A DNA stretch of 64,000 nt from an uncultured Gammaproteobacteria bacterium. GTDB taxonomy: Bacteria > Patescibacteriota > Microgenomatia > CAZXEC01. Within the stretch, counting starts at the first letter, position 1; each line of letters opens with the position of its first letter. The notes under the pieces were generated by a model that was given only the letters and a program-made list of their open reading frames with translations, had not been told where the DNA came from and did no database searches. Shown here one piece after another: positions 1 to 64,000 of this stretch. A program made the translations under genes and the position numbers. The stretch is taken from the NCBI GenBank assembly GCA_964639595.1, contig CAZXEC010000001.1, forward strand, positions 254,498 through 318,497, read 5' to 3'.

Positions 1-3
1 GCC

Positions 4-399
4 ATGTTGGCATATCTGCTTTTTCTAAGTGCTGCCAAAAACCCCAATTTAAACCCGCCCAACAGGCAACTATCAAGAACACAGCAAATAGTTTTCTCAA
101 TCATTGAAGAAGTACAAAATTCTCGCTTTAATTTCGCCTTAATTTCTCGCAATAATTACGATGCTGCTTATCAGTATTATTTGGAGCTTGCCGGACATCA
201 GCCGGTTGCCATTGATGCCCAGGATACTAAAAATAGTATTACCGATCAGTTGATTGTGGTGTGTGAGGATCCGATCTGCCAACCGGTGGGGCATCCCAAA
301 TTTGAAATTGCCGGATTCGGCTGGTCAAAAATTGATAAAGAATGGCAAGTGATGGGGACAAAGCTTTTTAAACTGGGACACTATATCCCCACCAACTAA
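4..399 (+). CDS. Hypothetical protein, probably the C-terminal fragment of a gene that starts upstream of the window
   Basis: The ORF is in frame from base 1, so it likely continues upstream. No recognisable motif. Confidence 0.3.
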   Translation: MLAYLLFLSAAKNPNLNPPNRQLSRTQQIVFSIIEEVQNSRFNFALISRNNYDAAYQYYLELAGHQPVAIDAQDTKNSITDQLIVVCEDPICQPVGHPKFEIAGFGWSKIDKEWQVMGTKLFKLGHYIPTN

Positions 400-408
400 A
401 AATTAATT

Positions 409-1959
409 ATGGATAAAAAAGATTCATCTTCCAGTAATTTAAAATTTTTCCAATATTTAAGCGATGAGATGTTAAATCATAAGCTAATTTACCTCTTACT
501 GCTGATCACTTTTTACTTTGGCACTTGGGTGAGGACTGCTAATTTGGATAAGTTGCTGGGATTTTACTATGATCAGGGACGTGATTTTTTAACTGTGGCC
601 AAAATTCTGTCCGGCAAATTAACCCTGATCGGTCCCACTACCGGCATCGAAGGCGTTTTCCATGGGCCGCTTTATTATTATTTGCTGGCTCCCATGTTTG
701 CCATAACCGGCGGTGATCCGGCTCAAATGGCGACTATGATGGGAATTTTCAACAGCCTGGCAATTTTATTAATATTTATTGCCGGCAGTCTGTTTTTTAA
801 TAGGGCTTGCGGCTTGCTGGCAGCATTTATGTTTGCCATATCCTTAGAACTGGTCAATTTTTCCCGCTGGTTTTCCAATCCTTCTCCGCAAATGGTTTTT
901 ACGCTGCTGGCTCTAATTTCCTTATGGATGATAGCGCAGAAAAAACGTTGGGGCCTGCCGCTATTGGCATTTGCCGCCTCTTTTGGCTTCCAGTTTGAGG
1001 CGGTTTCTTTAATTACCATTATTCCTGCTTGTCTGGTTCTTTTTATCTGGCAAAGAAATATTTGGTTGTCATTTGATCGCAGGTCGCAAGTGCTGTCGGT
1101 TTTAATCATTTTAATAGGACTCTCTCCGTATATTCTTTTTGAATTAAGGCATAATTTTTTAATGACTAATGCGGCTGCCCAGCTTATTGCTGGCAATTCC
1201 AGTTTTAAATTAAATTTTGCCGATGTAATTTGGCAAAGGATAAATTTTTATCTGGAGGTTTATAATAATTTACTTATGCGCGACCGACCCATCACAATAT
1301 TCTTGCTAGTTGCCAGCTTTGTTATTGGCATTATCAATCTAAAGCGTCAGACACTATCAACCAACATTAAAATTTTGTTGATTTGGACAGCGTCGCCATT
1401 GGCTACACTGCTTTTTTATCATGGTAATTACGGTTATGTCTGGGGATATTATCTTTCGCCCACCCTGCCGTCGGTAATTTTATTAGTTTCGTTCTCTGCG
1501 TACTTTTTATGGCAAAATTATTGGTTGAAAATTGTAGTAGCGATTTTTTTCATTTTGTTCATTCGGGGCAACCAGCCGCTCTCGGCCAATTTCACCAGTC
1601 CAGATATATCCTATGGTCGTGAGACGATTGCTTTAGGCAATCAACTGCAAGCCATTGACTGGATTTATCAGGATGCAAAAGGCCAAGCCTTTAATGCTGA
1701 TGTTTATGTCCCTCCGGTTGTTCCGTATGCTTATGACTATCTAATTGGTTGGTATGGGCGGAAAAATTACCATCAAGAGCCCTTGGATAAGCAGGTTCAG
1801 CTCCTGTATACTCTCTATGAGGTTGATCCGCCACACCCAGAGAGGTTAGCAGCGTGGCTGTCACGTCAAAAAGGCATAGCCCCTGTTATTGTGAGGCAAG
1901 CTAGTTTTGGAGGGATTACTGTTGAGAGAAGACAACGCTTAATGATAAAGGATAAATGA
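409..1959 (+). CDS. Polytopic membrane protein, putative GT-C-fold glycosyltransferase
   Basis: 516 aa with about 12 predicted hydrophobic helices and aromatic-rich loops. It sits in an operon with a GT2 and a PMT-like gene. Confidence 0.5.
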   Translation: MDKKDSSSSNLKFFQYLSDEMLNHKLIYLLLLITFYFGTWVRTANLDKLLGFYYDQGRDFLTVAKILSGKLTLIGPTTGIEGVFHGPLYYYLLAPMFAITGGDPAQMATMMGIFNSLAILLIFIAGSLFFNRACGLLAAFMFAISLELVNFSRWFSNPSPQMVFTLLALISLWMIAQKKRWGLPLLAFAASFGFQFEAVSLITIIPACLVLFIWQRNIWLSFDRRSQVLSVLIILIGLSPYILFELRHNFLMTNAAAQLIAGNSSFKLNFADVIWQRINFYLEVYNNLLMRDRPITIFLLVASFVIGIINLKRQTLSTNIKILLIWTASPLATLLFYHGNYGYVWGYYLSPTLPSVILLVSFSAYFLWQNYWLKIVVAIFFILFIRGNQPLSANFTSPDISYGRETIALGNQLQAIDWIYQDAKGQAFNADVYVPPVVPYAYDYLIGWYGRKNYHQEPLDKQVQLLYTLYEVDPPHPERLAAWLSRQKGIAPVIVRQASFGGITVERRQRLMIKDK

Positions 1960-2732
1960 TTAATATGAACAACCAGAAGGATTTATCGATTGTTATTCCC
2001 AGCTACAACGAAAGCGAAAATTTGAAGAAGGGGAGCTTGGCAAAAATTGCCGATTACTTAGGAAATAAAAACCTAGCCTGGGAGGTGTTGATAATTGATG
2101 ACGGGTCTAGTGATAATAGTTGTGAATTAGTCGAGCAATTTACCAAGAACCATTCTAATTTCAAATTGGTTAAAAACCTGCATCAAGGTAAAGCAGCTAC
2201 AGTCTTATCTGGCCTGGGGATGGCGCAAGGGGAAATTGTTGTTTTTACAGATATGGATCAAGCCACACCAGTGAGTGAATTTGATAAGTTTTCCACTTAT
2301 TTTAATCAAGGTTATGATATTGTCATTGGATCAAGAGCTACCAACCGTCAGGGCGCGCCACTCTTAAGGCAAATTATGGCCACAGGATTTGCCATTATCA
2401 GAACAATGATTTTAGGCCTTAACCTGACTGATACTCAATGCGGCTTTAAGGCTTTTACCAACAAAGCAGCCCATACTATTTCAGAATTGCTGTTGTCTCG
2501 CTGGCAAAAAGTAATCAGAGGAGCGGCAGTTAATGCCGGTTTTGACGTGGAACTGCTATTTATGGCGCAAAAGCTAGGTTTCAAAATTGCCGAGGTGCCG
2601 GTTGCGTGGCATTATGTCGGGACCAAAAGAATCAGTCCCATTAAAGATTCAATTCAGGCCGTGGCAGACATGCTGCGAATAAAGATTGAAGATGTTCAAG
2701 GTGTTTATGATCAATATACTAGCAAAATATAA
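1956..2732 (+). CDS. GT2 glycosyltransferase (Dpm1/polyprenol-phosphate sugar synthase-like)
   Basis: N-terminal LSIVIPSYNESENL ... IIDDGSSDNS and a DxD-type motif (FTDMDQ). Its start overlaps the upstream stop by 4 nt. Confidence 0.85.
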   Translation: MINMNNQKDLSIVIPSYNESENLKKGSLAKIADYLGNKNLAWEVLIIDDGSSDNSCELVEQFTKNHSNFKLVKNLHQGKAATVLSGLGMAQGEIVVFTDMDQATPVSEFDKFSTYFNQGYDIVIGSRATNRQGAPLLRQIMATGFAIIRTMILGLNLTDTQCGFKAFTNKAAHTISELLLSRWQKVIRGAAVNAGFDVELLFMAQKLGFKIAEVPVAWHYVGTKRISPIKDSIQAVADMLRIKIEDVQGVYDQYTSKI

Positions 2733-4263
2733 GTACCCCTTGATTCTTGGTATGTTGCTGACCTTAGCATTTGGTGCAACCAGGCTAGCAAACTTAACCA
2801 TTCTGCCGGTTTTTGTCGATGAGGCAATTTATATCCGCTGGTCGCAAGTGATGCGTGATCCGGCCTGGAGATTTATACCTCTCACAGATGGTAAACAACC
2901 TCTTTTTATGTGGTTGTCATCACCATTGGTTAATCTCTGGTCTGATCCCTTGTTTGCCAGTCGCTTAATCTCTGTCATAGCCGGCTTTTTCGGTATGATC
3001 GGAATTTTCTTATTGAGCAGGGAATTATTTAGCAAAAAAATAGGTAGCATTGCCGCCTTTTTTTATGTTTTAGTGCCCTTTTTTGTGTTTTATGATCGCC
3101 TGGCAGTGCCAGATGGACTGTTGACAGTTTTGGGTATTTGGGCAATGTTTTTGTCTGTGGTTTTAGCAAGGACTGTCAGACTGGATGTGGCATTAATTTT
3201 GGGCATGGTTATAGGTGCTGCGACTCTAACTAAATCTCCCGGGTTTTTCTATTTATTGCTGGTTCCCAGCGGAATTCTGGTGTTTAATTTCTCCAGGCAG
3301 GCTTTACCAAAACTGGTTAAGTTGGCTCTTTTATGGATACTGGTGGCCCTAATGGCACTGGTGATTTATAACATTTTAAGACTGTCTCCTTATTTTTACC
3401 TGATTGGGCAAAGAACTTATGATTTTATATTGACTCCGGCGGAGTTTCTACAAAACGGCCCGTTCTGGTGGCTATTGTGCAGGGGGGCTTCATTTACCTG
3501 GGGCTGTGGCAGAATCTTTGAAAGCTTTGATTGGCTAGTATCATATTTTACTTGGCCAATATTTGCCGCGGCTTTTGCTGGCATGTTATTCTTATTTAGA
3601 AAAAACTGGAGAGTAGCCTTGTTTATTACTGCCTGGTCAACCTGTCCCCTGTTGGTAGAAAATGCTATCGCCAAAGGATTTACCGCCAGATATATTATTT
3701 TTGCCACCTTCCCTTTTCTGGTAACTGCAGCTTATTTTGCAGATCTGGCGATTGCCAAGCTTAAGCAAATTCATTATTTGGCGCCTTGGGGGTTGCTGGT
3801 ATTATTGATGCCGGCTGTAGTTTTTGATTGGTATCTTTTAACCAACCCCTCACAAGCTGCCATTCCTGCCAAAGAAAGAGAAGGCTATGTTGAAGAATGG
3901 TCAGCCGGCTATGGGATTGTGGAAATTGCTCAATTCTTGAAGGGAAAAGCCACAGATCAGCGGCCAATTTTGGTTGGTACAGAAGGAACTTTCGGCACTT
4001 TGCCGGATGGCCTGCAGATTTATGTTCGTGATATTCCCAATCTAACGGTGGTTGGCATGGGTCAGAATGCTGATATTTATAATATCCCCAAAGATCTAGT
4101 TGATTTTGCCAATCGCGGGAATTTGGCTTATCTGGTGGTCAATAAAACCAGACTGCATCCTGCCAATGACCCGCATCTTAAACTGATTGCCTCATATCCT
4201 AAACCGGCAGGTCGATCAAAGCAAGAAGAATTATTATTTTTTCAAATTATTAAGCTAAAATAA
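2686..4263 (+). CDS. PMT/ArnT-like (GT39-type) membrane glycosyltransferase
   Basis: A conserved DE motif in the first loop (VFVDEAIYIRW) and more than 10 TM helices. The true start is probably the downstream Met near 2751, since the annotated ORF start overlaps the GT2 gene. Confidence 0.7.
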   Translation: MKMFKVFMINILAKYKYPLILGMLLTLAFGATRLANLTILPVFVDEAIYIRWSQVMRDPAWRFIPLTDGKQPLFMWLSSPLVNLWSDPLFASRLISVIAGFFGMIGIFLLSRELFSKKIGSIAAFFYVLVPFFVFYDRLAVPDGLLTVLGIWAMFLSVVLARTVRLDVALILGMVIGAATLTKSPGFFYLLLVPSGILVFNFSRQALPKLVKLALLWILVALMALVIYNILRLSPYFYLIGQRTYDFILTPAEFLQNGPFWWLLCRGASFTWGCGRIFESFDWLVSYFTWPIFAAAFAGMLFLFRKNWRVALFITAWSTCPLLVENAIAKGFTARYIIFATFPFLVTAAYFADLAIAKLKQIHYLAPWGLLVLLMPAVVFDWYLLTNPSQAAIPAKEREGYVEEWSAGYGIVEIAQFLKGKATDQRPILVGTEGTFGTLPDGLQIYVRDIPNLTVVGMGQNADIYNIPKDLVDFANRGNLAYLVVNKTRLHPANDPHLKLIASYPKPAGRSKQEELLFFQIIKLK

Positions 4264-4268
4264 CCAAC

Positions 4269-5957
4269 ATGAATAAGTTTTTCCTGGTTATCGTGCTTGT
4301 CCTATCCGGATTTTTAACTTACAAGGAGTTGATCTTCAAAGGTTATTTTCCCATGCATGATGACCTGCAGGTCATGAGAATTTTTGAAATGAGTAAATGT
4401 TTTGCCGATGGCCAGATCCCTTGCCGGTGGGTACCGGATATGGGTTATGAATATGGGTATCCGCTGTTTAATTATTACCCGCCGTTTGCATATTACATCG
4501 GAACAGCCATCCACTCATTTGGCGTAGGGCTTTTTGATTCGGTCAAAATTCTATTTTTCCTGCAATTTACCATCTCCGGTGTGTTAATGTATTTTTTTGC
4601 CAGGCGATTTTGGGGTTCTGGAGGTGGATTTTTATCCGCACTTTTTTACATGTATGCGCCATACCGGGCGGTTGATGTTTACGTCAGGGGAGCCATGGCA
4701 GAATCATGGGCCCTGGCTTTTGCGCCGGGCATTTTTTGGATGATAGACAAGATTATCACAGAAAAAAAATGGCGGGATGTTTTTTGGCTGGGCTTTTTCT
4801 ACGCCGGCGTTTTGTTATCGCATAATTTAATGACTCTGTTGTTTGTGCCATTAACGTTTTTGTGGATTATTTTGCGCTTGGTGCAAGAGAGAGCTTTTTG
4901 GCAAATACCAAAAATTGTGGCAGGGGGCCTGTATGGTGGAGCCCTGGCAGCCTTTTTTACGGTAGTGGTGCTTCTTGAGACAAAGTATGTCCATGTCGAA
5001 ACTTTGTTTATGGGCTATTTTAATTATCTGGCGCATTTTGTAGATATTAACCAACTATTCTTTTCTGATTTTTGGGGCTACGGGGGGTCGGTGTGGGGTC
5101 CGGAAGATAGTTTGTCTTTTTCCGTAGGATACCTGCACTGGATATTGGTGGTTTTTTCATTTTTTACAAGCATTATTTTACTGAAACAAAAACAATTCAA
5201 AACAGCCATCATTATTTTATTTTTCTTTATTGTTTTTTGGTTATCGACTTTCCTGATGCACTATAAAGCGGCTCCTATTTGGGAAATGTTGACTTTCTTA
5301 CAGAATTTACAATTTCCCTGGAGAATTTTGTCGGTGACTATTTTTGTAGCGTCATTTTTAGCAGGCAGCATCTTTAGCCTGAAGCCTTATGTTAGCACCA
5401 AGATTTTGAGAACTTTTTTGGTCGTTGCTGCCTTAGGGGTGATTATCCTAAATTATCAGTATTTCAAGCCGGCAACAAGATTTTATGTTGATGACAATGA
5501 GAGATTATCGGGAGAACTGTGGAGATTCGCCATTACTTCTGGGATTTTTGATTACTTGCCCAAAGATGCTAAATTCCCTCCTGCTGCTGCTCCAAGTGAG
5601 CAAGTTGAGGTATTATCAGGCGATGTGCGCGTTGAGAATTATGCCAGCGGTTCGGCCTCCGTTCGCTTCTTAACAAAATCAAATCAAGGAGCTCGGGTGA
5701 GGATGGCCCTTTATGAATTCCCCACCTGGGATGTGAAGATTGATGGGAAAAATACCAGTCATGGACCTGGCGGCGATTTAGGTCGTATAACATTTAATAT
5801 TCCACCAGGGGATCACTCCGTTTCCATAAAATTAATCGATACTCCTGTCAGGACTATCACTAATCTGGTTTCTTTGGCAGCTTGGCTGACTTTTGTTGGT
5901 TTCTTGATTGCTCTTTTTAAGAAACCAAAATTTTTGGACAAAATCCATGACTGGTGA
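4269..5957 (+). CDS. Polytopic membrane protein (putative GT-C / YfhO-like) with a C-terminal beta-rich extracytoplasmic domain
   Basis: 562 aa. It has an N-terminal MHDD motif, many TM helices and a hydrophilic C-terminal region of about 150 aa. Confidence 0.5.
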   Translation: MNKFFLVIVLVLSGFLTYKELIFKGYFPMHDDLQVMRIFEMSKCFADGQIPCRWVPDMGYEYGYPLFNYYPPFAYYIGTAIHSFGVGLFDSVKILFFLQFTISGVLMYFFARRFWGSGGGFLSALFYMYAPYRAVDVYVRGAMAESWALAFAPGIFWMIDKIITEKKWRDVFWLGFFYAGVLLSHNLMTLLFVPLTFLWIILRLVQERAFWQIPKIVAGGLYGGALAAFFTVVVLLETKYVHVETLFMGYFNYLAHFVDINQLFFSDFWGYGGSVWGPEDSLSFSVGYLHWILVVFSFFTSIILLKQKQFKTAIIILFFFIVFWLSTFLMHYKAAPIWEMLTFLQNLQFPWRILSVTIFVASFLAGSIFSLKPYVSTKILRTFLVVAALGVIILNYQYFKPATRFYVDDNERLSGELWRFAITSGIFDYLPKDAKFPPAAAPSEQVEVLSGDVRVENYASGSASVRFLTKSNQGARVRMALYEFPTWDVKIDGKNTSHGPGGDLGRITFNIPPGDHSVSIKLIDTPVRTITNLVSLAAWLTFVGFLIALFKKPKFLDKIHDW

Positions 5958-7380
5958 AATTGATTTTGCAACCATCAAAAAACGGACAGTATCTGGCATT
6001 TTTACCCTAACTTTTAGGAGAATTGCTCTTCAGGCCATCAGTTTTGCTTCCATAAATTTGATACTGGCGCGGATTTTGCCGGTGGAAACAATTGGGATTT
6101 TTAATATTGGCACTTCCTTAATTGCTTTTTTCGCGTTTTTTTCCGATATCGGGTTGGCGGCGTCTTTGATACAAAAAAAAGATAATATCACCCGCCAGGA
6201 TTTGACTACGACTTTTACCATCCAGCAGATTTTAATAGGTGTGATTACCCTAGTTATCATTGCCCTGGCTCCATTGCTGGCCCAAATTTATCAACTGGGT
6301 GATGATGGGGTATGGTTGATACGTGCTTTGTCAATTGGTTTTTTCCTATCATCTTTGAAAGTAGTGCCGGCAGTAGTATTGGAAAGAGAGTTAAAATTTA
6401 CTCCCCTGGTGACTGTAGAAATTGTCGAGACATTGATTTTTAATGCGATTCTGGTGACATTAGCCTTTTTAAATTATGGTTTGACAAGTTTTTCTTTAGC
6501 TACCATTGCTCGGGGTGTTTCCGGGACTTTATTGATTTATGTCATTGCCCCTTGGAAGGTGGGCTTAGGTATTTCTCGACAGTCAGCAACTTTGCTGTTA
6601 CATTTTGGTATTCCATATCAAGCCAATGCCTTGCTAGCTTTGGTAAAAGATCGGGTAGTACCCTTGGTGGTTGCTAAAATGGTTGGTGCAGTTGGTATTG
6701 GCTACATTACCTGGGCTCAAGCTCTGGCTTTTTTACCGTTGGAATTTATGAATATTATCATCCGGGTCACTTTTCCGACCTTTTCCCGGTTGCAGGACCA
6801 ACAAGACCAATTAAAAGGCGCCATTGAAAAATCTTTATATGTTACCACCTTGGTGCTGTATCCGACTCTGGCAGGAATTTTGGCATTGTCACCTAGCTTA
6901 GTTGGTCAGATAGTCTCTAGTAAATGGCAACCGGCCCTGCCCTTGATTTATTTATTTGCCTGCTCCACCTTTTGGGCATCAATTTCCACTACTTATACCA
7001 ACGCCCTAACTGCCATTGGCCATGTCAAAACAGTTTTGAAACTGATGGTGATGTGGACAGTCCTAACCTGGATTTTAACGCCTTTGTTAGTGTGGCAGTT
7101 TGGTTTTATCGGCGTGGCCTATACGGCGGCAGTCATCTCATTTTCCTCGGTGGTGACGATTGTGGTCCTGCATCGCCACGTCAAGATTGATTTATGGTCT
7201 AATATTAATAAACAACTGGTAGTCTCCTTACTGATGGGTGTTGCACTTTATATTCTATCTCCAGTGATGGTTGTAGATTGGCTGACTCTGATGGTGGCTG
7301 TTCTACTGGGCGGACTATTTTATGGCTTGTTGATGCTGATTTTTGACCGGAGCAGGCTATCTGCGCTTTTGAAACTGTAA
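5908..7380 (+). CDS. Wzx-like oligosaccharide/polysaccharide flippase (MOP superfamily)
   Basis: About 14 TM helices and the typical polysaccharide-biosynthesis-protein architecture. An alternative in-frame start at 5947 avoids overlap with the upstream gene. Confidence 0.7.
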   Translation: MLFLRNQNFWTKSMTGEIDFATIKKRTVSGIFTLTFRRIALQAISFASINLILARILPVETIGIFNIGTSLIAFFAFFSDIGLAASLIQKKDNITRQDLTTTFTIQQILIGVITLVIIALAPLLAQIYQLGDDGVWLIRALSIGFFLSSLKVVPAVVLERELKFTPLVTVEIVETLIFNAILVTLAFLNYGLTSFSLATIARGVSGTLLIYVIAPWKVGLGISRQSATLLLHFGIPYQANALLALVKDRVVPLVVAKMVGAVGIGYITWAQALAFLPLEFMNIIIRVTFPTFSRLQDQQDQLKGAIEKSLYVTTLVLYPTLAGILALSPSLVGQIVSSKWQPALPLIYLFACSTFWASISTTYTNALTAIGHVKTVLKLMVMWTVLTWILTPLLVWQFGFIGVAYTAAVISFSSVVTIVVLHRHVKIDLWSNINKQLVVSLLMGVALYILSPVMVVDWLTLMVAVLLGGLFYGLLMLIFDRSRLSALLKL

Positions 7381-7418
7381 AATTGCCTCAAAGGTGACTC
7401 TTTCGTATAATTAGACTA

Positions 7419-10400
7419 ATGAAAAAAATTATAGCCGGTTTGGTTTTGGCCATATTGGCAGGTATATCTCCGGTCGTTACTTTTGCTCAAAATAACTCCT
7501 TTGTGACCATCATCAACCCGGTCAGAGGAGCAGAATTTTGGGAAAAGGGCCGGTCCGACAGTCCGCTCACCTCCCTTCAAGGTGAATATCAGGTAATATC
7601 CCAAAACAGCCTGGCAGCCAGCTGGCTGTTGCGGTTTGATGCTTTGGCAAATAGTCAGATTACTTCATTGTTAAAAGGCCAGCCCCATCAAGAGCCAGGT
7701 CTTTTTTTAGAGGTGATTCCCTCTTTGGCCAAAAGCGCCCAAGTTCAATATAATAATAGCCCTTCCTGGCATTTTGCCGAAAGCGTACTTTTGACCGGTT
7801 ACACACCTGGCAACCGCCAAAAATTGATTGACAGGCAATTTGATAAGTTTAAAGAAGTGTTTGGCTACTTCCCCAAAACAGTGGGGGCCTGGTGGATAGA
7901 TGCCGGCTCTCTTTCCTACATGAAAGAGAAGTACCAGATAGCAGTTGCTCTGGTTGTGGCCGACCAATACACCACTGATAATTATCAGGTTTGGGGTCAA
8001 TATTGGGGCTATCCCTATTATCCCTCTAGGGCCAATACCCAATCTCCTGCCCAATCTGCTGATGCCAAGATTGGGGTGGTTGTGATGCAATGGGCTAGCC
8101 GCGATCCTTTCAATGGCTACGGTAATGGGGTGGCGGAGTCGACCTTTAGCGTCCAGGCCAATGACTATGTGACTTATCACAAACTGAACACCGATTATTT
8201 TGGCAAATTAGTGGATATTTACACCAACACTAAATTCAATGGCTTTGGTCAGTTAACTATTGGTTTGGAGAATGATTATTCCTGGCAAAAGTATGGCCAT
8301 GAATACCAAAACCAAATCAAATTAATTGCTCAAAAACAACAAGCAGGCAACATCAGTGTTGTCACTGCATCAGAATTTGCATCTTGGTATCAAAAACAAT
8401 TTCCTACTATCTCACCAGTGATGGTACTGTCTGCCGATGATCCGCAAGGAGGAAACGGCAAGGTAGTTTGGTACATGTCACCATATTACAGGGCGGGATA
8501 TTTTTTCAACAACCAGGGGTCGATGATTCGGGATATGCGGCTCTATAATGATAGCCAAAAAGAGCTCTGCTACGACGTATCATGTCAAACTCTAAATTTA
8601 GCTACCACTGCCTCCAAAGCCCTGGATGAGGTGACCTTTGGCCAGCAAATCTTATTTGATGATGGTAAGATTACCGATTTTAAAGTAGAAAAACGACAAG
8701 ACCAAGTTACAATTTCGTATTCCAATCAAAGCGGCAAACAAAGAACCATTACCTTCTTACCCCAGGATATTAATTTAGATGGCAAAATTACTGCTGTTTC
8801 AGAAGCAATTATTAATGCCATTTCCCAAAAGCCCAGCCTCAAGTCGAAAGATCAATTGTACGACGGTAAACAGATCTTACCGGAAGTAAATTGGCAGAAA
8901 TTATTTTTAGGCTTGGTGTGGTTCTGGATGATTGCTGTTATGGCATTTTTTACCATCGGCAGGATTTGTGTAAAACAGCTGAAACTGCCGCTTGATCCGC
9001 TGGAAGAAAGAGTGATGTCTTGGGTTTTGGGAATAGTTATTTTTACCCTGATAAATTATCTCTTGGGTTGGCTCTCTGTCAGACCGCTTGTTCTCCCTCT
9101 GGTTTTACTGTCTGTACTATGGTATTTGAAAGAATTCGGTCTAAAAGATTTGTTGCCGAAATGGCCTAAAGATAATCTGGTTTTGGCAGTGATAGTTTTA
9201 TCAGGAGTGGCAGTTCAGAGTTTGGTGGTTGTAAAAAGCGGACTGGAATTTAATTATGGATTAGGCTTTTGGGGGCCCAATGGCCACGATGCCATTTGGC
9301 ATCTGGCTGTTATTCAAGAACTGTTACAAAACTTTCCTCCGCAAAACCCCAATTATGCTCACGAGCTTTTGAAAAATTATCACTATTTTTATGATTTATG
9401 GATGTCGTCTCTGGCGCGCCTGTCCAGCATCGATCTGTTAGACCTCTATTTTAGATTTACTCCACTGCTTATATCTGCTTTATACGGCATATCGGTCTAT
9501 ACTTTTACCAAAAGATTGTCTGGTCATAATCTGCCATCGCTGATAGCGGTTTTTTTGGCTTATTTTGCCGGATCGTTTGGTTGGATTTTATCTATAGTCA
9601 GAGGCGGAGATTTTTATGGCGGAGAATCAGCTTTCTGGGCCAACCAACCTTCTACCATGCTTTTGAATATGCCGTTTGCCCTCTCTGCTCCAATATTCTT
9701 TTGTGCGTTGCTTTCCCTGTTGTTATTTTTAGAACGCAAGCAGGGTTTTATGGTAGTGGCCATACTTTTTGGAGCCTTGATTGAATTTAAAGCGTATGGA
9801 GGATTATTACTTTTGAGCTCTCTGGCGTCCTTGGCGGGAGTTGATTTTATCAAAAATCGTTCTGTGGTGCTGATCAAACCGCTGTTGGTGGCAATTGTTA
9901 TTGCGCTGGTAGTGTTTTTGCCCAACAATTTTGGATCATCAGCGCTTTTTCAGTTTCAACCGCTGTGGTTTATCCACACCATGCTGCAATCGCCGGATCG
10001 GGTGTTTTGGCCAAGATTGGATCTGGCTATCATTTCCGGACAGGAAAATGCCAATTGGCTCAAATTCACTGCAGCATCTAGTTTGGGTATTTTGATTTTT
10101 ATAATTGGCAATTTAGGATTGAGGTCTTTGGGTATTATCACTTGGATAAAATGGATAATTTTTTCTGTCAGGAAAGAGACGGTTGATCCCAAAAACAACC
10201 TGCACTTTTTCTTGTTGATATTATCGGTGATGGCAATTATGGCGCCAATGTTGTTTGTCCAAAAAGGTAATCCTTGGAATGCTATCCAATTTTTCTATTA
10301 TGTTGTTTTAGTATTTAATGTTCTGGCGGCCATTTCCATTGCCAAGATATTATCTCCCTTTCCCACCACCATCCGCTCTCTGCTTTTGGCCATGTTGTTA

Positions 10401-10874
10401 ATATTGGCTGTTCCTACCACGATAGCTATTTTCTACACTTATCTGCCTGATCGAGCACCAGCCAGAATTTCCAAAGAAGAATATCAGGCGCTCAAGTTTT
10501 TACAAAACCAAGACCGTAGGGTGGTTTTGACTTATCCTTATCAACCGCGAGCCAAGGAAAAATTCCTAGAACCATTACCGCTTTTTGCTTACGATACCAC
10601 AGCTTATGTAACAGCCCTTTCCGGCCATCCTTCCTATCTTGATGATTTGATGAATAACCAAATTATGGATTATGATATAGCAGGCCGCCTATCCGGCCAA
10701 AAAGAATTTTTCCGCACCGGGGATTTTTATTGGGCTAAACAATTTTTAAAAGATAATAAAATAGGCTATATTTATGTCAGAGTCGATCAACCCTGGTCGC
10801 CTGACATGGGTAATTATAATATCAAAGAAATTTTTGCCAATGATCAGGTGAAGATTTACCGGACTTTGGAGTAA
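7419..10874 (+). CDS. Large (1151 aa) membrane protein with a signal peptide, a ~470-aa extracytoplasmic domain and a ~650-aa polytopic C-terminal domain
   Basis: N-terminal MKKIIAGLVLAILAGISPVVTFA signal peptide, a hydrophilic domain, then more than 15 hydrophobic helices. Function not recognisable; possibly a polymerase or GT-C-type enzyme. Confidence 0.5.
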   Translation: MKKIIAGLVLAILAGISPVVTFAQNNSFVTIINPVRGAEFWEKGRSDSPLTSLQGEYQVISQNSLAASWLLRFDALANSQITSLLKGQPHQEPGLFLEVIPSLAKSAQVQYNNSPSWHFAESVLLTGYTPGNRQKLIDRQFDKFKEVFGYFPKTVGAWWIDAGSLSYMKEKYQIAVALVVADQYTTDNYQVWGQYWGYPYYPSRANTQSPAQSADAKIGVVVMQWASRDPFNGYGNGVAESTFSVQANDYVTYHKLNTDYFGKLVDIYTNTKFNGFGQLTIGLENDYSWQKYGHEYQNQIKLIAQKQQAGNISVVTASEFASWYQKQFPTISPVMVLSADDPQGGNGKVVWYMSPYYRAGYFFNNQGSMIRDMRLYNDSQKELCYDVSCQTLNLATTASKALDEVTFGQQILFDDGKITDFKVEKRQDQVTISYSNQSGKQRTITFLPQDINLDGKITAVSEAIINAISQKPSLKSKDQLYDGKQILPEVNWQKLFLGLVWFWMIAVMAFFTIGRICVKQLKLPLDPLEERVMSWVLGIVIFTLINYLLGWLSVRPLVLPLVLLSVLWYLKEFGLKDLLPKWPKDNLVLAVIVLSGVAVQSLVVVKSGLEFNYGLGFWGPNGHDAIWHLAVIQELLQNFPPQNPNYAHELLKNYHYFYDLWMSSLARLSSIDLLDLYFRFTPLLISALYGISVYTFTKRLSGHNLPSLIAVFLAYFAGSFGWILSIVRGGDFYGGESAFWANQPSTMLLNMPFALSAPIFFCALLSLLLFLERKQGFMVVAILFGALIEFKAYGGLLLLSSLASLAGVDFIKNRSVVLIKPLLVAIVIALVVFLPNNFGSSALFQFQPLWFIHTMLQSPDRVFWPRLDLAIISGQENANWLKFTAASSLGILIFIIGNLGLRSLGIITWIKWIIFSVRKETVDPKNNLHFFLLILSVMAIMAPMLFVQKGNPWNAIQFFYYVVLVFNVLAAISIAKILSPFPTTIRSLLLAMLLILAVPTTIAIFYTYLPDRAPARISKEEYQALKFLQNQDRRVVLTYPYQPRAKEKFLEPLPLFAYDTTAYVTALSGHPSYLDDLMNNQIMDYDIAGRLSGQKEFFRTGDFYWAKQFLKDNKIGYIYVRVDQPWSPDMGNYNIKEIFANDQVKIYRTLE

Positions 10875-10884
10875 GATATATCGT

Positions 10885-11757
10885 ATGAAGATATCGGCAG
10901 TTGTAAATACCCTCAACGAAGAAAAAAATATTGCCAGGTGCTTGGAGTCGGTTAAATGGGCGGATGAGATTGTGGTAGTGGATGATGGTTCAACTGACAA
11001 GACGGTGGCAATTGCTCAAAAATACACCGATAAGATTTATCATCATCAAAGTGTCGGCTATGTGGAACCAGCTCGTGTTTTTGCAATGGATAAAGCCAGT
11101 TACGATTGGATTTTTTTAATTGATGCTGACGAGGAGGCGCCGAAAGAGTTGGCTGATATTCTTCAATCCACAGACTATGGTAAAGAAGACATCGCCCATG
11201 TGCAGATTCCCCGCAAAAATTTAATTTTTGGTCAATGGATCAAACATACTGGTTGGTGGCCCGATTATCAGGTGAGATTTTTCCAAAAGGGAACAGTCAT
11301 TTGGCCGAATGCTATTCATTTAAAACCACAAACATTTGGTAGAGAACTAAGACTTGAGGCCAGAGAAGACTTGGCAATAGTCAACCAGAATTATGATACA
11401 GTGTCCCAATTTATTAATCGGATGAATCGCTATACTGACATTGAGGCTCAAGAAAAAATTAATCAAGGGTATAAATTTGTTTGGCCAGATTTAATATTGA
11501 AACCAACAGAGGAATTTATGCGACGTTTTTTTGCCTGGGAAGGATACAAAGATGGATTACACGGATTGGCCTTATCACTGCTACAGGCCTTTTCATTATT
11601 AGTATTTTATATAAAAATTTGGGAAAAGCAAGGATTTAGACAAGAAGATATAGACATCAAACAAATTACTCAAGAGTCAAAACAAATCAACAGCCATTTC
11701 AATTATTGGACTAGACAAGCCTTGGGTAAGAAGAGTTGGTGGAAACGCTTCTTGTGA
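10885..11757 (+). CDS. GT2 glycosyltransferase (WaaE/KdtX-like)
   Basis: ISAVVNTLNEEKNI ... EIVVVDDGSTDKT and FLIDADEE. Paralogous to the genes at 14036 and 40553. Confidence 0.8.
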   Translation: MKISAVVNTLNEEKNIARCLESVKWADEIVVVDDGSTDKTVAIAQKYTDKIYHHQSVGYVEPARVFAMDKASYDWIFLIDADEEAPKELADILQSTDYGKEDIAHVQIPRKNLIFGQWIKHTGWWPDYQVRFFQKGTVIWPNAIHLKPQTFGRELRLEAREDLAIVNQNYDTVSQFINRMNRYTDIEAQEKINQGYKFVWPDLILKPTEEFMRRFFAWEGYKDGLHGLALSLLQAFSLLVFYIKIWEKQGFRQEDIDIKQITQESKQINSHFNYWTRQALGKKSWWKRFL

Positions 11758-12626
11758 AGATTATGTCAAAAGTCTTCGTGATTGTTCTAAATTTTAATTT
11801 AAAAAAAGATATTTTGGATTGCCTGTCTTCTCTGAACAAGTTGTCAGTTGTCAGTTGTCAGTTGTCAGTCGTTGTCGTCGACAATGCTTCTGCCGATGGT
11901 TCGCCACAGGCTATAAAAGAACAATTTCCCAAGGTGGCGCTAATAGAAAACAAGCAAAATTTAGGTTTTTCCGGCGGCAATAATGTGGGCATAAAATATG
12001 CTCTGGAACAGGGGGCAGATTTTGTTTTAATCTTAAATCCTGATACGGTAGTGGATGAGAATTTAGTAGACGAGTTGCAGGCAGCTACCCGGCGACATCA
12101 TAAGGTGGGAATTTTTGGCCCCAAGATTTATTTTTACATTCCCGATATCCAAATTTGGTATGCCGGCGGCCAGCTTGACTGGGATAATATCTTGGCGTCA
12201 CATGTGGGAGTAGACCAAATTGACAAAGGCCAGTTTAGCAAGGAGCAGGCAACTGATTTTGTATCAGGAGCTGCCATGTTTGTCAGACGTGAAGTATTTG
12301 ACAAAGTGGGTTTGTTCGATGAAAGGTATTTTTTGTATTATGAGGACTCGGATTTATGTATCAGAGCTCAACAAGCCGGTTTTGATCTCATTTTTGCCCC
12401 CCGAGCCTTTTTATGGCACAAGAATGCCGCCGCCACCGGCCTTGGTTCACCTTTGCAGGATTATTATATCACCAGAAACAGGTTGCTTTTTGCCCAGAAG
12501 TTTGCCCGTTTTCGGGCTCGTTTTGCTCTGTTTCGCGAAAGCCTAAAATTTTTATTTGGTACGAACTCCACCAAACGCCGAGCAGTGGTTGATTATTATT
12601 TGGGTAGATTTGGCAAAGGCATCTAA
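11736..12626 (+). CDS. GT2 glycosyltransferase (rhamnosyltransferase-like)
   Basis: VVVDNASADGS, GFSGGNN and YYEDSDLCIRA motifs. It contains the (GTTGTCA)x4 repeat. Confidence 0.85.
   Translation: MVETLLVKIMSKVFVIVLNFNLKKDILDCLSSLNKLSVVSCQLSVVVVDNASADGSPQAIKEQFPKVALIENKQNLGFSGGNNVGIKYALEQGADFVLILNPDTVVDENLVDELQAATRRHHKVGIFGPKIYFYIPDIQIWYAGGQLDWDNILASHVGVDQIDKGQFSKEQATDFVSGAAMFVRREVFDKVGLFDERYFLYYEDSDLCIRAQQAGFDLIFAPRAFLWHKNAAATGLGSPLQDYYITRNRLLFAQKFARFRARFALFRESLKFLFGTNSTKRRAVVDYYLGRFGKGI
11840..11867 (+). repeat. Perfect heptanucleotide tandem repeat (GTTGTCA)x4 inside a GT2 coding sequence
   Basis: Directly read: gttgtcagttgtcagttgtcagttgtca, followed by the degenerate gtcgttgtcgtcg. It encodes LSVVSCQLSVVVV. 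Confidence 0.9.
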
Positions 12627-12959
12627 TCTGGTTGACTTTTATGACCGATTGTTTTATAAGGGTAGTGTATGCCAAAAACTGAAAGCGATATTGGTAAAGA
12701 TTCTCAAGAAACAAAACCACGATATTGGGGCGTGACTGTTTGATCGTTAACGTATATGGTTTACACAGAGAATGGTGAGGAAGCCCTTAATTTAACTCTT
12801 CAAACTCTTGGTGTATCCAGAAATGACAATCGAGTTCCGTCTTTTTATCATCCATTGGATAAACAGCTTCAACAAGATTTAACAGGAAAATTTGGCACAG
12901 ATAAACGAGCAGTAAGAACGATTCCTTTTACTTCCGATCCTTGGCCACAAGCGAGTTAG

Positions 12960-14012
12960 CTATTTGGCAGCTCCGGTTAAAGTTTTTATGCCGTCAGCAG
13001 TTACCAATACTTCATCTTCCAGCCTGACTCCGCCCCAACCAGCCAGATAAATACCCGGTTCAACCGTCACTACCATACCTGGCGCGAATTTTTCTTTTGA
13101 GCGAACAGAAATATTGGGCATTTCATGAACCTCCAGGCCAATGCCGTGTCCCAGCGAATGTTTATAAATTTCACTCTCGGAAAATCCTCTATTTTGCAAA
13201 AATTGCCGCACTTTTTGATCAACTGCGGCCACTTTCACCCCGGGTTTTATCAACGTTTTGGCATATTCTTGCGCCTCAAGCACTGCTTGGTAGATAATTT
13301 TTGCCCGCCTGTCTGGGGTGCCGAAAAACATTACCCGTGACATATCAGAGCAAAAGCTCGCTACCGTGCATCCAAAATCCAGCTGGACAAAATCACCTTT
13401 GGTCAGTTTTCTTTTTCCCGGAGGATGATGAGGCGAGGCGGAATTTGACCCGATGGCCACCACCAGTGGCTGCCAAGCCAGACTGCCGGCGCCCAACTCT
13501 TTTAATATTTTTTCTATAACCCAGGCAATCTGCTGTTCGGTCATGCCCAATTTTATCTTCTTTTTTAATTTACTGTAGGCTTTATCGGTTATTTGTTGGG
13601 CTTGCAGGAGCAGTTTTTGCTCCCCGTCATCCTTTTGCTGCCTGATTTCTTCTACTAAATATTTAGAGGCCACCAGCTTGATGTTGTGGTCTTTCAACTG
13701 TTTGACTTGGGCAAACGGTACCAGGTGTGATTCGAAGGCGATTCTTTTGCCTTTGACTCTTTTGGCAAATTGTTGCCACCACTCTTTAAACGAGCTAACC
13801 TCATGCACTTCAAATTCCCCAGCCTGCCTGCTGGCTTGGATAGTATATCTGGAGTCAACTGCCAGGAGTTGTTCGCGACCAGTAACGACCACCCATCCGC
13901 TGGTTCCGGAAAAACCGGTTAAAAACTGACGATTGGGCCAGCTGGCTACCAGTAATCCGTCCAGGTGACGATGTTTGAGCTTTTGTCTTAATCTGACAAT
14001 CCGATCGGCCAT
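12960..14012 (-). CDS. M24-family Xaa-Pro aminopeptidase / prolidase
   Basis: HGIGLEVHE and VVTVEPGIY motifs, with a creatinase-like N-terminal domain. Confidence 0.85.
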   Translation of the reverse strand: MADRIVRLRQKLKHRHLDGLLVASWPNRQFLTGFSGTSGWVVVTGREQLLAVDSRYTIQASRQAGEFEVHEVSSFKEWWQQFAKRVKGKRIAFESHLVPFAQVKQLKDHNIKLVASKYLVEEIRQQKDDGEQKLLLQAQQITDKAYSKLKKKIKLGMTEQQIAWVIEKILKELGAGSLAWQPLVVAIGSNSASPHHPPGKRKLTKGDFVQLDFGCTVASFCSDMSRVMFFGTPDRRAKIIYQAVLEAQEYAKTLIKPGVKVAAVDQKVRQFLQNRGFSESEIYKHSLGHGIGLEVHEMPNISVRSKEKFAPGMVVTVEPGIYLAGWGGVRLEDEVLVTADGIKTLTGAAK

Positions 14013-14035
14013 ATTTGTTGTGCTAATTTACCACT

Positions 14036-14884
14036 TTGGCCCCAATTATGCTACACTCAATGGTAATGTTGAGCGTAATTGTGCTGACCCATAATGAGGC
14101 TAGCTTGATTGATACCTGCCTCAAATCGGTTGTGGGTTTGGCGGACGAGATTGTCGTGGTTGATGATGCGTCCGGCGATAATACAGTCGAGATTGCCAGG
14201 CAATATACCCCTTATGTATATATTGAACCAATGCAGAGTTTTTCCCATCAAAGGAACTTTGGTTTATTAAAAGTGAGTGGTGATTGGGTTTTCTATCTGG
14301 ATGCTGACGAGAGGGTAAGTGCGGGCTTGGCTGATGAAATTAAACACACCATGGCGTCAGACACCCCACGGTTTGGTGCTTGGGCTATTCCCAGAGCCAA
14401 TATTTTGTTGGGGAAACTACAACAATCTGGCTGGTGGCCGGATTATCAAATTAGGCTGTTTTGCAAACAGGCTCTTTTGGAATGGCGGGGCCGGCTGCAT
14501 GAAACTCCCCATTTTGCAGGAAAACTGGGTCATCTCAAAACCCCTCTAATACACCTGTCGCACCGAGATATCTACTCCATGATGCAAAAATCAAAATTAT
14601 TTACTGACCAAGAAGCCAAATTAAGACTGGAAGCTGCGCATCCGACAATTTCTTGGTGGAGACTATTAAGGGTTTGTGCCAGTGAATTTTTACAACAAAT
14701 AAAACTGGGCCGATGGAAAAACGGTACCGAAGGCTGGATTGAGGTTTTGTTCCAAACCTTTAATATGTTTATCATTTATGTTCGACTGTGGGAATTGCAA
14801 CGCGAGGAATCTCTCCCAGATAGATATAAAAACATAGATCAAAAACTTATCAAAGAACAATTTGATTTTTCCATTAAATCATGA
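14036..14884 (+). CDS. GT2 glycosyltransferase (WaaE/KdtX-like)
   Basis: LSVIVLTHNEASLI ... EIVVVDDASGDNT and YLDADER. Confidence 0.8.
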   Translation: MAPIMLHSMVMLSVIVLTHNEASLIDTCLKSVVGLADEIVVVDDASGDNTVEIARQYTPYVYIEPMQSFSHQRNFGLLKVSGDWVFYLDADERVSAGLADEIKHTMASDTPRFGAWAIPRANILLGKLQQSGWWPDYQIRLFCKQALLEWRGRLHETPHFAGKLGHLKTPLIHLSHRDIYSMMQKSKLFTDQEAKLRLEAAHPTISWWRLLRVCASEFLQQIKLGRWKNGTEGWIEVLFQTFNMFIIYVRLWELQREESLPDRYKNIDQKLIKEQFDFSIKS

Positions 14885-15945
14885 AGATTGCCCTGTACAG
14901 CCCTTATCTTGATACTTTTGGTGGTGGAGAACGCTATTTCTGGACAGTTGGGAGCCATTGGGCAAGCAAAGGACACCAAGTCGATGTGTTACTAGATAAA
15001 CATTTACAGACTCTTGACTGTGAAAGTATTAGGCAAACTTCTCAAGACAGATTTGGCCTGGATTTGTCAAACATCAATTTTGTCAAAGCCCCTTTCGGAC
15101 AAGGGGCCAATGATCTGGCTAGAGTTCTTTTTTTATGCCGGTATCAAGCCGTGTTCTATTTATCAGATGGCAGTATTTTTTTCTCGCCAGCTGGCAAAAG
15201 CATTTTGCATTTTCAAGTACCTTTTGGTAAATCACAAGCCACAGATTTTTTTGGTAAAATAAAATTAGCCAGCTGGAAACAGGTAGTAGTTAACTCCAAC
15301 TTTACCAAAAATATAATTGATCTGGTTTGGGGGGTTAAGTCGAAAGTTATTTATCCGCCGGTGACGCAACAATCTCAAATTCACCAGAAAAACAAGATTA
15401 TTTTATCAATTGGCAGGTTTACCAATTTATTAAATAGTAAAAAGCAAGATATATTGGTTGATGTTTTTATCAAAATGTGTCAATCTGGATTTAGTGGTTG
15501 GAAGTTACAAGTGGCTGGCGCCAAGCAAGACGAACATTTCCTGCAAGAATTGAAAAGAAAAAGCCAAGGGTTTCCGGTAGAATTTTTTGTTGATATTAGT
15601 CAACAAGAACTGGTCAGCTTGAAAAACAAGGCAACTATTTTTTGGCATGCTGCCGGTTTTGGTGAAACTTCGCCAGAGAGGCAGGAGCATTTTGGTATTG
15701 CCGTTGCCGAGGCGATGGCCGCCGGATGCATACCTATCGTATATAAAGGTGGAGGAGTGCCGGAAATTATCGACCATGGACAAAACGGATTTTTATGGCA
15801 AGATACTGAAGAATTATCAAATTATACACGAATGATAACAAGTGATCACGCGTTAGCAGAAAAAATATCACAAGCGGCATCTGAAAAGGTAAGAATTTTT
15901 TCTCAAAATAGATTTGAAAGAGAAATTGATGAACTCATTACATAA
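14881..15945 (+). CDS. GT4 (group 1) glycosyltransferase
   Basis: C-terminal EHFGIAVAEAMAAGCIPIV motif. Confidence 0.8.
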   Translation: MKIALYSPYLDTFGGGERYFWTVGSHWASKGHQVDVLLDKHLQTLDCESIRQTSQDRFGLDLSNINFVKAPFGQGANDLARVLFLCRYQAVFYLSDGSIFFSPAGKSILHFQVPFGKSQATDFFGKIKLASWKQVVVNSNFTKNIIDLVWGVKSKVIYPPVTQQSQIHQKNKIILSIGRFTNLLNSKKQDILVDVFIKMCQSGFSGWKLQVAGAKQDEHFLQELKRKSQGFPVEFFVDISQQELVSLKNKATIFWHAAGFGETSPERQEHFGIAVAEAMAAGCIPIVYKGGGVPEIIDHGQNGFLWQDTEELSNYTRMITSDHALAEKISQAASEKVRIFSQNRFEREIDELIT

Positions 15946-17188
15946 AGTTTTGACCAGCTGGTATTTTCCGTTTATTCTAATAGGCATTGCCCTCAAACTG
16001 GCACTTGCCGCCATCACCTCACACACTGATCTTTTCGGCCTATCATTGTCAGCGCATCAATTATCCAATGGCGTGGTTAATATTTATGATTTTATGGCCA
16101 GCCTTAATCCTGATCATCCCATTGCTGCCAATATTGGTACCACCGAAGTGTTTATTTATCCGCCTCTGGCCTACTTTGCATTGGGGGCTTTCATGTTTGT
16201 TCTAAATCCTTTTTATGATCCATCATTTTTTGATACAGCCGCCAGACTAGTGACTGCCGCCGCCGGTGATCCGGGATTGTTTCGGTATCTGTTGCTTTTC
16301 AAATTGCCATATCTGGCCTTTGATCTGGCAATGGCCTGGCTGTTGGTAAAACTTTTAGAGAGCGACAAAGAGAAAAAAATCGGCTTTTTATTTTGGCTCT
16401 TTAATCCGGTTGTTGTGTACGCTACTTATATGATTGGCAGTTTTGATATCATTCCCACTTTTCTGGTGGTGTTGGCAATATATCTGGCACAAAAGCATCA
16501 GGCTTTGGCCACCGTGATGTTAGGCTTGGGAGCAGGCTTTAAGACTTTCCCACTGCTGGTGCTTTTACCAATGGTGGCAGTGATACAGGCGACCTGGAAG
16601 AAGCGCTTAGTCTTAATTTTGGCAGGAATTCTACCTTTTGTGTTTGTGGTTTTACCATATTGGAATTCTTGGGCATTTAAAAATTTTGTCTTATTTAACC
16701 CTAAATCTCAAAAATTCTTGTTTAGTCAGTTGTTGGTTTCTGGAGGAGAGGCCCTTTACCCTTTTGTTGTTGTTTTAGTTTTAATTACCATTTTTGCCGT
16801 TTTAAATCTAGCTGGTAAAACTAAAGAGCTATGGGCAGTAGTTTTGGCGGTTATATTATCGCTGTTATCATTGACCCATTACCATCCGCAATGGTTAGTA
16901 TGGGCTGTGCCATTTTTGACGATCTTGTTTGCCAAACATGATTGGTCCAGAGGACTGGTAGTGACATTATTTATTTGTTGGCTTGTGCAGGTGTTATTGT
17001 TTGACCCAACTTTATCAATCAGGCTTTTTGCGCCTTTGAACCCCGCGTTATTGCAATCACCGGGACTATCTGACATTTTGGCAACTAAATTTGATTTGTT
17101 CCAGCTCAAAAGCCTGGCTCAAAGTGTTTTTGCGGCAGTGTCGTTTTTTATCATCATTAAACTGTTTGGCGACATATCCAAGAGGTAG
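15914..17188 (+). CDS. Polytopic membrane protein, putative GT-C glycosyltransferase (DUF2029/GT87-like)
   Basis: 424 aa, more than 10 TM helices, and a LPYLAFDLAMAWLL-type loop. Confidence 0.45.
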   Translation: MKEKLMNSLHKVLTSWYFPFILIGIALKLALAAITSHTDLFGLSLSAHQLSNGVVNIYDFMASLNPDHPIAANIGTTEVFIYPPLAYFALGAFMFVLNPFYDPSFFDTAARLVTAAAGDPGLFRYLLLFKLPYLAFDLAMAWLLVKLLESDKEKKIGFLFWLFNPVVVYATYMIGSFDIIPTFLVVLAIYLAQKHQALATVMLGLGAGFKTFPLLVLLPMVAVIQATWKKRLVLILAGILPFVFVVLPYWNSWAFKNFVLFNPKSQKFLFSQLLVSGGEALYPFVVVLVLITIFAVLNLAGKTKELWAVVLAVILSLLSLTHYHPQWLVWAVPFLTILFAKHDWSRGLVVTLFICWLVQVLLFDPTLSIRLFAPLNPALLQSPGLSDILATKFDLFQLKSLAQSVFAAVSFFIIIKLFGDISKR

Positions 17189-17191
17189 AAT

Positions 17192-19528
17192 GTGGCAAAA
17201 TTTTGGCCTTGGGCATTGTTTACTGCTTTAATTGTTGTTTTTTTCTATCCATATTTTTTTCAGGGTTTAGTTCCTATTCCTGCTGATATTATCGTGGGAC
17301 TTTATTTCCCCTGGCTCGATTATCACTGGGCAGGCCTTGCGACCCAGACTCCGGTCAAAAACGCTTTAGTATCAGATATTGTGTCAGTACTCTATCCTTT
17401 TAAAATGCTGGGGGTGGATCAACTATTAGGAGGCAGTTTGCCTTTTTGGAACCCATCAATTTTTAACGGCACACCGCTGCTGGCAAATTTCCAATCTGCT
17501 TTTTTTTACCCGTTAACTTTACTCTATTTTGTTTTACCGAAAGTTGATGCCTGGTCGCTCTCTGTAGTAGCCCAGCCATTTTTGGCAATGGTTTTTACCT
17601 TTCTTCTGTTAAGGGCTGTTGGATTGTCGAGAATTTCCTCAAGCCTGGGAGCCATTATCTACTCCTTTGCCGGCTTTAATATTATTTGGCTGGGGTACAA
17701 CGCTCACGGACATACGGCAGCCCTGATACCGCTGATACTGCTGGTCACTTTCAAATTTTTCAATACTTGCAAGTTAAGATGGCTGACGCTTTTATCGTTG
17801 GCAGTCACCTTACAAGTTTTTGCCGGATATCCGCAGCTTGCTATTTATACATTAATTTTATCTTTTGCTTGGTCGGTGTTTCTGATCATATCAAAAAAAT
17901 TATCTGTAGTGAAACTGGCGGCATGGTGCTTTTTTATCCTGGTGGGAATAGTATTGGCATCGGTGCAGATTTTTCCCTCCTTTGAACTTTATCAACTATC
18001 TCAAAGGTCGCAGGAAGGAATTCCCGGCGGCCAGTCTTTGGCGTTTTTACCGTGGCAAAATTTGATTACCTTAATTGCACCTGATTTTTTTGGCAGTCCG
18101 GCCACCGGTAATTTTTGGGGAGTTGGCGATTATACCAACACGGTAGCTTATGTCGGGCTGGTCGGTTTGGTTTTAGTAATTCTTGCCCTACTTCATTCAC
18201 AGAAAAATCCATACGTGAATTTTTGGGTGGTTACAACTGTTGTTATATTACTCTTGTCTCTGCCTACTCCTTTGGCCCAAACTGCCAGAAACCTACCTTT
18301 TGTAGGCGGAGGGGCGGCAGCTACCAGGATGCTGGCACTGTTTAATTTGTCTACTGCTATTCTGGCTGCTTTTGGCATGGAAGTTTTAATTTATAAAAAA
18401 TTAAAACTGCGGCAGATCTTGGCGTCGGTTATCTATCCTTGGGCAGCTCTTGTCGGAATTTTTATAGCCATGGGCTTATCAATTGTGATTGTAGGCTATC
18501 AAGACAAAATAGTCAGCGTCGCTGTCAGAAATATAATTTTACCGACTGTCATGATGATTGTCTTGACTACGATCCTGATTAGTTATCGGCCAAAATGGGC
18601 CAGTTTTTCTGCTTGGTTGATTTTAGTGCTGCTGATCTTTGAATTATTTAGGTTTGGCCAAAAATACACCTCGTTTTCTCAAAAAGTTTTTCTATATCCA
18701 CCAACTCCCATTACCGATTTTTTGAGTAAAAACGCCTCTTTTTCTCGGGTTTATACCGGAGAGGTGATTCCCAAGAATTTGTGGACGCCATATGGTTTGG
18801 AAGCTACCCAAGGATATGATGCCATTTATCCGGAAAGAAATGCCAGATTCTTAGGAGCGATTAATACTAAAAATGCGGCTTCTCCCACCGGACGGTATGG
18901 CGATATAACTAACGTGTTTAGCCCCTTATTTGATTTGGCCGGCAATAAATACCTGTTGGCTCTCAAAAGAAATGCCCAAAGTATCCCTGATGCCAATGGA
19001 ACAGTATTGGAGTTTTATCTTCAGCCGCCTTTTGTGCCGGTTTTTTCCGACGGACGAGTTCAGGTACTGGAGAATACCAAAGCCGCTCCCAGGACTTTTA
19101 TGGTTTATGATTATGTAGTGGGCGCGGGTGACGAGGAAATCATTAACCAGATGCATCAGTTAAATCTGTTGCAAACAGCAGTTTTAGAGAAAGATCCGAT
19201 CACAAAATATAATTCTGGCAGTTTTGAAACTAAAATACTGACAAAAACTCCAGGTAGCATTCGATTATCCGTCAAAACCGACCAAACAGGACTGTTAATT
19301 TTGACTGATTCCTACTATCCTGGATGGAAAGCCTATGTTGATGGCAAGATGAAAGAGATCTGGCGAGCAGATTTTGTTTTTCGGGCAGTAGAAATTCCCC
19401 AAGGCGAACATCCAGTTGAATTTGTCTACCAATCTGATATATTTGCCTGGGGGCTGTTTTCAACTTGTGTAGCAGCCGCCTTTTTGTTATTGACGAGTCT
19501 ATGGTCGATAAAAACCAAAGTATGGTAA
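17192..19528 (+). CDS. YfhO-family membrane protein
   Basis: 778 aa, a multi-TM N-terminal region, and the C-terminal YYPGWKAYVDG ... FRAVEIPQGEHPVEF motif characteristic of YfhO proteins. Confidence 0.65.
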   Translation: MAKFWPWALFTALIVVFFYPYFFQGLVPIPADIIVGLYFPWLDYHWAGLATQTPVKNALVSDIVSVLYPFKMLGVDQLLGGSLPFWNPSIFNGTPLLANFQSAFFYPLTLLYFVLPKVDAWSLSVVAQPFLAMVFTFLLLRAVGLSRISSSLGAIIYSFAGFNIIWLGYNAHGHTAALIPLILLVTFKFFNTCKLRWLTLLSLAVTLQVFAGYPQLAIYTLILSFAWSVFLIISKKLSVVKLAAWCFFILVGIVLASVQIFPSFELYQLSQRSQEGIPGGQSLAFLPWQNLITLIAPDFFGSPATGNFWGVGDYTNTVAYVGLVGLVLVILALLHSQKNPYVNFWVVTTVVILLLSLPTPLAQTARNLPFVGGGAAATRMLALFNLSTAILAAFGMEVLIYKKLKLRQILASVIYPWAALVGIFIAMGLSIVIVGYQDKIVSVAVRNIILPTVMMIVLTTILISYRPKWASFSAWLILVLLIFELFRFGQKYTSFSQKVFLYPPTPITDFLSKNASFSRVYTGEVIPKNLWTPYGLEATQGYDAIYPERNARFLGAINTKNAASPTGRYGDITNVFSPLFDLAGNKYLLALKRNAQSIPDANGTVLEFYLQPPFVPVFSDGRVQVLENTKAAPRTFMVYDYVVGAGDEEIINQMHQLNLLQTAVLEKDPITKYNSGSFETKILTKTPGSIRLSVKTDQTGLLILTDSYYPGWKAYVDGKMKEIWRADFVFRAVEIPQGEHPVEFVYQSDIFAWGLFSTCVAAAFLLLTSLWSIKTKVW

Positions 19529-20169
19529 AATCCACAGCCTATCACCTGCATGAAAATATCCCCCCCGGATATTATCGTCAAGGCATTAGAAGAAACCTTT
19601 TGCAAAAAATTTGGCACACCAACAGATTTGGCGCCGTATCAGATTTTGTCATGCCCACTAGGGGTGAGATTTTAGATATTGGCTGTGCTGACGGTACATT
19701 TTCCCAGGTGATATTGGAAAAAACCGGAGCGGAAAAGCTGGTGGGGATTGATGTCGTTGACCATTTAATAGCAGATGATCAGCAGTATTTTAAAAATAAC
19801 GGGAAAATGGAGTTTTTGGTGGCTGATGCCCACAATTTACCCTTTGCAGATGGCACTTTTGATGCGGTTTTTGCCTTGGAAGTATTGGAACATGTGGAAA
19901 ACCCCAGGCAAGTCTTGTCAGAGGTAAAGAGAGTGTTAAAACCTGATGGCTACATAGTAATTTTAGTGCCCAATGAAACGCTGCTTTTTAAGATTGAATG
20001 GTGGTTATTTAGAACTTTTGGCCCCGCCAAAATTTGGAATGATACTCATATTCAGGAATATAGTAAAAATACACTGTTGAAAATGGTTACCCAAGCCGGA
20101 TTTGCGGTTGTCAGACAAAAAAGATTTAATTTAGGAACATTAGAAATTATCCAAGCCAAGCCATTTTAA
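19465..20169 (+). CDS. Class I SAM-dependent methyltransferase
   Basis: ILDIGCADGTF (motif I) and FALEVLEHVENP. The likely true start is the ATG at 19522, which overlaps the upstream stop (ATGGTAA). Confidence 0.8.
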   Translation: MCSSRLFVIDESMVDKNQSMVKSTAYHLHENIPPGYYRQGIRRNLLQKIWHTNRFGAVSDFVMPTRGEILDIGCADGTFSQVILEKTGAEKLVGIDVVDHLIADDQQYFKNNGKMEFLVADAHNLPFADGTFDAVFALEVLEHVENPRQVLSEVKRVLKPDGYIVILVPNETLLFKIEWWLFRTFGPAKIWNDTHIQEYSKNTLLKMVTQAGFAVVRQKRFNLGTLEIIQAKPF

Positions 20170-20172
20170 AAG

Positions 20173-22110
20173 ATGTTAAGAGCCATCAGGAAATATTGGG
20201 TCGGGTCGCTTTTGGTAGCTACCTCATTTGCTTATTATTTTCCGGCGCTGGCTTCTTTTGACGTTCTGGTCTCTCGAGGAGGCGACCTGCAAGAATTTTT
20301 CTATCCCTTAGTCTTCTTTGCCAAAGAACAAATTCTTCAGGGGACATTCCCCTTATGGCAAAATATCTTCTTGTCGGGCGCTCCCTTAGTGGCTGATCCG
20401 CAGGCACCAATTTTTTACCTACCGAACATTATTTTCTTGGTCTTGCCCATAGATTATGCATTTATTATGTCGTTTGTCCTGCATACATTTCTGGCAGGAC
20501 TTTTTATGTACTGGTACGCCAAACATGGCTTTGGTGTTTACACTGCCGGCTCTTTATTGGCAGCTATTATTTATATGGCAACTCCCAGACTGGCAGCATA
20601 TTTAGATGCCGGTCATGTCGGTCTTATCTATGCGTCTGCCTGGCTGCCCCTGATAGGACTGTCAATTCAAAAGCTCTTACATCGACCGCAATTATCCTAC
20701 TGCTTCCTGATGTCCCTGTCTTTGGCAGCGGTTTTTTATACGCATCTGGTAACTTTTGCCCTAGTGTTACCATTTGCGGCGCTGGCCTTTTTAGCACAGT
20801 GGCTGCTGCTTGGTAAAAAATTAAAAAGTTTAAATCTATTTTTCCTAGCAATTGTTTTGGCATTTGGTTTGTCTGCTGTGGCTCTTTTGCCGCAACTGGC
20901 GCAGATGAATCAGACAACTCGGGTCTTAGCGCTAAATAATAAAGAAGTTTTTCCCATCTGGCAAGTGAGCGAATTTATCCAGATGGTCATCTGGCCATAC
21001 TCGGGGGAAATACAAACTGTTGATACTGAAAAAGTTATTTATCTCGGTGTTGTCCCTTTGGTCCTGGCATTATTTGGTTTTTGGAAATTGACCAATAAGT
21101 ATAAGTTGCTAATACTGTCCTTACTGCTGCCGGCTCTGTTACTGGCTCTTAATAATCGTTCACCGGTTTTGACTATTCTGGACAAGATAGACTGGTATTA
21201 TTTTTTAAGGGTTACCACCAGAGTTTGGTTTGTGCCGATCTTAGCGGTATCCTTGCTGGCCGGATGGTCAACCAGGTATTTTTCTAGAAATAGAATTTTA
21301 TTATGGTCAATTTTTCTGCTGACTGTAATTGATTTATTTGTTTTTGCCAACCTGAAAATTTATAACTCTAAACAAAATATTTCAGATGTGCCGCCGGCCC
21401 TCTATCAATTTTTAGATGCTGATAAAGAGCGCTTTCGGGTCACCTGTCTGACTCATTGCCTGTCCCAAAAAGAAATTGCCAAAATCGGCAAAGAGTTGGT
21501 AGACGGTTATAATACTTTGCAGTTAAGAAATTATTATGAGCACTCCATCCAGTTATATGATGTTTGGTTTTTCAACCGCTATACCTTAGTCATTCCGCCA
21601 TTTGAAATTTTCCAAACCCGCCAAATTTATCCCAATGGATGGCGTTTGGGTTTAATCAATACTAAATATATTGTCAGTCCATACCCATTGGATAACAATG
21701 CCATTCGTCACCTTACCCGAGTTGCTCAATTTGGCAGATATCTGCTTTACAAAAATAATGATTTTTTACCCAGAAGTTATTTTGCACAAGATGGACATTT
21801 TATAAAAGATGCTAAAATTATTTCTTATTCTCCCAATGAAATTATCATCGATACTGCCAATGCTGCCTCTGATCTGCTGGTTCTGGCAGAAGTTGCAACA
21901 CCGGGATGGCAAGCCTTGGCCAATGGCACAACCAAAAAACCAATCCGCAGTGATTTCGAAATTTTTCGGACTGTGAAGATTGATCCAAGTGTTAAATTTG
22001 TTTCTTTTGTTTACCGGCCGGCGGAGTTTTTCCAAGGGTTGGCCGCAACCTTGTTGACGCTTTTTATTATGGCGCAAGTTATTAAATACACCAAAGGAAA
22101 ATGGCAGTAA
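20173..22110 (+). CDS. YfhO-like polytopic membrane protein
   Basis: 645 aa, multi-TM, with a C-terminal PGWQALANG ... FRTVKIDPSVKFVSFVY region resembling the YfhO C-terminus. Confidence 0.55.
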   Translation: MLRAIRKYWVGSLLVATSFAYYFPALASFDVLVSRGGDLQEFFYPLVFFAKEQILQGTFPLWQNIFLSGAPLVADPQAPIFYLPNIIFLVLPIDYAFIMSFVLHTFLAGLFMYWYAKHGFGVYTAGSLLAAIIYMATPRLAAYLDAGHVGLIYASAWLPLIGLSIQKLLHRPQLSYCFLMSLSLAAVFYTHLVTFALVLPFAALAFLAQWLLLGKKLKSLNLFFLAIVLAFGLSAVALLPQLAQMNQTTRVLALNNKEVFPIWQVSEFIQMVIWPYSGEIQTVDTEKVIYLGVVPLVLALFGFWKLTNKYKLLILSLLLPALLLALNNRSPVLTILDKIDWYYFLRVTTRVWFVPILAVSLLAGWSTRYFSRNRILLWSIFLLTVIDLFVFANLKIYNSKQNISDVPPALYQFLDADKERFRVTCLTHCLSQKEIAKIGKELVDGYNTLQLRNYYEHSIQLYDVWFFNRYTLVIPPFEIFQTRQIYPNGWRLGLINTKYIVSPYPLDNNAIRHLTRVAQFGRYLLYKNNDFLPRSYFAQDGHFIKDAKIISYSPNEIIIDTANAASDLLVLAEVATPGWQALANGTTKKPIRSDFEIFRTVKIDPSVKFVSFVYRPAEFFQGLAATLLTLFIMAQVIKYTKGKWQ

Positions 22111-23510
22111 CTATAAATTATCTGATTAAAAATCGTTTGATCTGGTTATTCGCGACAGTTTCATTTCTGGCTCATGCGCCTCTGTTATCAAAATATCTAG
22201 AAGATTGGGATTCAGTTCAATTTGCCCTAGCCTTAAGCCATTACTCTTTGCCCGATCACTTGCCTCATCCTCCCGGCTATCCCCTGTATGTCATGATAGG
22301 CAAAATAGTTGATGTATTTTTGCAAAATCCCGCCCAATCTTTGGCTTTTGTGAGTTTGATATCCGGCTCTTTATCTTTGGTGATGATCTTTTTCTTAACC
22401 AAAAAAATGTTTGATGCAACTGCCGCTTGGGTTACCGTGGCGATTGTTGCCATTTTGCCGGTTGTTAATATGATGTCGATTGTGGGATTGTCCAATATGC
22501 CGGGGCAATTGTTCTTACTCACTTTCGTCTTACTTATTTTTAATTTCCAAAAAAGCACTGCCAAAATCCCCTATGTGGCACTTTTTGCGGGATTAATTTT
22601 AGGGGTCAGGGTTACAGAGTTACCAATCATTGTTTCGATTTTGGGCCTGGTTCTGGTTAAAAATTGGCAGATCAAATTATTTGTAAAAACTGCCTTAGCG
22701 TTTTGTGCCGGAGTGGCAATTTGGTTGCTGCCCCTTGTCCTCTATACCGGTATTGACAAGTTTATTCAAAGTTACACCTGGACGGCAAATTATATTTTTA
22801 CTCACGATACGCTGCAGGGCGCTGCTGCTTTTGGCATTGACTCGCAACTAGTCAGATTATCAAAGCTTGCCAACCTTTCCAGTGCCGCCTTTGGTAATTT
22901 TTTGCCAGGGGTTTTTATAGCCGCTGGTATTTGGTTACTTTTCAAAAAATGTTGGCAAGATGACAGGTATCAATTTTTGGCAACTTGGTTTTTGTCGTAT
23001 TTTTTTGTCCAGGTCACCTTTTACAATTTAGAAGTTACCAGATACTTGCTGCCGCTGGCTGTCCCCGGGGCAATTGTTGTTTCAACCTTACCAATTTGGC
23101 GCCAGAAAAAATATTTTTTGTTGTTGGTGGCCGCGCTGATAAGTTTTGGTTTGACTTTTAATCAGACCGTTTCTCAACTTACCAGATTTGCTCAAACTAT
23201 CCCTCCCACCATCGCCCCAGTCTTGTATGTCAAAGACCATTACCAGCCTGCCAACACCATGCTTATTACCACTTTTACCTATCGCCAGTTTCAATATTAT
23301 GCCCCGGAGTTTGTCAATTATTACCAAAAAATACCGCCGGACTTAAAATTTGATACGTCTGCTATTGTTATCATAGATTTTTGGGGATTAAAGGACCAAA
23401 TTAGCCAGTTGTCTCATTTTTTAGTGGTGGATAGCCTGGAATTTAGAGGTGATTGGGACATTTTCCCTAGGATATCCGAGGTTGATTTGTATGTGCTCAA
23501 GAAAAGGTGA
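22101..23510 (+). CDS. Polytopic membrane protein, DUF2723/TMEM260-like putative glycosyltransferase
   Basis: N-terminal ...DSVQFALA ... HPPGYPLY motif typical of this family. Confidence 0.45.
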   Translation: MAVTINYLIKNRLIWLFATVSFLAHAPLLSKYLEDWDSVQFALALSHYSLPDHLPHPPGYPLYVMIGKIVDVFLQNPAQSLAFVSLISGSLSLVMIFFLTKKMFDATAAWVTVAIVAILPVVNMMSIVGLSNMPGQLFLLTFVLLIFNFQKSTAKIPYVALFAGLILGVRVTELPIIVSILGLVLVKNWQIKLFVKTALAFCAGVAIWLLPLVLYTGIDKFIQSYTWTANYIFTHDTLQGAAAFGIDSQLVRLSKLANLSSAAFGNFLPGVFIAAGIWLLFKKCWQDDRYQFLATWFLSYFFVQVTFYNLEVTRYLLPLAVPGAIVVSTLPIWRQKKYFLLLVAALISFGLTFNQTVSQLTRFAQTIPPTIAPVLYVKDHYQPANTMLITTFTYRQFQYYAPEFVNYYQKIPPDLKFDTSAIVIIDFWGLKDQISQLSHFLVVDSLEFRGDWDIFPRISEVDLYVLKKR

Positions 23511-23558
23511 CAGGGTGTGAAGCTTTACCTAAATTAGGTATAATTAACCTCAAGTAAG

Positions 23559-24431
23559 ATGACAACCTCAATTGTGATTCCGAATTGGAACGGCCGGAGC
23601 CTGCTTAAGGCTAACTTAGCGGCAGTATTGGCAGCCGGGGCAGGTGAGGTGATTGTGGTTGATGATGGATCAACCGATCAAAGCGTAGCTTTGGTAAGGG
23701 CCAATTTTCCTCAAATTAAACTGGTTATCCACAAGCAGAATATGGGCTTTTCCCAGTCAGTCAATGATGGAGTCCAAACTGCCAGCGGGCAAATAGCAGT
23801 GTTGCTAAATTCTGACGTTGCGCCTCATGCAAACTTTTTACCACCACTAGTAAAACATTTTACAGACGATCAGGTTTTTGCCGTATCAGCTCATGAACCG
23901 CAAGCATCCTGGGCCAAAGGAATGTGGCAGAACGGTTTTTTTGAACACCAGCCAGGACAAAAGACGGATCAATTGCATATTTCTTTTTGGGCCTCTGGAG
24001 GATCTGCGGCTTTTTCCAAAGATAAATTTTTACAACTTGGCGGTATGGATCTGTTATATAAACCGTTTTATTTTGAGGACATTGATTTATCATATCGGGC
24101 GGCCAAAAGAGGTTGGAAAATTTTGTGGGAGCCGGCAAGTTTAGTTGATCATCAACATGAGGGGACCATTGGTAAATATTTTTCTCGTTCCTATATTGAT
24201 TTTGTCAGCCAGAGGAATCAGTTGATTTTTATCTGGAAAAATATTGCAGACAAAAAAATGTTTAAAGAACATAAGACGGCTTTGGTTAGACGATTAGTTA
24301 GACCAGGTTACTGGTGGCCATTTCTATCAGCGCTTTTAAAACTGTCGCAGATTGGCAAGCTTAGGCAAAAGGAAATTGCCGAGCAGATAGTTTCCGACGA
24401 GGAAATTTTTGCCAGGTTTGTCAAGTTATGA
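23559..24431 (+). CDS. GT2 glycosyltransferase
   Basis: TSIVIPNWNGRSLL ... VIVVDDGSTDQS and YFEDIDLSYRA. Confidence 0.8.
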   Translation: MTTSIVIPNWNGRSLLKANLAAVLAAGAGEVIVVDDGSTDQSVALVRANFPQIKLVIHKQNMGFSQSVNDGVQTASGQIAVLLNSDVAPHANFLPPLVKHFTDDQVFAVSAHEPQASWAKGMWQNGFFEHQPGQKTDQLHISFWASGGSAAFSKDKFLQLGGMDLLYKPFYFEDIDLSYRAAKRGWKILWEPASLVDHQHEGTIGKYFSRSYIDFVSQRNQLIFIWKNIADKKMFKEHKTALVRRLVRPGYWWPFLSALLKLSQIGKLRQKEIAEQIVSDEEIFARFVKL

Positions 24432-25681
24432 TCAGATTAATGCTTGCCATTTTGTTTTTGGCGCTAATTTTCAGAATCGCGATTGCCGCTCCTTATTACA
24501 GCGGCGATGTGAACAATCACATTGCTTGGGGCAAAGGTATGGTGGAAGGCGGAACAGCTGATTTTTATTCCCGTCAATTTACCGGCCAGACCCCGCCTAA
24601 TTATCCACCTGTGCCGCTGTATCTGTTTGCCGCCTCTTATTGGAAGTATCAAAAAATCCAACAACTTACTACAACTACTAATATCTTACTACCAATTTTC
24701 CCGTCCAATCTGGTACCTTTTTTGGAAACTATCAACGCCCAGGCCGTGTTTTTGAAATTTCCGGCGATCTTTTTTGATCTGCTTTCCGGCTTATTTATCT
24801 TCAAAATTGCCGGTCTGCTCACCCACTCTCAAAAACTGCCTGTTGGCTTATCCAGCGCCTATCTTTTTAACCCGGCCGTTTTTTATAACAGCGCCAATTG
24901 GGGGCAGATTGAATCAATCCCGATTGCCCTGATGTTAGGTTCGGTTTATTATTTGATGAAAAATAAGCCGTATTATTTTACTCTTCTTGCCGTATTGTCA
25001 TTATTATCCAAACAAACAATAGTAGTGGTCATGCCGGCCTTATTTATTGCCTATGTTAAGAAATTTGGCACCAAAGTCTTGCTTTTTTCACTGGTAGTTG
25101 GTTTGGTTACCAGCTTCATATTATACTGGCCATTACTTGCCGAATCGTTGAGTTTTATACCCGTGTATATCAAACATCTCTCTGGAGTTTCCAATTATGT
25201 TTCCGACAATGCCTTTAATCTCTGGGGGCTCATCTTTGGCCCCAACTCCCACTTGCCTGATCAAAATTATTTTGGGATACTTACTCTTCAAATTTGGGGA
25301 TATGTCATATTTTCTATTTTTCTTTTGCCGGTTTTGTACGTATTATGGAAGAATTTTTCCTGGAGAAATTTACTTTTTGCTCTGACCATATTATCATTTT
25401 CCTCATTTTTATTTTTAACCAGGATTCATGAAAGGCATTTGGCATCTGTCTTACCGCTACTTTTACTTTTAACTATTTTTAATTCCAGATTAATGGTGGT
25501 TTATGCTGCTGTTTCCCTGGCGCATTTTATCAACCTTTATCATGGTTTTTGGCAGCCCAATCTGGAGGCGCTCAATTATTTTTTAAAGATTTTGTCAGGT
25601 GCTGGCATTACCGCTGCTGTTTTGATAGTTGCCTTTGCCATCATTTATCTGGAATTTTTCCGGACTAAGGGAAAGGTTTGA
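24428..25681 (+). CDS. Polytopic membrane protein, putative GT-C mannosyltransferase-like
   Basis: 417 aa, more than 10 TM helices. Family assignment is uncertain. Confidence 0.4.
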   Translation: MIRLMLAILFLALIFRIAIAAPYYSGDVNNHIAWGKGMVEGGTADFYSRQFTGQTPPNYPPVPLYLFAASYWKYQKIQQLTTTTNILLPIFPSNLVPFLETINAQAVFLKFPAIFFDLLSGLFIFKIAGLLTHSQKLPVGLSSAYLFNPAVFYNSANWGQIESIPIALMLGSVYYLMKNKPYYFTLLAVLSLLSKQTIVVVMPALFIAYVKKFGTKVLLFSLVVGLVTSFILYWPLLAESLSFIPVYIKHLSGVSNYVSDNAFNLWGLIFGPNSHLPDQNYFGILTLQIWGYVIFSIFLLPVLYVLWKNFSWRNLLFALTILSFSSFLFLTRIHERHLASVLPLLLLLTIFNSRLMVVYAAVSLAHFINLYHGFWQPNLEALNYFLKILSGAGITAAVLIVAFAIIYLEFFRTKGKV

Positions 25682-26487
25682 TGGAAATATCTATTATCAT
25701 TGTTTCTTACAATACCAAAGATAAGTTATCTAGCCTGTTGCGATCACTTACTGATGCGGGAATTGGACTGGACTGGCAGGTAATTGTGGTTGATAATGCC
25801 TCAACCGATGGCACAGTTAAGATGCTGGAGCAGCAATTTCCTGACGTCATCCTGGTCAAAAATAACCGGAATTTAGGCTTTGCCAGGGCTTGTAATATTG
25901 GTTTTGCCAAATCAAATGGCCGGTTCTTGTTTTTTTTGAATCCCGACACAGAAATAAAACCGCAGGTGGTGGAAAAATTAGTCGAATTTGCCAGTTATCA
26001 TGCTGATTGTGGCATAGTGGCGCCTCAACTATTAAATGGTGATGGCTCGCCTCAAGCTTCGGTCAGAAACTTGCCCACCCTGTGGCGGGCCATCCGTCAG
26101 TATTGGCTGGGCCAGTTGGGAGTTTATGATTTTTACCTGCCAGGCGGAGCTGCAGTATCGGTAGAGAGTGTGACCGGAGCGGCCATGCTCATTCACCGAA
26201 ATATTTTTGAAAAAGTTGGCGGTTTTGATGAGAGATATTTTATGTATTTTGAAGATTTAGAGTTATGCCGCCAAGTTATCTCCCTGGGCTATAAAATATA
26301 TTACTTACCGCAACTGACCATTGTTCACCACAAAGGCGCCAGCGCCCAAACCATAGGTGGTAAAGCATTCCAGATGCTTAAGATAAGTAGTAAAATATAT
26401 CATGGATGGGCGCAAGCGTTCTTGATTGATGTGGTGATTAGAAGTGGGCGAATATGCAAGAAATTATTAGGTCGAAATACAAAATAG
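25678..26487 (+). CDS. GT2 glycosyltransferase
   Basis: ISIIIVSYNTKDKL, VVDNASTDGT and YFEDLELC motifs. Confidence 0.85.
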   Translation: MMEISIIIVSYNTKDKLSSLLRSLTDAGIGLDWQVIVVDNASTDGTVKMLEQQFPDVILVKNNRNLGFARACNIGFAKSNGRFLFFLNPDTEIKPQVVEKLVEFASYHADCGIVAPQLLNGDGSPQASVRNLPTLWRAIRQYWLGQLGVYDFYLPGGAAVSVESVTGAAMLIHRNIFEKVGGFDERYFMYFEDLELCRQVISLGYKIYYLPQLTIVHHKGASAQTIGGKAFQMLKISSKIYHGWAQAFLIDVVIRSGRICKKLLGRNTK

Positions 26488-28157
26488 CGGTCGTCGTTAT
26501 CCTGGTTTTTGCCGCCTTTATCCGTTTTTTTGGCCTTGATAAAATTCCGCCGGAACTGTTTGGGGATGAGTTGGATGTTGGCTATCAGGCCTATTCCATC
26601 CTCACAACCGGCAAGGATTACCTGGGACATGCCTGGCCGCTTTATTTCCAATCATTTGCCGAAGCCCGGGCGCCGTTGTTTTTATATTCGGCTGTGCCGC
26701 CGGTGGCCGCATTTGGCTTAAACGAATTGGGAATTCGCGCTGCGGCGGCCTTTTTCGGGGTGGTCGGACTGGCGCTGTTGTATTTTGTGACCAAAAAGAT
26801 GTTTGCCGACAAGCCACCGGTGGCCATCCTGGCGCTTATTTTGGGGGCCATTTCTCCCTGGCACTTACAGTATTCCCGAGCCGCTTTTGAAGTCACGCTA
26901 CTGCTATCACTTTTCCTGGCAGGATTGCTGGCCTTCCTGCTGGCTTCTAAAAAACCTGTTTGGCTAATAGTTACTGCCATCACCTGGGCCTTGATGCCGT
27001 ATACTTATAACACGGCCAGTTTATTCTTACCGTTATTCTTACTTATCATAATAATCATCTATTTTGTGGAAATTAAAAGCTGGATCAAGCTGCCTGTTTT
27101 TTGGGCTGCGGCGGTGCTGTTTATGCTGTTGCTCTTGCCTATTATTGGCGAGCAATTTGCCAAAGGGGCAGAAAGATTTGGCAATATTAATATCACCACC
27201 GATGGTTCACAGCAGCTAGAGATTAATCTCAAAAGACAACAGGATGTCAACCTATCGTCGCAGCTGTCGGCCATTTACCACAATAAACCCTTGGCTTGGT
27301 CTTATCTGGCTGCTAAAAATTATGTTACTTCGCTGTCTCCCCAGTTTTTGTTTACCGAAGGCGATCCCAGGATGAGGCATAGTGTTGGTGAGATGGGGGA
27401 GTTTTATTGGTTTCAACTGCCGCTGCTCATTTTAGGTTTGATAACTTTGGCAAAAACAGATCTAAAAGTCAGAGTCTTGCTAATTGCCTGGATATTGCTG
27501 GCGCCGGTGCCTGCCGCCCTGACTCGTGATGGCGGGCATCACGCCACCCGCTTATTTTTGCTGCTGCCGCCCCTGTTGATTATTATGGCATTGGGAGCCA
27601 GCTTTCTTTTTGATTTAGCTAAGAAAAATCTGTCATGGAAGCTTATTGCTTACAGCTTATTGCTTACAGCTGCCTTGAACATAGCTTTTTTTGCCCACCG
27701 TTATTCCGTTCATTATCCCCAGGAATCATGGCGCTGGTGGCAGGTGGGATATAGAGAGGCTTTTGGCGAAATTAAAAAAGTAGCAGGCCAGTATGACCGG
27801 ATTGTCATTAATAATACTTACGAACCGGCCCTGATCCGCTTTTTAGTCTACAACCAATACGATCCGGCGCTTTTCCAGCAGCAATTTGTTCTCGACCAGT
27901 CAATCAAAAATGTCTTGCCGGGCATTGATGGATTTTCTTTGGGCAAATATTATTTTGGCACCTTATCCGGTGATATCAGGCAGAATGGCGGCTTTTCCAA
28001 AGCCATCGCTGATGGCATGCTTTATCTGGCTTCCCAAAGGGACGAAGTGCCTGGAGATCTTAATCTGTCTAAACAACCGCCGGATAATGTTAAAGTCTTG
28101 CAAAAAATCAACAATCCATTTGGTGAGGTGATCTTTTATTTGTTGACCAAAAGATAA
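26454..28157 (+). CDS. PMT/ArnT-like (GT39-type) membrane glycosyltransferase, paralog 1 of 5
   Basis: DELDVGYQAYSIL loop motif and ISPWH motif. Same architecture as 28158, 29807, 31536 and 38850. Confidence 0.7.
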   Translation: MQEIIRSKYKIAVVVILVFAAFIRFFGLDKIPPELFGDELDVGYQAYSILTTGKDYLGHAWPLYFQSFAEARAPLFLYSAVPPVAAFGLNELGIRAAAAFFGVVGLALLYFVTKKMFADKPPVAILALILGAISPWHLQYSRAAFEVTLLLSLFLAGLLAFLLASKKPVWLIVTAITWALMPYTYNTASLFLPLFLLIIIIIYFVEIKSWIKLPVFWAAAVLFMLLLLPIIGEQFAKGAERFGNINITTDGSQQLEINLKRQQDVNLSSQLSAIYHNKPLAWSYLAAKNYVTSLSPQFLFTEGDPRMRHSVGEMGEFYWFQLPLLILGLITLAKTDLKVRVLLIAWILLAPVPAALTRDGGHHATRLFLLLPPLLIIMALGASFLFDLAKKNLSWKLIAYSLLLTAALNIAFFAHRYSVHYPQESWRWWQVGYREAFGEIKKVAGQYDRIVINNTYEPALIRFLVYNQYDPALFQQQFVLDQSIKNVLPGIDGFSLGKYYFGTLSGDIRQNGGFSKAIADGMLYLASQRDEVPGDLNLSKQPPDNVKVLQKINNPFGEVIFYLLTKR

Positions 28158-29810
28158 ATGCCTAAAACATACCTAATATTAATTTTGGTTTTGGCGGCAG
28201 TCTTGAGACTGTCTTTCTTGGGACAATTTCCCGCCGGCTTTTCAGCGGATGAGGCCAATTTCGGCTATACTGCCTATTCAATTTTAAAAACCGGACATGA
28301 CGAGTGGGGAGAGCCGTTGCCTGTTTTCCCCAGGACTTTTGGTGATTTTAAGTCGCCCATTTATATCTACTTAACAGTTCCGGCAATTGCCATTTTCGGC
28401 CTCACAGAATTTGCGGTGCGCCTGCCGGCCGCATTGCTGGGAATATTGTCAGTTGTAATTGTCTATTTTCTGGTTGGAGTTTTATTTAAAGATAATAAAA
28501 GTCAACTGTCAACTGTTAACTGTCAACTGTTGGCCAGTTTCTTGCTGGCCATCTCCCCCTGGCATTGGCCCTTATCCCGGGTGGGCATTGAGACTTCTTT
28601 AATTTCTTTTTTTACTTCGCTGGTTCTTTACAGTTTTATCAAAGCCCAAGCAAACGCCAGATGGTTGGTTGCGGCTCTGGCAGTCGCCTCGTTGGGAGTT
28701 TATTCCACCAATTCCGCCAAATTATTTTTGCCATTGATATCGGCTTTCATGTTAGCGTTTGGCTGGAAGCATTATTGGGCCAATAAAAAAATCCTTTTGA
28801 CCGGTTTGGTTGTATCAGCAGCAATCCTCTTGCCGGCCATCATTCACAGTTCGGCTTTTTCCAGGCGGGCTGCCGATGTATCAATTTTTAATCCGACTGC
28901 CGGCTGGGAAGAGGTGTCCAAAAGACAATTTGAAAGCAACCTGCCCAGAGCCCTGGAGAGAATCTTTACCAATAAATTAACCTATACCCTGGGTGAAGTT
29001 TTCAAAAATTATGTGGGCTATTATTCGCCGCAGTTTTTGTTTACCAACGGCCCGTCCGAGCCGACTTACGGCATGATTCCGGGCCGGGGAGTCTTATATA
29101 TTTTTGAACTGCCGCTGGTCGTTTTGGGCTGGGTATTTTTGTTTGTTGGCAAGCATAAATATCGCTATCTGCTCTTGTTTTGGCTGCTTAGTGCTGCTTT
29201 GCCGGCCGCCCTGTCCAAAACAGCCGAGCATGCCAGTCGGGCAGCCACCTTCCTGCCGTTATGGTCGGTAATTTCTGCTTACGGTTTTTATGAAATTTGG
29301 CAGAGATGGCAGCGCTTGAGATCCTCACGTCTGCTTCAGGCAGCCCTGACACTGGTGCTGGTGTTTTCTGTTGCTTCTTTTGCCAACGACTATTTTTTCC
29401 ATGCTCCCAAAAGATTGGCCCGGTTTATGCATTATGGCGCCAAAGAAACAGTGGCATATTTAAAATCTCAAGAAGCCGCCTACCGCTTGATTATCATGGG
29501 CCAGCCATTTTCCGAAGCCCAAGTGTTTACGGCTTTTTATCAGCCGATTGAGCCGAGAGAATATCAGAAATATGCGCCGCAATTATTAAAATACGAGCAG
29601 GGCGGTCGAACTTTTTTGGACCAGTTGCCAGTTTATACGATCGGCAAGTATGAATATCGGGGTCTTAACTGGAATGATGACAAGACCCTCAAAGGAATGT
29701 TGCTGGTGGGCAAAGCGGCTGATTTTCCGGAAAAAGTTAATGCCCAAAAAATTATTTATGATCCGGCTGGTGAGCCGCTTTATAAAATTGTTGATCCGGA
29801 AAAGTTATGA
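28158..29810 (+). CDS. PMT/ArnT-like membrane glycosyltransferase, paralog 2
   Basis: DEANFGYTAYSIL and ISPWHW motifs. It carries the (GTCAACT)x4 insert. Confidence 0.7.
   Translation: MPKTYLILILVLAAVLRLSFLGQFPAGFSADEANFGYTAYSILKTGHDEWGEPLPVFPRTFGDFKSPIYIYLTVPAIAIFGLTEFAVRLPAALLGILSVVIVYFLVGVLFKDNKSQLSTVNCQLLASFLLAISPWHWPLSRVGIETSLISFFTSLVLYSFIKAQANARWLVAALAVASLGVYSTNSAKLFLPLISAFMLAFGWKHYWANKKILLTGLVVSAAILLPAIIHSSAFSRRAADVSIFNPTAGWEEVSKRQFESNLPRALERIFTNKLTYTLGEVFKNYVGYYSPQFLFTNGPSEPTYGMIPGRGVLYIFELPLVVLGWVFLFVGKHKYRYLLLFWLLSAALPAALSKTAEHASRAATFLPLWSVISAYGFYEIWQRWQRLRSSRLLQAALTLVLVFSVASFANDYFFHAPKRLARFMHYGAKETVAYLKSQEAAYRLIIMGQPFSEAQVFTAFYQPIEPREYQKYAPQLLKYEQGGRTFLDQLPVYTIGKYEYRGLNWNDDKTLKGMLLVGKAADFPEKVNAQKIIYDPAGEPLYKIVDPEKL
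28501..28528 (+). repeat. Heptanucleotide tandem repeat (GTCAACT)x4 with one C>T variant, inside the paralog-2 coding sequence
   Basis: Directly read: gtcaactgtcaactgttaactgtcaact. It encodes SQLSTVNCQ, an insertion relative to paralogs 1 and 3. Confidence 0.85.
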
Positions 29811-31462
29811 TCAAAAAAATTATCTTAATACTGGTAATTGTTCTGGCTGCCCTGCTGCGTTTCTGGCAGCTGTCCGATTACCCGCCGCATGCCAATTGGG
29901 ACGAGGCTTCCCTGGGGTATAACGCCTATTCAATTTTAACTACCGGACGTGACGAGTGGGGGCAGTTTTTGCCTTTGACCTTTCGGGCTTTTGGCGATTA
30001 CAAATTGCCCGGTTATATCTACACTTCCGTGCCGTTTGTGGCCGCTTTTGGCTTAAACGAATTTTCCATCCGTTTTGCCTCGGCTTTTTTTGGCACACTG
30101 ACAGTCCTGCTGGTCTTTTTGTTAGCCAGGCTTTTGACCCGGAAATATTCTCTGGCAACAATTGCGGCCTTCTTGCTGGCCATTTCTCCCTGGCATGTCT
30201 TTTTATCCCGGATTGCCCTGGAAGCCAATCTGGCCCTGTTTTTCCTGGTCTTGGGAATTTTCCTTTTTGTCAAATTTATTACACAGTTTGAGAACAGGAT
30301 AGCACCCCAGCTTATTTTGCTTATCGCTTGCCCCTTGTCCCTTGTTGCTGCTTTATATACTTACAACAGCGCCAGAGTGGTGGTACCATTGTTGGTTTTA
30401 TTACTGGCTGCCAATTATTACTCCCTGCTGAAAAAATTAAAAAAACAGTTGGTACTGATGCTGGTACTTTTGGTGGTTTTATCTGTGCCGGCTTTTTCTC
30501 TGGCCATCAAGCAGGATTCCAGCGCCCGCTATCGTTGGACTGCTATTTTAGACGAGGGGGCAACCAACTTCATCAATGAATCGCGCCGGACCTCTGCCTA
30601 CCCCACACCCCTCAAAGAGCTTGTTTATAACAAAATCACTTATACCCTGCCAAGAGTAGTGGCTGGGTATCTGTCGCATTTTAGCCCGGACTTTTTATAT
30701 TTTAAGGGCGGCAGTAATTTTCAATTTAATATTCCCGGGTTTGGATTGTTTTACCCTCTGGAAATGCCGTTTCTGGTTTTGGGGGTGATGGTGGCTTTCT
30801 GGCAAAAAAGCCCCTGGAGATGGCTGCTTATAGGTTGGATGTTGACCGGCCCCATTCCGGCTGCCATTACCCGTGATGCGCCTCATGCTCTGCGGTCGCT
30901 TTTTATGATGCCCGCCCCGCAGATTTTAGAAGCCTTTGGCCTGTTGTGGTTTTTGGATTCTTTGAAAAAGCCGGTCTTGGAAAGAGCCCTGGCTGTTGGC
31001 TTTGGACTGATTTTTGTGGTCGCCAGTTTTTTCTATTGGCAACTTTATACCAATCTTTACACCAGAGATTATTCCTGGTCCTGGCAATACGGTTATAAAC
31101 AAGCCATTGCTTATGTTGAAAAAAACCAGGACAAATATCAACAGATTATCGTGACCAAAAAATACGGGGAGCCGCATATTTTCCTGTTGTTTTACACTCA
31201 CTATCCGCCGGACCAGTATAGAAACGATCCGCAGCTGAAACGTTACTTTCAAACCGATTGGTACTGGGTAGATAGTTTTTATAAATATCAATTCATCAAT
31301 GACTGGGATATCAAACAAAAGGGGAGAGAAATTCAGATTAAAAAGGGCGGCCAACCAACTCTGCTTGTTGCCAGCCCCGGCAATTATCCGGTTGATGCCA
31401 AATTGGTGGAGAGTATCTATTTCCTGGACGGCAAAAAAGCCTTTGATCTGGTGGAGTTGTAG
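29807..31462 (+). CDS. PMT/ArnT-like membrane glycosyltransferase, paralog 3
   Basis: DEASLGYNAYSIL and ISPWHVF motifs. Confidence 0.7.
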   Translation: MIKKIILILVIVLAALLRFWQLSDYPPHANWDEASLGYNAYSILTTGRDEWGQFLPLTFRAFGDYKLPGYIYTSVPFVAAFGLNEFSIRFASAFFGTLTVLLVFLLARLLTRKYSLATIAAFLLAISPWHVFLSRIALEANLALFFLVLGIFLFVKFITQFENRIAPQLILLIACPLSLVAALYTYNSARVVVPLLVLLLAANYYSLLKKLKKQLVLMLVLLVVLSVPAFSLAIKQDSSARYRWTAILDEGATNFINESRRTSAYPTPLKELVYNKITYTLPRVVAGYLSHFSPDFLYFKGGSNFQFNIPGFGLFYPLEMPFLVLGVMVAFWQKSPWRWLLIGWMLTGPIPAAITRDAPHALRSLFMMPAPQILEAFGLLWFLDSLKKPVLERALAVGFGLIFVVASFFYWQLYTNLYTRDYSWSWQYGYKQAIAYVEKNQDKYQQIIVTKKYGEPHIFLLFYTHYPPDQYRNDPQLKRYFQTDWYWVDSFYKYQFINDWDIKQKGREIQIKKGGQPTLLVASPGNYPVDAKLVESIYFLDGKKAFDLVEL

Positions 31463-31535
31463 ATAAATTAAGAATTGATAATTTACTCCACTTCGTCCGT
31501 CAGCCAACGGACTACGATGGGCACAGCAATTTACA

Positions 31536-33263
31536 ATGACGAGCAAAATATTATTTGCAACTATTTTATTGATTGCCTTTGTGTTGCGGTTCTGGCAACT
31601 GGGCCAGTCTCCCAGCCTGTATTGGGACGAGCCGGCCATCGGCTACAATGCCTATTCCATTCTGACCACCGGCCGTGACGAGTATGGCAATGTCTTCCCC
31701 TTCACCTTCCGCTCATTTGATGACTATAAAGCTCCCGGCTATATTTATCTGACAGTCCCGTCTGTTGCTATTTTTGGCCTCACAGAATTTGCCGTTCGCT
31801 TCCCCTCGGCCCTGCTGGGAGTGTTAACCGTGGCGCTAGTTTATTTCTTAGTGGGAGAGCTACTTAAATTAGGTCGCAGTCAGCAGTCCAGCAGTCAGCG
31901 GTTTGCTGTTTGCTGTCAGCTGTTATCTATGGCCTCGCTGGCCATCTCCCCCTGGCACATCCATGTTTCTCGGATTGGCTTTGAAGCCAACGCCGCCGTA
32001 TTTTTCCTGACTCTGGGCATATTTCTATTCGTCAAGTTTATTGACGAATCCAAGAGTCAAGCCCCGCGAAGTCCGTCGGCTGACGGACGAAGTAGGGCTA
32101 CGTCTACCTTCTTGCTTATCGCTTTCCCCTTGCCCCTTATCGCTTCTTTATATACTTATCACAGCTCCAGATTATTAATACCGCTTCTTCTTACGGTATA
32201 TTTGATATTTTTCTGGAAAAAGTTCAATAAACAACTTCTGGTTAAGTTGGCGCTGGTGGTGTTAGTTTTATTAATCCCGCTTGCTCTTGTGATGCTGCGT
32301 CCGGAAACTCAAAACAGGGTGATTTGGTCCAGTCTTTTTTCCTACCAGCGGCCACCTGAAGAAATTAACCGGTTGGCTCAAATTGATCAGGCCCAAAGGC
32401 AAGATTTATCTTTTGGCCTATTGCATTCGGAGCCGGAATATTTTACCAAGGGTTTCCTGTCGCGCATGACCAATCATCTCTCGCCGATATTTTTATTCCT
32501 GAAAGGCGATGATAATCAGCGGTTGGGATTTGGCACCGTCGGTATTTATTATCTGTTTGAACTGCCGTTTTTTATACTGGGTGTCGTCTTTTTAACAAAG
32601 CATAAAACCACGGCTGTAATTTTATTACCTTGGTTTTTATTGGGAATTTTGCCGGCGGCACTGACCCGCGACCAAACTAACCTGCTCCGATCCCTCAACG
32701 CTTATGTGGCGGGAAATATCATCATCGGTTTGGGCGCGGCTTCGTTTTACCAGTACCTAACAGCCGGAAAAGTATTGGTCAGATCAGTAATTTTTATTCC
32801 CATGGCCGGTCTGATCTTGTGGAATGTGGGGTTTTTCCTGGATAATTATTTCGTCCATTACGCCAACAGAACCGCCCCATATTGGCAATATGGCTATAAG
32901 CAGGTAGTATCCAAGGTTTCAGCTTTGCAAGATAAATATGACAAGATTTACGTCTCCACCGACTACGGCCAGCCTTATATTTATTTCTTGTTTTACCAAA
33001 AATATCCGCCGGCCAAATATCAGCCGCAAGCCAGGCTTGTCAAAGACCCCCACAGCGTTGATGTGGGTGAAGGTGCCGGATATGATAAATTTGAGTTTCG
33101 CAAACTTTACTGGCCGGCTGATCGGGGTTTGAGAAAGAGTTTGTTTGTCGGCTCGCCGGAACAGCTGCCGGAAAAAGACATTGACCCCAAAGAGGCCCGC
33201 ATCATTGACCGTGTGTATTTCCCCAACGGCCCGGAGGCCTTTAGAATAGTGGAGACGTTATAA
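31536..33263 (+). CDS. PMT/ArnT-like membrane glycosyltransferase, paralog 4
   Basis: DEPAIGYNAYSIL and ISPWHIH motifs. It contains two low-complexity inserts (31877-31920 and 32065-32095). Confidence 0.7.
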   Translation: MTSKILFATILLIAFVLRFWQLGQSPSLYWDEPAIGYNAYSILTTGRDEYGNVFPFTFRSFDDYKAPGYIYLTVPSVAIFGLTEFAVRFPSALLGVLTVALVYFLVGELLKLGRSQQSSSQRFAVCCQLLSMASLAISPWHIHVSRIGFEANAAVFFLTLGIFLFVKFIDESKSQAPRSPSADGRSRATSTFLLIAFPLPLIASLYTYHSSRLLIPLLLTVYLIFFWKKFNKQLLVKLALVVLVLLIPLALVMLRPETQNRVIWSSLFSYQRPPEEINRLAQIDQAQRQDLSFGLLHSEPEYFTKGFLSRMTNHLSPIFLFLKGDDNQRLGFGTVGIYYLFELPFFILGVVFLTKHKTTAVILLPWFLLGILPAALTRDQTNLLRSLNAYVAGNIIIGLGAASFYQYLTAGKVLVRSVIFIPMAGLILWNVGFFLDNYFVHYANRTAPYWQYGYKQVVSKVSALQDKYDKIYVSTDYGQPYIYFLFYQKYPPAKYQPQARLVKDPHSVDVGEGAGYDKFEFRKLYWPADRGLRKSLFVGSPEQLPEKDIDPKEARIIDRVYFPNGPEAFRIVETL

Positions 33264-33265
33264 TT

Positions 33266-33733
33266 ATGGGAGATATCCGTGAACTAGTTAAACAAGTTTT
33301 AGAGAAAGGCTATCTGATCAGTCTGGCCACAGTTGATGATGATGGCGTATGGGTGGCAGATGTGATTTATGTTTTTGATGAGACCTTTGATATTTATTGG
33401 ATGTCGCAAGAAAACGCTCGGCATTCTCAAGCTCTCCTAAAAAACAGTCAGGTAGCAGGAGCAATTACTGTAACCACCAAACCACAAGAAGACGATATCG
33501 GATTGCAGCTGGAAGGCAGAGCGGAGAAGATCGAGGGTGATATCTGGGAAATTGCCATCAAACATCGACTCAAAAGAGGCAAGCCAGCTCCCATCAAAGA
33601 GGGCGAGGCTCTTGATGCAGGAGAATCATGGTATAAATTAAAGCCTGCCAGAATTGAATTGATCTATCAGTCTAAATTTGGCTTTGAGAGAAAAAGTTTG
33701 AGTTTAGTTACCTATCACACCCTTAGGGTGTGA
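33266..33733 (+). CDS. Pyridoxamine-5'-phosphate-oxidase-like FMN-binding protein (general stress protein 26 family)
   Basis: Small split-barrel fold pattern (LISLATVDDDGVWVADVIYVFDE ... YWMS). It lies 3 nt downstream of paralog 4. Confidence 0.65.
   Translation: MGDIRELVKQVLEKGYLISLATVDDDGVWVADVIYVFDETFDIYWMSQENARHSQALLKNSQVAGAITVTTKPQEDDIGLQLEGRAEKIEGDIWEIAIKHRLKRGKPAPIKEGEALDAGESWYKLKPARIELIYQSKFGFERKSLSLVTYHTLRV
33716..33732 (+). terminator. Palindromic hairpin CACACCC-TTA-GGGTGTG overlapping the stop codon, followed by a second TTAGGGTGTG copy at 33738-33747
   Basis: Read directly. A related palindrome occurs at 38765-38779 on the other side of the CRISPR-Cas cassette. Confidence 0.35.
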
Positions 33734-33752
33734 TAGATTAGGGTGTGCAAGT

Positions 33753-34244
33753 GTGCTCAATTCATTCGAACCTGGGGAAATCCGGCTTAAAAAATTATTA
33801 AATACAATGCCTGTCGAACATGGTCTATCTCTGCCGGAAACAGAACTGGATAAACTGCGTCATCTAAAAGAGCGGTTAGTGGGAGAAGACCGCTTAAAAT
33901 TCAACATTGGCAGGCTATGCTTATCTTATGTCCGATTCCGAGTCTATGTGGAAGCAATCACCAGTGCCGAGGCATCTTTGCCAGAACGGGCGTGCCAATC
34001 CATAGAATTTGTGGATGGGATACTCAAGCATTGCCTTGCCAATACTTTCACTTCTATACTGCGGACGGAAAATCCAGACCTGATAGGTTACGCCACACTA
34101 TTATTGGAGCAACAGCGAGGTTTTCTTAACGGCGATCTTGACTATTTGACTTTTCCCATTCCATTCAGTCATGGCATGGACATTCAGGGTCTGCTGTGGA
34201 GTAATCCTGAAGCGGAAACCCGCAAACCGGAGAGCTGGCGGTGA
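33753..34244 (+). CDS. Hypothetical protein (163 aa, GTG start) immediately upstream of the CRISPR array
   Basis: ORF only, with no recognisable motif. It ends 18 nt before repeat 1. Confidence 0.35.
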   Translation: MLNSFEPGEIRLKKLLNTMPVEHGLSLPETELDKLRHLKERLVGEDRLKFNIGRLCLSYVRFRVYVEAITSAEASLPERACQSIEFVDGILKHCLANTFTSILRTENPDLIGYATLLLEQQRGFLNGDLDYLTFPIPFSHGMDIQGLLWSNPEAETRKPESWR

Positions 34245-34262
34245 AAGAGAAACTAATAGACA

Positions 34263-34811
34263 GTTGCATTCCTTAATTCTTCTTAAGAGGTTCTGCAGGC
34301 TGTTTATACAAATCGAGTTCTATCTCCATACTTAGTTGCATTCCTTAATTCTTCTTAAGAGGTTCTGCAGGGCGTCAAAACGAGCTGGTTAAGTTGAAGT
34401 CTTAACGGTTGCATTCCTTAATTCTTCTTAAGAGGTTCTGCAGGCAAAAAGGGACGCATAACTGCATCCCGTAATTTAAGTTGCATTCCTTAATTCTTCT
34501 TAAGAGGTTCTGCAGGTTCTGATATATAATAGTTAAAAGAAGCCCGAAGTTGAAGTTGCATTCCTTAATTCTTCTTAAGAGGTTCTGCAGGTTCTAATAA
34601 TAACTGCTTAAACCCTCGTTTACTTCCAAAGTTGCATTCCTTAATTCTTCTTAAGAGGTTCTGCAGGTTAAATGCAGCTATGAAATATCATGGAGAATTT
34701 GGTTGCATTCCTTAATTCTTCTTAAGAGGTTCTGCAGGGGTGATGGCACCGCCAAAACAGGTGTTGAAGATATAGTTGCATTCCTTAATTCTTCTTAAGA
34801 GGTTCTGCAGG
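34263..34811 (-). CRISPR. CRISPR array of 8 identical 37-bp repeats (plus strand GTTGCATTCCTTAATTCTTCTTAAGAGGTTCTGCAGG) and 7 spacers of 34-39 bp
   Basis: Repeats start at 34263, 34335, 34408, 34480, 34555, 34631, 34702 and 34775. An internal CTTAA/TTAAG stem is present. The minus-strand transcription call is inferred from the cas gene orientation and from the repeat reverse complement ending in AAGGAATGCAAC (see findings). Confidence 0.95.
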
Positions 34812-35095
34812 AGCTCTGAATTTGAGGCTAAGAATTGACCTTTTAACCCCCAAATTTTTAGTGAACCCCTTTTCTGCATAAAATATGTCAAGGTTCGCAG
34901 ATTCTCTGTAAAACCCAAAGAGAAGAACTAAAAATTGTAGTGTTCAGTCCACTTTAGTCCTAAGGGGCTAAAGTTTTCCTATTGCTTTTGAACGGTAACG
35001 AGGACCTAAAGCAAGCCCACTCTACTGCTGTGCAACACAGCCCTTGCATAATTCTCAAGCATATAGCTGAGAACTCGTCGTTAAAAACGATAATA
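34812..35095. ncRNA. Non-coding region between the array and the effector gene; candidate leader and tracrRNA locus
   Basis: 284 bp without a plausible ORF. It contains repeat-like fragments: TCAAGGTTCGCAGATTCTC (34888-34906) and CTTGCATAATTCTCAAGC (35043-35060, resembling the repeat 5' half with two short deletions), plus a GCTGTG-CAA-CACAGC hairpin (35026-35040). Confidence 0.3.
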
Positions 35096-36853
35096 TCAGA
35101 TTTTTATCTCTTTGTAAAGCGCATTTGCGATATTGATTGCGGCATTTAGATCGGCATTCATATTATGGCCACATTCTCGATTAACACATCTAAAAAAACC
35201 TTTGTTTCTGTCACCAGTCTTATGACACATTGAACATATTTGCGATGTATACTCTGGATTTATAAATCTTATCGGTATTCCGGCTTTCAAGGCTTTGTAT
35301 TCAATGAGTTTTTGTAGTTTACCATAAGAAAAATTTGATAGCATAAATCTTATTTTTCTTTCTTGTAATGCAGTTCCTTTCTTGATTCTTTTTTCTCCTT
35401 GGGTAATTTTTAGCTTTTCCATTGCAATCACGATTGGTTTTAATTCTTTGGCCTGATTAACAATTTGTCTTGAAAAGTTATGGAGCATATAATCTGAAAT
35501 TCTAGCTACTTTTTTCCCAAACTGCGCCCGACGTTTATTCACACCTTTTGTCCCCGTAAACTTTTTCCTAATGAGCTGGTACTTTGTCTTTTGGGCCATT
35601 AATCCGTGGCCAGGATAAAATTTGATGAAGCAAGGTTTACCATTGGGTTTATCGACCACAGCCGTAACAGCCGTCTGATTAACGCCTCTATCTATACCCA
35701 TAATTTTAGTCTTGCTATCTATTTTCGGTTCCTCAAATTCTTGAACTAGAGGATAGCTGAGGTAAAAATTGCCCCGTTTTCTTAGCAATAGAGGATATTT
35801 AAGCTCTCCCTCTTTAATTTTTCTTATGATATCCAGAAACCAACTCTTATTTTTTTCTGATTTTATAGTATTAACGATCAGAGTAAATTTCTCTTGTTTG
35901 CCATCAATACTCAATTTCACAAATTGCTCGTTAATATCTTTTACAGATGTGTTTTGTAAATCGACAATATTCCCCTTGAAAAGTACTTTTGTTTCTTTGA
36001 GTCTTTTTTGAAGCTTTTCAATGGTTTTATTTAACGCTTCTATGGTCCCTCGTATTGTAGATTCCGTTTTACCTCTTGATGGATTCTCCTTAAAAAGAAT
36101 ATGTTTATAGCGATCAACTCTTTGGTTTTGCTGACGAGGTAATGTAAATCTACTTGTAGTGTTTTTTTGTTTTATTTCATCTTTTAATCGATTTAAAACA
36201 TCTAACACTCCTGCGTTATTTTTGTAACGTTCTAACCATTTTTTGAGAGTAGTTGATGCGATCTTGTCATTATCTAAAACTTCTTGCCATTCAATTGCTC
36301 GACGTTGCGTTATAAAAATAGTTGAGTACACATTATTTAATTGTTTTTTGTATGAATTCAGCGTATCGTTTGCGCGTTTAAAAGCTAACGCATACTCTGT
36401 GCCGGGCAATTTGACAGCATCTCTCACATCTCCATATTGGCTACGTTTTCTATTGCCTGTTGCATATAAAATCTTTCTAATTGAGAATTCTTTATTCCAA
36501 CATTTGCCACAAACTAATTCTATGCCGTCCTTCTTTTTGCGGATTATTAATGATTTCTGCCCACAAGTCTTACATATTTTATTACGGTCGTTCCTGTTCT
36601 TACCTTCTGGTTTGTGCCCTTTGCAGGATACATAACTTTTTAAGCAATAAGAGCACTTTCCATTCAATCCTTGGCTGCCACCTGTGTCCTTTTTAATAAA
36701 CTCATAATTGTTTCGTTGACCCTCTTCTACTATTTGAATTTTTTTCGCAAAAAAGTTGACAGCCTTACTAAATCTACTAAAGTATGACTCTAAAAAATCT
36801 TCCTGTGTTAAAGTAGGAACAAACTTAAAACTATATGAGGTAGTAAGTTTCAT
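35096..36853 (-). CDS. Compact type V effector, TnpB-like Cas12f/Cas14-like nuclease (585 aa)
   Basis: RuvC-I (IMGIDRGVNQTAV), RuvC-II (IVIAMEKLK) and RuvC-III (NADLNAAINIANALY) motifs. A CxxC...CxxC zinc finger (YTSQICSMCHK ... CVNRECGH) sits between RuvC-II and RuvC-III. There is an extra N-terminal Cys-rich zinc ribbon (CSYC ... CKTCGQ ... CGKCW). It is located between cas4 and the array. Confidence 0.85.
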   Translation of the reverse strand: MKLTTSYSFKFVPTLTQEDFLESYFSRFSKAVNFFAKKIQIVEEGQRNNYEFIKKDTGGSQGLNGKCSYCLKSYVSCKGHKPEGKNRNDRNKICKTCGQKSLIIRKKKDGIELVCGKCWNKEFSIRKILYATGNRKRSQYGDVRDAVKLPGTEYALAFKRANDTLNSYKKQLNNVYSTIFITQRRAIEWQEVLDNDKIASTTLKKWLERYKNNAGVLDVLNRLKDEIKQKNTTSRFTLPRQQNQRVDRYKHILFKENPSRGKTESTIRGTIEALNKTIEKLQKRLKETKVLFKGNIVDLQNTSVKDINEQFVKLSIDGKQEKFTLIVNTIKSEKNKSWFLDIIRKIKEGELKYPLLLRKRGNFYLSYPLVQEFEEPKIDSKTKIMGIDRGVNQTAVTAVVDKPNGKPCFIKFYPGHGLMAQKTKYQLIRKKFTGTKGVNKRRAQFGKKVARISDYMLHNFSRQIVNQAKELKPIVIAMEKLKITQGEKRIKKGTALQERKIRFMLSNFSYGKLQKLIEYKALKAGIPIRFINPEYTSQICSMCHKTGDRNKGFFRCVNRECGHNMNADLNAAINIANALYKEIKI

Positions 36854-36855
36854 CG

Positions 36856-37452
36856 TTAGTTAATATTCTTATAACAATTATCAATTGCTTTTCTCTTATT
36901 CCTTGTCCCCTTTGGTAATCTTTCTGATTGTATTATACTCTCAATCTCGTTAAAAATCTTTAATAATTCATCTTTTAGTGCTTTTGTAATCCTTACCCTT
37001 ATAAAGTCCCCTGATTTTAGAAACTTAACAAAACCAAACGGCACTTTATATCCTAACCTCTCTTCTATTAATAAAGCCTCCATGATAACCTGAAATTTTT
37101 GTGACAGATACAAAAATTTAGGTTTTGAACTATATTTTACTTGAATAGGATAAGCTTCATGTAGTTTTTTGTTAATTGCAACACAATCTACCTTTGTAGA
37201 GATTTTATACTTACTAGATGTCAAGTATACGTCATATATTTTAGCTAAAAACGGCAACTCTTTGATTACCTTATTTCTTCTTGACTTTCTAGAGAATTCG
37301 ACATATTTTTGCCTACCCTCGATTTCCTTAATTGTTGTAGCTTGGGGAATTTTGAGGACGTGAATGTAATATATAATTCTAGGATCATAAAGGTAATTCA
37401 TTAAGTCGGTGGCTGTTAAATAATTTTGCATCGGTTTAAATAAATATAACAT
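36856..37452 (-). CDS. cas4: Cas4-like PD-(D/E)xK nuclease-fold protein lacking the Fe-S cysteine cluster
   Basis: The N-terminus YLTATDLMNYLYDPRIIYY matches the Cas4 hTGTDhxxYxYCPR signature with Cys replaced by Asp. There is a central VDCVAI ... PIQVKY motif and a QKFQVIMEALLIEE motif (QhxxY-like). Only one C-terminal Cys is present instead of the usual three. It overlaps cas2 by 17 nt. Confidence 0.6.
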   Translation of the reverse strand: MLYLFKPMQNYLTATDLMNYLYDPRIIYYIHVLKIPQATTIKEIEGRQKYVEFSRKSRRNKVIKELPFLAKIYDVYLTSSKYKISTKVDCVAINKKLHEAYPIQVKYSSKPKFLYLSQKFQVIMEALLIEERLGYKVPFGFVKFLKSGDFIRVRITKALKDELLKIFNEIESIIQSERLPKGTRNKRKAIDNCYKNIN

Positions 37453-37720
37453 CTCTATTTTTTATTAAAAACTCATTGGCCGGCCCGAATGCAATCCTCT
37501 TTGAAAACTCCTCCTCACTTGATGGGAAGATGAGAACCTTGTCATTTTTTGATTTCATTATCTTTTTAATCTCTAAACTTAGCATTTCTGCCTTATTTCT
37601 AGTCAAATTTCCTGAAAAGGCACTTTTTTGTATCCGTTTTAACCCGTAATCCTTACAGAGATTGGATACTTTACTCCGAATATTATTTTTGGAAATATCG
37701 TAGATAACCCAATAGACCAT
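37436..37720 (-). CDS. cas2: Cas2 (94 aa)
   Basis: MVYWVIYDIS ... N-terminus with the catalytic Asp, typical length, and position between cas1 and cas4. Confidence 0.85.
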   Translation of the reverse strand: MVYWVIYDISKNNIRSKVSNLCKDYGLKRIQKSAFSGNLTRNKAEMLSLEIKKIMKSKNDKVLIFPSSEEEFSKRIAFGPANEFLIKNRDVIFI

Positions 37721-37724
37721 AGTC

Positions 37725-38714
37725 CTACTTATAAATATAAGGTGAAAAATCTCTTTTATTACCTAATAGATATGCAGAAATTTCCCTAGTCTGTGCAAGT
37801 ATGATATCTCTCAAAATTAATTTCTTACCTTTGTAAGTAAGTTTGGTATTTAGTCTGTTGATTACAGCTTGAATTAGTTTTCTTTTACCTTTTTGTGATA
37901 GTGTGAGATCACCGGTTTTATCAAAATCCTTACCATTAATCTGTTTCCTATTAAACAATGTGACTATCGCTCTGTCCGAAATAGCTACTCTAAATAACTC
38001 TGTGACGTCTAAGACCAGTGACGGTTTACCGTATCTATCTGTATGATAGAAGCCCAAGTATGGGTCAAGTCCAGCTATAATGCAGGCTCTCTCAACTTCA
38101 GAATAGAGCATGCCATATGCATAATTTAGGCAGACATTAAACATGTCTTCACCGTTTTTATTTCTTTTGGTAAATCCTGTTATAAGCCCCAGGCCCCTGA
38201 AGTATTTTGCTGCAGTTGCCCCCTCCACTCCTAAAAGTGTGCTTCTTAGTTTATCAATAGGATTACTAGTAATGAGCTTGCTTTTTGGGAATTTTGTTTT
38301 GCTTAACTGATTTAATTGTGTATTAGTTTTTCTGTCTTTTGACAGAGATTTCAAATAATTAATCTGACTTCTAATTTTGCCTTCAACGAATTTAACAATT
38401 AGATGCTTCCCCTTTTTTGATAAATATGCCTCAAGTTGTTTTCTACGAGTTAAGGTCGTTCCACCCATATATGGACTATACGTTCTGGCGAAGGGTTTCC
38501 CTTTCCAATCTAGATAAACAATATCAATATGCTTTTCAATGGCTAACTTTACAGCTTCTGTGGAGATACTGGCAGGGGCGGTAAATAACACTTGTCTGAT
38601 TGTATCAGCTGAATATTCACTTTTTTTACCTTTATTATTTACTATCAGCCTATTACCAGACTTAGTTAGGTAAGTTCCAACTTCTTCTATTGCAAGAACA
38701 GAGTTATTAATCAT
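37725..38714 (-). CDS. cas1: Cas1 integrase (329 aa)
   Basis: Typical Cas1 layout with a conserved acidic/His cluster (NYAYGMLYSEVERA ... GFYHTDRYGKPSLVLDVTELFR). It is the first gene of the minus-strand cas1-cas2-cas4-cas12 operon. Confidence 0.9.
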   Translation of the reverse strand: MINNSVLAIEEVGTYLTKSGNRLIVNNKGKKSEYSADTIRQVLFTAPASISTEAVKLAIEKHIDIVYLDWKGKPFARTYSPYMGGTTLTRRKQLEAYLSKKGKHLIVKFVEGKIRSQINYLKSLSKDRKTNTQLNQLSKTKFPKSKLITSNPIDKLRSTLLGVEGATAAKYFRGLGLITGFTKRNKNGEDMFNVCLNYAYGMLYSEVERACIIAGLDPYLGFYHTDRYGKPSLVLDVTELFRVAISDRAIVTLFNRKQINGKDFDKTGDLTLSQKGKRKLIQAVINRLNTKLTYKGKKLILRDIILAQTREISAYLLGNKRDFSPYIYK

Positions 38715-38722
38715 AGGTAGAT

Positions 38723-38751
38723 ATTATAGGACTAAGTGAGTAATATTTCAA
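38723..38751 (-). promoter_or_regulatory. Candidate sigma70 promoter for the cas operon (minus strand TTGAAA-17 nt-TATAAT); the -10 element ends 8 nt before the cas1 ATG, implying a leaderless or near-leaderless transcript
   Basis: The reverse complement of 38715-38751 reads TTGAAATATTACTCACTTAGTCCTATAATATCTACCT followed by ATG. Confidence 0.4.
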
Positions 38752-38764
38752 GCCTATACATGGT

Positions 38765-38779
38765 ACACCCTTGGGGTGT
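38765..38779. repeat. Palindrome ACACCC-TTG-GGGTGT, related to the 33716-33732 palindrome
   Basis: Read directly. It lies in the divergent intergenic region between cas1 and paralog 5. Confidence 0.3.
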
Positions 38780-38849
38780 GAAATTTGTGCAAAAGTTTAA
38801 GTTGGCAAAGCCGGGCAGTTTTAGCGAGAATTTGCTAGAATCTTAAGTA

Positions 38850-40556
38850 ATGGATAAAAAGGGGCTGGTAAACTGGCTGTTTGTGGCTGTGGTGGCACTG
38901 GCTGTGGTCTTGCGGTTGTATAACCTGACCCAATATCCGCCGGGGTTTACGGCTGATGAGGCGGCCATTGGCTATAATGCCTATTCGCTGCTGCAGACCG
39001 GCCGTGATGAATACGGCACGCCCTGGCCTCTGGTGTTCCGCTCCTTTGATGACTATAAACCCCCGTTATATTTCTATTTAGTGCTGCCGTTTATGGCCGT
39101 GTTGGGGCCAACCGAGCTGGCAGTGCGGCTGCCGTCGGCCTTGTTGGGGATTGGAACAGTTGTTTTGGTATATTTTCTGGCAAAGAGACTTGCTTACAGC
39201 CGACAGCAGATAGCCGACAGCTATATGCCACTGGCAGCCAGTTTCCTGCTGGCAATCAACCCCTGGCATCTGCACTATTCACGCGGCGGCTGGGAAGCCA
39301 ACGCCGGCACCTTCTTTTTGACCCTTGGCATATTTCTATTCGTCAAGTTTCTTGCAGATTCCCAATTAGCCACGCAAGGCGTCCCCTTGCGAAGCTATAG
39401 TAGCAGGGGGCCGTTATTGTTACTGATTGCTTCTGTCTTGTCTCTGATTGCCGCTTTCTACACTTATCACAGCATCAGGGTGGTGGCGCCGGTGCTGTTT
39501 GCCCTCTATGCAATACTTTTTTGGCGACAGCTCTGGCCGGCAAAAAAGGCGGTCATTTGGGCAGTGATGGCAGGAGGAGCGTTGCTTATTCCCCTGGCTC
39601 TGCAGTTTGTGTCAGGCAGTGGGGCAGCCCGCTTTGCCGGAGTGGGCATCTTTGCCGATAGCGGACCCTTTTGGCAGGTTAATCAGGCCCGGGGGGAACA
39701 TGCCAACCTAACAGGTATTGATGCCCGACTGTTCCATAATAAAGTAGCCGCCTACACCTTAAGTTTTGCCGGGCATTACCTGGATCATTTCACTGGCCAG
39801 TTCCTGTTTTTTGGCGGTGATGCCATTGGCCGCAATAACGTGCCGGAGATGGGCCAGCTGTATGTCTGGGAAATATTGACTTTAATAATTGGCTTGTGGC
39901 TGGCGGCCAGACAAGGTGGGCTACCAGCTAAAATAGTTTTGCCCTGGCTGCTTATTGCCCCGCTGGCAGCCTCACTGACCTTCCAGACGCCCCATGCTCT
40001 GCGGGCTGCCAACATGGCCGTGCCCCTGGCAATAATCTCCGGCTATGGCCTGTCTGTCCTCTTGGCCTGGATTTGGCAAATTCGCCGGGCAGCTGCGCGC
40101 TATTTGTTACTGCTGCTTACTGCCAGCTGTCTGCTGTTGGCTTTTGTTAAGTATCTGCACCAGTATTATGTCCATATTTCCCAGGAGCGGGCCCTGGAAT
40201 GGCAGTATGGTTTTGACCAATTGGTGCCGTTTGTGCTTGCCAAGCAAGATCAGTATAATAAGGTGGTCATAACCGATCGGTACGACCAGCCCTACATTCT
40301 CATGTTATTCTATTCAAAGTACGATCCCGCCCAATACCAACCCCAGGCCCAACTCTCCAGCCGCGACCGGTTTGGTTTTGGCACGGTGCGGGCTTTTGAC
40401 AAATATGAATTTAGACACATCACTCCCGATGAAGTAGAAAAGGCCACAAATACCCTGTTTGTCTTATCCGGTGATGAAGTTTATGAAGGAGTTAGTGTGC
40501 AAAAGACCATTGCCTTCCCCAATGGGAAGGTGGCTTTTGCCATGGTGGAAAAATGA
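38850..40556 (+). CDS. PMT/ArnT-like membrane glycosyltransferase, paralog 5
   Basis: DEAAIGYNAYSLL and INPWHLH motifs. It shares an identical 24-nt stretch (GGCATATTTCTATTCGTCAAGTTT) with paralog 4 (32018 vs 39320). Confidence 0.7.
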   Translation: MDKKGLVNWLFVAVVALAVVLRLYNLTQYPPGFTADEAAIGYNAYSLLQTGRDEYGTPWPLVFRSFDDYKPPLYFYLVLPFMAVLGPTELAVRLPSALLGIGTVVLVYFLAKRLAYSRQQIADSYMPLAASFLLAINPWHLHYSRGGWEANAGTFFLTLGIFLFVKFLADSQLATQGVPLRSYSSRGPLLLLIASVLSLIAAFYTYHSIRVVAPVLFALYAILFWRQLWPAKKAVIWAVMAGGALLIPLALQFVSGSGAARFAGVGIFADSGPFWQVNQARGEHANLTGIDARLFHNKVAAYTLSFAGHYLDHFTGQFLFFGGDAIGRNNVPEMGQLYVWEILTLIIGLWLAARQGGLPAKIVLPWLLIAPLAASLTFQTPHALRAANMAVPLAIISGYGLSVLLAWIWQIRRAAARYLLLLLTASCLLLAFVKYLHQYYVHISQERALEWQYGFDQLVPFVLAKQDQYNKVVITDRYDQPYILMLFYSKYDPAQYQPQAQLSSRDRFGFGTVRAFDKYEFRHITPDEVEKATNTLFVLSGDEVYEGVSVQKTIAFPNGKVAFAMVEK

Positions 40557-41353
40557 ACAGAGTTTCTGTGGCCATTGCCACTTTTAACGAAGAGAAAAAT
40601 ATTGTGGACTGTCTGGAGTCGGTCCGCCAGCTGGCGGATGAAATTGTTGTGGTGGACGGATCATCATCTGATCAGACAGTGGAGTTGGCGCGGCGCTTTA
40701 CCGATAAAATAATTATCAAAGACAACCCCCAGATGTTTCACATCAACAAAAATGCGGCCATTGATTACTGTAGCGGCGATTGGATTTTACAGCTGGATGC
40801 AGACGAACGGGTCAGCGCAGCCCTAGCGGCAGAAATTAAAAAAATTGCCCAAGAAGGGTCTGTATACGATGGATTTTGGATTAAGCGCAGAAACTTTTTT
40901 TTGGGTCGATGGATGAGAAAGACCGGCATGTATCCGGACCCGGTGATTAGGCTTTTCAAAAACGGCACAGGCAGACTGCCGGAAAAAAGTGTCCATGAAC
41001 AAATAGAAATTGCCGGCAAAGTCAGCGCTCTTACCAATGATTTGATTCATTTGGCAGATCCCAATTTTTCCCGCTACCTGTTGCGCTCCAACCGATATAC
41101 CACGCTGACTGCCCGGGAATTTTTACAGCAGGAGGTGGGAACAGGAGTCTGGCCGATTATCAAATACCTGTTTTTCTTGCCAGCGGCGCGGTTTTTACAG
41201 CTGTATGTCAGACACAAAGGTTTTGCCGACGGTTTTGCCGGTTTGGTGTTCTCATTTTTTTCCGGACTGCATATCGCAACTGCATATATTAAGTATTGGG
41301 AGGCAAAACATGAAGGTGGCGCTGGACACATCTCCCTTGACGAGTGGGCATAG
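40553..41353 (+). CDS. GT2 glycosyltransferase (WaaE/KdtX-like)
   Basis: VSVAIATFNEEKNI ... EIVVVDGSSSDQT and LQLDADER. Confidence 0.8.
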   Translation: MNRVSVAIATFNEEKNIVDCLESVRQLADEIVVVDGSSSDQTVELARRFTDKIIIKDNPQMFHINKNAAIDYCSGDWILQLDADERVSAALAAEIKKIAQEGSVYDGFWIKRRNFFLGRWMRKTGMYPDPVIRLFKNGTGRLPEKSVHEQIEIAGKVSALTNDLIHLADPNFSRYLLRSNRYTTLTAREFLQQEVGTGVWPIIKYLFFLPAARFLQLYVRHKGFADGFAGLVFSFFSGLHIATAYIKYWEAKHEGGAGHISLDEWA

Positions 41354-42338
41354 GGTCAGAGGAATTGGCACCTATACTAAAAATTTAGCCCAAGCCCTAG
41401 TCAAAATTGCTGGTCTGGAACTGGTGACTTTTCAGGGAGGGAAAATTCCCGATTGTGATATAGTGCATTATCCTTACTTTGATTTATTTTTCCAAAGCTT
41501 ACCAATTTTCAAAAATAAACCGACCGTGGTCACAATCCATGATGTGGTGCCCTTGCGCTTTCCCCAACATTTTCCATCAGGCATCAGAGGACAACTTAAA
41601 TTTTTGCTGCAAAAGTTATCCTTGCAGTCAGCGCGGGCTGTTGTGACCGATTCTGACGCGTCCAAGAGTGATATTGTTAAATTTTTGAAAGTTGCCCCGC
41701 AGAAAATTTTTTCCATCCATCTGGCGCCTTCACCAATTTTTAGCAGAATTTCCGATCAGTCACAACTTGACGCGGCCAGACAAAAATATCAATTGCCGGC
41801 TAGTTATATTTTATACGTGGGTGATGTGTCATATAATAAAAATTTACCACGACTGCTGGAGGCAATTGCCGACCTTGATGTTAACCTGGTGATGGTGGGG
41901 CAGGCTGTGGCGGATGAGACAGTGGCGGAAACTAAAGAGCTGATGACAAAAATTAACCAGCTGGGTCTTAAAGAGAGAGTTTGGCGCTTGGGTTTTGTGG
42001 CAGATGAAGATTTGGTCGCGATTTATAATTTAGCCGGCTGTCTGGTACTACCATCTTTGGCAGAAGGGTTTGGACTGCCGGTTTTGGAGGCGATGGCAAC
42101 AGGTTGTCCGGTGGTGACATCTAATATTTCTTCTATGGCAGAGATTGCGGGGGCGGCGGCAATTTTAGTGGATCCAAACGATACAAAAAATATTAGCTGG
42201 GGAATTAGGGAAGTATTAGATAGGGATAAGGGAGAAGCGTTAAGGGAAAAGGGAGCAGAGCAAGTCAAAAAATTTTCCTGGGACAAAACTGCTCAAGCAA
42301 CTGTCAAAGTCTACCGCCAGGTTTTAGGCCATGAATAA
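41205..42338 (+). CDS. GT4 (group 1) glycosyltransferase
   Basis: EGFGLPVLEAMATGCPVV motif. The probable true start is the ATG at 41310 (MKVALDTSPL), which is preceded by GGGAGG. Confidence 0.8.
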   Translation: MSDTKVLPTVLPVWCSHFFPDCISQLHILSIGRQNMKVALDTSPLTSGHRVRGIGTYTKNLAQALVKIAGLELVTFQGGKIPDCDIVHYPYFDLFFQSLPIFKNKPTVVTIHDVVPLRFPQHFPSGIRGQLKFLLQKLSLQSARAVVTDSDASKSDIVKFLKVAPQKIFSIHLAPSPIFSRISDQSQLDAARQKYQLPASYILYVGDVSYNKNLPRLLEAIADLDVNLVMVGQAVADETVAETKELMTKINQLGLKERVWRLGFVADEDLVAIYNLAGCLVLPSLAEGFGLPVLEAMATGCPVVTSNISSMAEIAGAAAILVDPNDTKNISWGIREVLDRDKGEALREKGAEQVKKFSWDKTAQATVKVYRQVLGHE

Positions 42339-43446
42339 TTTTATCATCAAATCATTTTTTGCCTGGAGAATTGCCCTATTTATTTTAGGAATAGCGGCTT
42401 TTTACTTAATTAAATTTTCCTGGAGCTTTCCTTATGTGGAGGCCAGGCTAATCTCCACCGGTTATCCGGAATGGTTGTGGAATTGGGGCAACTTTGACGG
42501 AGTCCACTATCTGTCAATTGTTCAAGAAGGCTATCGGCAATTTCAACAGGCTTTTTTCCCGCTGTATCCGGGACTGATTTGGCTGGCTGGCAAGATGCTG
42601 GCAGAAAATTATTTCCTATCCGGCTTAATTGTGTCTAACGGGGCATATTTGGCGGGACTGTTTATTTTTTATAAACTACTCAAGCTTGATTTTTCCGATG
42701 ACCTGGCCAAAAAAACAGTCATTCTCCTGTTGTGTCTGCCGTTTGCCTTTTTCTTCGGCGCCATCTACACCGAAGGGTTATTTTTCGCCGAAATTGTAGC
42801 CTGCTTTTTTCTGGCTCGTAACAACCACTGGTGGTGGGCAGGACTGGTGGGGGGACTAGCGGTATCTACCCGCTTTGTGGGAATTTTTCTGCTACCGGCT
42901 TTGTTTATTTTTTGGTACATAAGAAGCGAGAGGCAACTATCAGAACTGTTACCATTATTATTAATTCCCGCCGCCTTGGTTTTCTACATGATTTACCTGC
43001 AGATAAATTATGGCGACCCTCTGTATTTTTTGCATGCCCAGACATTTTTTGGAGCCCAGAGGAGCGGTGAGAAAATCATCCTGTTGCCGCAGGTACTGTG
43101 GCGGTATGGCAAAATTTTGACCAGCGTTTCTGTCCAAACCCTAACATTTTGGAATGCTGTTGTCGAACTGGTAGTGACTTTTGCGGTATTGGCCTTGATT
43201 ATCAAATCTATTAAAAAATTACCGGTTTATTATGTATTATTTGCCTTCTTGTGCTGGTTGACCCCCACTTTTACCGGATCATTATCATCGATGACCCGTT
43301 ATGTCCTGCCGATTTTCCCGGTTTGGATGATGCTGGCAATGCTTATTGGCAATAGACAAAAGTTGTTTTATGGCGTTATAGTAGTGTTTGTTATTATGCA
43401 GGCATTTTTCGCCTCTCTATTTTTGAGAGGCTATTTTGTGGGCTAA
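42331..43446 (+). CDS. Polytopic membrane protein, PIG-V/GPI-mannosyltransferase-2-like GT-C enzyme
   Basis: NFDGVHYLSIVQEGY ... AFFPLYPGLIW motif typical of the Mannosyl_trans2-type family. Confidence 0.5.
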   Translation: MNNFIIKSFFAWRIALFILGIAAFYLIKFSWSFPYVEARLISTGYPEWLWNWGNFDGVHYLSIVQEGYRQFQQAFFPLYPGLIWLAGKMLAENYFLSGLIVSNGAYLAGLFIFYKLLKLDFSDDLAKKTVILLLCLPFAFFFGAIYTEGLFFAEIVACFFLARNNHWWWAGLVGGLAVSTRFVGIFLLPALFIFWYIRSERQLSELLPLLLIPAALVFYMIYLQINYGDPLYFLHAQTFFGAQRSGEKIILLPQVLWRYGKILTSVSVQTLTFWNAVVELVVTFAVLALIIKSIKKLPVYYVLFAFLCWLTPTFTGSLSSMTRYVLPIFPVWMMLAMLIGNRQKLFYGVIVVFVIMQAFFASLFLRGYFVG

Positions 43447-43469
43447 TTCTCAAGTTTGAGAATTAGCCC
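43440..43469 (+). terminator. Perfect 14-bp-stem hairpin GGGCTAATTCTCAA-GT-TTGAGAATTAGCCC overlapping the stop codon, followed by a second palindrome CGGCGC-TGATG-GCGCCG (43474-43490) and a third GGGCTAATT copy just before the next ATG
   Basis: Read directly. There is no U-tract after the hairpin, so it may be an attenuator or protein-binding element rather than a classic intrinsic terminator. Confidence 0.4.
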
Positions 43470-43505
43470 TGAGCGGCGCTGATGGCGCCGTCGAAGGGCT
43501 AATTT

Positions 43506-44768
43506 ATGCAGAGAGCTCAAGCAATTCTTTCAGATAAATTTATCTCCGGCAATTTTTTGATGTTTTTCGGAGCCATGTTTTTAAACGCCGGCGGCTACAT
43601 CTATCATTTTTTAATGATCCGTTTTTTAGGACCGCAGGATTATGGAGCACTGGCTGCCCTGTTTTCTATCCTGTATATTTTGATTGCCCCGGCCATGGTA
43701 TTAAACGCGGTGGTAGTGCGCTTTGTGGCTCAGGCTTTTGGCCGGGATGATATAGATTTTATTGCCTCGTTTTTTAGCCAGTTAACCAGGTATATCTTTT
43801 TAATCGGCGGCACCATCACTCTTGTTTTTATCGCTGCTTCGGCGCAGATTGGGCATTTTTTGAATATTGCCAACACCGGCTCGGTGATGATTGTGGGAGC
43901 TACCTCGCTATTTTTGTTTGCCACCATGTTTAACCGGAGTATTTTTCAGGGTCTGACCAGATTTGGAATCTTTACACTTAGCGGTATTATGGAAACGGTT
44001 TTGAAAGTGGTACTGGCTTTAACTTTTGTAGCAATTGGTTTTTCGGTATTTGGAGCCATTGGCGGAATTTTGATTGCCGATGCGGCAGTTTTTATCACCA
44101 CTTTTGTGCTACTCAAAATACACTTTGCCCAAAACAACACCCAGTTAAAACTTCCCTTCGGCGAAATCATCCGCTTTACCATTCCGGTATTTTTTAGTTT
44201 GGTGGCGATGACCAGTTTTTATAGCACTGATATTATTTTGGTCAAACACTTTTTCTCGCCGCTGGAGGCTGGTTATTATGCTTTTTTGGCTCTGGCCGGA
44301 AAAATTATTTTCTTTGTGTCATCTTCAGTGGTAATGGTGATGTTTCCGATGGTAGCCCAAAAGAAAGAACGAGGAGAAAAATATACCAAATATTTCCTCT
44401 TAACCTTGCTGTCGATTTTGGTTATTTCCGGCTCGGCCATTTTGATTTATTTCTTCTTTCCCGAGTTGATAGTATTTTTATTCCAAAGAAGCGAATATCT
44501 GGCGGTTGCCCCCCTGTTGGGTATTTTTGGAGTGTTTATTTTGCTGTTTGCCCTATGTTGGGCTGCTGTTAATTTCTTCCTGTCCATTGGTCTGGTCAAA
44601 ATCTCAATTTTGCCGATCATCTTTGCGGTTTTGCAGGTTATAGGTATTTGGTTTTTCCATGGTTCACTACTGGAAGTGATTAAAGTTTCCATCATCAGCC
44701 TTTCTTTACTTCTTTCGTGCCTGTTGTTATACTTTGCCCATGCCAAAACCTACAACAAAATCCACTAG
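43506..44768 (+). CDS. Wzx-like/MOP-family flippase (polysaccharide biosynthesis protein)
   Basis: 420 aa and about 12-14 TM helices. Confidence 0.6.
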   Translation: MQRAQAILSDKFISGNFLMFFGAMFLNAGGYIYHFLMIRFLGPQDYGALAALFSILYILIAPAMVLNAVVVRFVAQAFGRDDIDFIASFFSQLTRYIFLIGGTITLVFIAASAQIGHFLNIANTGSVMIVGATSLFLFATMFNRSIFQGLTRFGIFTLSGIMETVLKVVLALTFVAIGFSVFGAIGGILIADAAVFITTFVLLKIHFAQNNTQLKLPFGEIIRFTIPVFFSLVAMTSFYSTDIILVKHFFSPLEAGYYAFLALAGKIIFFVSSSVVMVMFPMVAQKKERGEKYTKYFLLTLLSILVISGSAILIYFFFPELIVFLFQRSEYLAVAPLLGIFGVFILLFALCWAAVNFFLSIGLVKISILPIIFAVLQVIGIWFFHGSLLEVIKVSIISLSLLLSCLLLYFAHAKTYNKIH

Positions 44769-45555
44769 AAGACTTTTGCTATCTGTGGTTATTCCGGCTT
44801 ATCGTCAAGAACGCACTATTACAGCTGACGTAAGGCGAATCTTGCAGACTTTAGAGGAGGGCTTATTCCAATATGATTACGAGATTATTGTGGTGGTGGA
44901 TGGCCAGGCGGACAAAACTCTAGAGCACGCCAAAAAAGTTAAATCCGCCAAAATTAAGGTGATTGGCTATGATAAAAACCACGGTAAGGGTTATGCGGTG
45001 CGTTATGGTATGGCCAGAGCCAAGGGGGATCTGGTGGCTTTTATTGACGCCGGGCAGGACATCTCTCCCAAGGGGATTATGATGCTGTTGGCTCATATGG
45101 AATGGTATGATGCCGATATTATTGTAGGGTCAAAACGCCACCCAGTATCGCAAGTGAACTATCCTCTCAGACGCAAGATGATCAGTTTTCTGTCCCAGGT
45201 GTTGATAAAAGCGCTGTTTAATCTTAATGTCCGTGATACCCAAAGCGGCCTGAAAATTTTCAAAAGGAAGGTGTTGGAGGACGTACTGCCAAGACTGTTG
45301 GTTAAAAAATATGCCATGGATATTGAAATTTTAGCAGTGGCCAAGTCTTTGGGTTACCGGCGCATTTATGAAGCCCCCATTGAAGTGCACTTTGACCGGG
45401 CTACCAGTTCAGTTGGTTTGCAAACAATCTTCTATACTTTAATTGATACGCTGGCTATCTTTTACAGACTGATGATTTTGCGCTACTATTCAAATAGTAA
45501 TAAAAGAAAGTGGATCTACGATCCTGATTTAAATTTTAGAATTAATGTTGGATAA
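44734..45555 (+). CDS. GT2 glycosyltransferase (Dpm1-like)
   Basis: LSVVIPAYRQER ... IIVVVDGQADKT and FIDAGQD. Confidence 0.8.
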   Translation: MPMPKPTTKSTRRLLLSVVIPAYRQERTITADVRRILQTLEEGLFQYDYEIIVVVDGQADKTLEHAKKVKSAKIKVIGYDKNHGKGYAVRYGMARAKGDLVAFIDAGQDISPKGIMMLLAHMEWYDADIIVGSKRHPVSQVNYPLRRKMISFLSQVLIKALFNLNVRDTQSGLKIFKRKVLEDVLPRLLVKKYAMDIEILAVAKSLGYRRIYEAPIEVHFDRATSSVGLQTIFYTLIDTLAIFYRLMILRYYSNSNKRKWIYDPDLNFRINVG

Positions 45556-45560
45556 TACCC

Positions 45561-46034
45561 ATGCTGCCTGAAGTTAATTTTTTCGGCATTACAACTGGTT
45601 TGATATTCCATCTGACAGCTCATTATTTATTAGCTGTCTCGATCGCCATTTTTTTCTGGATTGCCACCCGCCGTTTTTGGGCTTCAGTGCTGGTTGTGTT
45701 AGTGGGGGTGTTTATTGATTTGGACCACCTCTTTGATTATTTTTATGCCTATGGGTGGTCCTGGTCTCCTGGATTATTTTTTAAACATGCCTTTACAGCA
45801 GTTTCCGGAAAAGCTTTTCTGCCTCTTCATGGATGGGATTTGGTTGCCATACTGCTGGTGATTGGTTGGAAATCGAAAAATATTATAGTCAGCGCAGTGG
45901 CGGTGGGCATGTTTGCCCATTTGATGATGGATCAATATTTAGTTGCCAATCACCCCTTTGCCTACTTTTTATTTTATCGCCTCATTAACAACTTCTCGGT
46001 TGATGCGTTTAGCATGCCAGGCTGGCCATTATGA
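45561..46034 (+). CDS. Small 4-TM membrane protein (DUF457/YdjM-like membrane hydrolase fold?)
   Basis: 157 aa and hydrophobic, with conserved His/Asp residues (LDHLFDYF ... HLMMDQ). Confidence 0.35.
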   Translation: MLPEVNFFGITTGLIFHLTAHYLLAVSIAIFFWIATRRFWASVLVVLVGVFIDLDHLFDYFYAYGWSWSPGLFFKHAFTAVSGKAFLPLHGWDLVAILLVIGWKSKNIIVSAVAVGMFAHLMMDQYLVANHPFAYFLFYRLINNFSVDAFSMPGWPL

Positions 46035-47125
46035 AGATCTTAATTTTTAATTGGCGCGATATTAAAAACCCCAAGAGCGGCGGCGCCGAGATTTTGACTC
46101 ACGAGATGGCCAAAAGGTGGGTGAAAAATGGCCATCAAGTTGTCCAGCTTGCCTCAAAGTTTGCCGGAGGAGAAAATAATGAGGAGATAGATGGGGTTGA
46201 AATCATCAGACGAGGTGGACCGGTCACCGTATATTTTTGGGCCTGGTGGCTATATTCTAGGCAATTTTGCGGTCGGTTTGATGTGGTAATTGACGAAGTC
46301 CATGGTCTGCCCTTTTTTACTCCACTTTATGTCAAAGAAAAAAAAGTAGTGTTAATTTGTGAAGTGGCTCGCGAAATTTGGTTTTATATGTACCCTTGGC
46401 CGGTGGCATTATTGGGGAGGACCTTAGAATTTTTATATTTTAAGTTATATAAAAAAACACAGTTTTTAACTATCTCTCCATCAACCAAGAAAGATCTAAT
46501 TAACCAGAGCGTTGATGCTGATGCTATTACAATTTTACCAATGGGCTTGAATCTACCTGTCACTTTGCCGAACGAGGAAAAAGAAAAAAAGCTGACATTA
46601 ATTATTGTGGGCAGGCTGGCGCAGATGAAGGGGATAGACCAGGCGATTGTGGCGTTTTCTAAAATTTGCCAACAATATCCGGACGCGGTTTTTTGGATTG
46701 TGGGCAGAGGCGAAGACGCATATGTTAAAAAACTCAAAGAGTTAGTTGTCAAACTTGATTTGGCAAAGCAAGTAAAATTTTGGGGATTTGTTGCGGAAGA
46801 AGAAAAATTTTCTTTGATGGCCGGAGCCCATATCTTAGTATCTTGTTCAACACGAGAAGGTTGGGGGCTGACTGTGCCGGAAGCAGCCATGGTCAAAACA
46901 CCGTCAGTGGTTTATGATTCACCCGGTTTAAGAGATATTATTGTTTCTGGCAGGACCGGCATTATCTTGAGTAAAAATACTCCGGATGAGTTGGCTGGGG
47001 AAGTTATAAATTTGTATAGCAATCACAGATTGTATCAACAAATTCAGCAGGCTGCCTTTGGGCAAGCTGAAAAAACGACTTGGGACAAAACAGCAGCAGT
47101 TGGACTTGAGGTTCTGTTGAAATAA
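46031..47125 (+). CDS. GT4 (group 1) glycosyltransferase
   Basis: EGWGLTVPEAAMVKTPSVVYD motif. Confidence 0.8.
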   Translation: MKILIFNWRDIKNPKSGGAEILTHEMAKRWVKNGHQVVQLASKFAGGENNEEIDGVEIIRRGGPVTVYFWAWWLYSRQFCGRFDVVIDEVHGLPFFTPLYVKEKKVVLICEVAREIWFYMYPWPVALLGRTLEFLYFKLYKKTQFLTISPSTKKDLINQSVDADAITILPMGLNLPVTLPNEEKEKKLTLIIVGRLAQMKGIDQAIVAFSKICQQYPDAVFWIVGRGEDAYVKKLKELVVKLDLAKQVKFWGFVAEEEKFSLMAGAHILVSCSTREGWGLTVPEAAMVKTPSVVYDSPGLRDIIVSGRTGIILSKNTPDELAGEVINLYSNHRLYQQIQQAAFGQAEKTTWDKTAAVGLEVLLK

Positions 47126-47136
47126 CCGCTTTCAGG

Positions 47137-47165
47137 TTGACATCAGGCGGGTAATAATTTACAAT
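47137..47165 (+). promoter_or_regulatory. Candidate sigma70 promoter TTGACA-17 nt-TACAAT; the -10 element ends 8 nt before the ATG of 47174
   Basis: Read directly: ttgacatcaggcgggtaataatttacaat. Confidence 0.4.
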
Positions 47166-47173
47166 CAGGCCAC

Positions 47174-47746
47174 ATGAGCAAAATTTTAGGCTGCTTGTTT
47201 TTAACATTGCTGTTATCTGTCATTACAATTTATCCGGCTCTAGCCCAAATCCCGAAAGCCACCTCTACCCAGACGATATCACCAGTTAAAATTAACTCTT
47301 ACGAATTATTTTATCCAATTGTAGCCGGCATCACCGAAGGCGATTTTTGGTATAATTTAAAGCTGTTAAGAGAAGCCATTGCCGAAAAATTAACTTTTGG
47401 AGATATCAAAAAAGCCGATTATCATCTGATCTTATCAAAAAAACGTTTAGTTGAAGCGGAAAAACTATTACTGGTTAAAAAAGATTTGGCAAATGCTAAA
47501 AAAACTTTAGAAAAATCAACTCGAGAGCTAAAAACTGCCCTATCTTTGGCACAAACAGCTCAAGAGAAGGGTAAGAAAGTCAAAGACCTTTACCAGGCAA
47601 TTTCCAGTGAGGCATCAAAAGAAGTGTTATTCCTAGCCTCCCTTAAAGCCCAACTGCAACCGGATTGGCAAGACCCAGTGCAGAAAGCCCAAGAAGCGGC
47701 CGGCTCGGTAATTGCCGAGATCCAGGTAATTAACATTAACCAGTAA
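47174..47746 (+). CDS. Secreted coiled-coil protein (signal peptide), function unknown
   Basis: MSKILGCLFLTLLLSVITIYPALA signal peptide, then a Lys/Glu/Ala-rich helical region. Confidence 0.5.
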   Translation: MSKILGCLFLTLLLSVITIYPALAQIPKATSTQTISPVKINSYELFYPIVAGITEGDFWYNLKLLREAIAEKLTFGDIKKADYHLILSKKRLVEAEKLLLVKKDLANAKKTLEKSTRELKTALSLAQTAQEKGKKVKDLYQAISSEASKEVLFLASLKAQLQPDWQDPVQKAQEAAGSVIAEIQVININQ

Positions 47747-47796
47747 TACTTATTTCAGCTTCATTTAGTTTTCTTAAGAGAATTATTCCAAGATGT

Positions 47797-48693
47797 ATGC
47801 TTTTTAAATTCGCCAGGCTTTTATTAATTTGTGCTTCTTTTGCTTTCCTTTTTCTTAATCTGCTTAGTAATTGGCAACAGGCCAAACTAACACTGACTAC
47901 GATCGACAGCTGGTATTTACTATTATCGTTTATGTCAATTTTCCCGGTGTTTGTGTTGGCTGGGGTGTCTTGGCATCTAGTAATCAGGCAGCTGGGAGGA
48001 ATAAGTGTACTTCACGACAATTTACCAATCTGGATTCAAGCTAATCTAACTCGATATGTTCCCGGTGCAATTTGGCAATATCTAAGTAAGTTTTATGTAT
48101 CTGTTCAGTCTGGTCTATCTAGAGCCGTAGCACTGGCTGCGCTGGTTTTGGAGATTGTTTTCGTGATAATTGCCGCCGGTTTATTATCAATTCTTTTTGT
48201 TCCGTGGCAAGAGATGGGAATTGATGCAGGAATTATTTGGATTTTGGCGCCGTTGGCGGTTTTACCAATTTTTTCCCAGCCAATTTTTAGTGTGGTGGTA
48301 AATTTAATTAAAAAAGTTCTTCGAATTGATATTTCAGGAAAAATTAATTGGCCATGGGAAGCATCTTTAAAAATCTTGCCTTTATATATCCTCAATTTCC
48401 TCTTGAATGGATTATCACTGGTTTTCCTTATATACGCTTTTGGCTATTTGTCGGAAATTTCATTTTGGCAGGTGGTGGGAATTTTTAGCCTGTCTTGGCT
48501 GATTGGTTATTTAACTGTTTTTGCTCCGGCAGGTTTGGGAGTGACAGAGGTATCGCTGGCGTATTTATTGTCGTTTTTTATACCTTTTCCCTCTGCTGTT
48601 TTAATATCAATTATTTTTAGATTGCTTTTGATTGTGGCAGAGGTGAGCACTTTTATGTTAGTCTTTGCCGCAAGGAGCTGGAAGTTGTTTTAA
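47797..48693 (+). CDS. Membrane protein with a lysylphosphatidylglycerol-synthase-TM-like (UPF0104, flippase-like) domain
   Basis: 298 aa and about 8 TM helices. It sits next to a GT2 gene, as is common for this family. Confidence 0.45.
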   Translation: MLFKFARLLLICASFAFLFLNLLSNWQQAKLTLTTIDSWYLLLSFMSIFPVFVLAGVSWHLVIRQLGGISVLHDNLPIWIQANLTRYVPGAIWQYLSKFYVSVQSGLSRAVALAALVLEIVFVIIAAGLLSILFVPWQEMGIDAGIIWILAPLAVLPIFSQPIFSVVVNLIKKVLRIDISGKINWPWEASLKILPLYILNFLLNGLSLVFLIYAFGYLSEISFWQVVGIFSLSWLIGYLTVFAPAGLGVTEVSLAYLLSFFIPFPSAVLISIIFRLLLIVAEVSTFMLVFAARSWKLF

Positions 48694-49364
48694 TGCATAA
48701 AGGGCTAACCATCTCGATAGTAATTCCTTGTTTTAATGAGGAAAAGGGAATAGCCGGTGTTCTCAAATCGATCCCTAGGCAAGTAGATGAAATTATAGTA
48801 GTTGATAATAATTCTACAGATGCTACTGCTCAAGTTGCCAGGGAACATGGCGCCAAAGTTATCAAAGAAACCAAACAGGGTTATGGGGCAGCCATCAAAG
48901 CGGGTTTGGCTCGGGTAAAAACAGACCTGGTAGTGGCAGTGGATGGTGATGCCACTTATCCTATTGACCAGACAGTTGCGATTGTTAATTTTATGTTAAA
49001 GAATAAGGCTGATTTTGTTTCCTGTGACCGCTTCTCCAAACCCGCCAATTCCATGAACTGGAAAAATTGGTTGGGAAATAAGATTCTGACCCTGGCAACG
49101 CGGATGTTATTTGGCTTTCCAGTCCAGGATTCTCAATCAGGGATGTGGATTTTCCGAAATGCCGTGGTGCCTTTTATGAGGCTGACTTCCGACGGCATGA
49201 GCTTGTCGGAAGAGATAAAACTGGAAGCTTTCAGGCATCCGCAAATCAGTTTTCTGGAATACCCGATTGACTATTATGCCAGAGTAGGCAGTAGTAAACT
49301 GAATCTCTGGAGAGATGGGTTTGGCAATTTGCTGTTTCTTTTTACCAAAAAGCTGTCTTTTTGA
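48693..49364 (+). CDS. GT2 glycosyltransferase (Dpm1-like)
   Basis: LTISIVIPCFNEEKGI ... IIVVDNNSTDAT and AVDGD. Confidence 0.8.
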   Translation: MHKGLTISIVIPCFNEEKGIAGVLKSIPRQVDEIIVVDNNSTDATAQVAREHGAKVIKETKQGYGAAIKAGLARVKTDLVVAVDGDATYPIDQTVAIVNFMLKNKADFVSCDRFSKPANSMNWKNWLGNKILTLATRMLFGFPVQDSQSGMWIFRNAVVPFMRLTSDGMSLSEEIKLEAFRHPQISFLEYPIDYYARVGSSKLNLWRDGFGNLLFLFTKKLSF

Positions 49365-49403
49365 GCGCTCTTGTAGTTTCTAGACAGTGTTTTCAGATAT
49401 ACT

Positions 49404-51557
49404 ATGAATATTAAAATGGCCTCGCTTGTTGCTGAATTACGGGCTCGGTATATCTGGATTATTCCAGCTATTTTTTTGGCCGTCGGCTTTTACACTAATA
49501 GCCACTATGGCATCAATTGGGATGAATCACAACATTTTGCCAGAGGATCAGCCTATTTACACCTGTTTTTAACTGGCAAGACCGACTACGGCAACTTGCC
49601 GTATACGCCGCCGCCTAAAGGTCCATCGGAATACGGTAATATAAGGGGAGCTCAACAGCTGCAGGAAAAACTGCAAAAAAATCCTCAGTTGACCACTAAT
49701 AATTTTAGGCGCAGTTATTATCAGCACGACTCCTGGAACGGTAAATATTATTTGGAAAATGATAGCGGCCATCCGCCGCTGAACGGTATTTTGGCAGCCT
49801 TGACCAATTATATCTTCTATCAAAAATTAGGTATTATATCTGATCTGGATGCCTATCACATGTTCGGCATAATTTTGGCATCATCGCTAGTACTGGCGGT
49901 GGGATTATTCACTAGGCATTTTTTTGGGATCTTTGCCGGGATTATTGCTCAAATCTCGCTTAGTTTATATCCGGTTTTTTTAGGCGAGCTGCATTTTAAC
50001 ATTAAAGATCCGCCTGAAGCTGCTTTCTATGCCTTCTGTGTGATGTCATTCGCGATGGGGATGACTAAAAAAAGCTGGAGGTGGATTATTTTATCGGCAA
50101 TTTTTTTTGGAATGGCGCTGGGGACAAAATTTAATATCCTGTTTGCGCCATTGATCATAATTCCTTGGCTGGCAATTTTCTTGTTCGAACCTTTAGGGTC
50201 ATCGATTAGTAAATGGTGGATTTCGATATGGAGTAAGATTAATGGGAAAATTGTGTTGGCGTTTTTAGCATATCCGGTGATTGTTTTGGCGATATTTTTT
50301 GGCACTTGGCCGTTTTTGTGGCAATCGCCAATGGAAAATTTTGCCAAAATTGTCCAATATTACATCATTGAAGGAACAACAGCTGTTTATCAGCCGGCTT
50401 TTGTACTGGCTAATGGTTGGAACAGTTATGCTATCAAGTATATTATTTGGACGACGCCACTGGCCATTTTATTTTTAGCCTCCTTGGGTATTACCAGATC
50501 ATTGTATTTGATTTGGAGGGATAAAAGTCATATTTCGCTACTGGTGCTTTTGTGGCTGGCGGTACCAATTTTAAGAGTGTCTTATCCCCATACCACGATC
50601 TATGGCGGAATTAGGCATATCATGGAATATATTCCGGCCTTGGTGATTTTGGCCGGCTTGGGCGCTTCAGTTCTCTTACAATTTGCCCATTGTATCATGG
50701 CCAAACTTAACATATTAGAGCCTGTCAAGTTAAACAAAGTTTTCTATGCGGTTATCATTGTTGCTTTTGTTCCAACTCTTGTCACCATGATTAGTATCCA
50801 TCCCAATGAGAATGTTTACTTTAATTCCATAATCGGCTTGAAAGGGGCATATCAGAAGGATATCCCCGGATGGGGCAGTAGTTATGGCAATACTTATCAG
50901 CAGGGTGTTGATTGGTTGAATAAATATGCTCCTGTCAATTCACGGGTAGGTTTGGTAACCGGAACCATGGTTAACGTGCCAAGAATTAGATTTCGTTCCG
51001 ATATAGAATTTAATAATTTATCATGGAGTGGACCTTTTCAAAAAGGTGAATATATGATGGATATGTATTACTATCAATTTCCGATCCGCTCTTATGCTTT
51101 GGAGTTTTTAGAGAAATATTTGACTCCTGTATATGAGGTAAAAGTAGATGGCGTGACCATTTTTAAGATCTGGAAAAACGATCGGCAACACACTAGGGCA
51201 GAATATCTGAAAAAAACCGTTGAGTATCCGGCTCAAGTATCCAAACAGGACGACAACTTACTCTTAACTTTAACAGAACCGATTCCGCTGACTAAAATTG
51301 ACCTGGCATTTAGTAATCAATTTTGTGAAAAGTTGGCAAACGGGACTGTGTATATATCCCCAGATGGTGTCAAATGGGAAAGTCAAGCAGAGCCCACATC
51401 AGAATTGCAAGTAACCATGGATATTGAACCTAAAGACAGAAGACTGGTTTATTTATTTGCGTCAAAAAATGCCAAGTATATCAAAGTTGATCCGCGTAAC
51501 AAAAATTCTTGCCTTTTCACCATCAATCAAGTCCGTGTTTTTGGCTTTGAAAAGTAA
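49404..51557 (+). CDS. GT-C-type polytopic membrane glycosyltransferase with a C-terminal beta-sandwich (discoidin-like?) domain
   Basis: 717 aa with an N-terminal multi-TM region. The C-terminal ~150 aa are hydrophilic and end in ...CLFTINQVRVFGFEK. Confidence 0.45.
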   Translation: MNIKMASLVAELRARYIWIIPAIFLAVGFYTNSHYGINWDESQHFARGSAYLHLFLTGKTDYGNLPYTPPPKGPSEYGNIRGAQQLQEKLQKNPQLTTNNFRRSYYQHDSWNGKYYLENDSGHPPLNGILAALTNYIFYQKLGIISDLDAYHMFGIILASSLVLAVGLFTRHFFGIFAGIIAQISLSLYPVFLGELHFNIKDPPEAAFYAFCVMSFAMGMTKKSWRWIILSAIFFGMALGTKFNILFAPLIIIPWLAIFLFEPLGSSISKWWISIWSKINGKIVLAFLAYPVIVLAIFFGTWPFLWQSPMENFAKIVQYYIIEGTTAVYQPAFVLANGWNSYAIKYIIWTTPLAILFLASLGITRSLYLIWRDKSHISLLVLLWLAVPILRVSYPHTTIYGGIRHIMEYIPALVILAGLGASVLLQFAHCIMAKLNILEPVKLNKVFYAVIIVAFVPTLVTMISIHPNENVYFNSIIGLKGAYQKDIPGWGSSYGNTYQQGVDWLNKYAPVNSRVGLVTGTMVNVPRIRFRSDIEFNNLSWSGPFQKGEYMMDMYYYQFPIRSYALEFLEKYLTPVYEVKVDGVTIFKIWKNDRQHTRAEYLKKTVEYPAQVSKQDDNLLLTLTEPIPLTKIDLAFSNQFCEKLANGTVYISPDGVKWESQAEPTSELQVTMDIEPKDRRLVYLFASKNAKYIKVDPRNKNSCLFTINQVRVFGFEK

Positions 51558-51563
51558 CATATC

Positions 51564-53150
51564 ATGACAGTATTTCAAAAAAACGCCGCCATTGGTCTTT
51601 TCTTGCTCTCTTTGTTTTATCATTTGTTAATTTTATTAAATTCCCAGATTACTTTCTTTTCCGATGATGCTATTTATGCCACCATTGCTCAATATGCAAT
51701 TAGTGGGCACTGGGATCGGGTGATTCACCCTTTCTGGCCCCCGTTTTATCCTTTGCTTTCCGGCGTTGCTTATTATTTTTTAGGCAATTGGGAAAATTCT
51801 TTACGAATAATATCAGTTGCATCTGCTATTTTTTCAATAATTCCCATCGTCTATCTGGCAGCCAAGACTATGTCTTTCTGGCATGGATATTTATTAGGGA
51901 TATTCTTATCTGTCTCCTCACCCCTTTTAGGATTGTCGCTTTTACCGCTGTCTGACCCTTTGGCAGCTTTATTTATCACTTGGGCCCTAGTGCTGATATT
52001 TTTCGCATTTGCAAATCAGCGCCCAATATTATTTGTCACAGCATCAGCTTCCTTGGGCTTGGCTTATTTGACCAGGTCAGAGGGAATGATGTTTTTTATT
52101 TTATCTCTTGCGGGTTTGCTGATTGTTTCTGCCTGGCAGTTTTTTTCCAAACAACAAGCTTGGAGGTTAATTTCTTTAAACGTTTTGGGATTGACTATTC
52201 CATTTCTGTTGATTATTGCTCCCTATGTGCTGGCAGTCTCACATCAGATGCAACAATTGTCCTTTTCCGCCAAACTATCTGCCCAAGTTCAAATGGGACA
52301 TGCCTTTCAGATTCGTGATAATGGTCGAGTTTGGGCGCAGGAGATTTGGTCGGTTGAGCCAAATTATTCATCGGAATACTTTCATGGCGGCCAAGATTTT
52401 TTGCTGGAAAATATTGATTATTTTTGGTGGTGGGCAGGTCAAAAGATATCCTCCTTGGTGGTTTTGCTGAATCAATATTTCTCGCCGGCATTTGGGGTGA
52501 TGGTCGCTTTGGCCATCTTGACCACACTCACCTTGAGATGTTTTGTCATCAGTCATTTAGTCTTATTGCTGACATTATTTTCAGCTGCTGCCACAACAGC
52601 CTTCTTTACTCCAATTATTGAAGCGAGGTATTTATTATGGCTTTTCCCATTTGTGTCTTTTTATATAGTTTTAGGTATCCATAACTTAAGCGCAATGCTT
52701 ACTGGCAGGAACTCCCCAAAAATAGGAATTGTTTTATCTGCCATAATTTTGGCTTTATTACCGGTGATGGATTGGCATAATATTCTGAATCCTATTTCAC
52801 AAGTAGCTGCCAAAGTTGAAAAAGAGCGCTATCATCCGGAAATTAGCGATGCTGCTTGGTGGATTAGGCAACAATCTTTTGCCAATACTCCAATTGTGAT
52901 GATGAGGCACGAGAATGTGGCTTATTATTCGGGTTCTAAACTGGTCTATTTGCCACAGGTTGATTTGGAGCAGGCTGTCAATTATGCCAAGAGGCATCAT
53001 GTCAATTTTATTATTGCTTGGAACGCGGAAATAGAAGGTGATCCCAAGTTATCTGTTCTGCTTGACCCCCAACAGGTAGAAGGCAGTTTGAAATTAGAAA
53101 AGAGTTGGGACTATCCCACTGGTAAAGTCAGAATTTATTCCATCAATTAG
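51564..53150 (+). CDS. GT-C-type polytopic membrane glycosyltransferase (PMT/ArnT-like)
   Basis: 528 aa with a FFSDDAIYATIAQ DD-loop motif and multiple TM helices. Confidence 0.45.
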   Translation: MTVFQKNAAIGLFLLSLFYHLLILLNSQITFFSDDAIYATIAQYAISGHWDRVIHPFWPPFYPLLSGVAYYFLGNWENSLRIISVASAIFSIIPIVYLAAKTMSFWHGYLLGIFLSVSSPLLGLSLLPLSDPLAALFITWALVLIFFAFANQRPILFVTASASLGLAYLTRSEGMMFFILSLAGLLIVSAWQFFSKQQAWRLISLNVLGLTIPFLLIIAPYVLAVSHQMQQLSFSAKLSAQVQMGHAFQIRDNGRVWAQEIWSVEPNYSSEYFHGGQDFLLENIDYFWWWAGQKISSLVVLLNQYFSPAFGVMVALAILTTLTLRCFVISHLVLLLTLFSAAATTAFFTPIIEARYLLWLFPFVSFYIVLGIHNLSAMLTGRNSPKIGIVLSAIILALLPVMDWHNILNPISQVAAKVEKERYHPEISDAAWWIRQQSFANTPIVMMRHENVAYYSGSKLVYLPQVDLEQAVNYAKRHHVNFIIAWNAEIEGDPKLSVLLDPQQVEGSLKLEKSWDYPTGKVRIYSIN

Positions 53151-53154
53151 ATTA

Positions 53155-54186
53155 TTAGTTTGCCTCTTTGATGGAGTATTCCTGGTCATGTCGACGGTTG
53201 GAGTGAATGACTATTTCTGCCAGCAGTCCGGTCAGTATTAATTGGATGCCTCCTAGTACCAGCAGGCCGCCTAAAAACAATAGCGGATAGCGATATTCGA
53301 TGGTGCCGGTAGTCAGGCGTAGATAAGTAATATAAAGACCGATGGCAAACCCTATTGAAAATATCACCAAACCTATCCTGCCAAAAAATTGACCAGGCTT
53401 ATTGACGAATCCTGATAGAAAAAGGACTGTCAGGAAATCAAGAAAGCCAACCAGCATTCTGCCCCAACCGTATTTTGATTTACCGAATTGTCTGTGGCGG
53501 TGATTGATTTCCACTTCAGCAATGGAAAAACCTTTTTGGTGAGCCAAAACCGGAATAAACCGGTGAAGTTCGCCATAAACCTGGATGGATTTTACTACTT
53601 CTCGCCTGTAGGCTTTGAACCCGCAATTAAAATCATGCAGTTTGATGCCGGTCAGGCCGGAGGTGATTTTATTAAATATCCAGGACGGTAGAGTTTTTGA
53701 TATGGGATCATGACGCCTTTTTTTCCAGCCAGATACCAGATCAGAACCGGCTTTGATCTTATCCAGAAATAGCGGTAATGAGGCCGGGTCGTCTTGTAGG
53801 TCCCCATCCATGGTGATCACAGTATTTCCCCAGGCCTGGGAAAACCCGGCCGACAGGGCCGCTGATTTACCGAAATTACGACGAAAGGTGATTATTTTAA
53901 TGATGTCAGGCTGCTCGGCATGTAGTTGCTTTAGAGTCAGAGGCGTATTATCACTTGACCCGTCATCAATGAAGACTATCTCATAGTTTTTATGAACATT
54001 TGAGGCTGATTTTGCTATTTCATCCACCAACTGCCGGAGAGATTGGGCTTCGTTCAAAACCGGGATTATAAACGATAAGTCCAGATCACTATTGCTTGAT
54101 TTTTGCTTGTTCATAGGGTATACCTGATATGGTCCATTTATACCTTTTTTAAGGCTAAAAAACAACCTGGACTTACCCGACCTCAT
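53155..54186 (-). CDS. GT2 polyprenol-phosphate glycosyltransferase with a C-terminal TM anchor (GtrB/ArnC-like)
   Basis: LSFIIPVLNEAQSL ... IVFIDDGSSDNT and TMDGDLQDD, plus 2-3 C-terminal TM helices. The likely true start is the Met at 54114 (MNKQKSS...). Confidence 0.8.
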   Translation of the reverse strand: MRSGKSRLFFSLKKGINGPYQVYPMNKQKSSNSDLDLSFIIPVLNEAQSLRQLVDEIAKSASNVHKNYEIVFIDDGSSDNTPLTLKQLHAEQPDIIKIITFRRNFGKSAALSAGFSQAWGNTVITMDGDLQDDPASLPLFLDKIKAGSDLVSGWKKRRHDPISKTLPSWIFNKITSGLTGIKLHDFNCGFKAYRREVVKSIQVYGELHRFIPVLAHQKGFSIAEVEINHRHRQFGKSKYGWGRMLVGFLDFLTVLFLSGFVNKPGQFFGRIGLVIFSIGFAIGLYITYLRLTTGTIEYRYPLLFLGGLLVLGGIQLILTGLLAEIVIHSNRRHDQEYSIKEAN

Positions 54187-54278
54187 TAAATCAGTTTTTG
54201 ACTAAACTTTAAGATTAAAGGATTGACACTTTGATTTGACTCAGTGTTAATCCTGAACCAACAAAGAGAGTCGAAGGA

Positions 54279-54307
54279 TTGACAATAAGCGGCAGGTAGG
54301 CTATATT
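54279..54307 (+). promoter_or_regulatory. Near-consensus sigma70 promoter TTGACA-17 nt-TATATT upstream of the epimerase gene. An 11-nt direct repeat AAGGATTGACA is present twice (54218-54228 and 54274-54284)
   Basis: Read directly in the divergent intergenic region 54187-54336. Confidence 0.45.
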
Positions 54308-54336
54308 TTGGCTCAAGCTAAAAGAAGATATCTAAT

Positions 54337-55491
54337 ATGGAACAGCCGATCAGAAAACGAGTTGTTATAACAGGCGGTGCAGGACTGGTGGGTACGGAAT
54401 GTTGCAGGTTATTTGCAGACAGGGACTGGGAAGTAATTTCTGTAGATAACTACTTAAGAGGCCATTTTTTCGGCGAAGAAGGATCCACCCGTGATAACAT
54501 TGACGATACCCTGAAAGTCTATCCTAATATCCGTCACATAGAGGGTGATATCAGGGATAATTTTTTGATGACTGAAGTAATCCGCGGTTGTGATGCGGTT
54601 ATCCACACGGCATCTCAACCATCTCATCCCCGCTCTATTGAAATTCCACTGGAGGATTTTTCCGTTAATGCCAGTGGCACGCTTAACCTGCTGGAAATTA
54701 CCAGACAGCAGGCGCCGCGGGCGGTTTTTATATTTTGCTCATCAGATAAAGTGTATGGAGAGAATTCCAACCTGCCGGTAGTCGAAAAAGCCACCAGGTA
54801 TGACTACATTGATCGTGATGGGATCGATGAAACAATGACTATTGACCAAACTATTCATACCCCTTTTGGCGTTTCTAAAGTCGCCGGTGATTTATATACC
54901 CAGGAATATGCTAAATTGTATGGGTTGACTGCCGGTGTTTTTAGAATGGGTTGTATTACCGGCGCTAGTGCCAAAGCAGTAGAGTTGCATAATTGGGAAC
55001 CGCATTTTATCAAGAAAAATATGAGTGGAGAAACTCTTAATATTTTTGGTTTTGGCGGTAAACAGGTCAGAGATGTAATTCACGCCAGAGACCTGGCGCT
55101 ATTATTTTGGGAATTTGTCCAGAGTCCCAGAAGAGGAGAAGTTTATAATGTGGGCGGAGGAAGAAAAAATTCCATATCACTGCTGGAGTCTTTTGATCTA
55201 ATTGAGAGTATTACCGGCAAGAAAATGAAATGGCAACTAAAAGAAGCCAGGGAAGGCGACCATCAGGTTTATATTAGTGATATTTCCAAAGTTAAGAGCC
55301 ATTATCCCAATTGGGATATTAGAATTGGCCTGCCAGAAATTTTCCGTGATATCTATAATGCTTTACTCAAAAAACAGGCAGACCATCAAATGCCTACCAC
55401 CCAACAAAACGGCCAAATTAAACCAGAAGGCGGTACTGTCAACATCACTATCCACCTTAATGGCCTCAAGCCTGAAATCTCTGTCCATTAA
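54337..55491 (+). CDS. NAD-dependent sugar-nucleotide epimerase/dehydratase (SDR family)
   Basis: VVITGGAGLVGTEC Rossmann motif and a catalytic S ... YxxxK region (SSDKVYG ... YGVSKVAGD). Confidence 0.85.
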   Translation: MEQPIRKRVVITGGAGLVGTECCRLFADRDWEVISVDNYLRGHFFGEEGSTRDNIDDTLKVYPNIRHIEGDIRDNFLMTEVIRGCDAVIHTASQPSHPRSIEIPLEDFSVNASGTLNLLEITRQQAPRAVFIFCSSDKVYGENSNLPVVEKATRYDYIDRDGIDETMTIDQTIHTPFGVSKVAGDLYTQEYAKLYGLTAGVFRMGCITGASAKAVELHNWEPHFIKKNMSGETLNIFGFGGKQVRDVIHARDLALLFWEFVQSPRRGEVYNVGGGRKNSISLLESFDLIESITGKKMKWQLKEAREGDHQVYISDISKVKSHYPNWDIRIGLPEIFRDIYNALLKKQADHQMPTTQQNGQIKPEGGTVNITIHLNGLKPEISVH

Positions 55492-55506
55492 ATTCAGCAG
55501 ATAGTT

Positions 55507-58500
55507 ATGGTAAAAAATAAACCAGCCAGCATTCATCGGGCCAATGCCGTCAAAACCCACTTTGATGCCACAGCTGCAGAGTATGACTATTGGAAAAAAA
55601 AGGCCCGCTACTATTATTCATTCGTCAAAAATATTTATAAGAGCTATATTCCCCCAGGCCGCGATGTTTTAGAAATAGGCTGCGGCACCGGTGAGATTTT
55701 AGCCAGTGTTTCTCCCGGCCTTGGCGTCGGCATTGACAACTCTCTCCTGATGATTAAGCAAGCTCGCCGAAAATTTCCCCAGTATAAGTTTTTAGTTGAT
55801 GATGCTCAGGCCATTTCTAAAATTAAGCAGCAATTCAGTTATATTATCATGTCCGATCTGGTAGAACATGTTTACGATGTGCAGACAATTTTGGAGCAGG
55901 CCAGAAAATTGTTAAAGCCGCAAGGCCAGATAATTTTAACCTGCATCAATCCTTTATGGAGTCCGATTTTTGATCTGGCGGAAAAATTGAAATTGAAAGC
56001 TGCCGAAGGGCCGCATAAGTGGGTTAGCTCTCTGCATCTTAAAAATATGCTCGAGCAAGCCGGTTACCGGATCAAAGAATCAGGCCATACTTTTATTATC
56101 CCCAAGAAAATTCCCCTTCTTTCAGACCTGATCAACCGGATCTTACCCAAATTACCGGTTTTAAGGCAGTTGTGCATTATCCAATATTTTGTGGCAGAAG
56201 CTGCCCCTTTTCCCCAACAGGTCGCCTATTCGATCAGTGTGGTGATACCCTGTTTCAACGAAGAAGATAATGTTCAGGATTGTATCAGGCAAGTTCCCTC
56301 AATGGGTAAATTTACCGAAATTATTGTGGTTGATGACGGATCAGGCGACCAAACTGCCATCCGCGCCCGCGCTTTAATAAGCAAATATCCTAATTTGAAA
56401 GTTATCTCTTACAAACCCAATAGAGGTAAAGTATGGGCGGTTAAGGAAGGCCTTGATCAGGCTAAAGGAGATATTGTCATGATTTGGGATGCGGATCGGA
56501 CAGTCCCGGCCGAGGAATTGCCCAGATTTTATGATGTGATTGCCCATGGCCAGGGGAGCTTTGTCAACGGTACCAGAATGGTTTATCCCATGGAGAGGCA
56601 AGCCATGAAGACTCTTAATGTTTTAGGCAACACGTTTTTTGGCTGGCTATACAGTTGGATTTTATCGACCACCATCACCGATACCCTGTGCGGGACTAAA
56701 GCACTGCTTAAAAAAGATTACCTAAATATTAAGATGGGCACAGAGCCCTGGGGAGATTTTGACCTGCTGTTTGGAGCCGGCAGGCTGGGTTTGACAATCA
56801 GAGAAGCCCCTGTCCATTATAAAATGAGAGTGGCCGGCCAGTCTAAAATGCGCACTTTAAGATATGGCATGGTAGTTGCCAAAATGTCCCTGATCGGAAT
56901 TTGGCGGTTTAAAATTAAAGGCTTTTTCAAAAAAAAAATCTCTGCAGTTTCCCGGCTGATTAATAATAATTATTTATTGTGGTTAATTTTTTTGCTGGCT
57001 CTTGTTTTGAGAATAATGGGGGTTTTCCCCAACCTGCTGGGCCATCCGGATGAGGCGCATACCCAAAATTATTCCCGGGCGCTGGTAGCCAATATCTTAA
57101 CTAAGGGTGATTTTGACCCTCATACTTACAAGTACGGATCGTTTATTTTTTATTTGCAAGCCGCGGTAGCTATCCCAATTTTAACAGTCCCCTATTTTTA
57201 TGAGCAATTTGTTGATATTGGCAAAAATCCGATTTCTGTTTTGGTGCCATTCTCTGAATATATATCAGACATCGGACCTCATATTCACAGGGAAGCCATA
57301 TTAAGTGCCGGCCGCGGTGCCACAGCTGTCGTGGGAGCATTAACTATTTTTTTGGTCTATCAAATTGCCAAAAAACTATTTGGCAAGCCGGTGGGGTTAA
57401 TATCTGCCTTGATTTTGGCAGTACTGCCTTTTCATGTCAGAGAATCTCATTACATCACCACTGATATACCGGCTCTATTTTTTATCTTGCTGGCGGTAAA
57501 CTGGATGGTTAATTTATGGCAGACTAATAAATTAAGATGGTATATTTTATCAGGACTGGCCATCGGTTATTCATCAAGTGTCAGGTATTTCCCAATTGCT
57601 CTGTTGGTCTTGCCACTGGCCTGCCTGTTTGTGGCCCAAAAAGATAAGGCTTGGGTCTTGAAAGTCATGATCGGTTTAGTTATGGTAGCGGTGGGACTGT
57701 TTTTGGGAGTGCCGTTTCTGCCGTTTAATGATGTCAACAGAGCTATTTTTAAATATGAAATGGAGAATATTGTATTGCCGTTTTACTCGACAACCATCTC
57801 CACATATTTTACCTCTTGGGCAGCATATATCACCTCCGCAGGCAGCTTGCCGCTGCCATCATTAGATAGCCTATTGCCGCAAAAATTTTCCCCTTTTCAT
57901 GCCGGTTTTCTGTTTAACCACGGCCTCACTCCGGCCTTAACTCTAACATCGTTATTAGGCGCGCTGATTGGCGTATTTAGTTCTTTTAAGAAGACTATTT
58001 TTCTGTTGGCTATACCGGCGGCTACTTTTGTTTATGCCTCTTTTTATTTAAGGAGCATTTATGAAAGAACCACTCTGCCGGTAACTGCTTTTGTTGCCAT
58101 TTTTGCCGGCTACTATCTTTATTTTATTTGGCAGAAAATCACCCAGCATCAGTTGGGTTGGCCTGGCAAAATTATGTTCCTGGTTCTGGCAGGAGTTATC
58201 TTGTGGCTGCCGTTTTATTCATCTTTATCCTCCAGTTGGGCCTGCTCCCAGCCAACCATTATTCAAGAAGGCCAAACCTGGATTGATCAAAATATATCGG
58301 TGGATGATAAAATTGCCTACCAGCAGGCCGGTATTTCTTTTCCAGTCAAACCTTTTAAGTTTTTAGAAGAGCTGCATCCACGTAAGGATTTCTCTTTGGA
58401 AGAAATCAGAGCAGCCGGCAATGATTATGCCTTTATTCATGGCGGGGCTTTGGGCTACTATACTTATCCCTATATTAATGATTTTTTTATTACCCCTGTT

Positions 58501-59148
58501 GAGCTGTATGATAATTCCTATATTCCTTTGGTTCTGAAAGAATATCAGACAAGGGCTGCCTTATTAAAAAAAGTCGCCAGACCTTTTATGTGTACGGCGG
58601 CAGAATTATTCTTTTTTAGGCTGCCGCCGCCAATTCCCCAACAACCCAATCTGGCCAAAGAGTTTAATTTCAACAACGTCAATGATTTAGATTTTTGGCA
58701 GATTCAGAATTTTGGAAGAATAACTAATAAGATTGAGATGATCCATAACCTGCAAGAAGGAATAGGCAAAAAAGGGGTTTTAGAGTATCGCTGGAGCAGC
58801 ATTTCTTATACAGCGCCGCGGTTCGTTTCCAGGCCGATTCCTGTTTTGTCTGGTAAGAAATATACAATAGAAGGATGGATTAAATCCAGCAATAATTTAG
58901 AACCAGACCAAAGAGATGGATTTTTGAGAGTTGATTTTTACAAAGAGATGAATTTTAACTCATTGCTGCCCGGTGATGTGGTGGCCCTAACTCCCAGAAT
59001 TTATGGTCCATCAGGTTGGAAGTTTGTTACAGTTTCTGCCCAAGCCCCTGAAAAAGTAGTCTATCTGACCATTTCCTTCCAAATATCCGGATCACAAACT
59101 ACCGGTTCGTTTTTTGTTGATGATATTAAAATCTGGCAAGAGGAGTAG
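55507..59148 (+). CDS. Tri-functional fusion (1213 aa): class I SAM methyltransferase + GT2 glycosyltransferase + PMT/ArnT-like GT-C membrane domain + C-terminal carbohydrate-binding-like beta domain
   Basis: Methyltransferase motif I VLEIGCGTGEIL (aa ~55-66). GT2 motifs ISVVIPCFNEEDNV, IIVVDDGSGDQT and MIWDADR (aa ~240-340). Multi-TM region with a GHPDEAHTQNY loop. Hydrophilic C-terminal ~250 aa. Confidence 0.7.
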   Translation: MVKNKPASIHRANAVKTHFDATAAEYDYWKKKARYYYSFVKNIYKSYIPPGRDVLEIGCGTGEILASVSPGLGVGIDNSLLMIKQARRKFPQYKFLVDDAQAISKIKQQFSYIIMSDLVEHVYDVQTILEQARKLLKPQGQIILTCINPLWSPIFDLAEKLKLKAAEGPHKWVSSLHLKNMLEQAGYRIKESGHTFIIPKKIPLLSDLINRILPKLPVLRQLCIIQYFVAEAAPFPQQVAYSISVVIPCFNEEDNVQDCIRQVPSMGKFTEIIVVDDGSGDQTAIRARALISKYPNLKVISYKPNRGKVWAVKEGLDQAKGDIVMIWDADRTVPAEELPRFYDVIAHGQGSFVNGTRMVYPMERQAMKTLNVLGNTFFGWLYSWILSTTITDTLCGTKALLKKDYLNIKMGTEPWGDFDLLFGAGRLGLTIREAPVHYKMRVAGQSKMRTLRYGMVVAKMSLIGIWRFKIKGFFKKKISAVSRLINNNYLLWLIFLLALVLRIMGVFPNLLGHPDEAHTQNYSRALVANILTKGDFDPHTYKYGSFIFYLQAAVAIPILTVPYFYEQFVDIGKNPISVLVPFSEYISDIGPHIHREAILSAGRGATAVVGALTIFLVYQIAKKLFGKPVGLISALILAVLPFHVRESHYITTDIPALFFILLAVNWMVNLWQTNKLRWYILSGLAIGYSSSVRYFPIALLVLPLACLFVAQKDKAWVLKVMIGLVMVAVGLFLGVPFLPFNDVNRAIFKYEMENIVLPFYSTTISTYFTSWAAYITSAGSLPLPSLDSLLPQKFSPFHAGFLFNHGLTPALTLTSLLGALIGVFSSFKKTIFLLAIPAATFVYASFYLRSIYERTTLPVTAFVAIFAGYYLYFIWQKITQHQLGWPGKIMFLVLAGVILWLPFYSSLSSSWACSQPTIIQEGQTWIDQNISVDDKIAYQQAGISFPVKPFKFLEELHPRKDFSLEEIRAAGNDYAFIHGGALGYYTYPYINDFFITPVELYDNSYIPLVLKEYQTRAALLKKVARPFMCTAAELFFFRLPPPIPQQPNLAKEFNFNNVNDLDFWQIQNFGRITNKIEMIHNLQEGIGKKGVLEYRWSSISYTAPRFVSRPIPVLSGKKYTIEGWIKSSNNLEPDQRDGFLRVDFYKEMNFNSLLPGDVVALTPRIYGPSGWKFVTVSAQAPEKVVYLTISFQISGSQTTGSFFVDDIKIWQEE

Positions 59149-59315
59149 CAATCCTGTTTTGTGCGGAACTATTGCGGCTCGTCTCTGTCTTCGCGTGAAG
59201 GCTACAGTACAATAATCCAAGGCTAGATGTTTGGTGTTTAAGTAACCTTCGCGCTTGACAAGAGGTGGCTAGTGTGAGAATCTAGGTTGAAAATATATAC
59301 CCGTTTAACTCCAGT

Positions 59316-60212
59316 TTGCTCGCCTTGCTGAAGGGCTTTCGGCGAAGCTGGCAACTTCCATTAAACGATTATGTATCCAAAATAATTTTTTATAGTTACA
59401 AAGCGGAGCATTTTGGATATAACAAATTTACTATGTTAACAACTAGATCACCGCGTAAACGCTTAAGTATTATGGTGCCGGCACTCAATGAGCAGGGGAA
59501 CTTAGCAGCAACCATCAAGGAAATATTGGCAGGTTTGAAAGGCAGTCCGATTGCGGATTACGAGATCATAATTTTTGACGACGGCTCAACCGATGGGACA
59601 GGACGAATAGCCGATAAACTAGCCAGACAGAACAAGAAAATCAGAGTTGTCCATAATAGGCCCAACCGAGGCATTGGCTATTGTTATCATAAAGGAGTAA
59701 AGATGGCCAAATTTGAATATTATCTCTATATCCCCGGCGATAATCAATATCCGGCTAAAGCTTTTCGCGATTCACTTAACTTAATAGGCAAAGCTGATAT
59801 AGTCATACCCTTTGTCACTAACATGCAGATAAGACCAATTTCTAGAAGATTAGTATCATATCTGTTCACAGAAATTCTCAACTTTCTGTTCAACCTTAAA
59901 ATTACGTATTATAATAGTGCCGTGATACATCAATCTAGAATCTTAAAACTAATGCCTCTGGATTTAACTAGTCGGTTTTCATACCAGGCATTGATTTTAG
60001 TGAGACTGGTAAAAGGGGGCGCCAGTTATATTGAATTCGGTTACAAGATGTATGAAAGGCGGAGCGGAGTTACCACGGCTTTTAGATTAGATAGTATCGC
60101 CAATGTAGTTCGGTCGCTATTGTCGTTATTCTTTGAATTACAAATATTAAAAAAAGCTCCTGTGCCGTTAAAAATAACTAAAATGCTTACGCAGAAAAAA
60201 GTGGTCAGGTGA
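59316..60212 (+). CDS. GT2 glycosyltransferase
   Basis: LSIMVPALNEQGNL ... IIIFDDGSTDGT. The probable true start is the downstream Met near 59433. Confidence 0.7.
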   Translation: MLALLKGFRRSWQLPLNDYVSKIIFYSYKAEHFGYNKFTMLTTRSPRKRLSIMVPALNEQGNLAATIKEILAGLKGSPIADYEIIIFDDGSTDGTGRIADKLARQNKKIRVVHNRPNRGIGYCYHKGVKMAKFEYYLYIPGDNQYPAKAFRDSLNLIGKADIVIPFVTNMQIRPISRRLVSYLFTEILNFLFNLKITYYNSAVIHQSRILKLMPLDLTSRFSYQALILVRLVKGGASYIEFGYKMYERRSGVTTAFRLDSIANVVRSLLSLFFELQILKKAPVPLKITKMLTQKKVVR

Positions 60213-60221
60213 AGTATTAAT

Positions 60222-60902
60222 ATGGCGAAAAAAAGTTTTAAACTGGGTAGAGAGGTTAACTTGCTTGATGCCTATCCGTCTGCCAAAAGGTCTTTTGATG
60301 ACAGGTTCTCAAGCATTACTGTAGCAGACAGGATAGCTGCCCGCTACTTTGGCAGAGAATATTTTGACGGCACCAGAAATCAGGGTTACGGCGGGTATTC
60401 TTATCATCCTCGCTTTTGGCAACCGGTTGTCAAGAGGCTGCAGGCATATTACAGATTGTCTGCCAAAAGTCGGGTTTTAGACGTTGGTTGCGGTAAAGGG
60501 TTTTTACTGCATGATTTAAAAGAACTGATTCCGCAAATTACGGTGGCCGGGGTAGATATTTCAGAATATGCTATAAATTCTGCCTTAGATGACGTTAAAC
60601 CGTTTATCCAAATTGGTAATGCCAAAAAACTTCCTTTTGCAGATGGGACTTTTGATCTAGTTTTGTCTATTAATACCATCCACAATTTACCGATAGAAGA
60701 TTGCCTGCCGGCTTTATCTGAAATAGAACGGGTTTCCCAAAAACACAAGTTTATTGTAGTGGATGCATGGAGAACTGAAGAGGAAAAACAGCGGATGGCA
60801 AAATGGGTGATAACCGGCATAACTTGTCTGTCCACCAAGGATTGGAAGGAACTGTTCAAGTTAGCTGGGTATAGTGGCGATTTTTATTGGTTTATCGTTT
60901 AA
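60222..60902 (+). CDS. Class I SAM-dependent methyltransferase
   Basis: VLDVGCGKGFLL motif I and FADGTFDLVLSINTIHNLP. Confidence 0.8.
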   Translation: MAKKSFKLGREVNLLDAYPSAKRSFDDRFSSITVADRIAARYFGREYFDGTRNQGYGGYSYHPRFWQPVVKRLQAYYRLSAKSRVLDVGCGKGFLLHDLKELIPQITVAGVDISEYAINSALDDVKPFIQIGNAKKLPFADGTFDLVLSINTIHNLPIEDCLPALSEIERVSQKHKFIVVDAWRTEEEKQRMAKWVITGITCLSTKDWKELFKLAGYSGDFYWFIV

Positions 60903-61807
60903 ATTTGATGATGAAAGATATAAGAGTAGTTGTGATCGGCCATACCGGATTTATCGGACAGGAAATTTTTAGGCAGTTAGTAAATAAAGTTAGTGATCTT
61001 GAAGGTTATTCCACTGCTGATTTTGACTTGTCAGATTCTACCAGTATTATCCAATTAGGTCCTAGACTAACTACTGATACCATCCTGATTGTGGCAGCAG
61101 CTCTCAACAGAGAAAAAGGCGATACTATAGAGATTATGCAAAAACATATTGGCATGATCGCCAATTTAGCCAAGGTGCTCGAGCTGTATCCGTCTACCAA
61201 GTGTGTTTATTTATCATCTGCAGATGTGTATGGCAGACCAGAGGAGTTGCCTATTACCGAGAAAACGCCTGTTAATCCGCAATCATTTTACGGCATTGCT
61301 AAGTTTACCTGCGAAAAAATTTTACAAAAAGTAGCCAATGATAAAAAATTCTCACTTTTAATTTTAAGGTACAATGGGATATTTGGGCCTGGGCAGAAAA
61401 ATACCGGGTATGGTCCCAATAATTTCATCAAGTCCGCCATCCAAGAAGGAAAGGTTAGAATCTGGGGTGATGGCAGTGAAAAAAGAGATGCGGTTTATGT
61501 GTTTGATTTAGCCAGGCTGATTGTTGATTTATCACTGGGACAGGCTGAAGGTATTTTTAATGTAGCCACCGGTAAAAGTGTCAGTTTTGAAGATATAGTA
61601 AATACGTTAGGGAAAATTTCCCATGGTCCATTTCAGGTGATAGTCAAAGAACGGACCAGCCCTGCTCTTGACCAGAAATTTAAAATTACTAAGTTGAAAA
61701 AATACCTGCCACGTTTGAGATTTACTCCTTTTGAAAAAGCTCTGAAGGCAACCTACCAATTTTATAAAGAAAAGGCAGAGCAGGGCGAGTTATTTGTCTA
61801 CTTATGA
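60887..61807 (+). CDS. NAD(P)-dependent sugar epimerase/reductase (SDR; dTDP-4-dehydrorhamnose-reductase / GDP-fucose-synthase-like)
   Basis: VVVIGHTGFIGQEIF Rossmann motif and YGIAK catalytic motif. Confidence 0.8.
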   Translation: MVYRLNLMMKDIRVVVIGHTGFIGQEIFRQLVNKVSDLEGYSTADFDLSDSTSIIQLGPRLTTDTILIVAAALNREKGDTIEIMQKHIGMIANLAKVLELYPSTKCVYLSSADVYGRPEELPITEKTPVNPQSFYGIAKFTCEKILQKVANDKKFSLLILRYNGIFGPGQKNTGYGPNNFIKSAIQEGKVRIWGDGSEKRDAVYVFDLARLIVDLSLGQAEGIFNVATGKSVSFEDIVNTLGKISHGPFQVIVKERTSPALDQKFKITKLKKYLPRLRFTPFEKALKATYQFYKEKAEQGELFVYL

Positions 61808-61819
61808 ACAGGTACATTA

Positions 61820-63013
61820 TTAGTAACTAAAAAGGTACCAAAACCGTGCATTGGTATGCTTCCATTTGTTATAAACCTGATGAGCTAGTATAGGTGCCAT
61901 TCCCAAGATGACCTGATCTCCCCTTTTTAAGATATCTGGATGTTTGATGGAAACACCTAAATGTTGTTTCCCTATCTTCCAAGGAGACTCGTCAACAAAA
62001 AAATCAATCTTATTATCAACAAGCCCTGCTATCCAAGTACCAGCTTCTGCTGTGCCAAAAATTATTAGTGGATGCTTGTTATTTGCTTGCCGCACCAACC
62101 GTTCAAATGCCGATATAAATTTTACATTTTTTCTAGCTAGACTGCGTAAAAAAATACCGAATTTTAATTCTCCTGCGTAGCTTTGATCTCCTATCCTGGC
62201 TACATATGTCAACTCTTTGGGCACAGTAGATGTGCTTTTTATTACCACTTTAAATCCCGCATTTATCATTATTTGTTCAAGTGTTTCTGGAGAAAAATGA
62301 GACATATGCTCAAACACCAGGATATCAAATGGATTTAGGGAATAATTTGGCACTTGAACAAGTAGCAGTCCATTCGGAAGGAGAAGTTTCCTTACCTTTT
62401 TAAGAAACTCCTTTGGATTATTAATATGCTCTAGCGTATGCACGATTGTGATGAGATTGAATTTTTCTTTTATCCTGCCGAGATCCCCGTTATAGAATCC
62501 AGCAAATTTAGGAATTTTTCTAAGGTGCTCTTCATAAGAGTCGGCAATCTCATACCCAAACAGCCTCCATCCCGGAAATTTTTTGGAAAATTTAGCAAGA
62601 AGGAGTCCTTTATTGCATCCTATATCTAGAATTTTCCCGGAATTTGACAGACGAGCGCTAGTAGCTAACATCGCAATCAGTAGATCTGTTCTGGATTGAG
62701 GGGGCTTTTCTGGGATAAAAATTGCCTGATCCTGCTCATCTTGATCTTCAAAAAGTTGATAGCTGCGATAAATCTTAGTCAGTTCCTTTTTATCTGGTTT
62801 TTTAAAAACATAACCGCATTTTCTACATTGAAATACTACCACTCCCTTTGGCCAGATTCGCAGATCTGAAGTAATAGAAAGAGGTGTTTGTGAGCTAAAT
62901 ATAAGCAGATTATTTTTAGCACCGCAGATGTTGCATTTATGGGACTTAATTATTTTCAAAAATTCTTTTCTTTTTGGCATAAATTTGTTTAATGGTTTTT
63001 TTAATATCTCCAA
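61820..63013 (-). CDS. SAM-dependent methyltransferase with an N-terminal zinc ribbon (sugar C-methyltransferase-like)
   Basis: CNICGAKNN ... CRKCGYVF zinc ribbon, followed by ILDIGCNKGLL motif I. Confidence 0.7.
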   Translation of the reverse strand: MEILKKPLNKFMPKRKEFLKIIKSHKCNICGAKNNLLIFSSQTPLSITSDLRIWPKGVVVFQCRKCGYVFKKPDKKELTKIYRSYQLFEDQDEQDQAIFIPEKPPQSRTDLLIAMLATSARLSNSGKILDIGCNKGLLLAKFSKKFPGWRLFGYEIADSYEEHLRKIPKFAGFYNGDLGRIKEKFNLITIVHTLEHINNPKEFLKKVRKLLLPNGLLLVQVPNYSLNPFDILVFEHMSHFSPETLEQIMINAGFKVVIKSTSTVPKELTYVARIGDQSYAGELKFGIFLRSLARKNVKFISAFERLVRQANNKHPLIIFGTAEAGTWIAGLVDNKIDFFVDESPWKIGKQHLGVSIKHPDILKRGDQVILGMAPILAHQVYNKWKHTNARFWYLFSY

Positions 63014-63953
63014 TAGAAAATCCCAGTGTGTCCAAAATCTCCGTTTGTTTGCCGTAATTGGTCAAAAACTCATCTTTTAAGGCAATACCGGCAATGGGGA
63101 TGTTCAGCTGGTATCTTGCCATCACTTCCACTATTGCAGAATAAATTCCGCCAATGATGGAATGTTCCTCTATTGTTACTAAAGCTCGAGTTCTTTTAAT
63201 AGTCTCTACTACTTTGCGTTCATCGAGGGGTTTTAATGTATGCATATTAATTACCTCGACACTAATCCCTTGTTTTTCCAGCTCATCTGCCGCCGCCAGC
63301 GCTCGAGCAAGGATGGGTCCATAACCAATGATTGCCACGTCTTTTCCCCTTTTCATTGTGACTGCTTTGCCTATTTTAAATTGATAATCTTTTTTATAAA
63401 GTACTGGATCGCCAGTTCTGGCCAAACGTACATAAACCGGGCCTTTATAGTCAATAATTGCATCAGCAGTCTTTATTGCCTCCATCGGGTCTGCCGGCGA
63501 AATTACTGTCATGTTTGGTAAAGCTCGCATCATTGAAATATCTTCTAGGGCTGTATGAGTTCCACCCAGGGTTGAATAAACAATTCCGCCCCCGATTCCT
63601 ATAATTTTGACATTAACATTTTGATAGCAAACATCATCCCTGACCTGCTCATAACAGCGCATGACAACAAAAGGGATGATGCTATAAGTAATGGGGATTT
63701 TACCGGATAGGGCCAGTCCTGCCGCCATGCCGGTCATATTGGCTTCCGCTAATCCGGCATTGATGAATCTAGATGGAAGTTTTTCCTTGAACTCCAGAAA
63801 GGCAGGCGTTGGGGCGTCGTTGGTGATAATAATGATGTTGTTATTCTTAGCCGCTATCTCGCATAATCTCTTAGTGAAGGCGTTTCTCATATCTGCGAAA
63901 GTTCTTTCATGGCTTTTTGATACTCTTCTTGAGTCGGAGCCCGATAATGCCAA
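62946..63953 (-). CDS. Transketolase C-terminal subunit (pyrimidine-binding + C-terminal domains of a split transketolase)
   Basis: [30 protein letters not shown] ... [10 protein letters not shown], typical of the transketolase/DXS/E1-beta Pyr domain. About 310-aa size class. The N-terminal subunit presumably lies beyond the window end. Confidence 0.85.
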
Positions 63954-64000
63954 ACTGGACTATTTTCCATAAAAGAAACTCCTTTGCCTTTGACGGTATG

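Follow-up and report, generated by a model that had tools for sequence, protein, structure and literature searches.

The 64,000-nucleotide stretch of DNA analysed in this study, hereafter the window, encodes a protein of 1213 amino acids (55507..59148, + strand) that combines a class I SAM-dependent methyltransferase (MT), a GT2 glycosyltransferase, a GT-C glycosyltransferase, an α/β region and a β-sandwich resembling carbohydrate-binding modules (CBM). Its open reading frame is complete, running from an ATG start to the stop codon with zero internal stops, and just one frame of at least 80 aa is nested within it (91 aa, 58091..58366, +, in a different frame). A preliminary description of the sequence had proposed such a single frame joining methyltransferase, GT2, PMT-like GT-C and β-rich C-terminal domains. 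This layout is borne out: the first three are matched by Pfam models above their gathering cut-offs, the quoted motifs (VLEIGCGTG, VVIPCFNEE, VVDDGSGDQT and WDADR) are all present, and the C-terminal domain is a β-sandwich in our AF2 model. The models were made as separate halves, one for the MT+GT2 part and one for aa 471-1213.

The MT domain (aa 1-235; 55507..56211, +), predicted to be cytoplasmic, was delineated by Pfam, AF2 and Foldseek. It is matched by Methyltransf_23/25/31/11/12 (aa 30-190, E 1.5e-15 to 1e-11) and modelled as a Rossmann-type fold (pLDDT ~90), with the small-molecule methyltransferases 3l8d, 2gs9, 6f5z, RebM, MitM and CcbJ as Foldseek matches. In the translation, the SAM-binding motif I VLEIGCGTG lies at aa 54-62 (55666..55692, +), followed by the acidic post-I residue D77 within GVGIDNS (55723-55743, +).

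The GT2 domain, a GT-A fold of the polyprenyl-phosphate glycosyltransferase class (aa 236-449; 56212..56853, +), was located by Pfam (Glycos_transf_2, aa 244-396, E 2.6e-26), PDB search and Foldseek. Its PDB sequence matches are the Dol-P-Man synthase (DPMS) of Pyrococcus furiosus (5mlz, 2.3e-18), ArnC (~1e-12) and GtrB (7e-10), and ArnC, DPMS and GtrB are also the top Foldseek matches for this domain (model pLDDT 86). Next to VVIPCFNEE (aa ~245-253), it carries VVDDGSGDQT (the DDG motif, aa 274-283), WDADR (aa 327-331; 56485-56499, +), TDTLCGTK (aa 391-398; 56677-56700, +) and RVAGQSK (aa 441-447; 56827-56847, +); the motifs aligned with 5mlz, ArnC and GtrB are DDxSxDxT, DAD, D-x-x-C/S-G and R-x-x-G-x-SK. 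The metal/diphosphate motif departs from the class consensus DxDLQxP, reading DADRTVP where the P. furiosus enzyme has DADLQHP. By homology in sequence and fold, the domain belongs to the polyprenyl-phosphate sugar synthase class, and synthase activity is predicted. Its best NCBIfam matches, AglJ and Dol-P hexose transferase, score under their cut-offs, as do all equivalog models for this domain (AglJ, 85 versus 325 bits); therefore, we assign it no donor sugar or lipid.

The alignment with 5mlz, the best solved sequence relative, spans the catalytic domain, the interface helix and the start of TM1 (aa 241-502; 5mlz chain residue 282). A long basic amphipathic helix, TLRYGMVVAKMSLIGIWRFKIKGFFKKKISAVSRLINN (aa 450-487 in the AF2 model; 56854..56967, +), leads from GT2 to the first transmembrane helix and is the counterpart of the interface helices of Dol-P-Man synthase. 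While the P. furiosus enzyme continues into a terminal four-helix membrane domain of its own, the fusion protein has its GT-C domain at that place.

This polytopic membrane domain is of the GT-C_A type and PMT_2/ArnT-like (aa 488-915; 56968..58251, +). Pfam matches its central part with PMT_2 (aa 600-738, E 1.1e-18) and PMT (aa 602-743, E 1.7e-12), and it is a ~13-helix domain, for which hydropathy shows about 12 hydrophobic segments. In the model of aa 471-1213 (pLDDT 80, pTM 0.75), a helical membrane bundle is followed by the α/β region and the β-sandwich. The loop directly after TM1 (aa 489-507) carries HPDE (aa 513-516; 57043..57054, +), which is invariant in 18 aligned homologs and includes the putative catalytic acidic pair; the other GT-C paralogs of the window have the same TM1-x-DE motif at the same position. 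In solved GT-C enzymes, the N-terminus is cytoplasmic and the active site faces outward. As hydropathy detects no transmembrane helix N-terminal to aa 489, MT and GT2 should therefore lie on the cytoplasmic side, and homology and the CBM fold suggest an outward orientation of the C-terminal domain.

Over aa ~745-1213, no Pfam model matches. AF2 secondary structure and invariant columns delimit the α/β region after the last transmembrane helix (aa 916-1045; 58252..58641, +); C913 and C1029 are invariant in the homolog alignment and could possibly form a disulfide. The remainder (aa 1046-1213; 58642..59145, +) is a jelly-roll β-sandwich with a CBM4/CBM16/CBM22-like fold, presumably a module that binds the acceptor glycan.

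Upstream, in the same orientation and after a 15-nt gap, lies the gene for a CDP-tyvelose 2-epimerase-like (TyvE-like) extended SDR of 384 aa (54337..55491, +; PDB matches 1orr and 9rl0, E ~5e-46). Copies also adjoin homologs of the fusion gene, with 92% identity at locus L001 and 47% at L003 and L004, and the SDR is the conserved partner of the MT-GT2 module, with a presumed role in modifying the NDP-sugar. Its catalytic Tyr is replaced by Phe, which makes a role in sugar supply uncertain. A promoter-like site near the SDR gene (54279-54307) is a consensus match only.

No flippase, including the GtrA, ArnE/F and GtcA types, is fused to the fusion gene or adjoins it. The window further encodes two Wzx-like proteins and, separate from the fusion gene, an unfused three-gene set (47797..51557, +) of a UPF0104/LPG_synthase_TM gene (47797-48693, +), an AglJ/Dol-P-hexose-transferase-like GT2 gene (48693-49364, +) and a GT-C gene (49404-51557, +). 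UPF0104 is a predicted flippase found in the same neighbourhood in archaea (PMC5898192), and the protein encoded here is a candidate for the flipping step, in trans.

A survey of 1.84 billion cluster representatives shows the relatives to be mostly stand-alone proteins, either MT-GT2 (~470 aa) or GT-C-CBM (~720 aa). Stand-alone GT-C-CBM orthologs adjoin separate GT2 genes, in one case (L086) together with a stand-alone methyltransferase, and in a Lentimicrobiaceae MAG a stand-alone MT-GT2 gene precedes a PMT_2 gene by 27 nt. In other lineages, the modules are also fused in different ways: MT-GT2 is joined to a PMT_2-type GT-C in reverse order (P0035, P0117, P0139, P0038), to flippase-like UPF0104 (P0039, P0137) or to an N-terminal TyvE-like SDR (P0015-18, P0020-27 and P0029, 13 sequences in A3, plus P0093). 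These fusions tie the modules to one pathway. In P0041, a related GT2 (33% identity) is fused to a YfhO-type GT-C, with no methyltransferase domain detected.

The reading that we favour, with a probability of roughly 70%, is that the protein naturally unites two of the three components of a 'three-component' system for extracytoplasmic glycosylation and adds two accessory modules. In such systems, exemplified by GtrB/GtrA/Gtr* of Shigella and Salmonella, CsbB/GtcA/YfhO for LTA, and ArnC/ArnEF/ArnT, a cytoplasmic GT2 loads polyprenyl phosphate with one sugar, which an outer-face GT-C transfers to the acceptor. The likeness lies in the GT2, which matches ArnC and GtrB in sequence and fold, and in the GT-C, which matches ArnT. 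In contrast to these systems, synthase and transferase form one polypeptide here, MT and the CBM-like module are added, and the fusion gene has none of their flippase types beside it.

At the cytoplasmic face, the GT2 would take one sugar unit from its nucleotide-linked form and attach it to polyprenyl phosphate. The amphipathic helix running into TM1 would hold the GT2 at the membrane, with the GT-C bundle substituting for the transmembrane anchor that the GT2 lacks. Judging from conserved adjacency and fusion elsewhere, the SDR probably supplies or modifies the nucleotide sugar; more speculatively, MT most likely methylates the sugar on the cytoplasmic side, in its lipid- or nucleotide-linked form. 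The lipid-linked sugar would then be flipped by a protein from outside the fusion gene, for which the UPF0104 protein and the two Wzx-like proteins are candidates, and the GT-C would pass it to the acceptor at the outer face, with the invariant D515-E516 pair in its first loop. The preliminary description had suggested a fusion of lipid-linked donor synthesis with the transfer step, which is well supported by homology and Rosetta-stone evidence, and had called the synthesis 'channelled', which is topologically awkward: flipping is still needed between the cytoplasmic domains and the outward-facing site, and with no fused or adjacent flippase, the two catalytic steps are physically discontinuous.

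The acceptor had been described as a protein or a lipid. In a possible though doubtful alternative, the GT-C is a PMT-like protein O-glycosyltransferase whose targets would be Ser/Thr residues in secreted or S-layer proteins and not a glycan. ALG12, AglB and ArnT match the GT-C domain equally well, so that the type of acceptor cannot be read from the fold. The protein has no MIR domain; in its place stands the CBM-like sandwich, which favours a glycan acceptor, while a protein remains compatible. The label PMT (GT39) was rejected: the eukaryotic and actinobacterial enzymes have a MIR β-trefoil where the fusion has another extracytoplasmic module, and their Pfam model matches just its central transmembrane region. 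An extracytoplasmic CBM placed after a GT-C membrane domain is instead known from Citrobacter ORF12 (GT136) and the mycobacterial EmbA/B/C and AftD, where the CBM binds the acceptor polysaccharide (PMC11127046). Emb and AftD are among the fold matches, yet these enzymes are not fused to a donor synthase and belong to a different sequence family than the PMT_2-type fusion. The CBM-like module may thus aid recognition of an acceptor glycan, for instance a cell-wall polysaccharide or one linked to the S-layer, not lipid A.

Methylation, also part of the preliminary description, is plausible here, where the SAM motifs are intact, but it is not integral to the arrangement. Twelve fused homologs (P0003-P0014; 1111-1140 aa, 43-47% identity) lack the first ~100 aa of MT, a loss that includes SAM motif I; methylation is thus dispensable in these relatives and cannot be essential for GT2/GT-C coupling. 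It would be in keeping with this decay, which leaves just the C-terminal half of the fold, if MT served GT2 as a SAM-sensing regulator, or acted as a scaffold for structure or oligomerisation, and the glycan product were unmethylated. The AF2 model, in which MT+GT2 form one confident unit (pTM 0.82), is compatible with a packing role, and the Foldseek neighbours are generic, none of them a lipid-sugar methyltransferase. We nevertheless consider this unlikely: across several phyla, the 24 MT-GT2 family members compared all have G58 and G62 and nearly all have D77, and ~100 cluster representatives retain the full didomain, which argues for selection on SAM binding. Moreover, there is a precedent in the Haloferax volcanii AglD/AglR/AglS/AglP set for archaeal N-glycan completion, which comprises a GT2 Dol-P-hexose synthase, a GT-C transferase that uses this donor outside the cell and, with AglP, a class I SAM methyltransferase acting on the dolichol-phosphate-linked glycan (PMC3871713). 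The fusion unites the same three activities by homology, and its GT2 best matches archaeal NCBIfam families. However, AglD, the Haloferax synthase, has as its fusion partner a flippase-like UPF0104 domain (PMC5898192) rather than GT-C, the Haloferax methyltransferase and GT-C are separate proteins, and our host is a CPR bacterium whose protein scores far under the Agl equivalog cut-offs.

A further reading, which we consider quite improbable, makes the GT2 an ordinary glycosyltransferase of the cytoplasm whose acceptor is a lipid-linked oligosaccharide or another molecule, gives the GT-C an unrelated donor and reduces the fusion to the co-localisation of two steps of one glycan pathway. The low NCBIfam scores and the altered DxDLQxP signature would suit such an enzyme, as would two further features of the window: its other GT2 genes, which number at least 13 and are of varied kinds, and a GtrB/ArnC-like GT2 of canonical type that has transmembrane helices itself (53155-54186). 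Yet sequence and fold both single out, as the three best-matching solved families, precisely the three that comprise polyprenyl-phosphate GT2 enzymes; R-x-x-G-x-SK, D-x-x-C-G and the subsequent amphipathic helix are kept; and the module is recurrently fused to GT-C or UPF0104, as in AglD.

Lastly, although homologs of either half are mostly separate proteins and unfused neighbouring MT-GT2 and GT-C genes occur, an artefactual frame (a missed stop, a frameshift or a chimeric join of neighbouring genes) is effectively refuted, since the single frame recurs in independent assemblies: the identical protein is found on three contigs of up to 458 kb and in GenBank (MBI4039344.1, 'glycosyltransferase [Candidatus Daviesbacteria bacterium]'), an 87%-identical protein of the same architecture (P0002) lies at a syntenic locus from a different run, the twelve more distant homologs from various assemblies retain a single frame for GT2, GT-C and the C-terminal domain, the junction itself (aa 440-520, including the interface helix and TM1-HPDE) is conserved, and GC content is uniform along the gene. 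The fusion is a genuine gene, and its occurrence in related genomes, which the preliminary description had put forward as a check, is established; separate orthologous genes, which it had regarded as refuting, are indeed the rule among relatives, but do not refute a fused form that is also real. It joins two modules that are widespread as stand-alone proteins, MT-GT2 and GT-C-CBM. By the comparison of its relatives, the full fusion is a rare variant of a known pathway, the modules of which are usually encoded by separate genes.

The ORF at 55507..59148 (+ strand) runs uninterrupted from its ATG start and encodes a protein of 1213 aa, in which all motifs named in the preliminary description are found at the places it gave for them. 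Above gathering cut-offs, Pfam-A covers aa 30-190 with five class I methyltransferase models, aa 244-396 with Glycos_transf_2 (E 2.6e-26), and aa 600-738 and 602-743 with PMT_2 (E 1.1e-18) and PMT (E 1.7e-12), respectively. Methyltransferase, GT2 and PMT_2/PMT domains are thus found in one ORF. GenBank holds an identical protein as MBI4039344.1 ('glycosyltransferase [Candidatus Daviesbacteria bacterium]'), on three contigs of which the longest measures 458 kb. Together, the unbroken frame, the Pfam domains and the identical database entry bear out the earlier claim that a methyltransferase, a GT2 and a GT-C are fused in a single ORF. Apart from a 91-aa ORF in a different frame of the + strand (58091..58366), the gene contains no further ORF of 80 aa or more.

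The same fusion recurs in related genomes. Its closest homolog, P0002, is likewise 1213 aa long, 87% identical and encoded in a syntenic locus, but derives from a different sequencing run. Twelve further homologs from several runs, P0003-P0014 (1111-1140 aa, 43-47% identity), align without a break over the GT2, the GT-C and the C-terminal domain, and tblastn assigns every segment to one reading frame in loci L002-L005. The fusion junction itself is conserved in the homologs, with an R-x-x-G-x-SK motif, a long basic amphipathic helix, the first transmembrane helix (TM1) and an invariant HPDE, and the GC content is even along the gene. An assembly or frameshift artefact as the origin of the fusion is effectively excluded. 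Two separate AlphaFold2 models were built from family alignments, one of aa 1-505 (pLDDT 85.7, pTM 0.82) and one of aa 471-1213 (pLDDT 80.1, pTM 0.75).

The N-terminal domain (aa 1-235) is a Rossmann-type class I methyltransferase with the expected fold, a GxGxG motif I (VLEIGCGTG, aa 54-62) and an acidic post-I residue (D77). Among 24 members of the MT-GT2 family, i.e. proteins with the methyltransferase and GT2 module, G58 and G62 do not vary and D77 is almost invariant. The domain matches no specific family, and its fold neighbours (3l8d, 2gs9, RebM, MitM and CcbJ; E ~1e-12) are generic small-molecule methyltransferases from which a substrate cannot be read. In P0003-P0014 (alignment A1; e.g. 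L002 1082-4462 and L003 7001-10360), only the C-terminal half of the fold is kept (query aa ~105-235), the first ~100 aa being lost and SAM motif I wholly absent, which makes it a decayed domain retained within the protein. As this clade lacks motif I, methylation is dispensable for the partnership of GT2 and GT-C. Stand-alone methyltransferase genes do lie nearby in L002, L003 and L004, but the idea that they compensate for the decayed domain is not supported: those in L002 and L004 give no tblastn match to the methyltransferase domain, and that in L003 is only 28% identical.

For the GT2 domain, the best solved sequence relative of aa 236-449 is the P. furiosus Dol-P-Man synthase (5mlz, E 2.3e-18), followed by ArnC and then GtrB. 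The alignment with 5mlz spans the first β-strand to the start of the membrane domain and pairs DDGSGDQT with DDDSPDRT, WDADRTVP with MDADLQHP, TDTLCGTKAL with KDPVSGFFAL and PVHYKMRVAGQSKMR with PFTFGIRARGESKLK (query and 5mlz, respectively). Foldseek searches against the PDB likewise return ArnC, DPMS and GtrB at the top (E ~1e-13). The domain shows the GT-A fold with its nucleotide-binding DDxS/DxD region and DxD metal site (VVDDGSGDQT, 274-283; WDADR, 327-331). On the acceptor side, the motifs D-x-x-[SC]-G and R-x-x-G-x-SK are present as TDTLCGTK (391-398) and RVAGQSK (441-447); both motifs are invariant in the homologs and align to KDPVSGF and RARGESK of 5mlz. The DxDLQxP signature, which 5mlz and ArnC show in the alignment and GtrB carries as well, is absent; the query instead reads DADRTVP and the family DADR[TS][VI][PL]. 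Moreover, the domain stays below the cut-offs of all NCBIfam equivalogs considered (AglJ, Dol-P hexose transferase, ArnC, PgfS, PpgS), the best, AglJ, scoring 84.9 bits where 325 are required and the second, the haloarchaeal Dol-P hexose transferase, 72.2 where 375 are required, so that no donor sugar can be assigned. Given that DPMS, ArnC and GtrB are the best matches by both sequence and fold, we place the domain in the polyprenyl-phosphate sugar synthase class, where it is a divergent subfamily rather than an equivalog of any named enzyme, and it probably forms a polyprenyl-phosphate monosaccharide.

Synthases of this class are anchored by C-terminal transmembrane helices of their own, two in GtrB and ArnC and four in PfDPMS. 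In the fusion protein no such helices are found; a single long, Lys/Arg-rich amphipathic helix (aa 450-487) runs straight into TM1 of the GT-C domain (aa 489-507). The membrane anchor of the synthase is not absent, but is replaced by the GT-C bundle.

The GT-C domain itself (aa 488-915) has the polytopic GT-C_A membrane fold. Eight residues past TM1, it carries H513-P514-D515-E516, which is invariant in 18 homologs, and nine further GT-C proteins encoded in the window share the TM1-x-DE arrangement; D515 and E516 are the putative catalytic acidic residues on the first extracytoplasmic loop. Hydropathy gives an ambiguous count of ~12-13 transmembrane helices, and the soluble N-terminal 488 aa with the methyltransferase and GT2 domains fit a cytoplasmic N-terminus. 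The luminal MIR (β-trefoil) domain that GT39 PMTs carry between transmembrane helices is absent from the Pfam-A matches of the ORF, whose putative extracytoplasmic module is a C-terminal jelly-roll sandwich; lacking a MIR domain, the protein is not a member of GT39. The window holds ~15 GT-C-like genes (PMT_2, PMT, YfhO and TMEM260-like, some by weak sub-threshold matches, e.g. to Alg6), which start at 409, 2686, 4269, 17192, 22101, 24428, 26454, 28158, 29807, 31536, 38850, 42331, 49404, 51564 and 55507. One of them, a 717-aa GT-C (49404-51557), was considered as a close paralog and rejected, as only a core of 109 aa matches, with 26% identity.

The C-terminal region (aa 916-1213) comprises an α/β region (aa 916-1045) and a jelly-roll β-sandwich of the CBM4/9/16/22 type. 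The assignment is one of fold: for aa 745-1213, no Pfam model matches at E <= 0.1, and identity to CBMs is 12-16%. Conserved in this region are Trp, Arg, Asp and Gln residues as well as two invariant cysteines, C913 and C1029. The CBM fold, the cysteines and homology suggest that the domain faces outward, where it would act as an extracytoplasmic glycan-binding module.

How common the fusion is can be gauged from an exhaustive phmmer search of 1.84 billion cluster representatives, which yielded 658 proteins at E <= 1e-30; the following tallies refer to the best 150 of these 658. About 100 proteins of ~450-500 aa match only aa ~15-470, the MT-GT2 part (34-46% identity), while ~30 proteins of ~700-770 aa match only aa ~470-1210, the GT-C-CBM part consisting of the membrane transferase and the C-terminal β-sandwich (30-45% identity). 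Both halves are covered by just two proteins, P0011 and P0032. The nearest stand-alone GT-C-CBM proteins adjoin separate GT2 genes (L086, L090, L091), and in L086 also a stand-alone methyltransferase; the GT2 of this locus is of the same class, 27% identical, and has its own transmembrane region. No full-length fused match occurs among the 80 loci kept from GTDB species genomes, where searches with the family alignment and a generic GT2 pattern listed at least 600 matches, a sample and not a census. Separate genes are the rule and the fusion is a rare, lineage-specific variant, yet the fused form is just as real, so that orthologs in separate genes do not overturn the fusion reported in the preliminary description. 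A Lentimicrobiaceae MAG that came from these GTDB loci (L008) seemed to offer a strict unfused ortholog: it encodes a 477-aa MT-GT2 protein, with 32-43% identity in its two domains, and a separate gene for a 505-aa PMT_2 protein begins 27 nt downstream. This PMT_2 protein, however, shows no BLASTP similarity to the fused GT-C, and we consider the pairing analogous instead. In L002, the locus of P0014, two stand-alone GT-C-CBM paralogs (6245-8401 and 10157-12268) flank a GDSL lipase-like gene; they are 29-32% identical to the query in the GT-C and 22-29% in the C-terminal region.

The MT-GT2 module also appears in other fusions. It is joined to a PMT_2-type GT-C in reversed order (GT-C-MT-GT2) in P0035, P0117, P0139 and P0038, to a UPF0104/LPG_synthase_TM domain in P0039 and P0137, to a second methyltransferase in P0019 and P0155, and to an N-terminal extended SDR in P0015-18, P0020-27, P0029 and P0093. 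Furthermore, in P0041 a YfhO-type GT-C is joined to a GT2 relative, 33% identical in the GT2 region, and no methyltransferase domain is detected. An ortholog of the fused SDR is encoded 15 nt upstream of the fusion ORF (54337-55491), and this adjacency is shared by L001 (6829-7983), L003 (5820-6899, - strand) and L004 (5718-6899, - strand). Independent fusions in both orders, and fusions to every other component, argue strongly that MT-GT2, GT-C, flippase-like protein and SDR act in one pathway.

The best relatives of this SDR are the CDP-tyvelose 2-epimerases 1orr and 9rl0 (E ~5e-46), enzymes with a Thr/Tyr/Lys catalytic triad (Tyr164, Lys168; PMC13098431). In the SDR, a Phe stands in place of the catalytic Tyr, with HTPFGVSK against HSPYGCSK of 1orr and 9rl0 (F-G-V-S-K at Tyr164-x3-Lys168), and an Asp replaces the Asn adjoining the triad Thr. 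The Phe is kept in the orthologs of L001, L003 and L004, including those of 47% identity, and in 13 of the 13 SDR-MT-GT2 fusions examined (P0015-18, P0020-27 and P0029). Judged from these motifs, the SDR type is a whole subfamily devoid of the canonical catalytic base. Upstream of the SDR gene, a promoter and terminator scan found a TTGACA-17-TATATT site, a consensus match only. Divergent to the SDR-fusion gene pair lies a second, conventional polyprenyl-phosphate sugar synthase (53155-54186, - strand), an ArnC/PgfS-like GT2 of 343 aa with two C-terminal transmembrane helices of its own, for which NCBIfam gives ArnC (9e-51) and PgfS (7e-44), both below cut-off.

Homology assigns each domain to its class, and on this basis a sequence of steps may be proposed. 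At the cytoplasmic face, the GT2 would load polyprenyl phosphate with sugar from an NDP-sugar, perhaps processed by the TyvE-like SDR. The methyltransferase, necessarily cytoplasmic as well, may add a methyl group to the sugar while it is bound to the lipid or the nucleotide; a precedent is AglP, which methylates in the Dol-P-linked pathway of Haloferax (PMC3871713). The lipid-linked sugar would then be flipped, and the GT-C would pass it to an extracytoplasmic acceptor, either a glycan or a protein, with the CBM-like module possibly aiding acceptor binding, as CBMs do in GT136 ORF12, EmbA/B/C and AftD (PMC11127046).

For the flipping step, no dedicated flippase is fused or adjacent to the fusion ORF, and no GtrA family match was found among the ORFs scanned, including the small ORFs 4-399, 33266-33733 and 33753-34244. 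Candidates are encoded elsewhere in the window, namely a UPF0104 protein (47797-48693) and two Wzx-like proteins (5908-7380 and 43506-44768). The first opens an unfused triplet (47797-51557, + strand) of UPF0104/LPG_synthase_TM (298 aa), an AglJ/Dol-P-hexose-transferase-like soluble GT2 (223 aa), whose start overlaps the preceding stop, and the 717-aa GT-C; a DUF5667 protein (47174-47746) precedes it. This triplet is a candidate source of a flippase in trans. Alternatively, the polyprenyl-phosphate sugar made by the GT2 could be methylated by the N-terminal domain while lipid-linked, cross the membrane along the GT-C bundle with no dedicated flippase involved and be used in cis by the GT-C active site, which would make the fusion self-sufficient. 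We consider this improbable, at roughly one chance in ten; if true, the sugar delivered from the lipid-monophosphate donor would be a methylated monosaccharide, and the GT-C membrane domain would double as a scramblase of lipid-linked sugars.

The proposed function resembles that of the three-component systems GtrB/GtrA/Gtr*, CsbB/GtcA/YfhO and ArnC/ArnEF/ArnT, and of the archaeal AglD/AglR/AglS set with AglP. The curated cut-offs for ArnC, GtrB, AglJ and DPMS are not reached, and the fusion protein is an equivalog of none of them. MprF and archaeal AglD contain UPF0104 as their predicted lipid flippase domain (PMC5898192); in archaea, its conserved gene neighbours are an AglD-like GT2 and a PMT/STT3-like GT-C (PMC5898192; Makarova et al. 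2015). The triplet at 47797-51557 is the same set in unfused form.

The surrounding island is extremely rich in glycosylation genes and also contains at least 13 GT2, three GT4 and two Wzx-like genes, as well as several methyltransferases and SDRs. A 1151-aa ORF (7419-10874, + strand), flanked by a Wzx-like gene and a GT2 gene, matches no Pfam-A family at E <= 0.001. A CRISPR-Cas locus (34258-38714) of low GC content (0.32 at 36-38 kb) interrupts the island at ~34.2-38.7 kb. Its array has eight 37-nt repeats (GTTGCATTCCTTAATTCTTCTTAAGAGGTTCTGCAGG; copies at ~34263-34811, spacing 71-76), and its genes, all on the - strand, encode a 585-aa protein with a Cas12f1-like TNB domain (35096-36853), Cas4 (36856-37452) and Cas1 (37725-38714).

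A literature search found no reports on GT2-GT-C or MT-GT2-GT-C fusions or on GT-C biology in CPR, the group of the source organism, which is not proof that none exist. No member of the fused family is known to have been studied, and its public name is only 'glycosyltransferase'. The parts are known, but their four-module arrangement is rare; it represents a rearranged mechanism and a moderate surprise for the specialist. With synthase and GT-C in one polypeptide, the protein would be a convenient structural target for the inter-leaflet hand-over of lipid-linked sugars. The archaeal-type UPF0104/GT2/GT-C neighbourhood also exists in a CPR bacterium with ~15 GT-C genes on a 64-kb island. Finally, the GT-C-MT-GT2, UPF0104-MT-GT2 and TyvE-like SDR-MT-GT2 fusions, together with the one described here, serve as a Rosetta stone: they link four gene families, otherwise anonymous and found in CPR and other uncultured bacteria, to one predicted pathway that would decorate the cell surface with a sugar that may be methylated.
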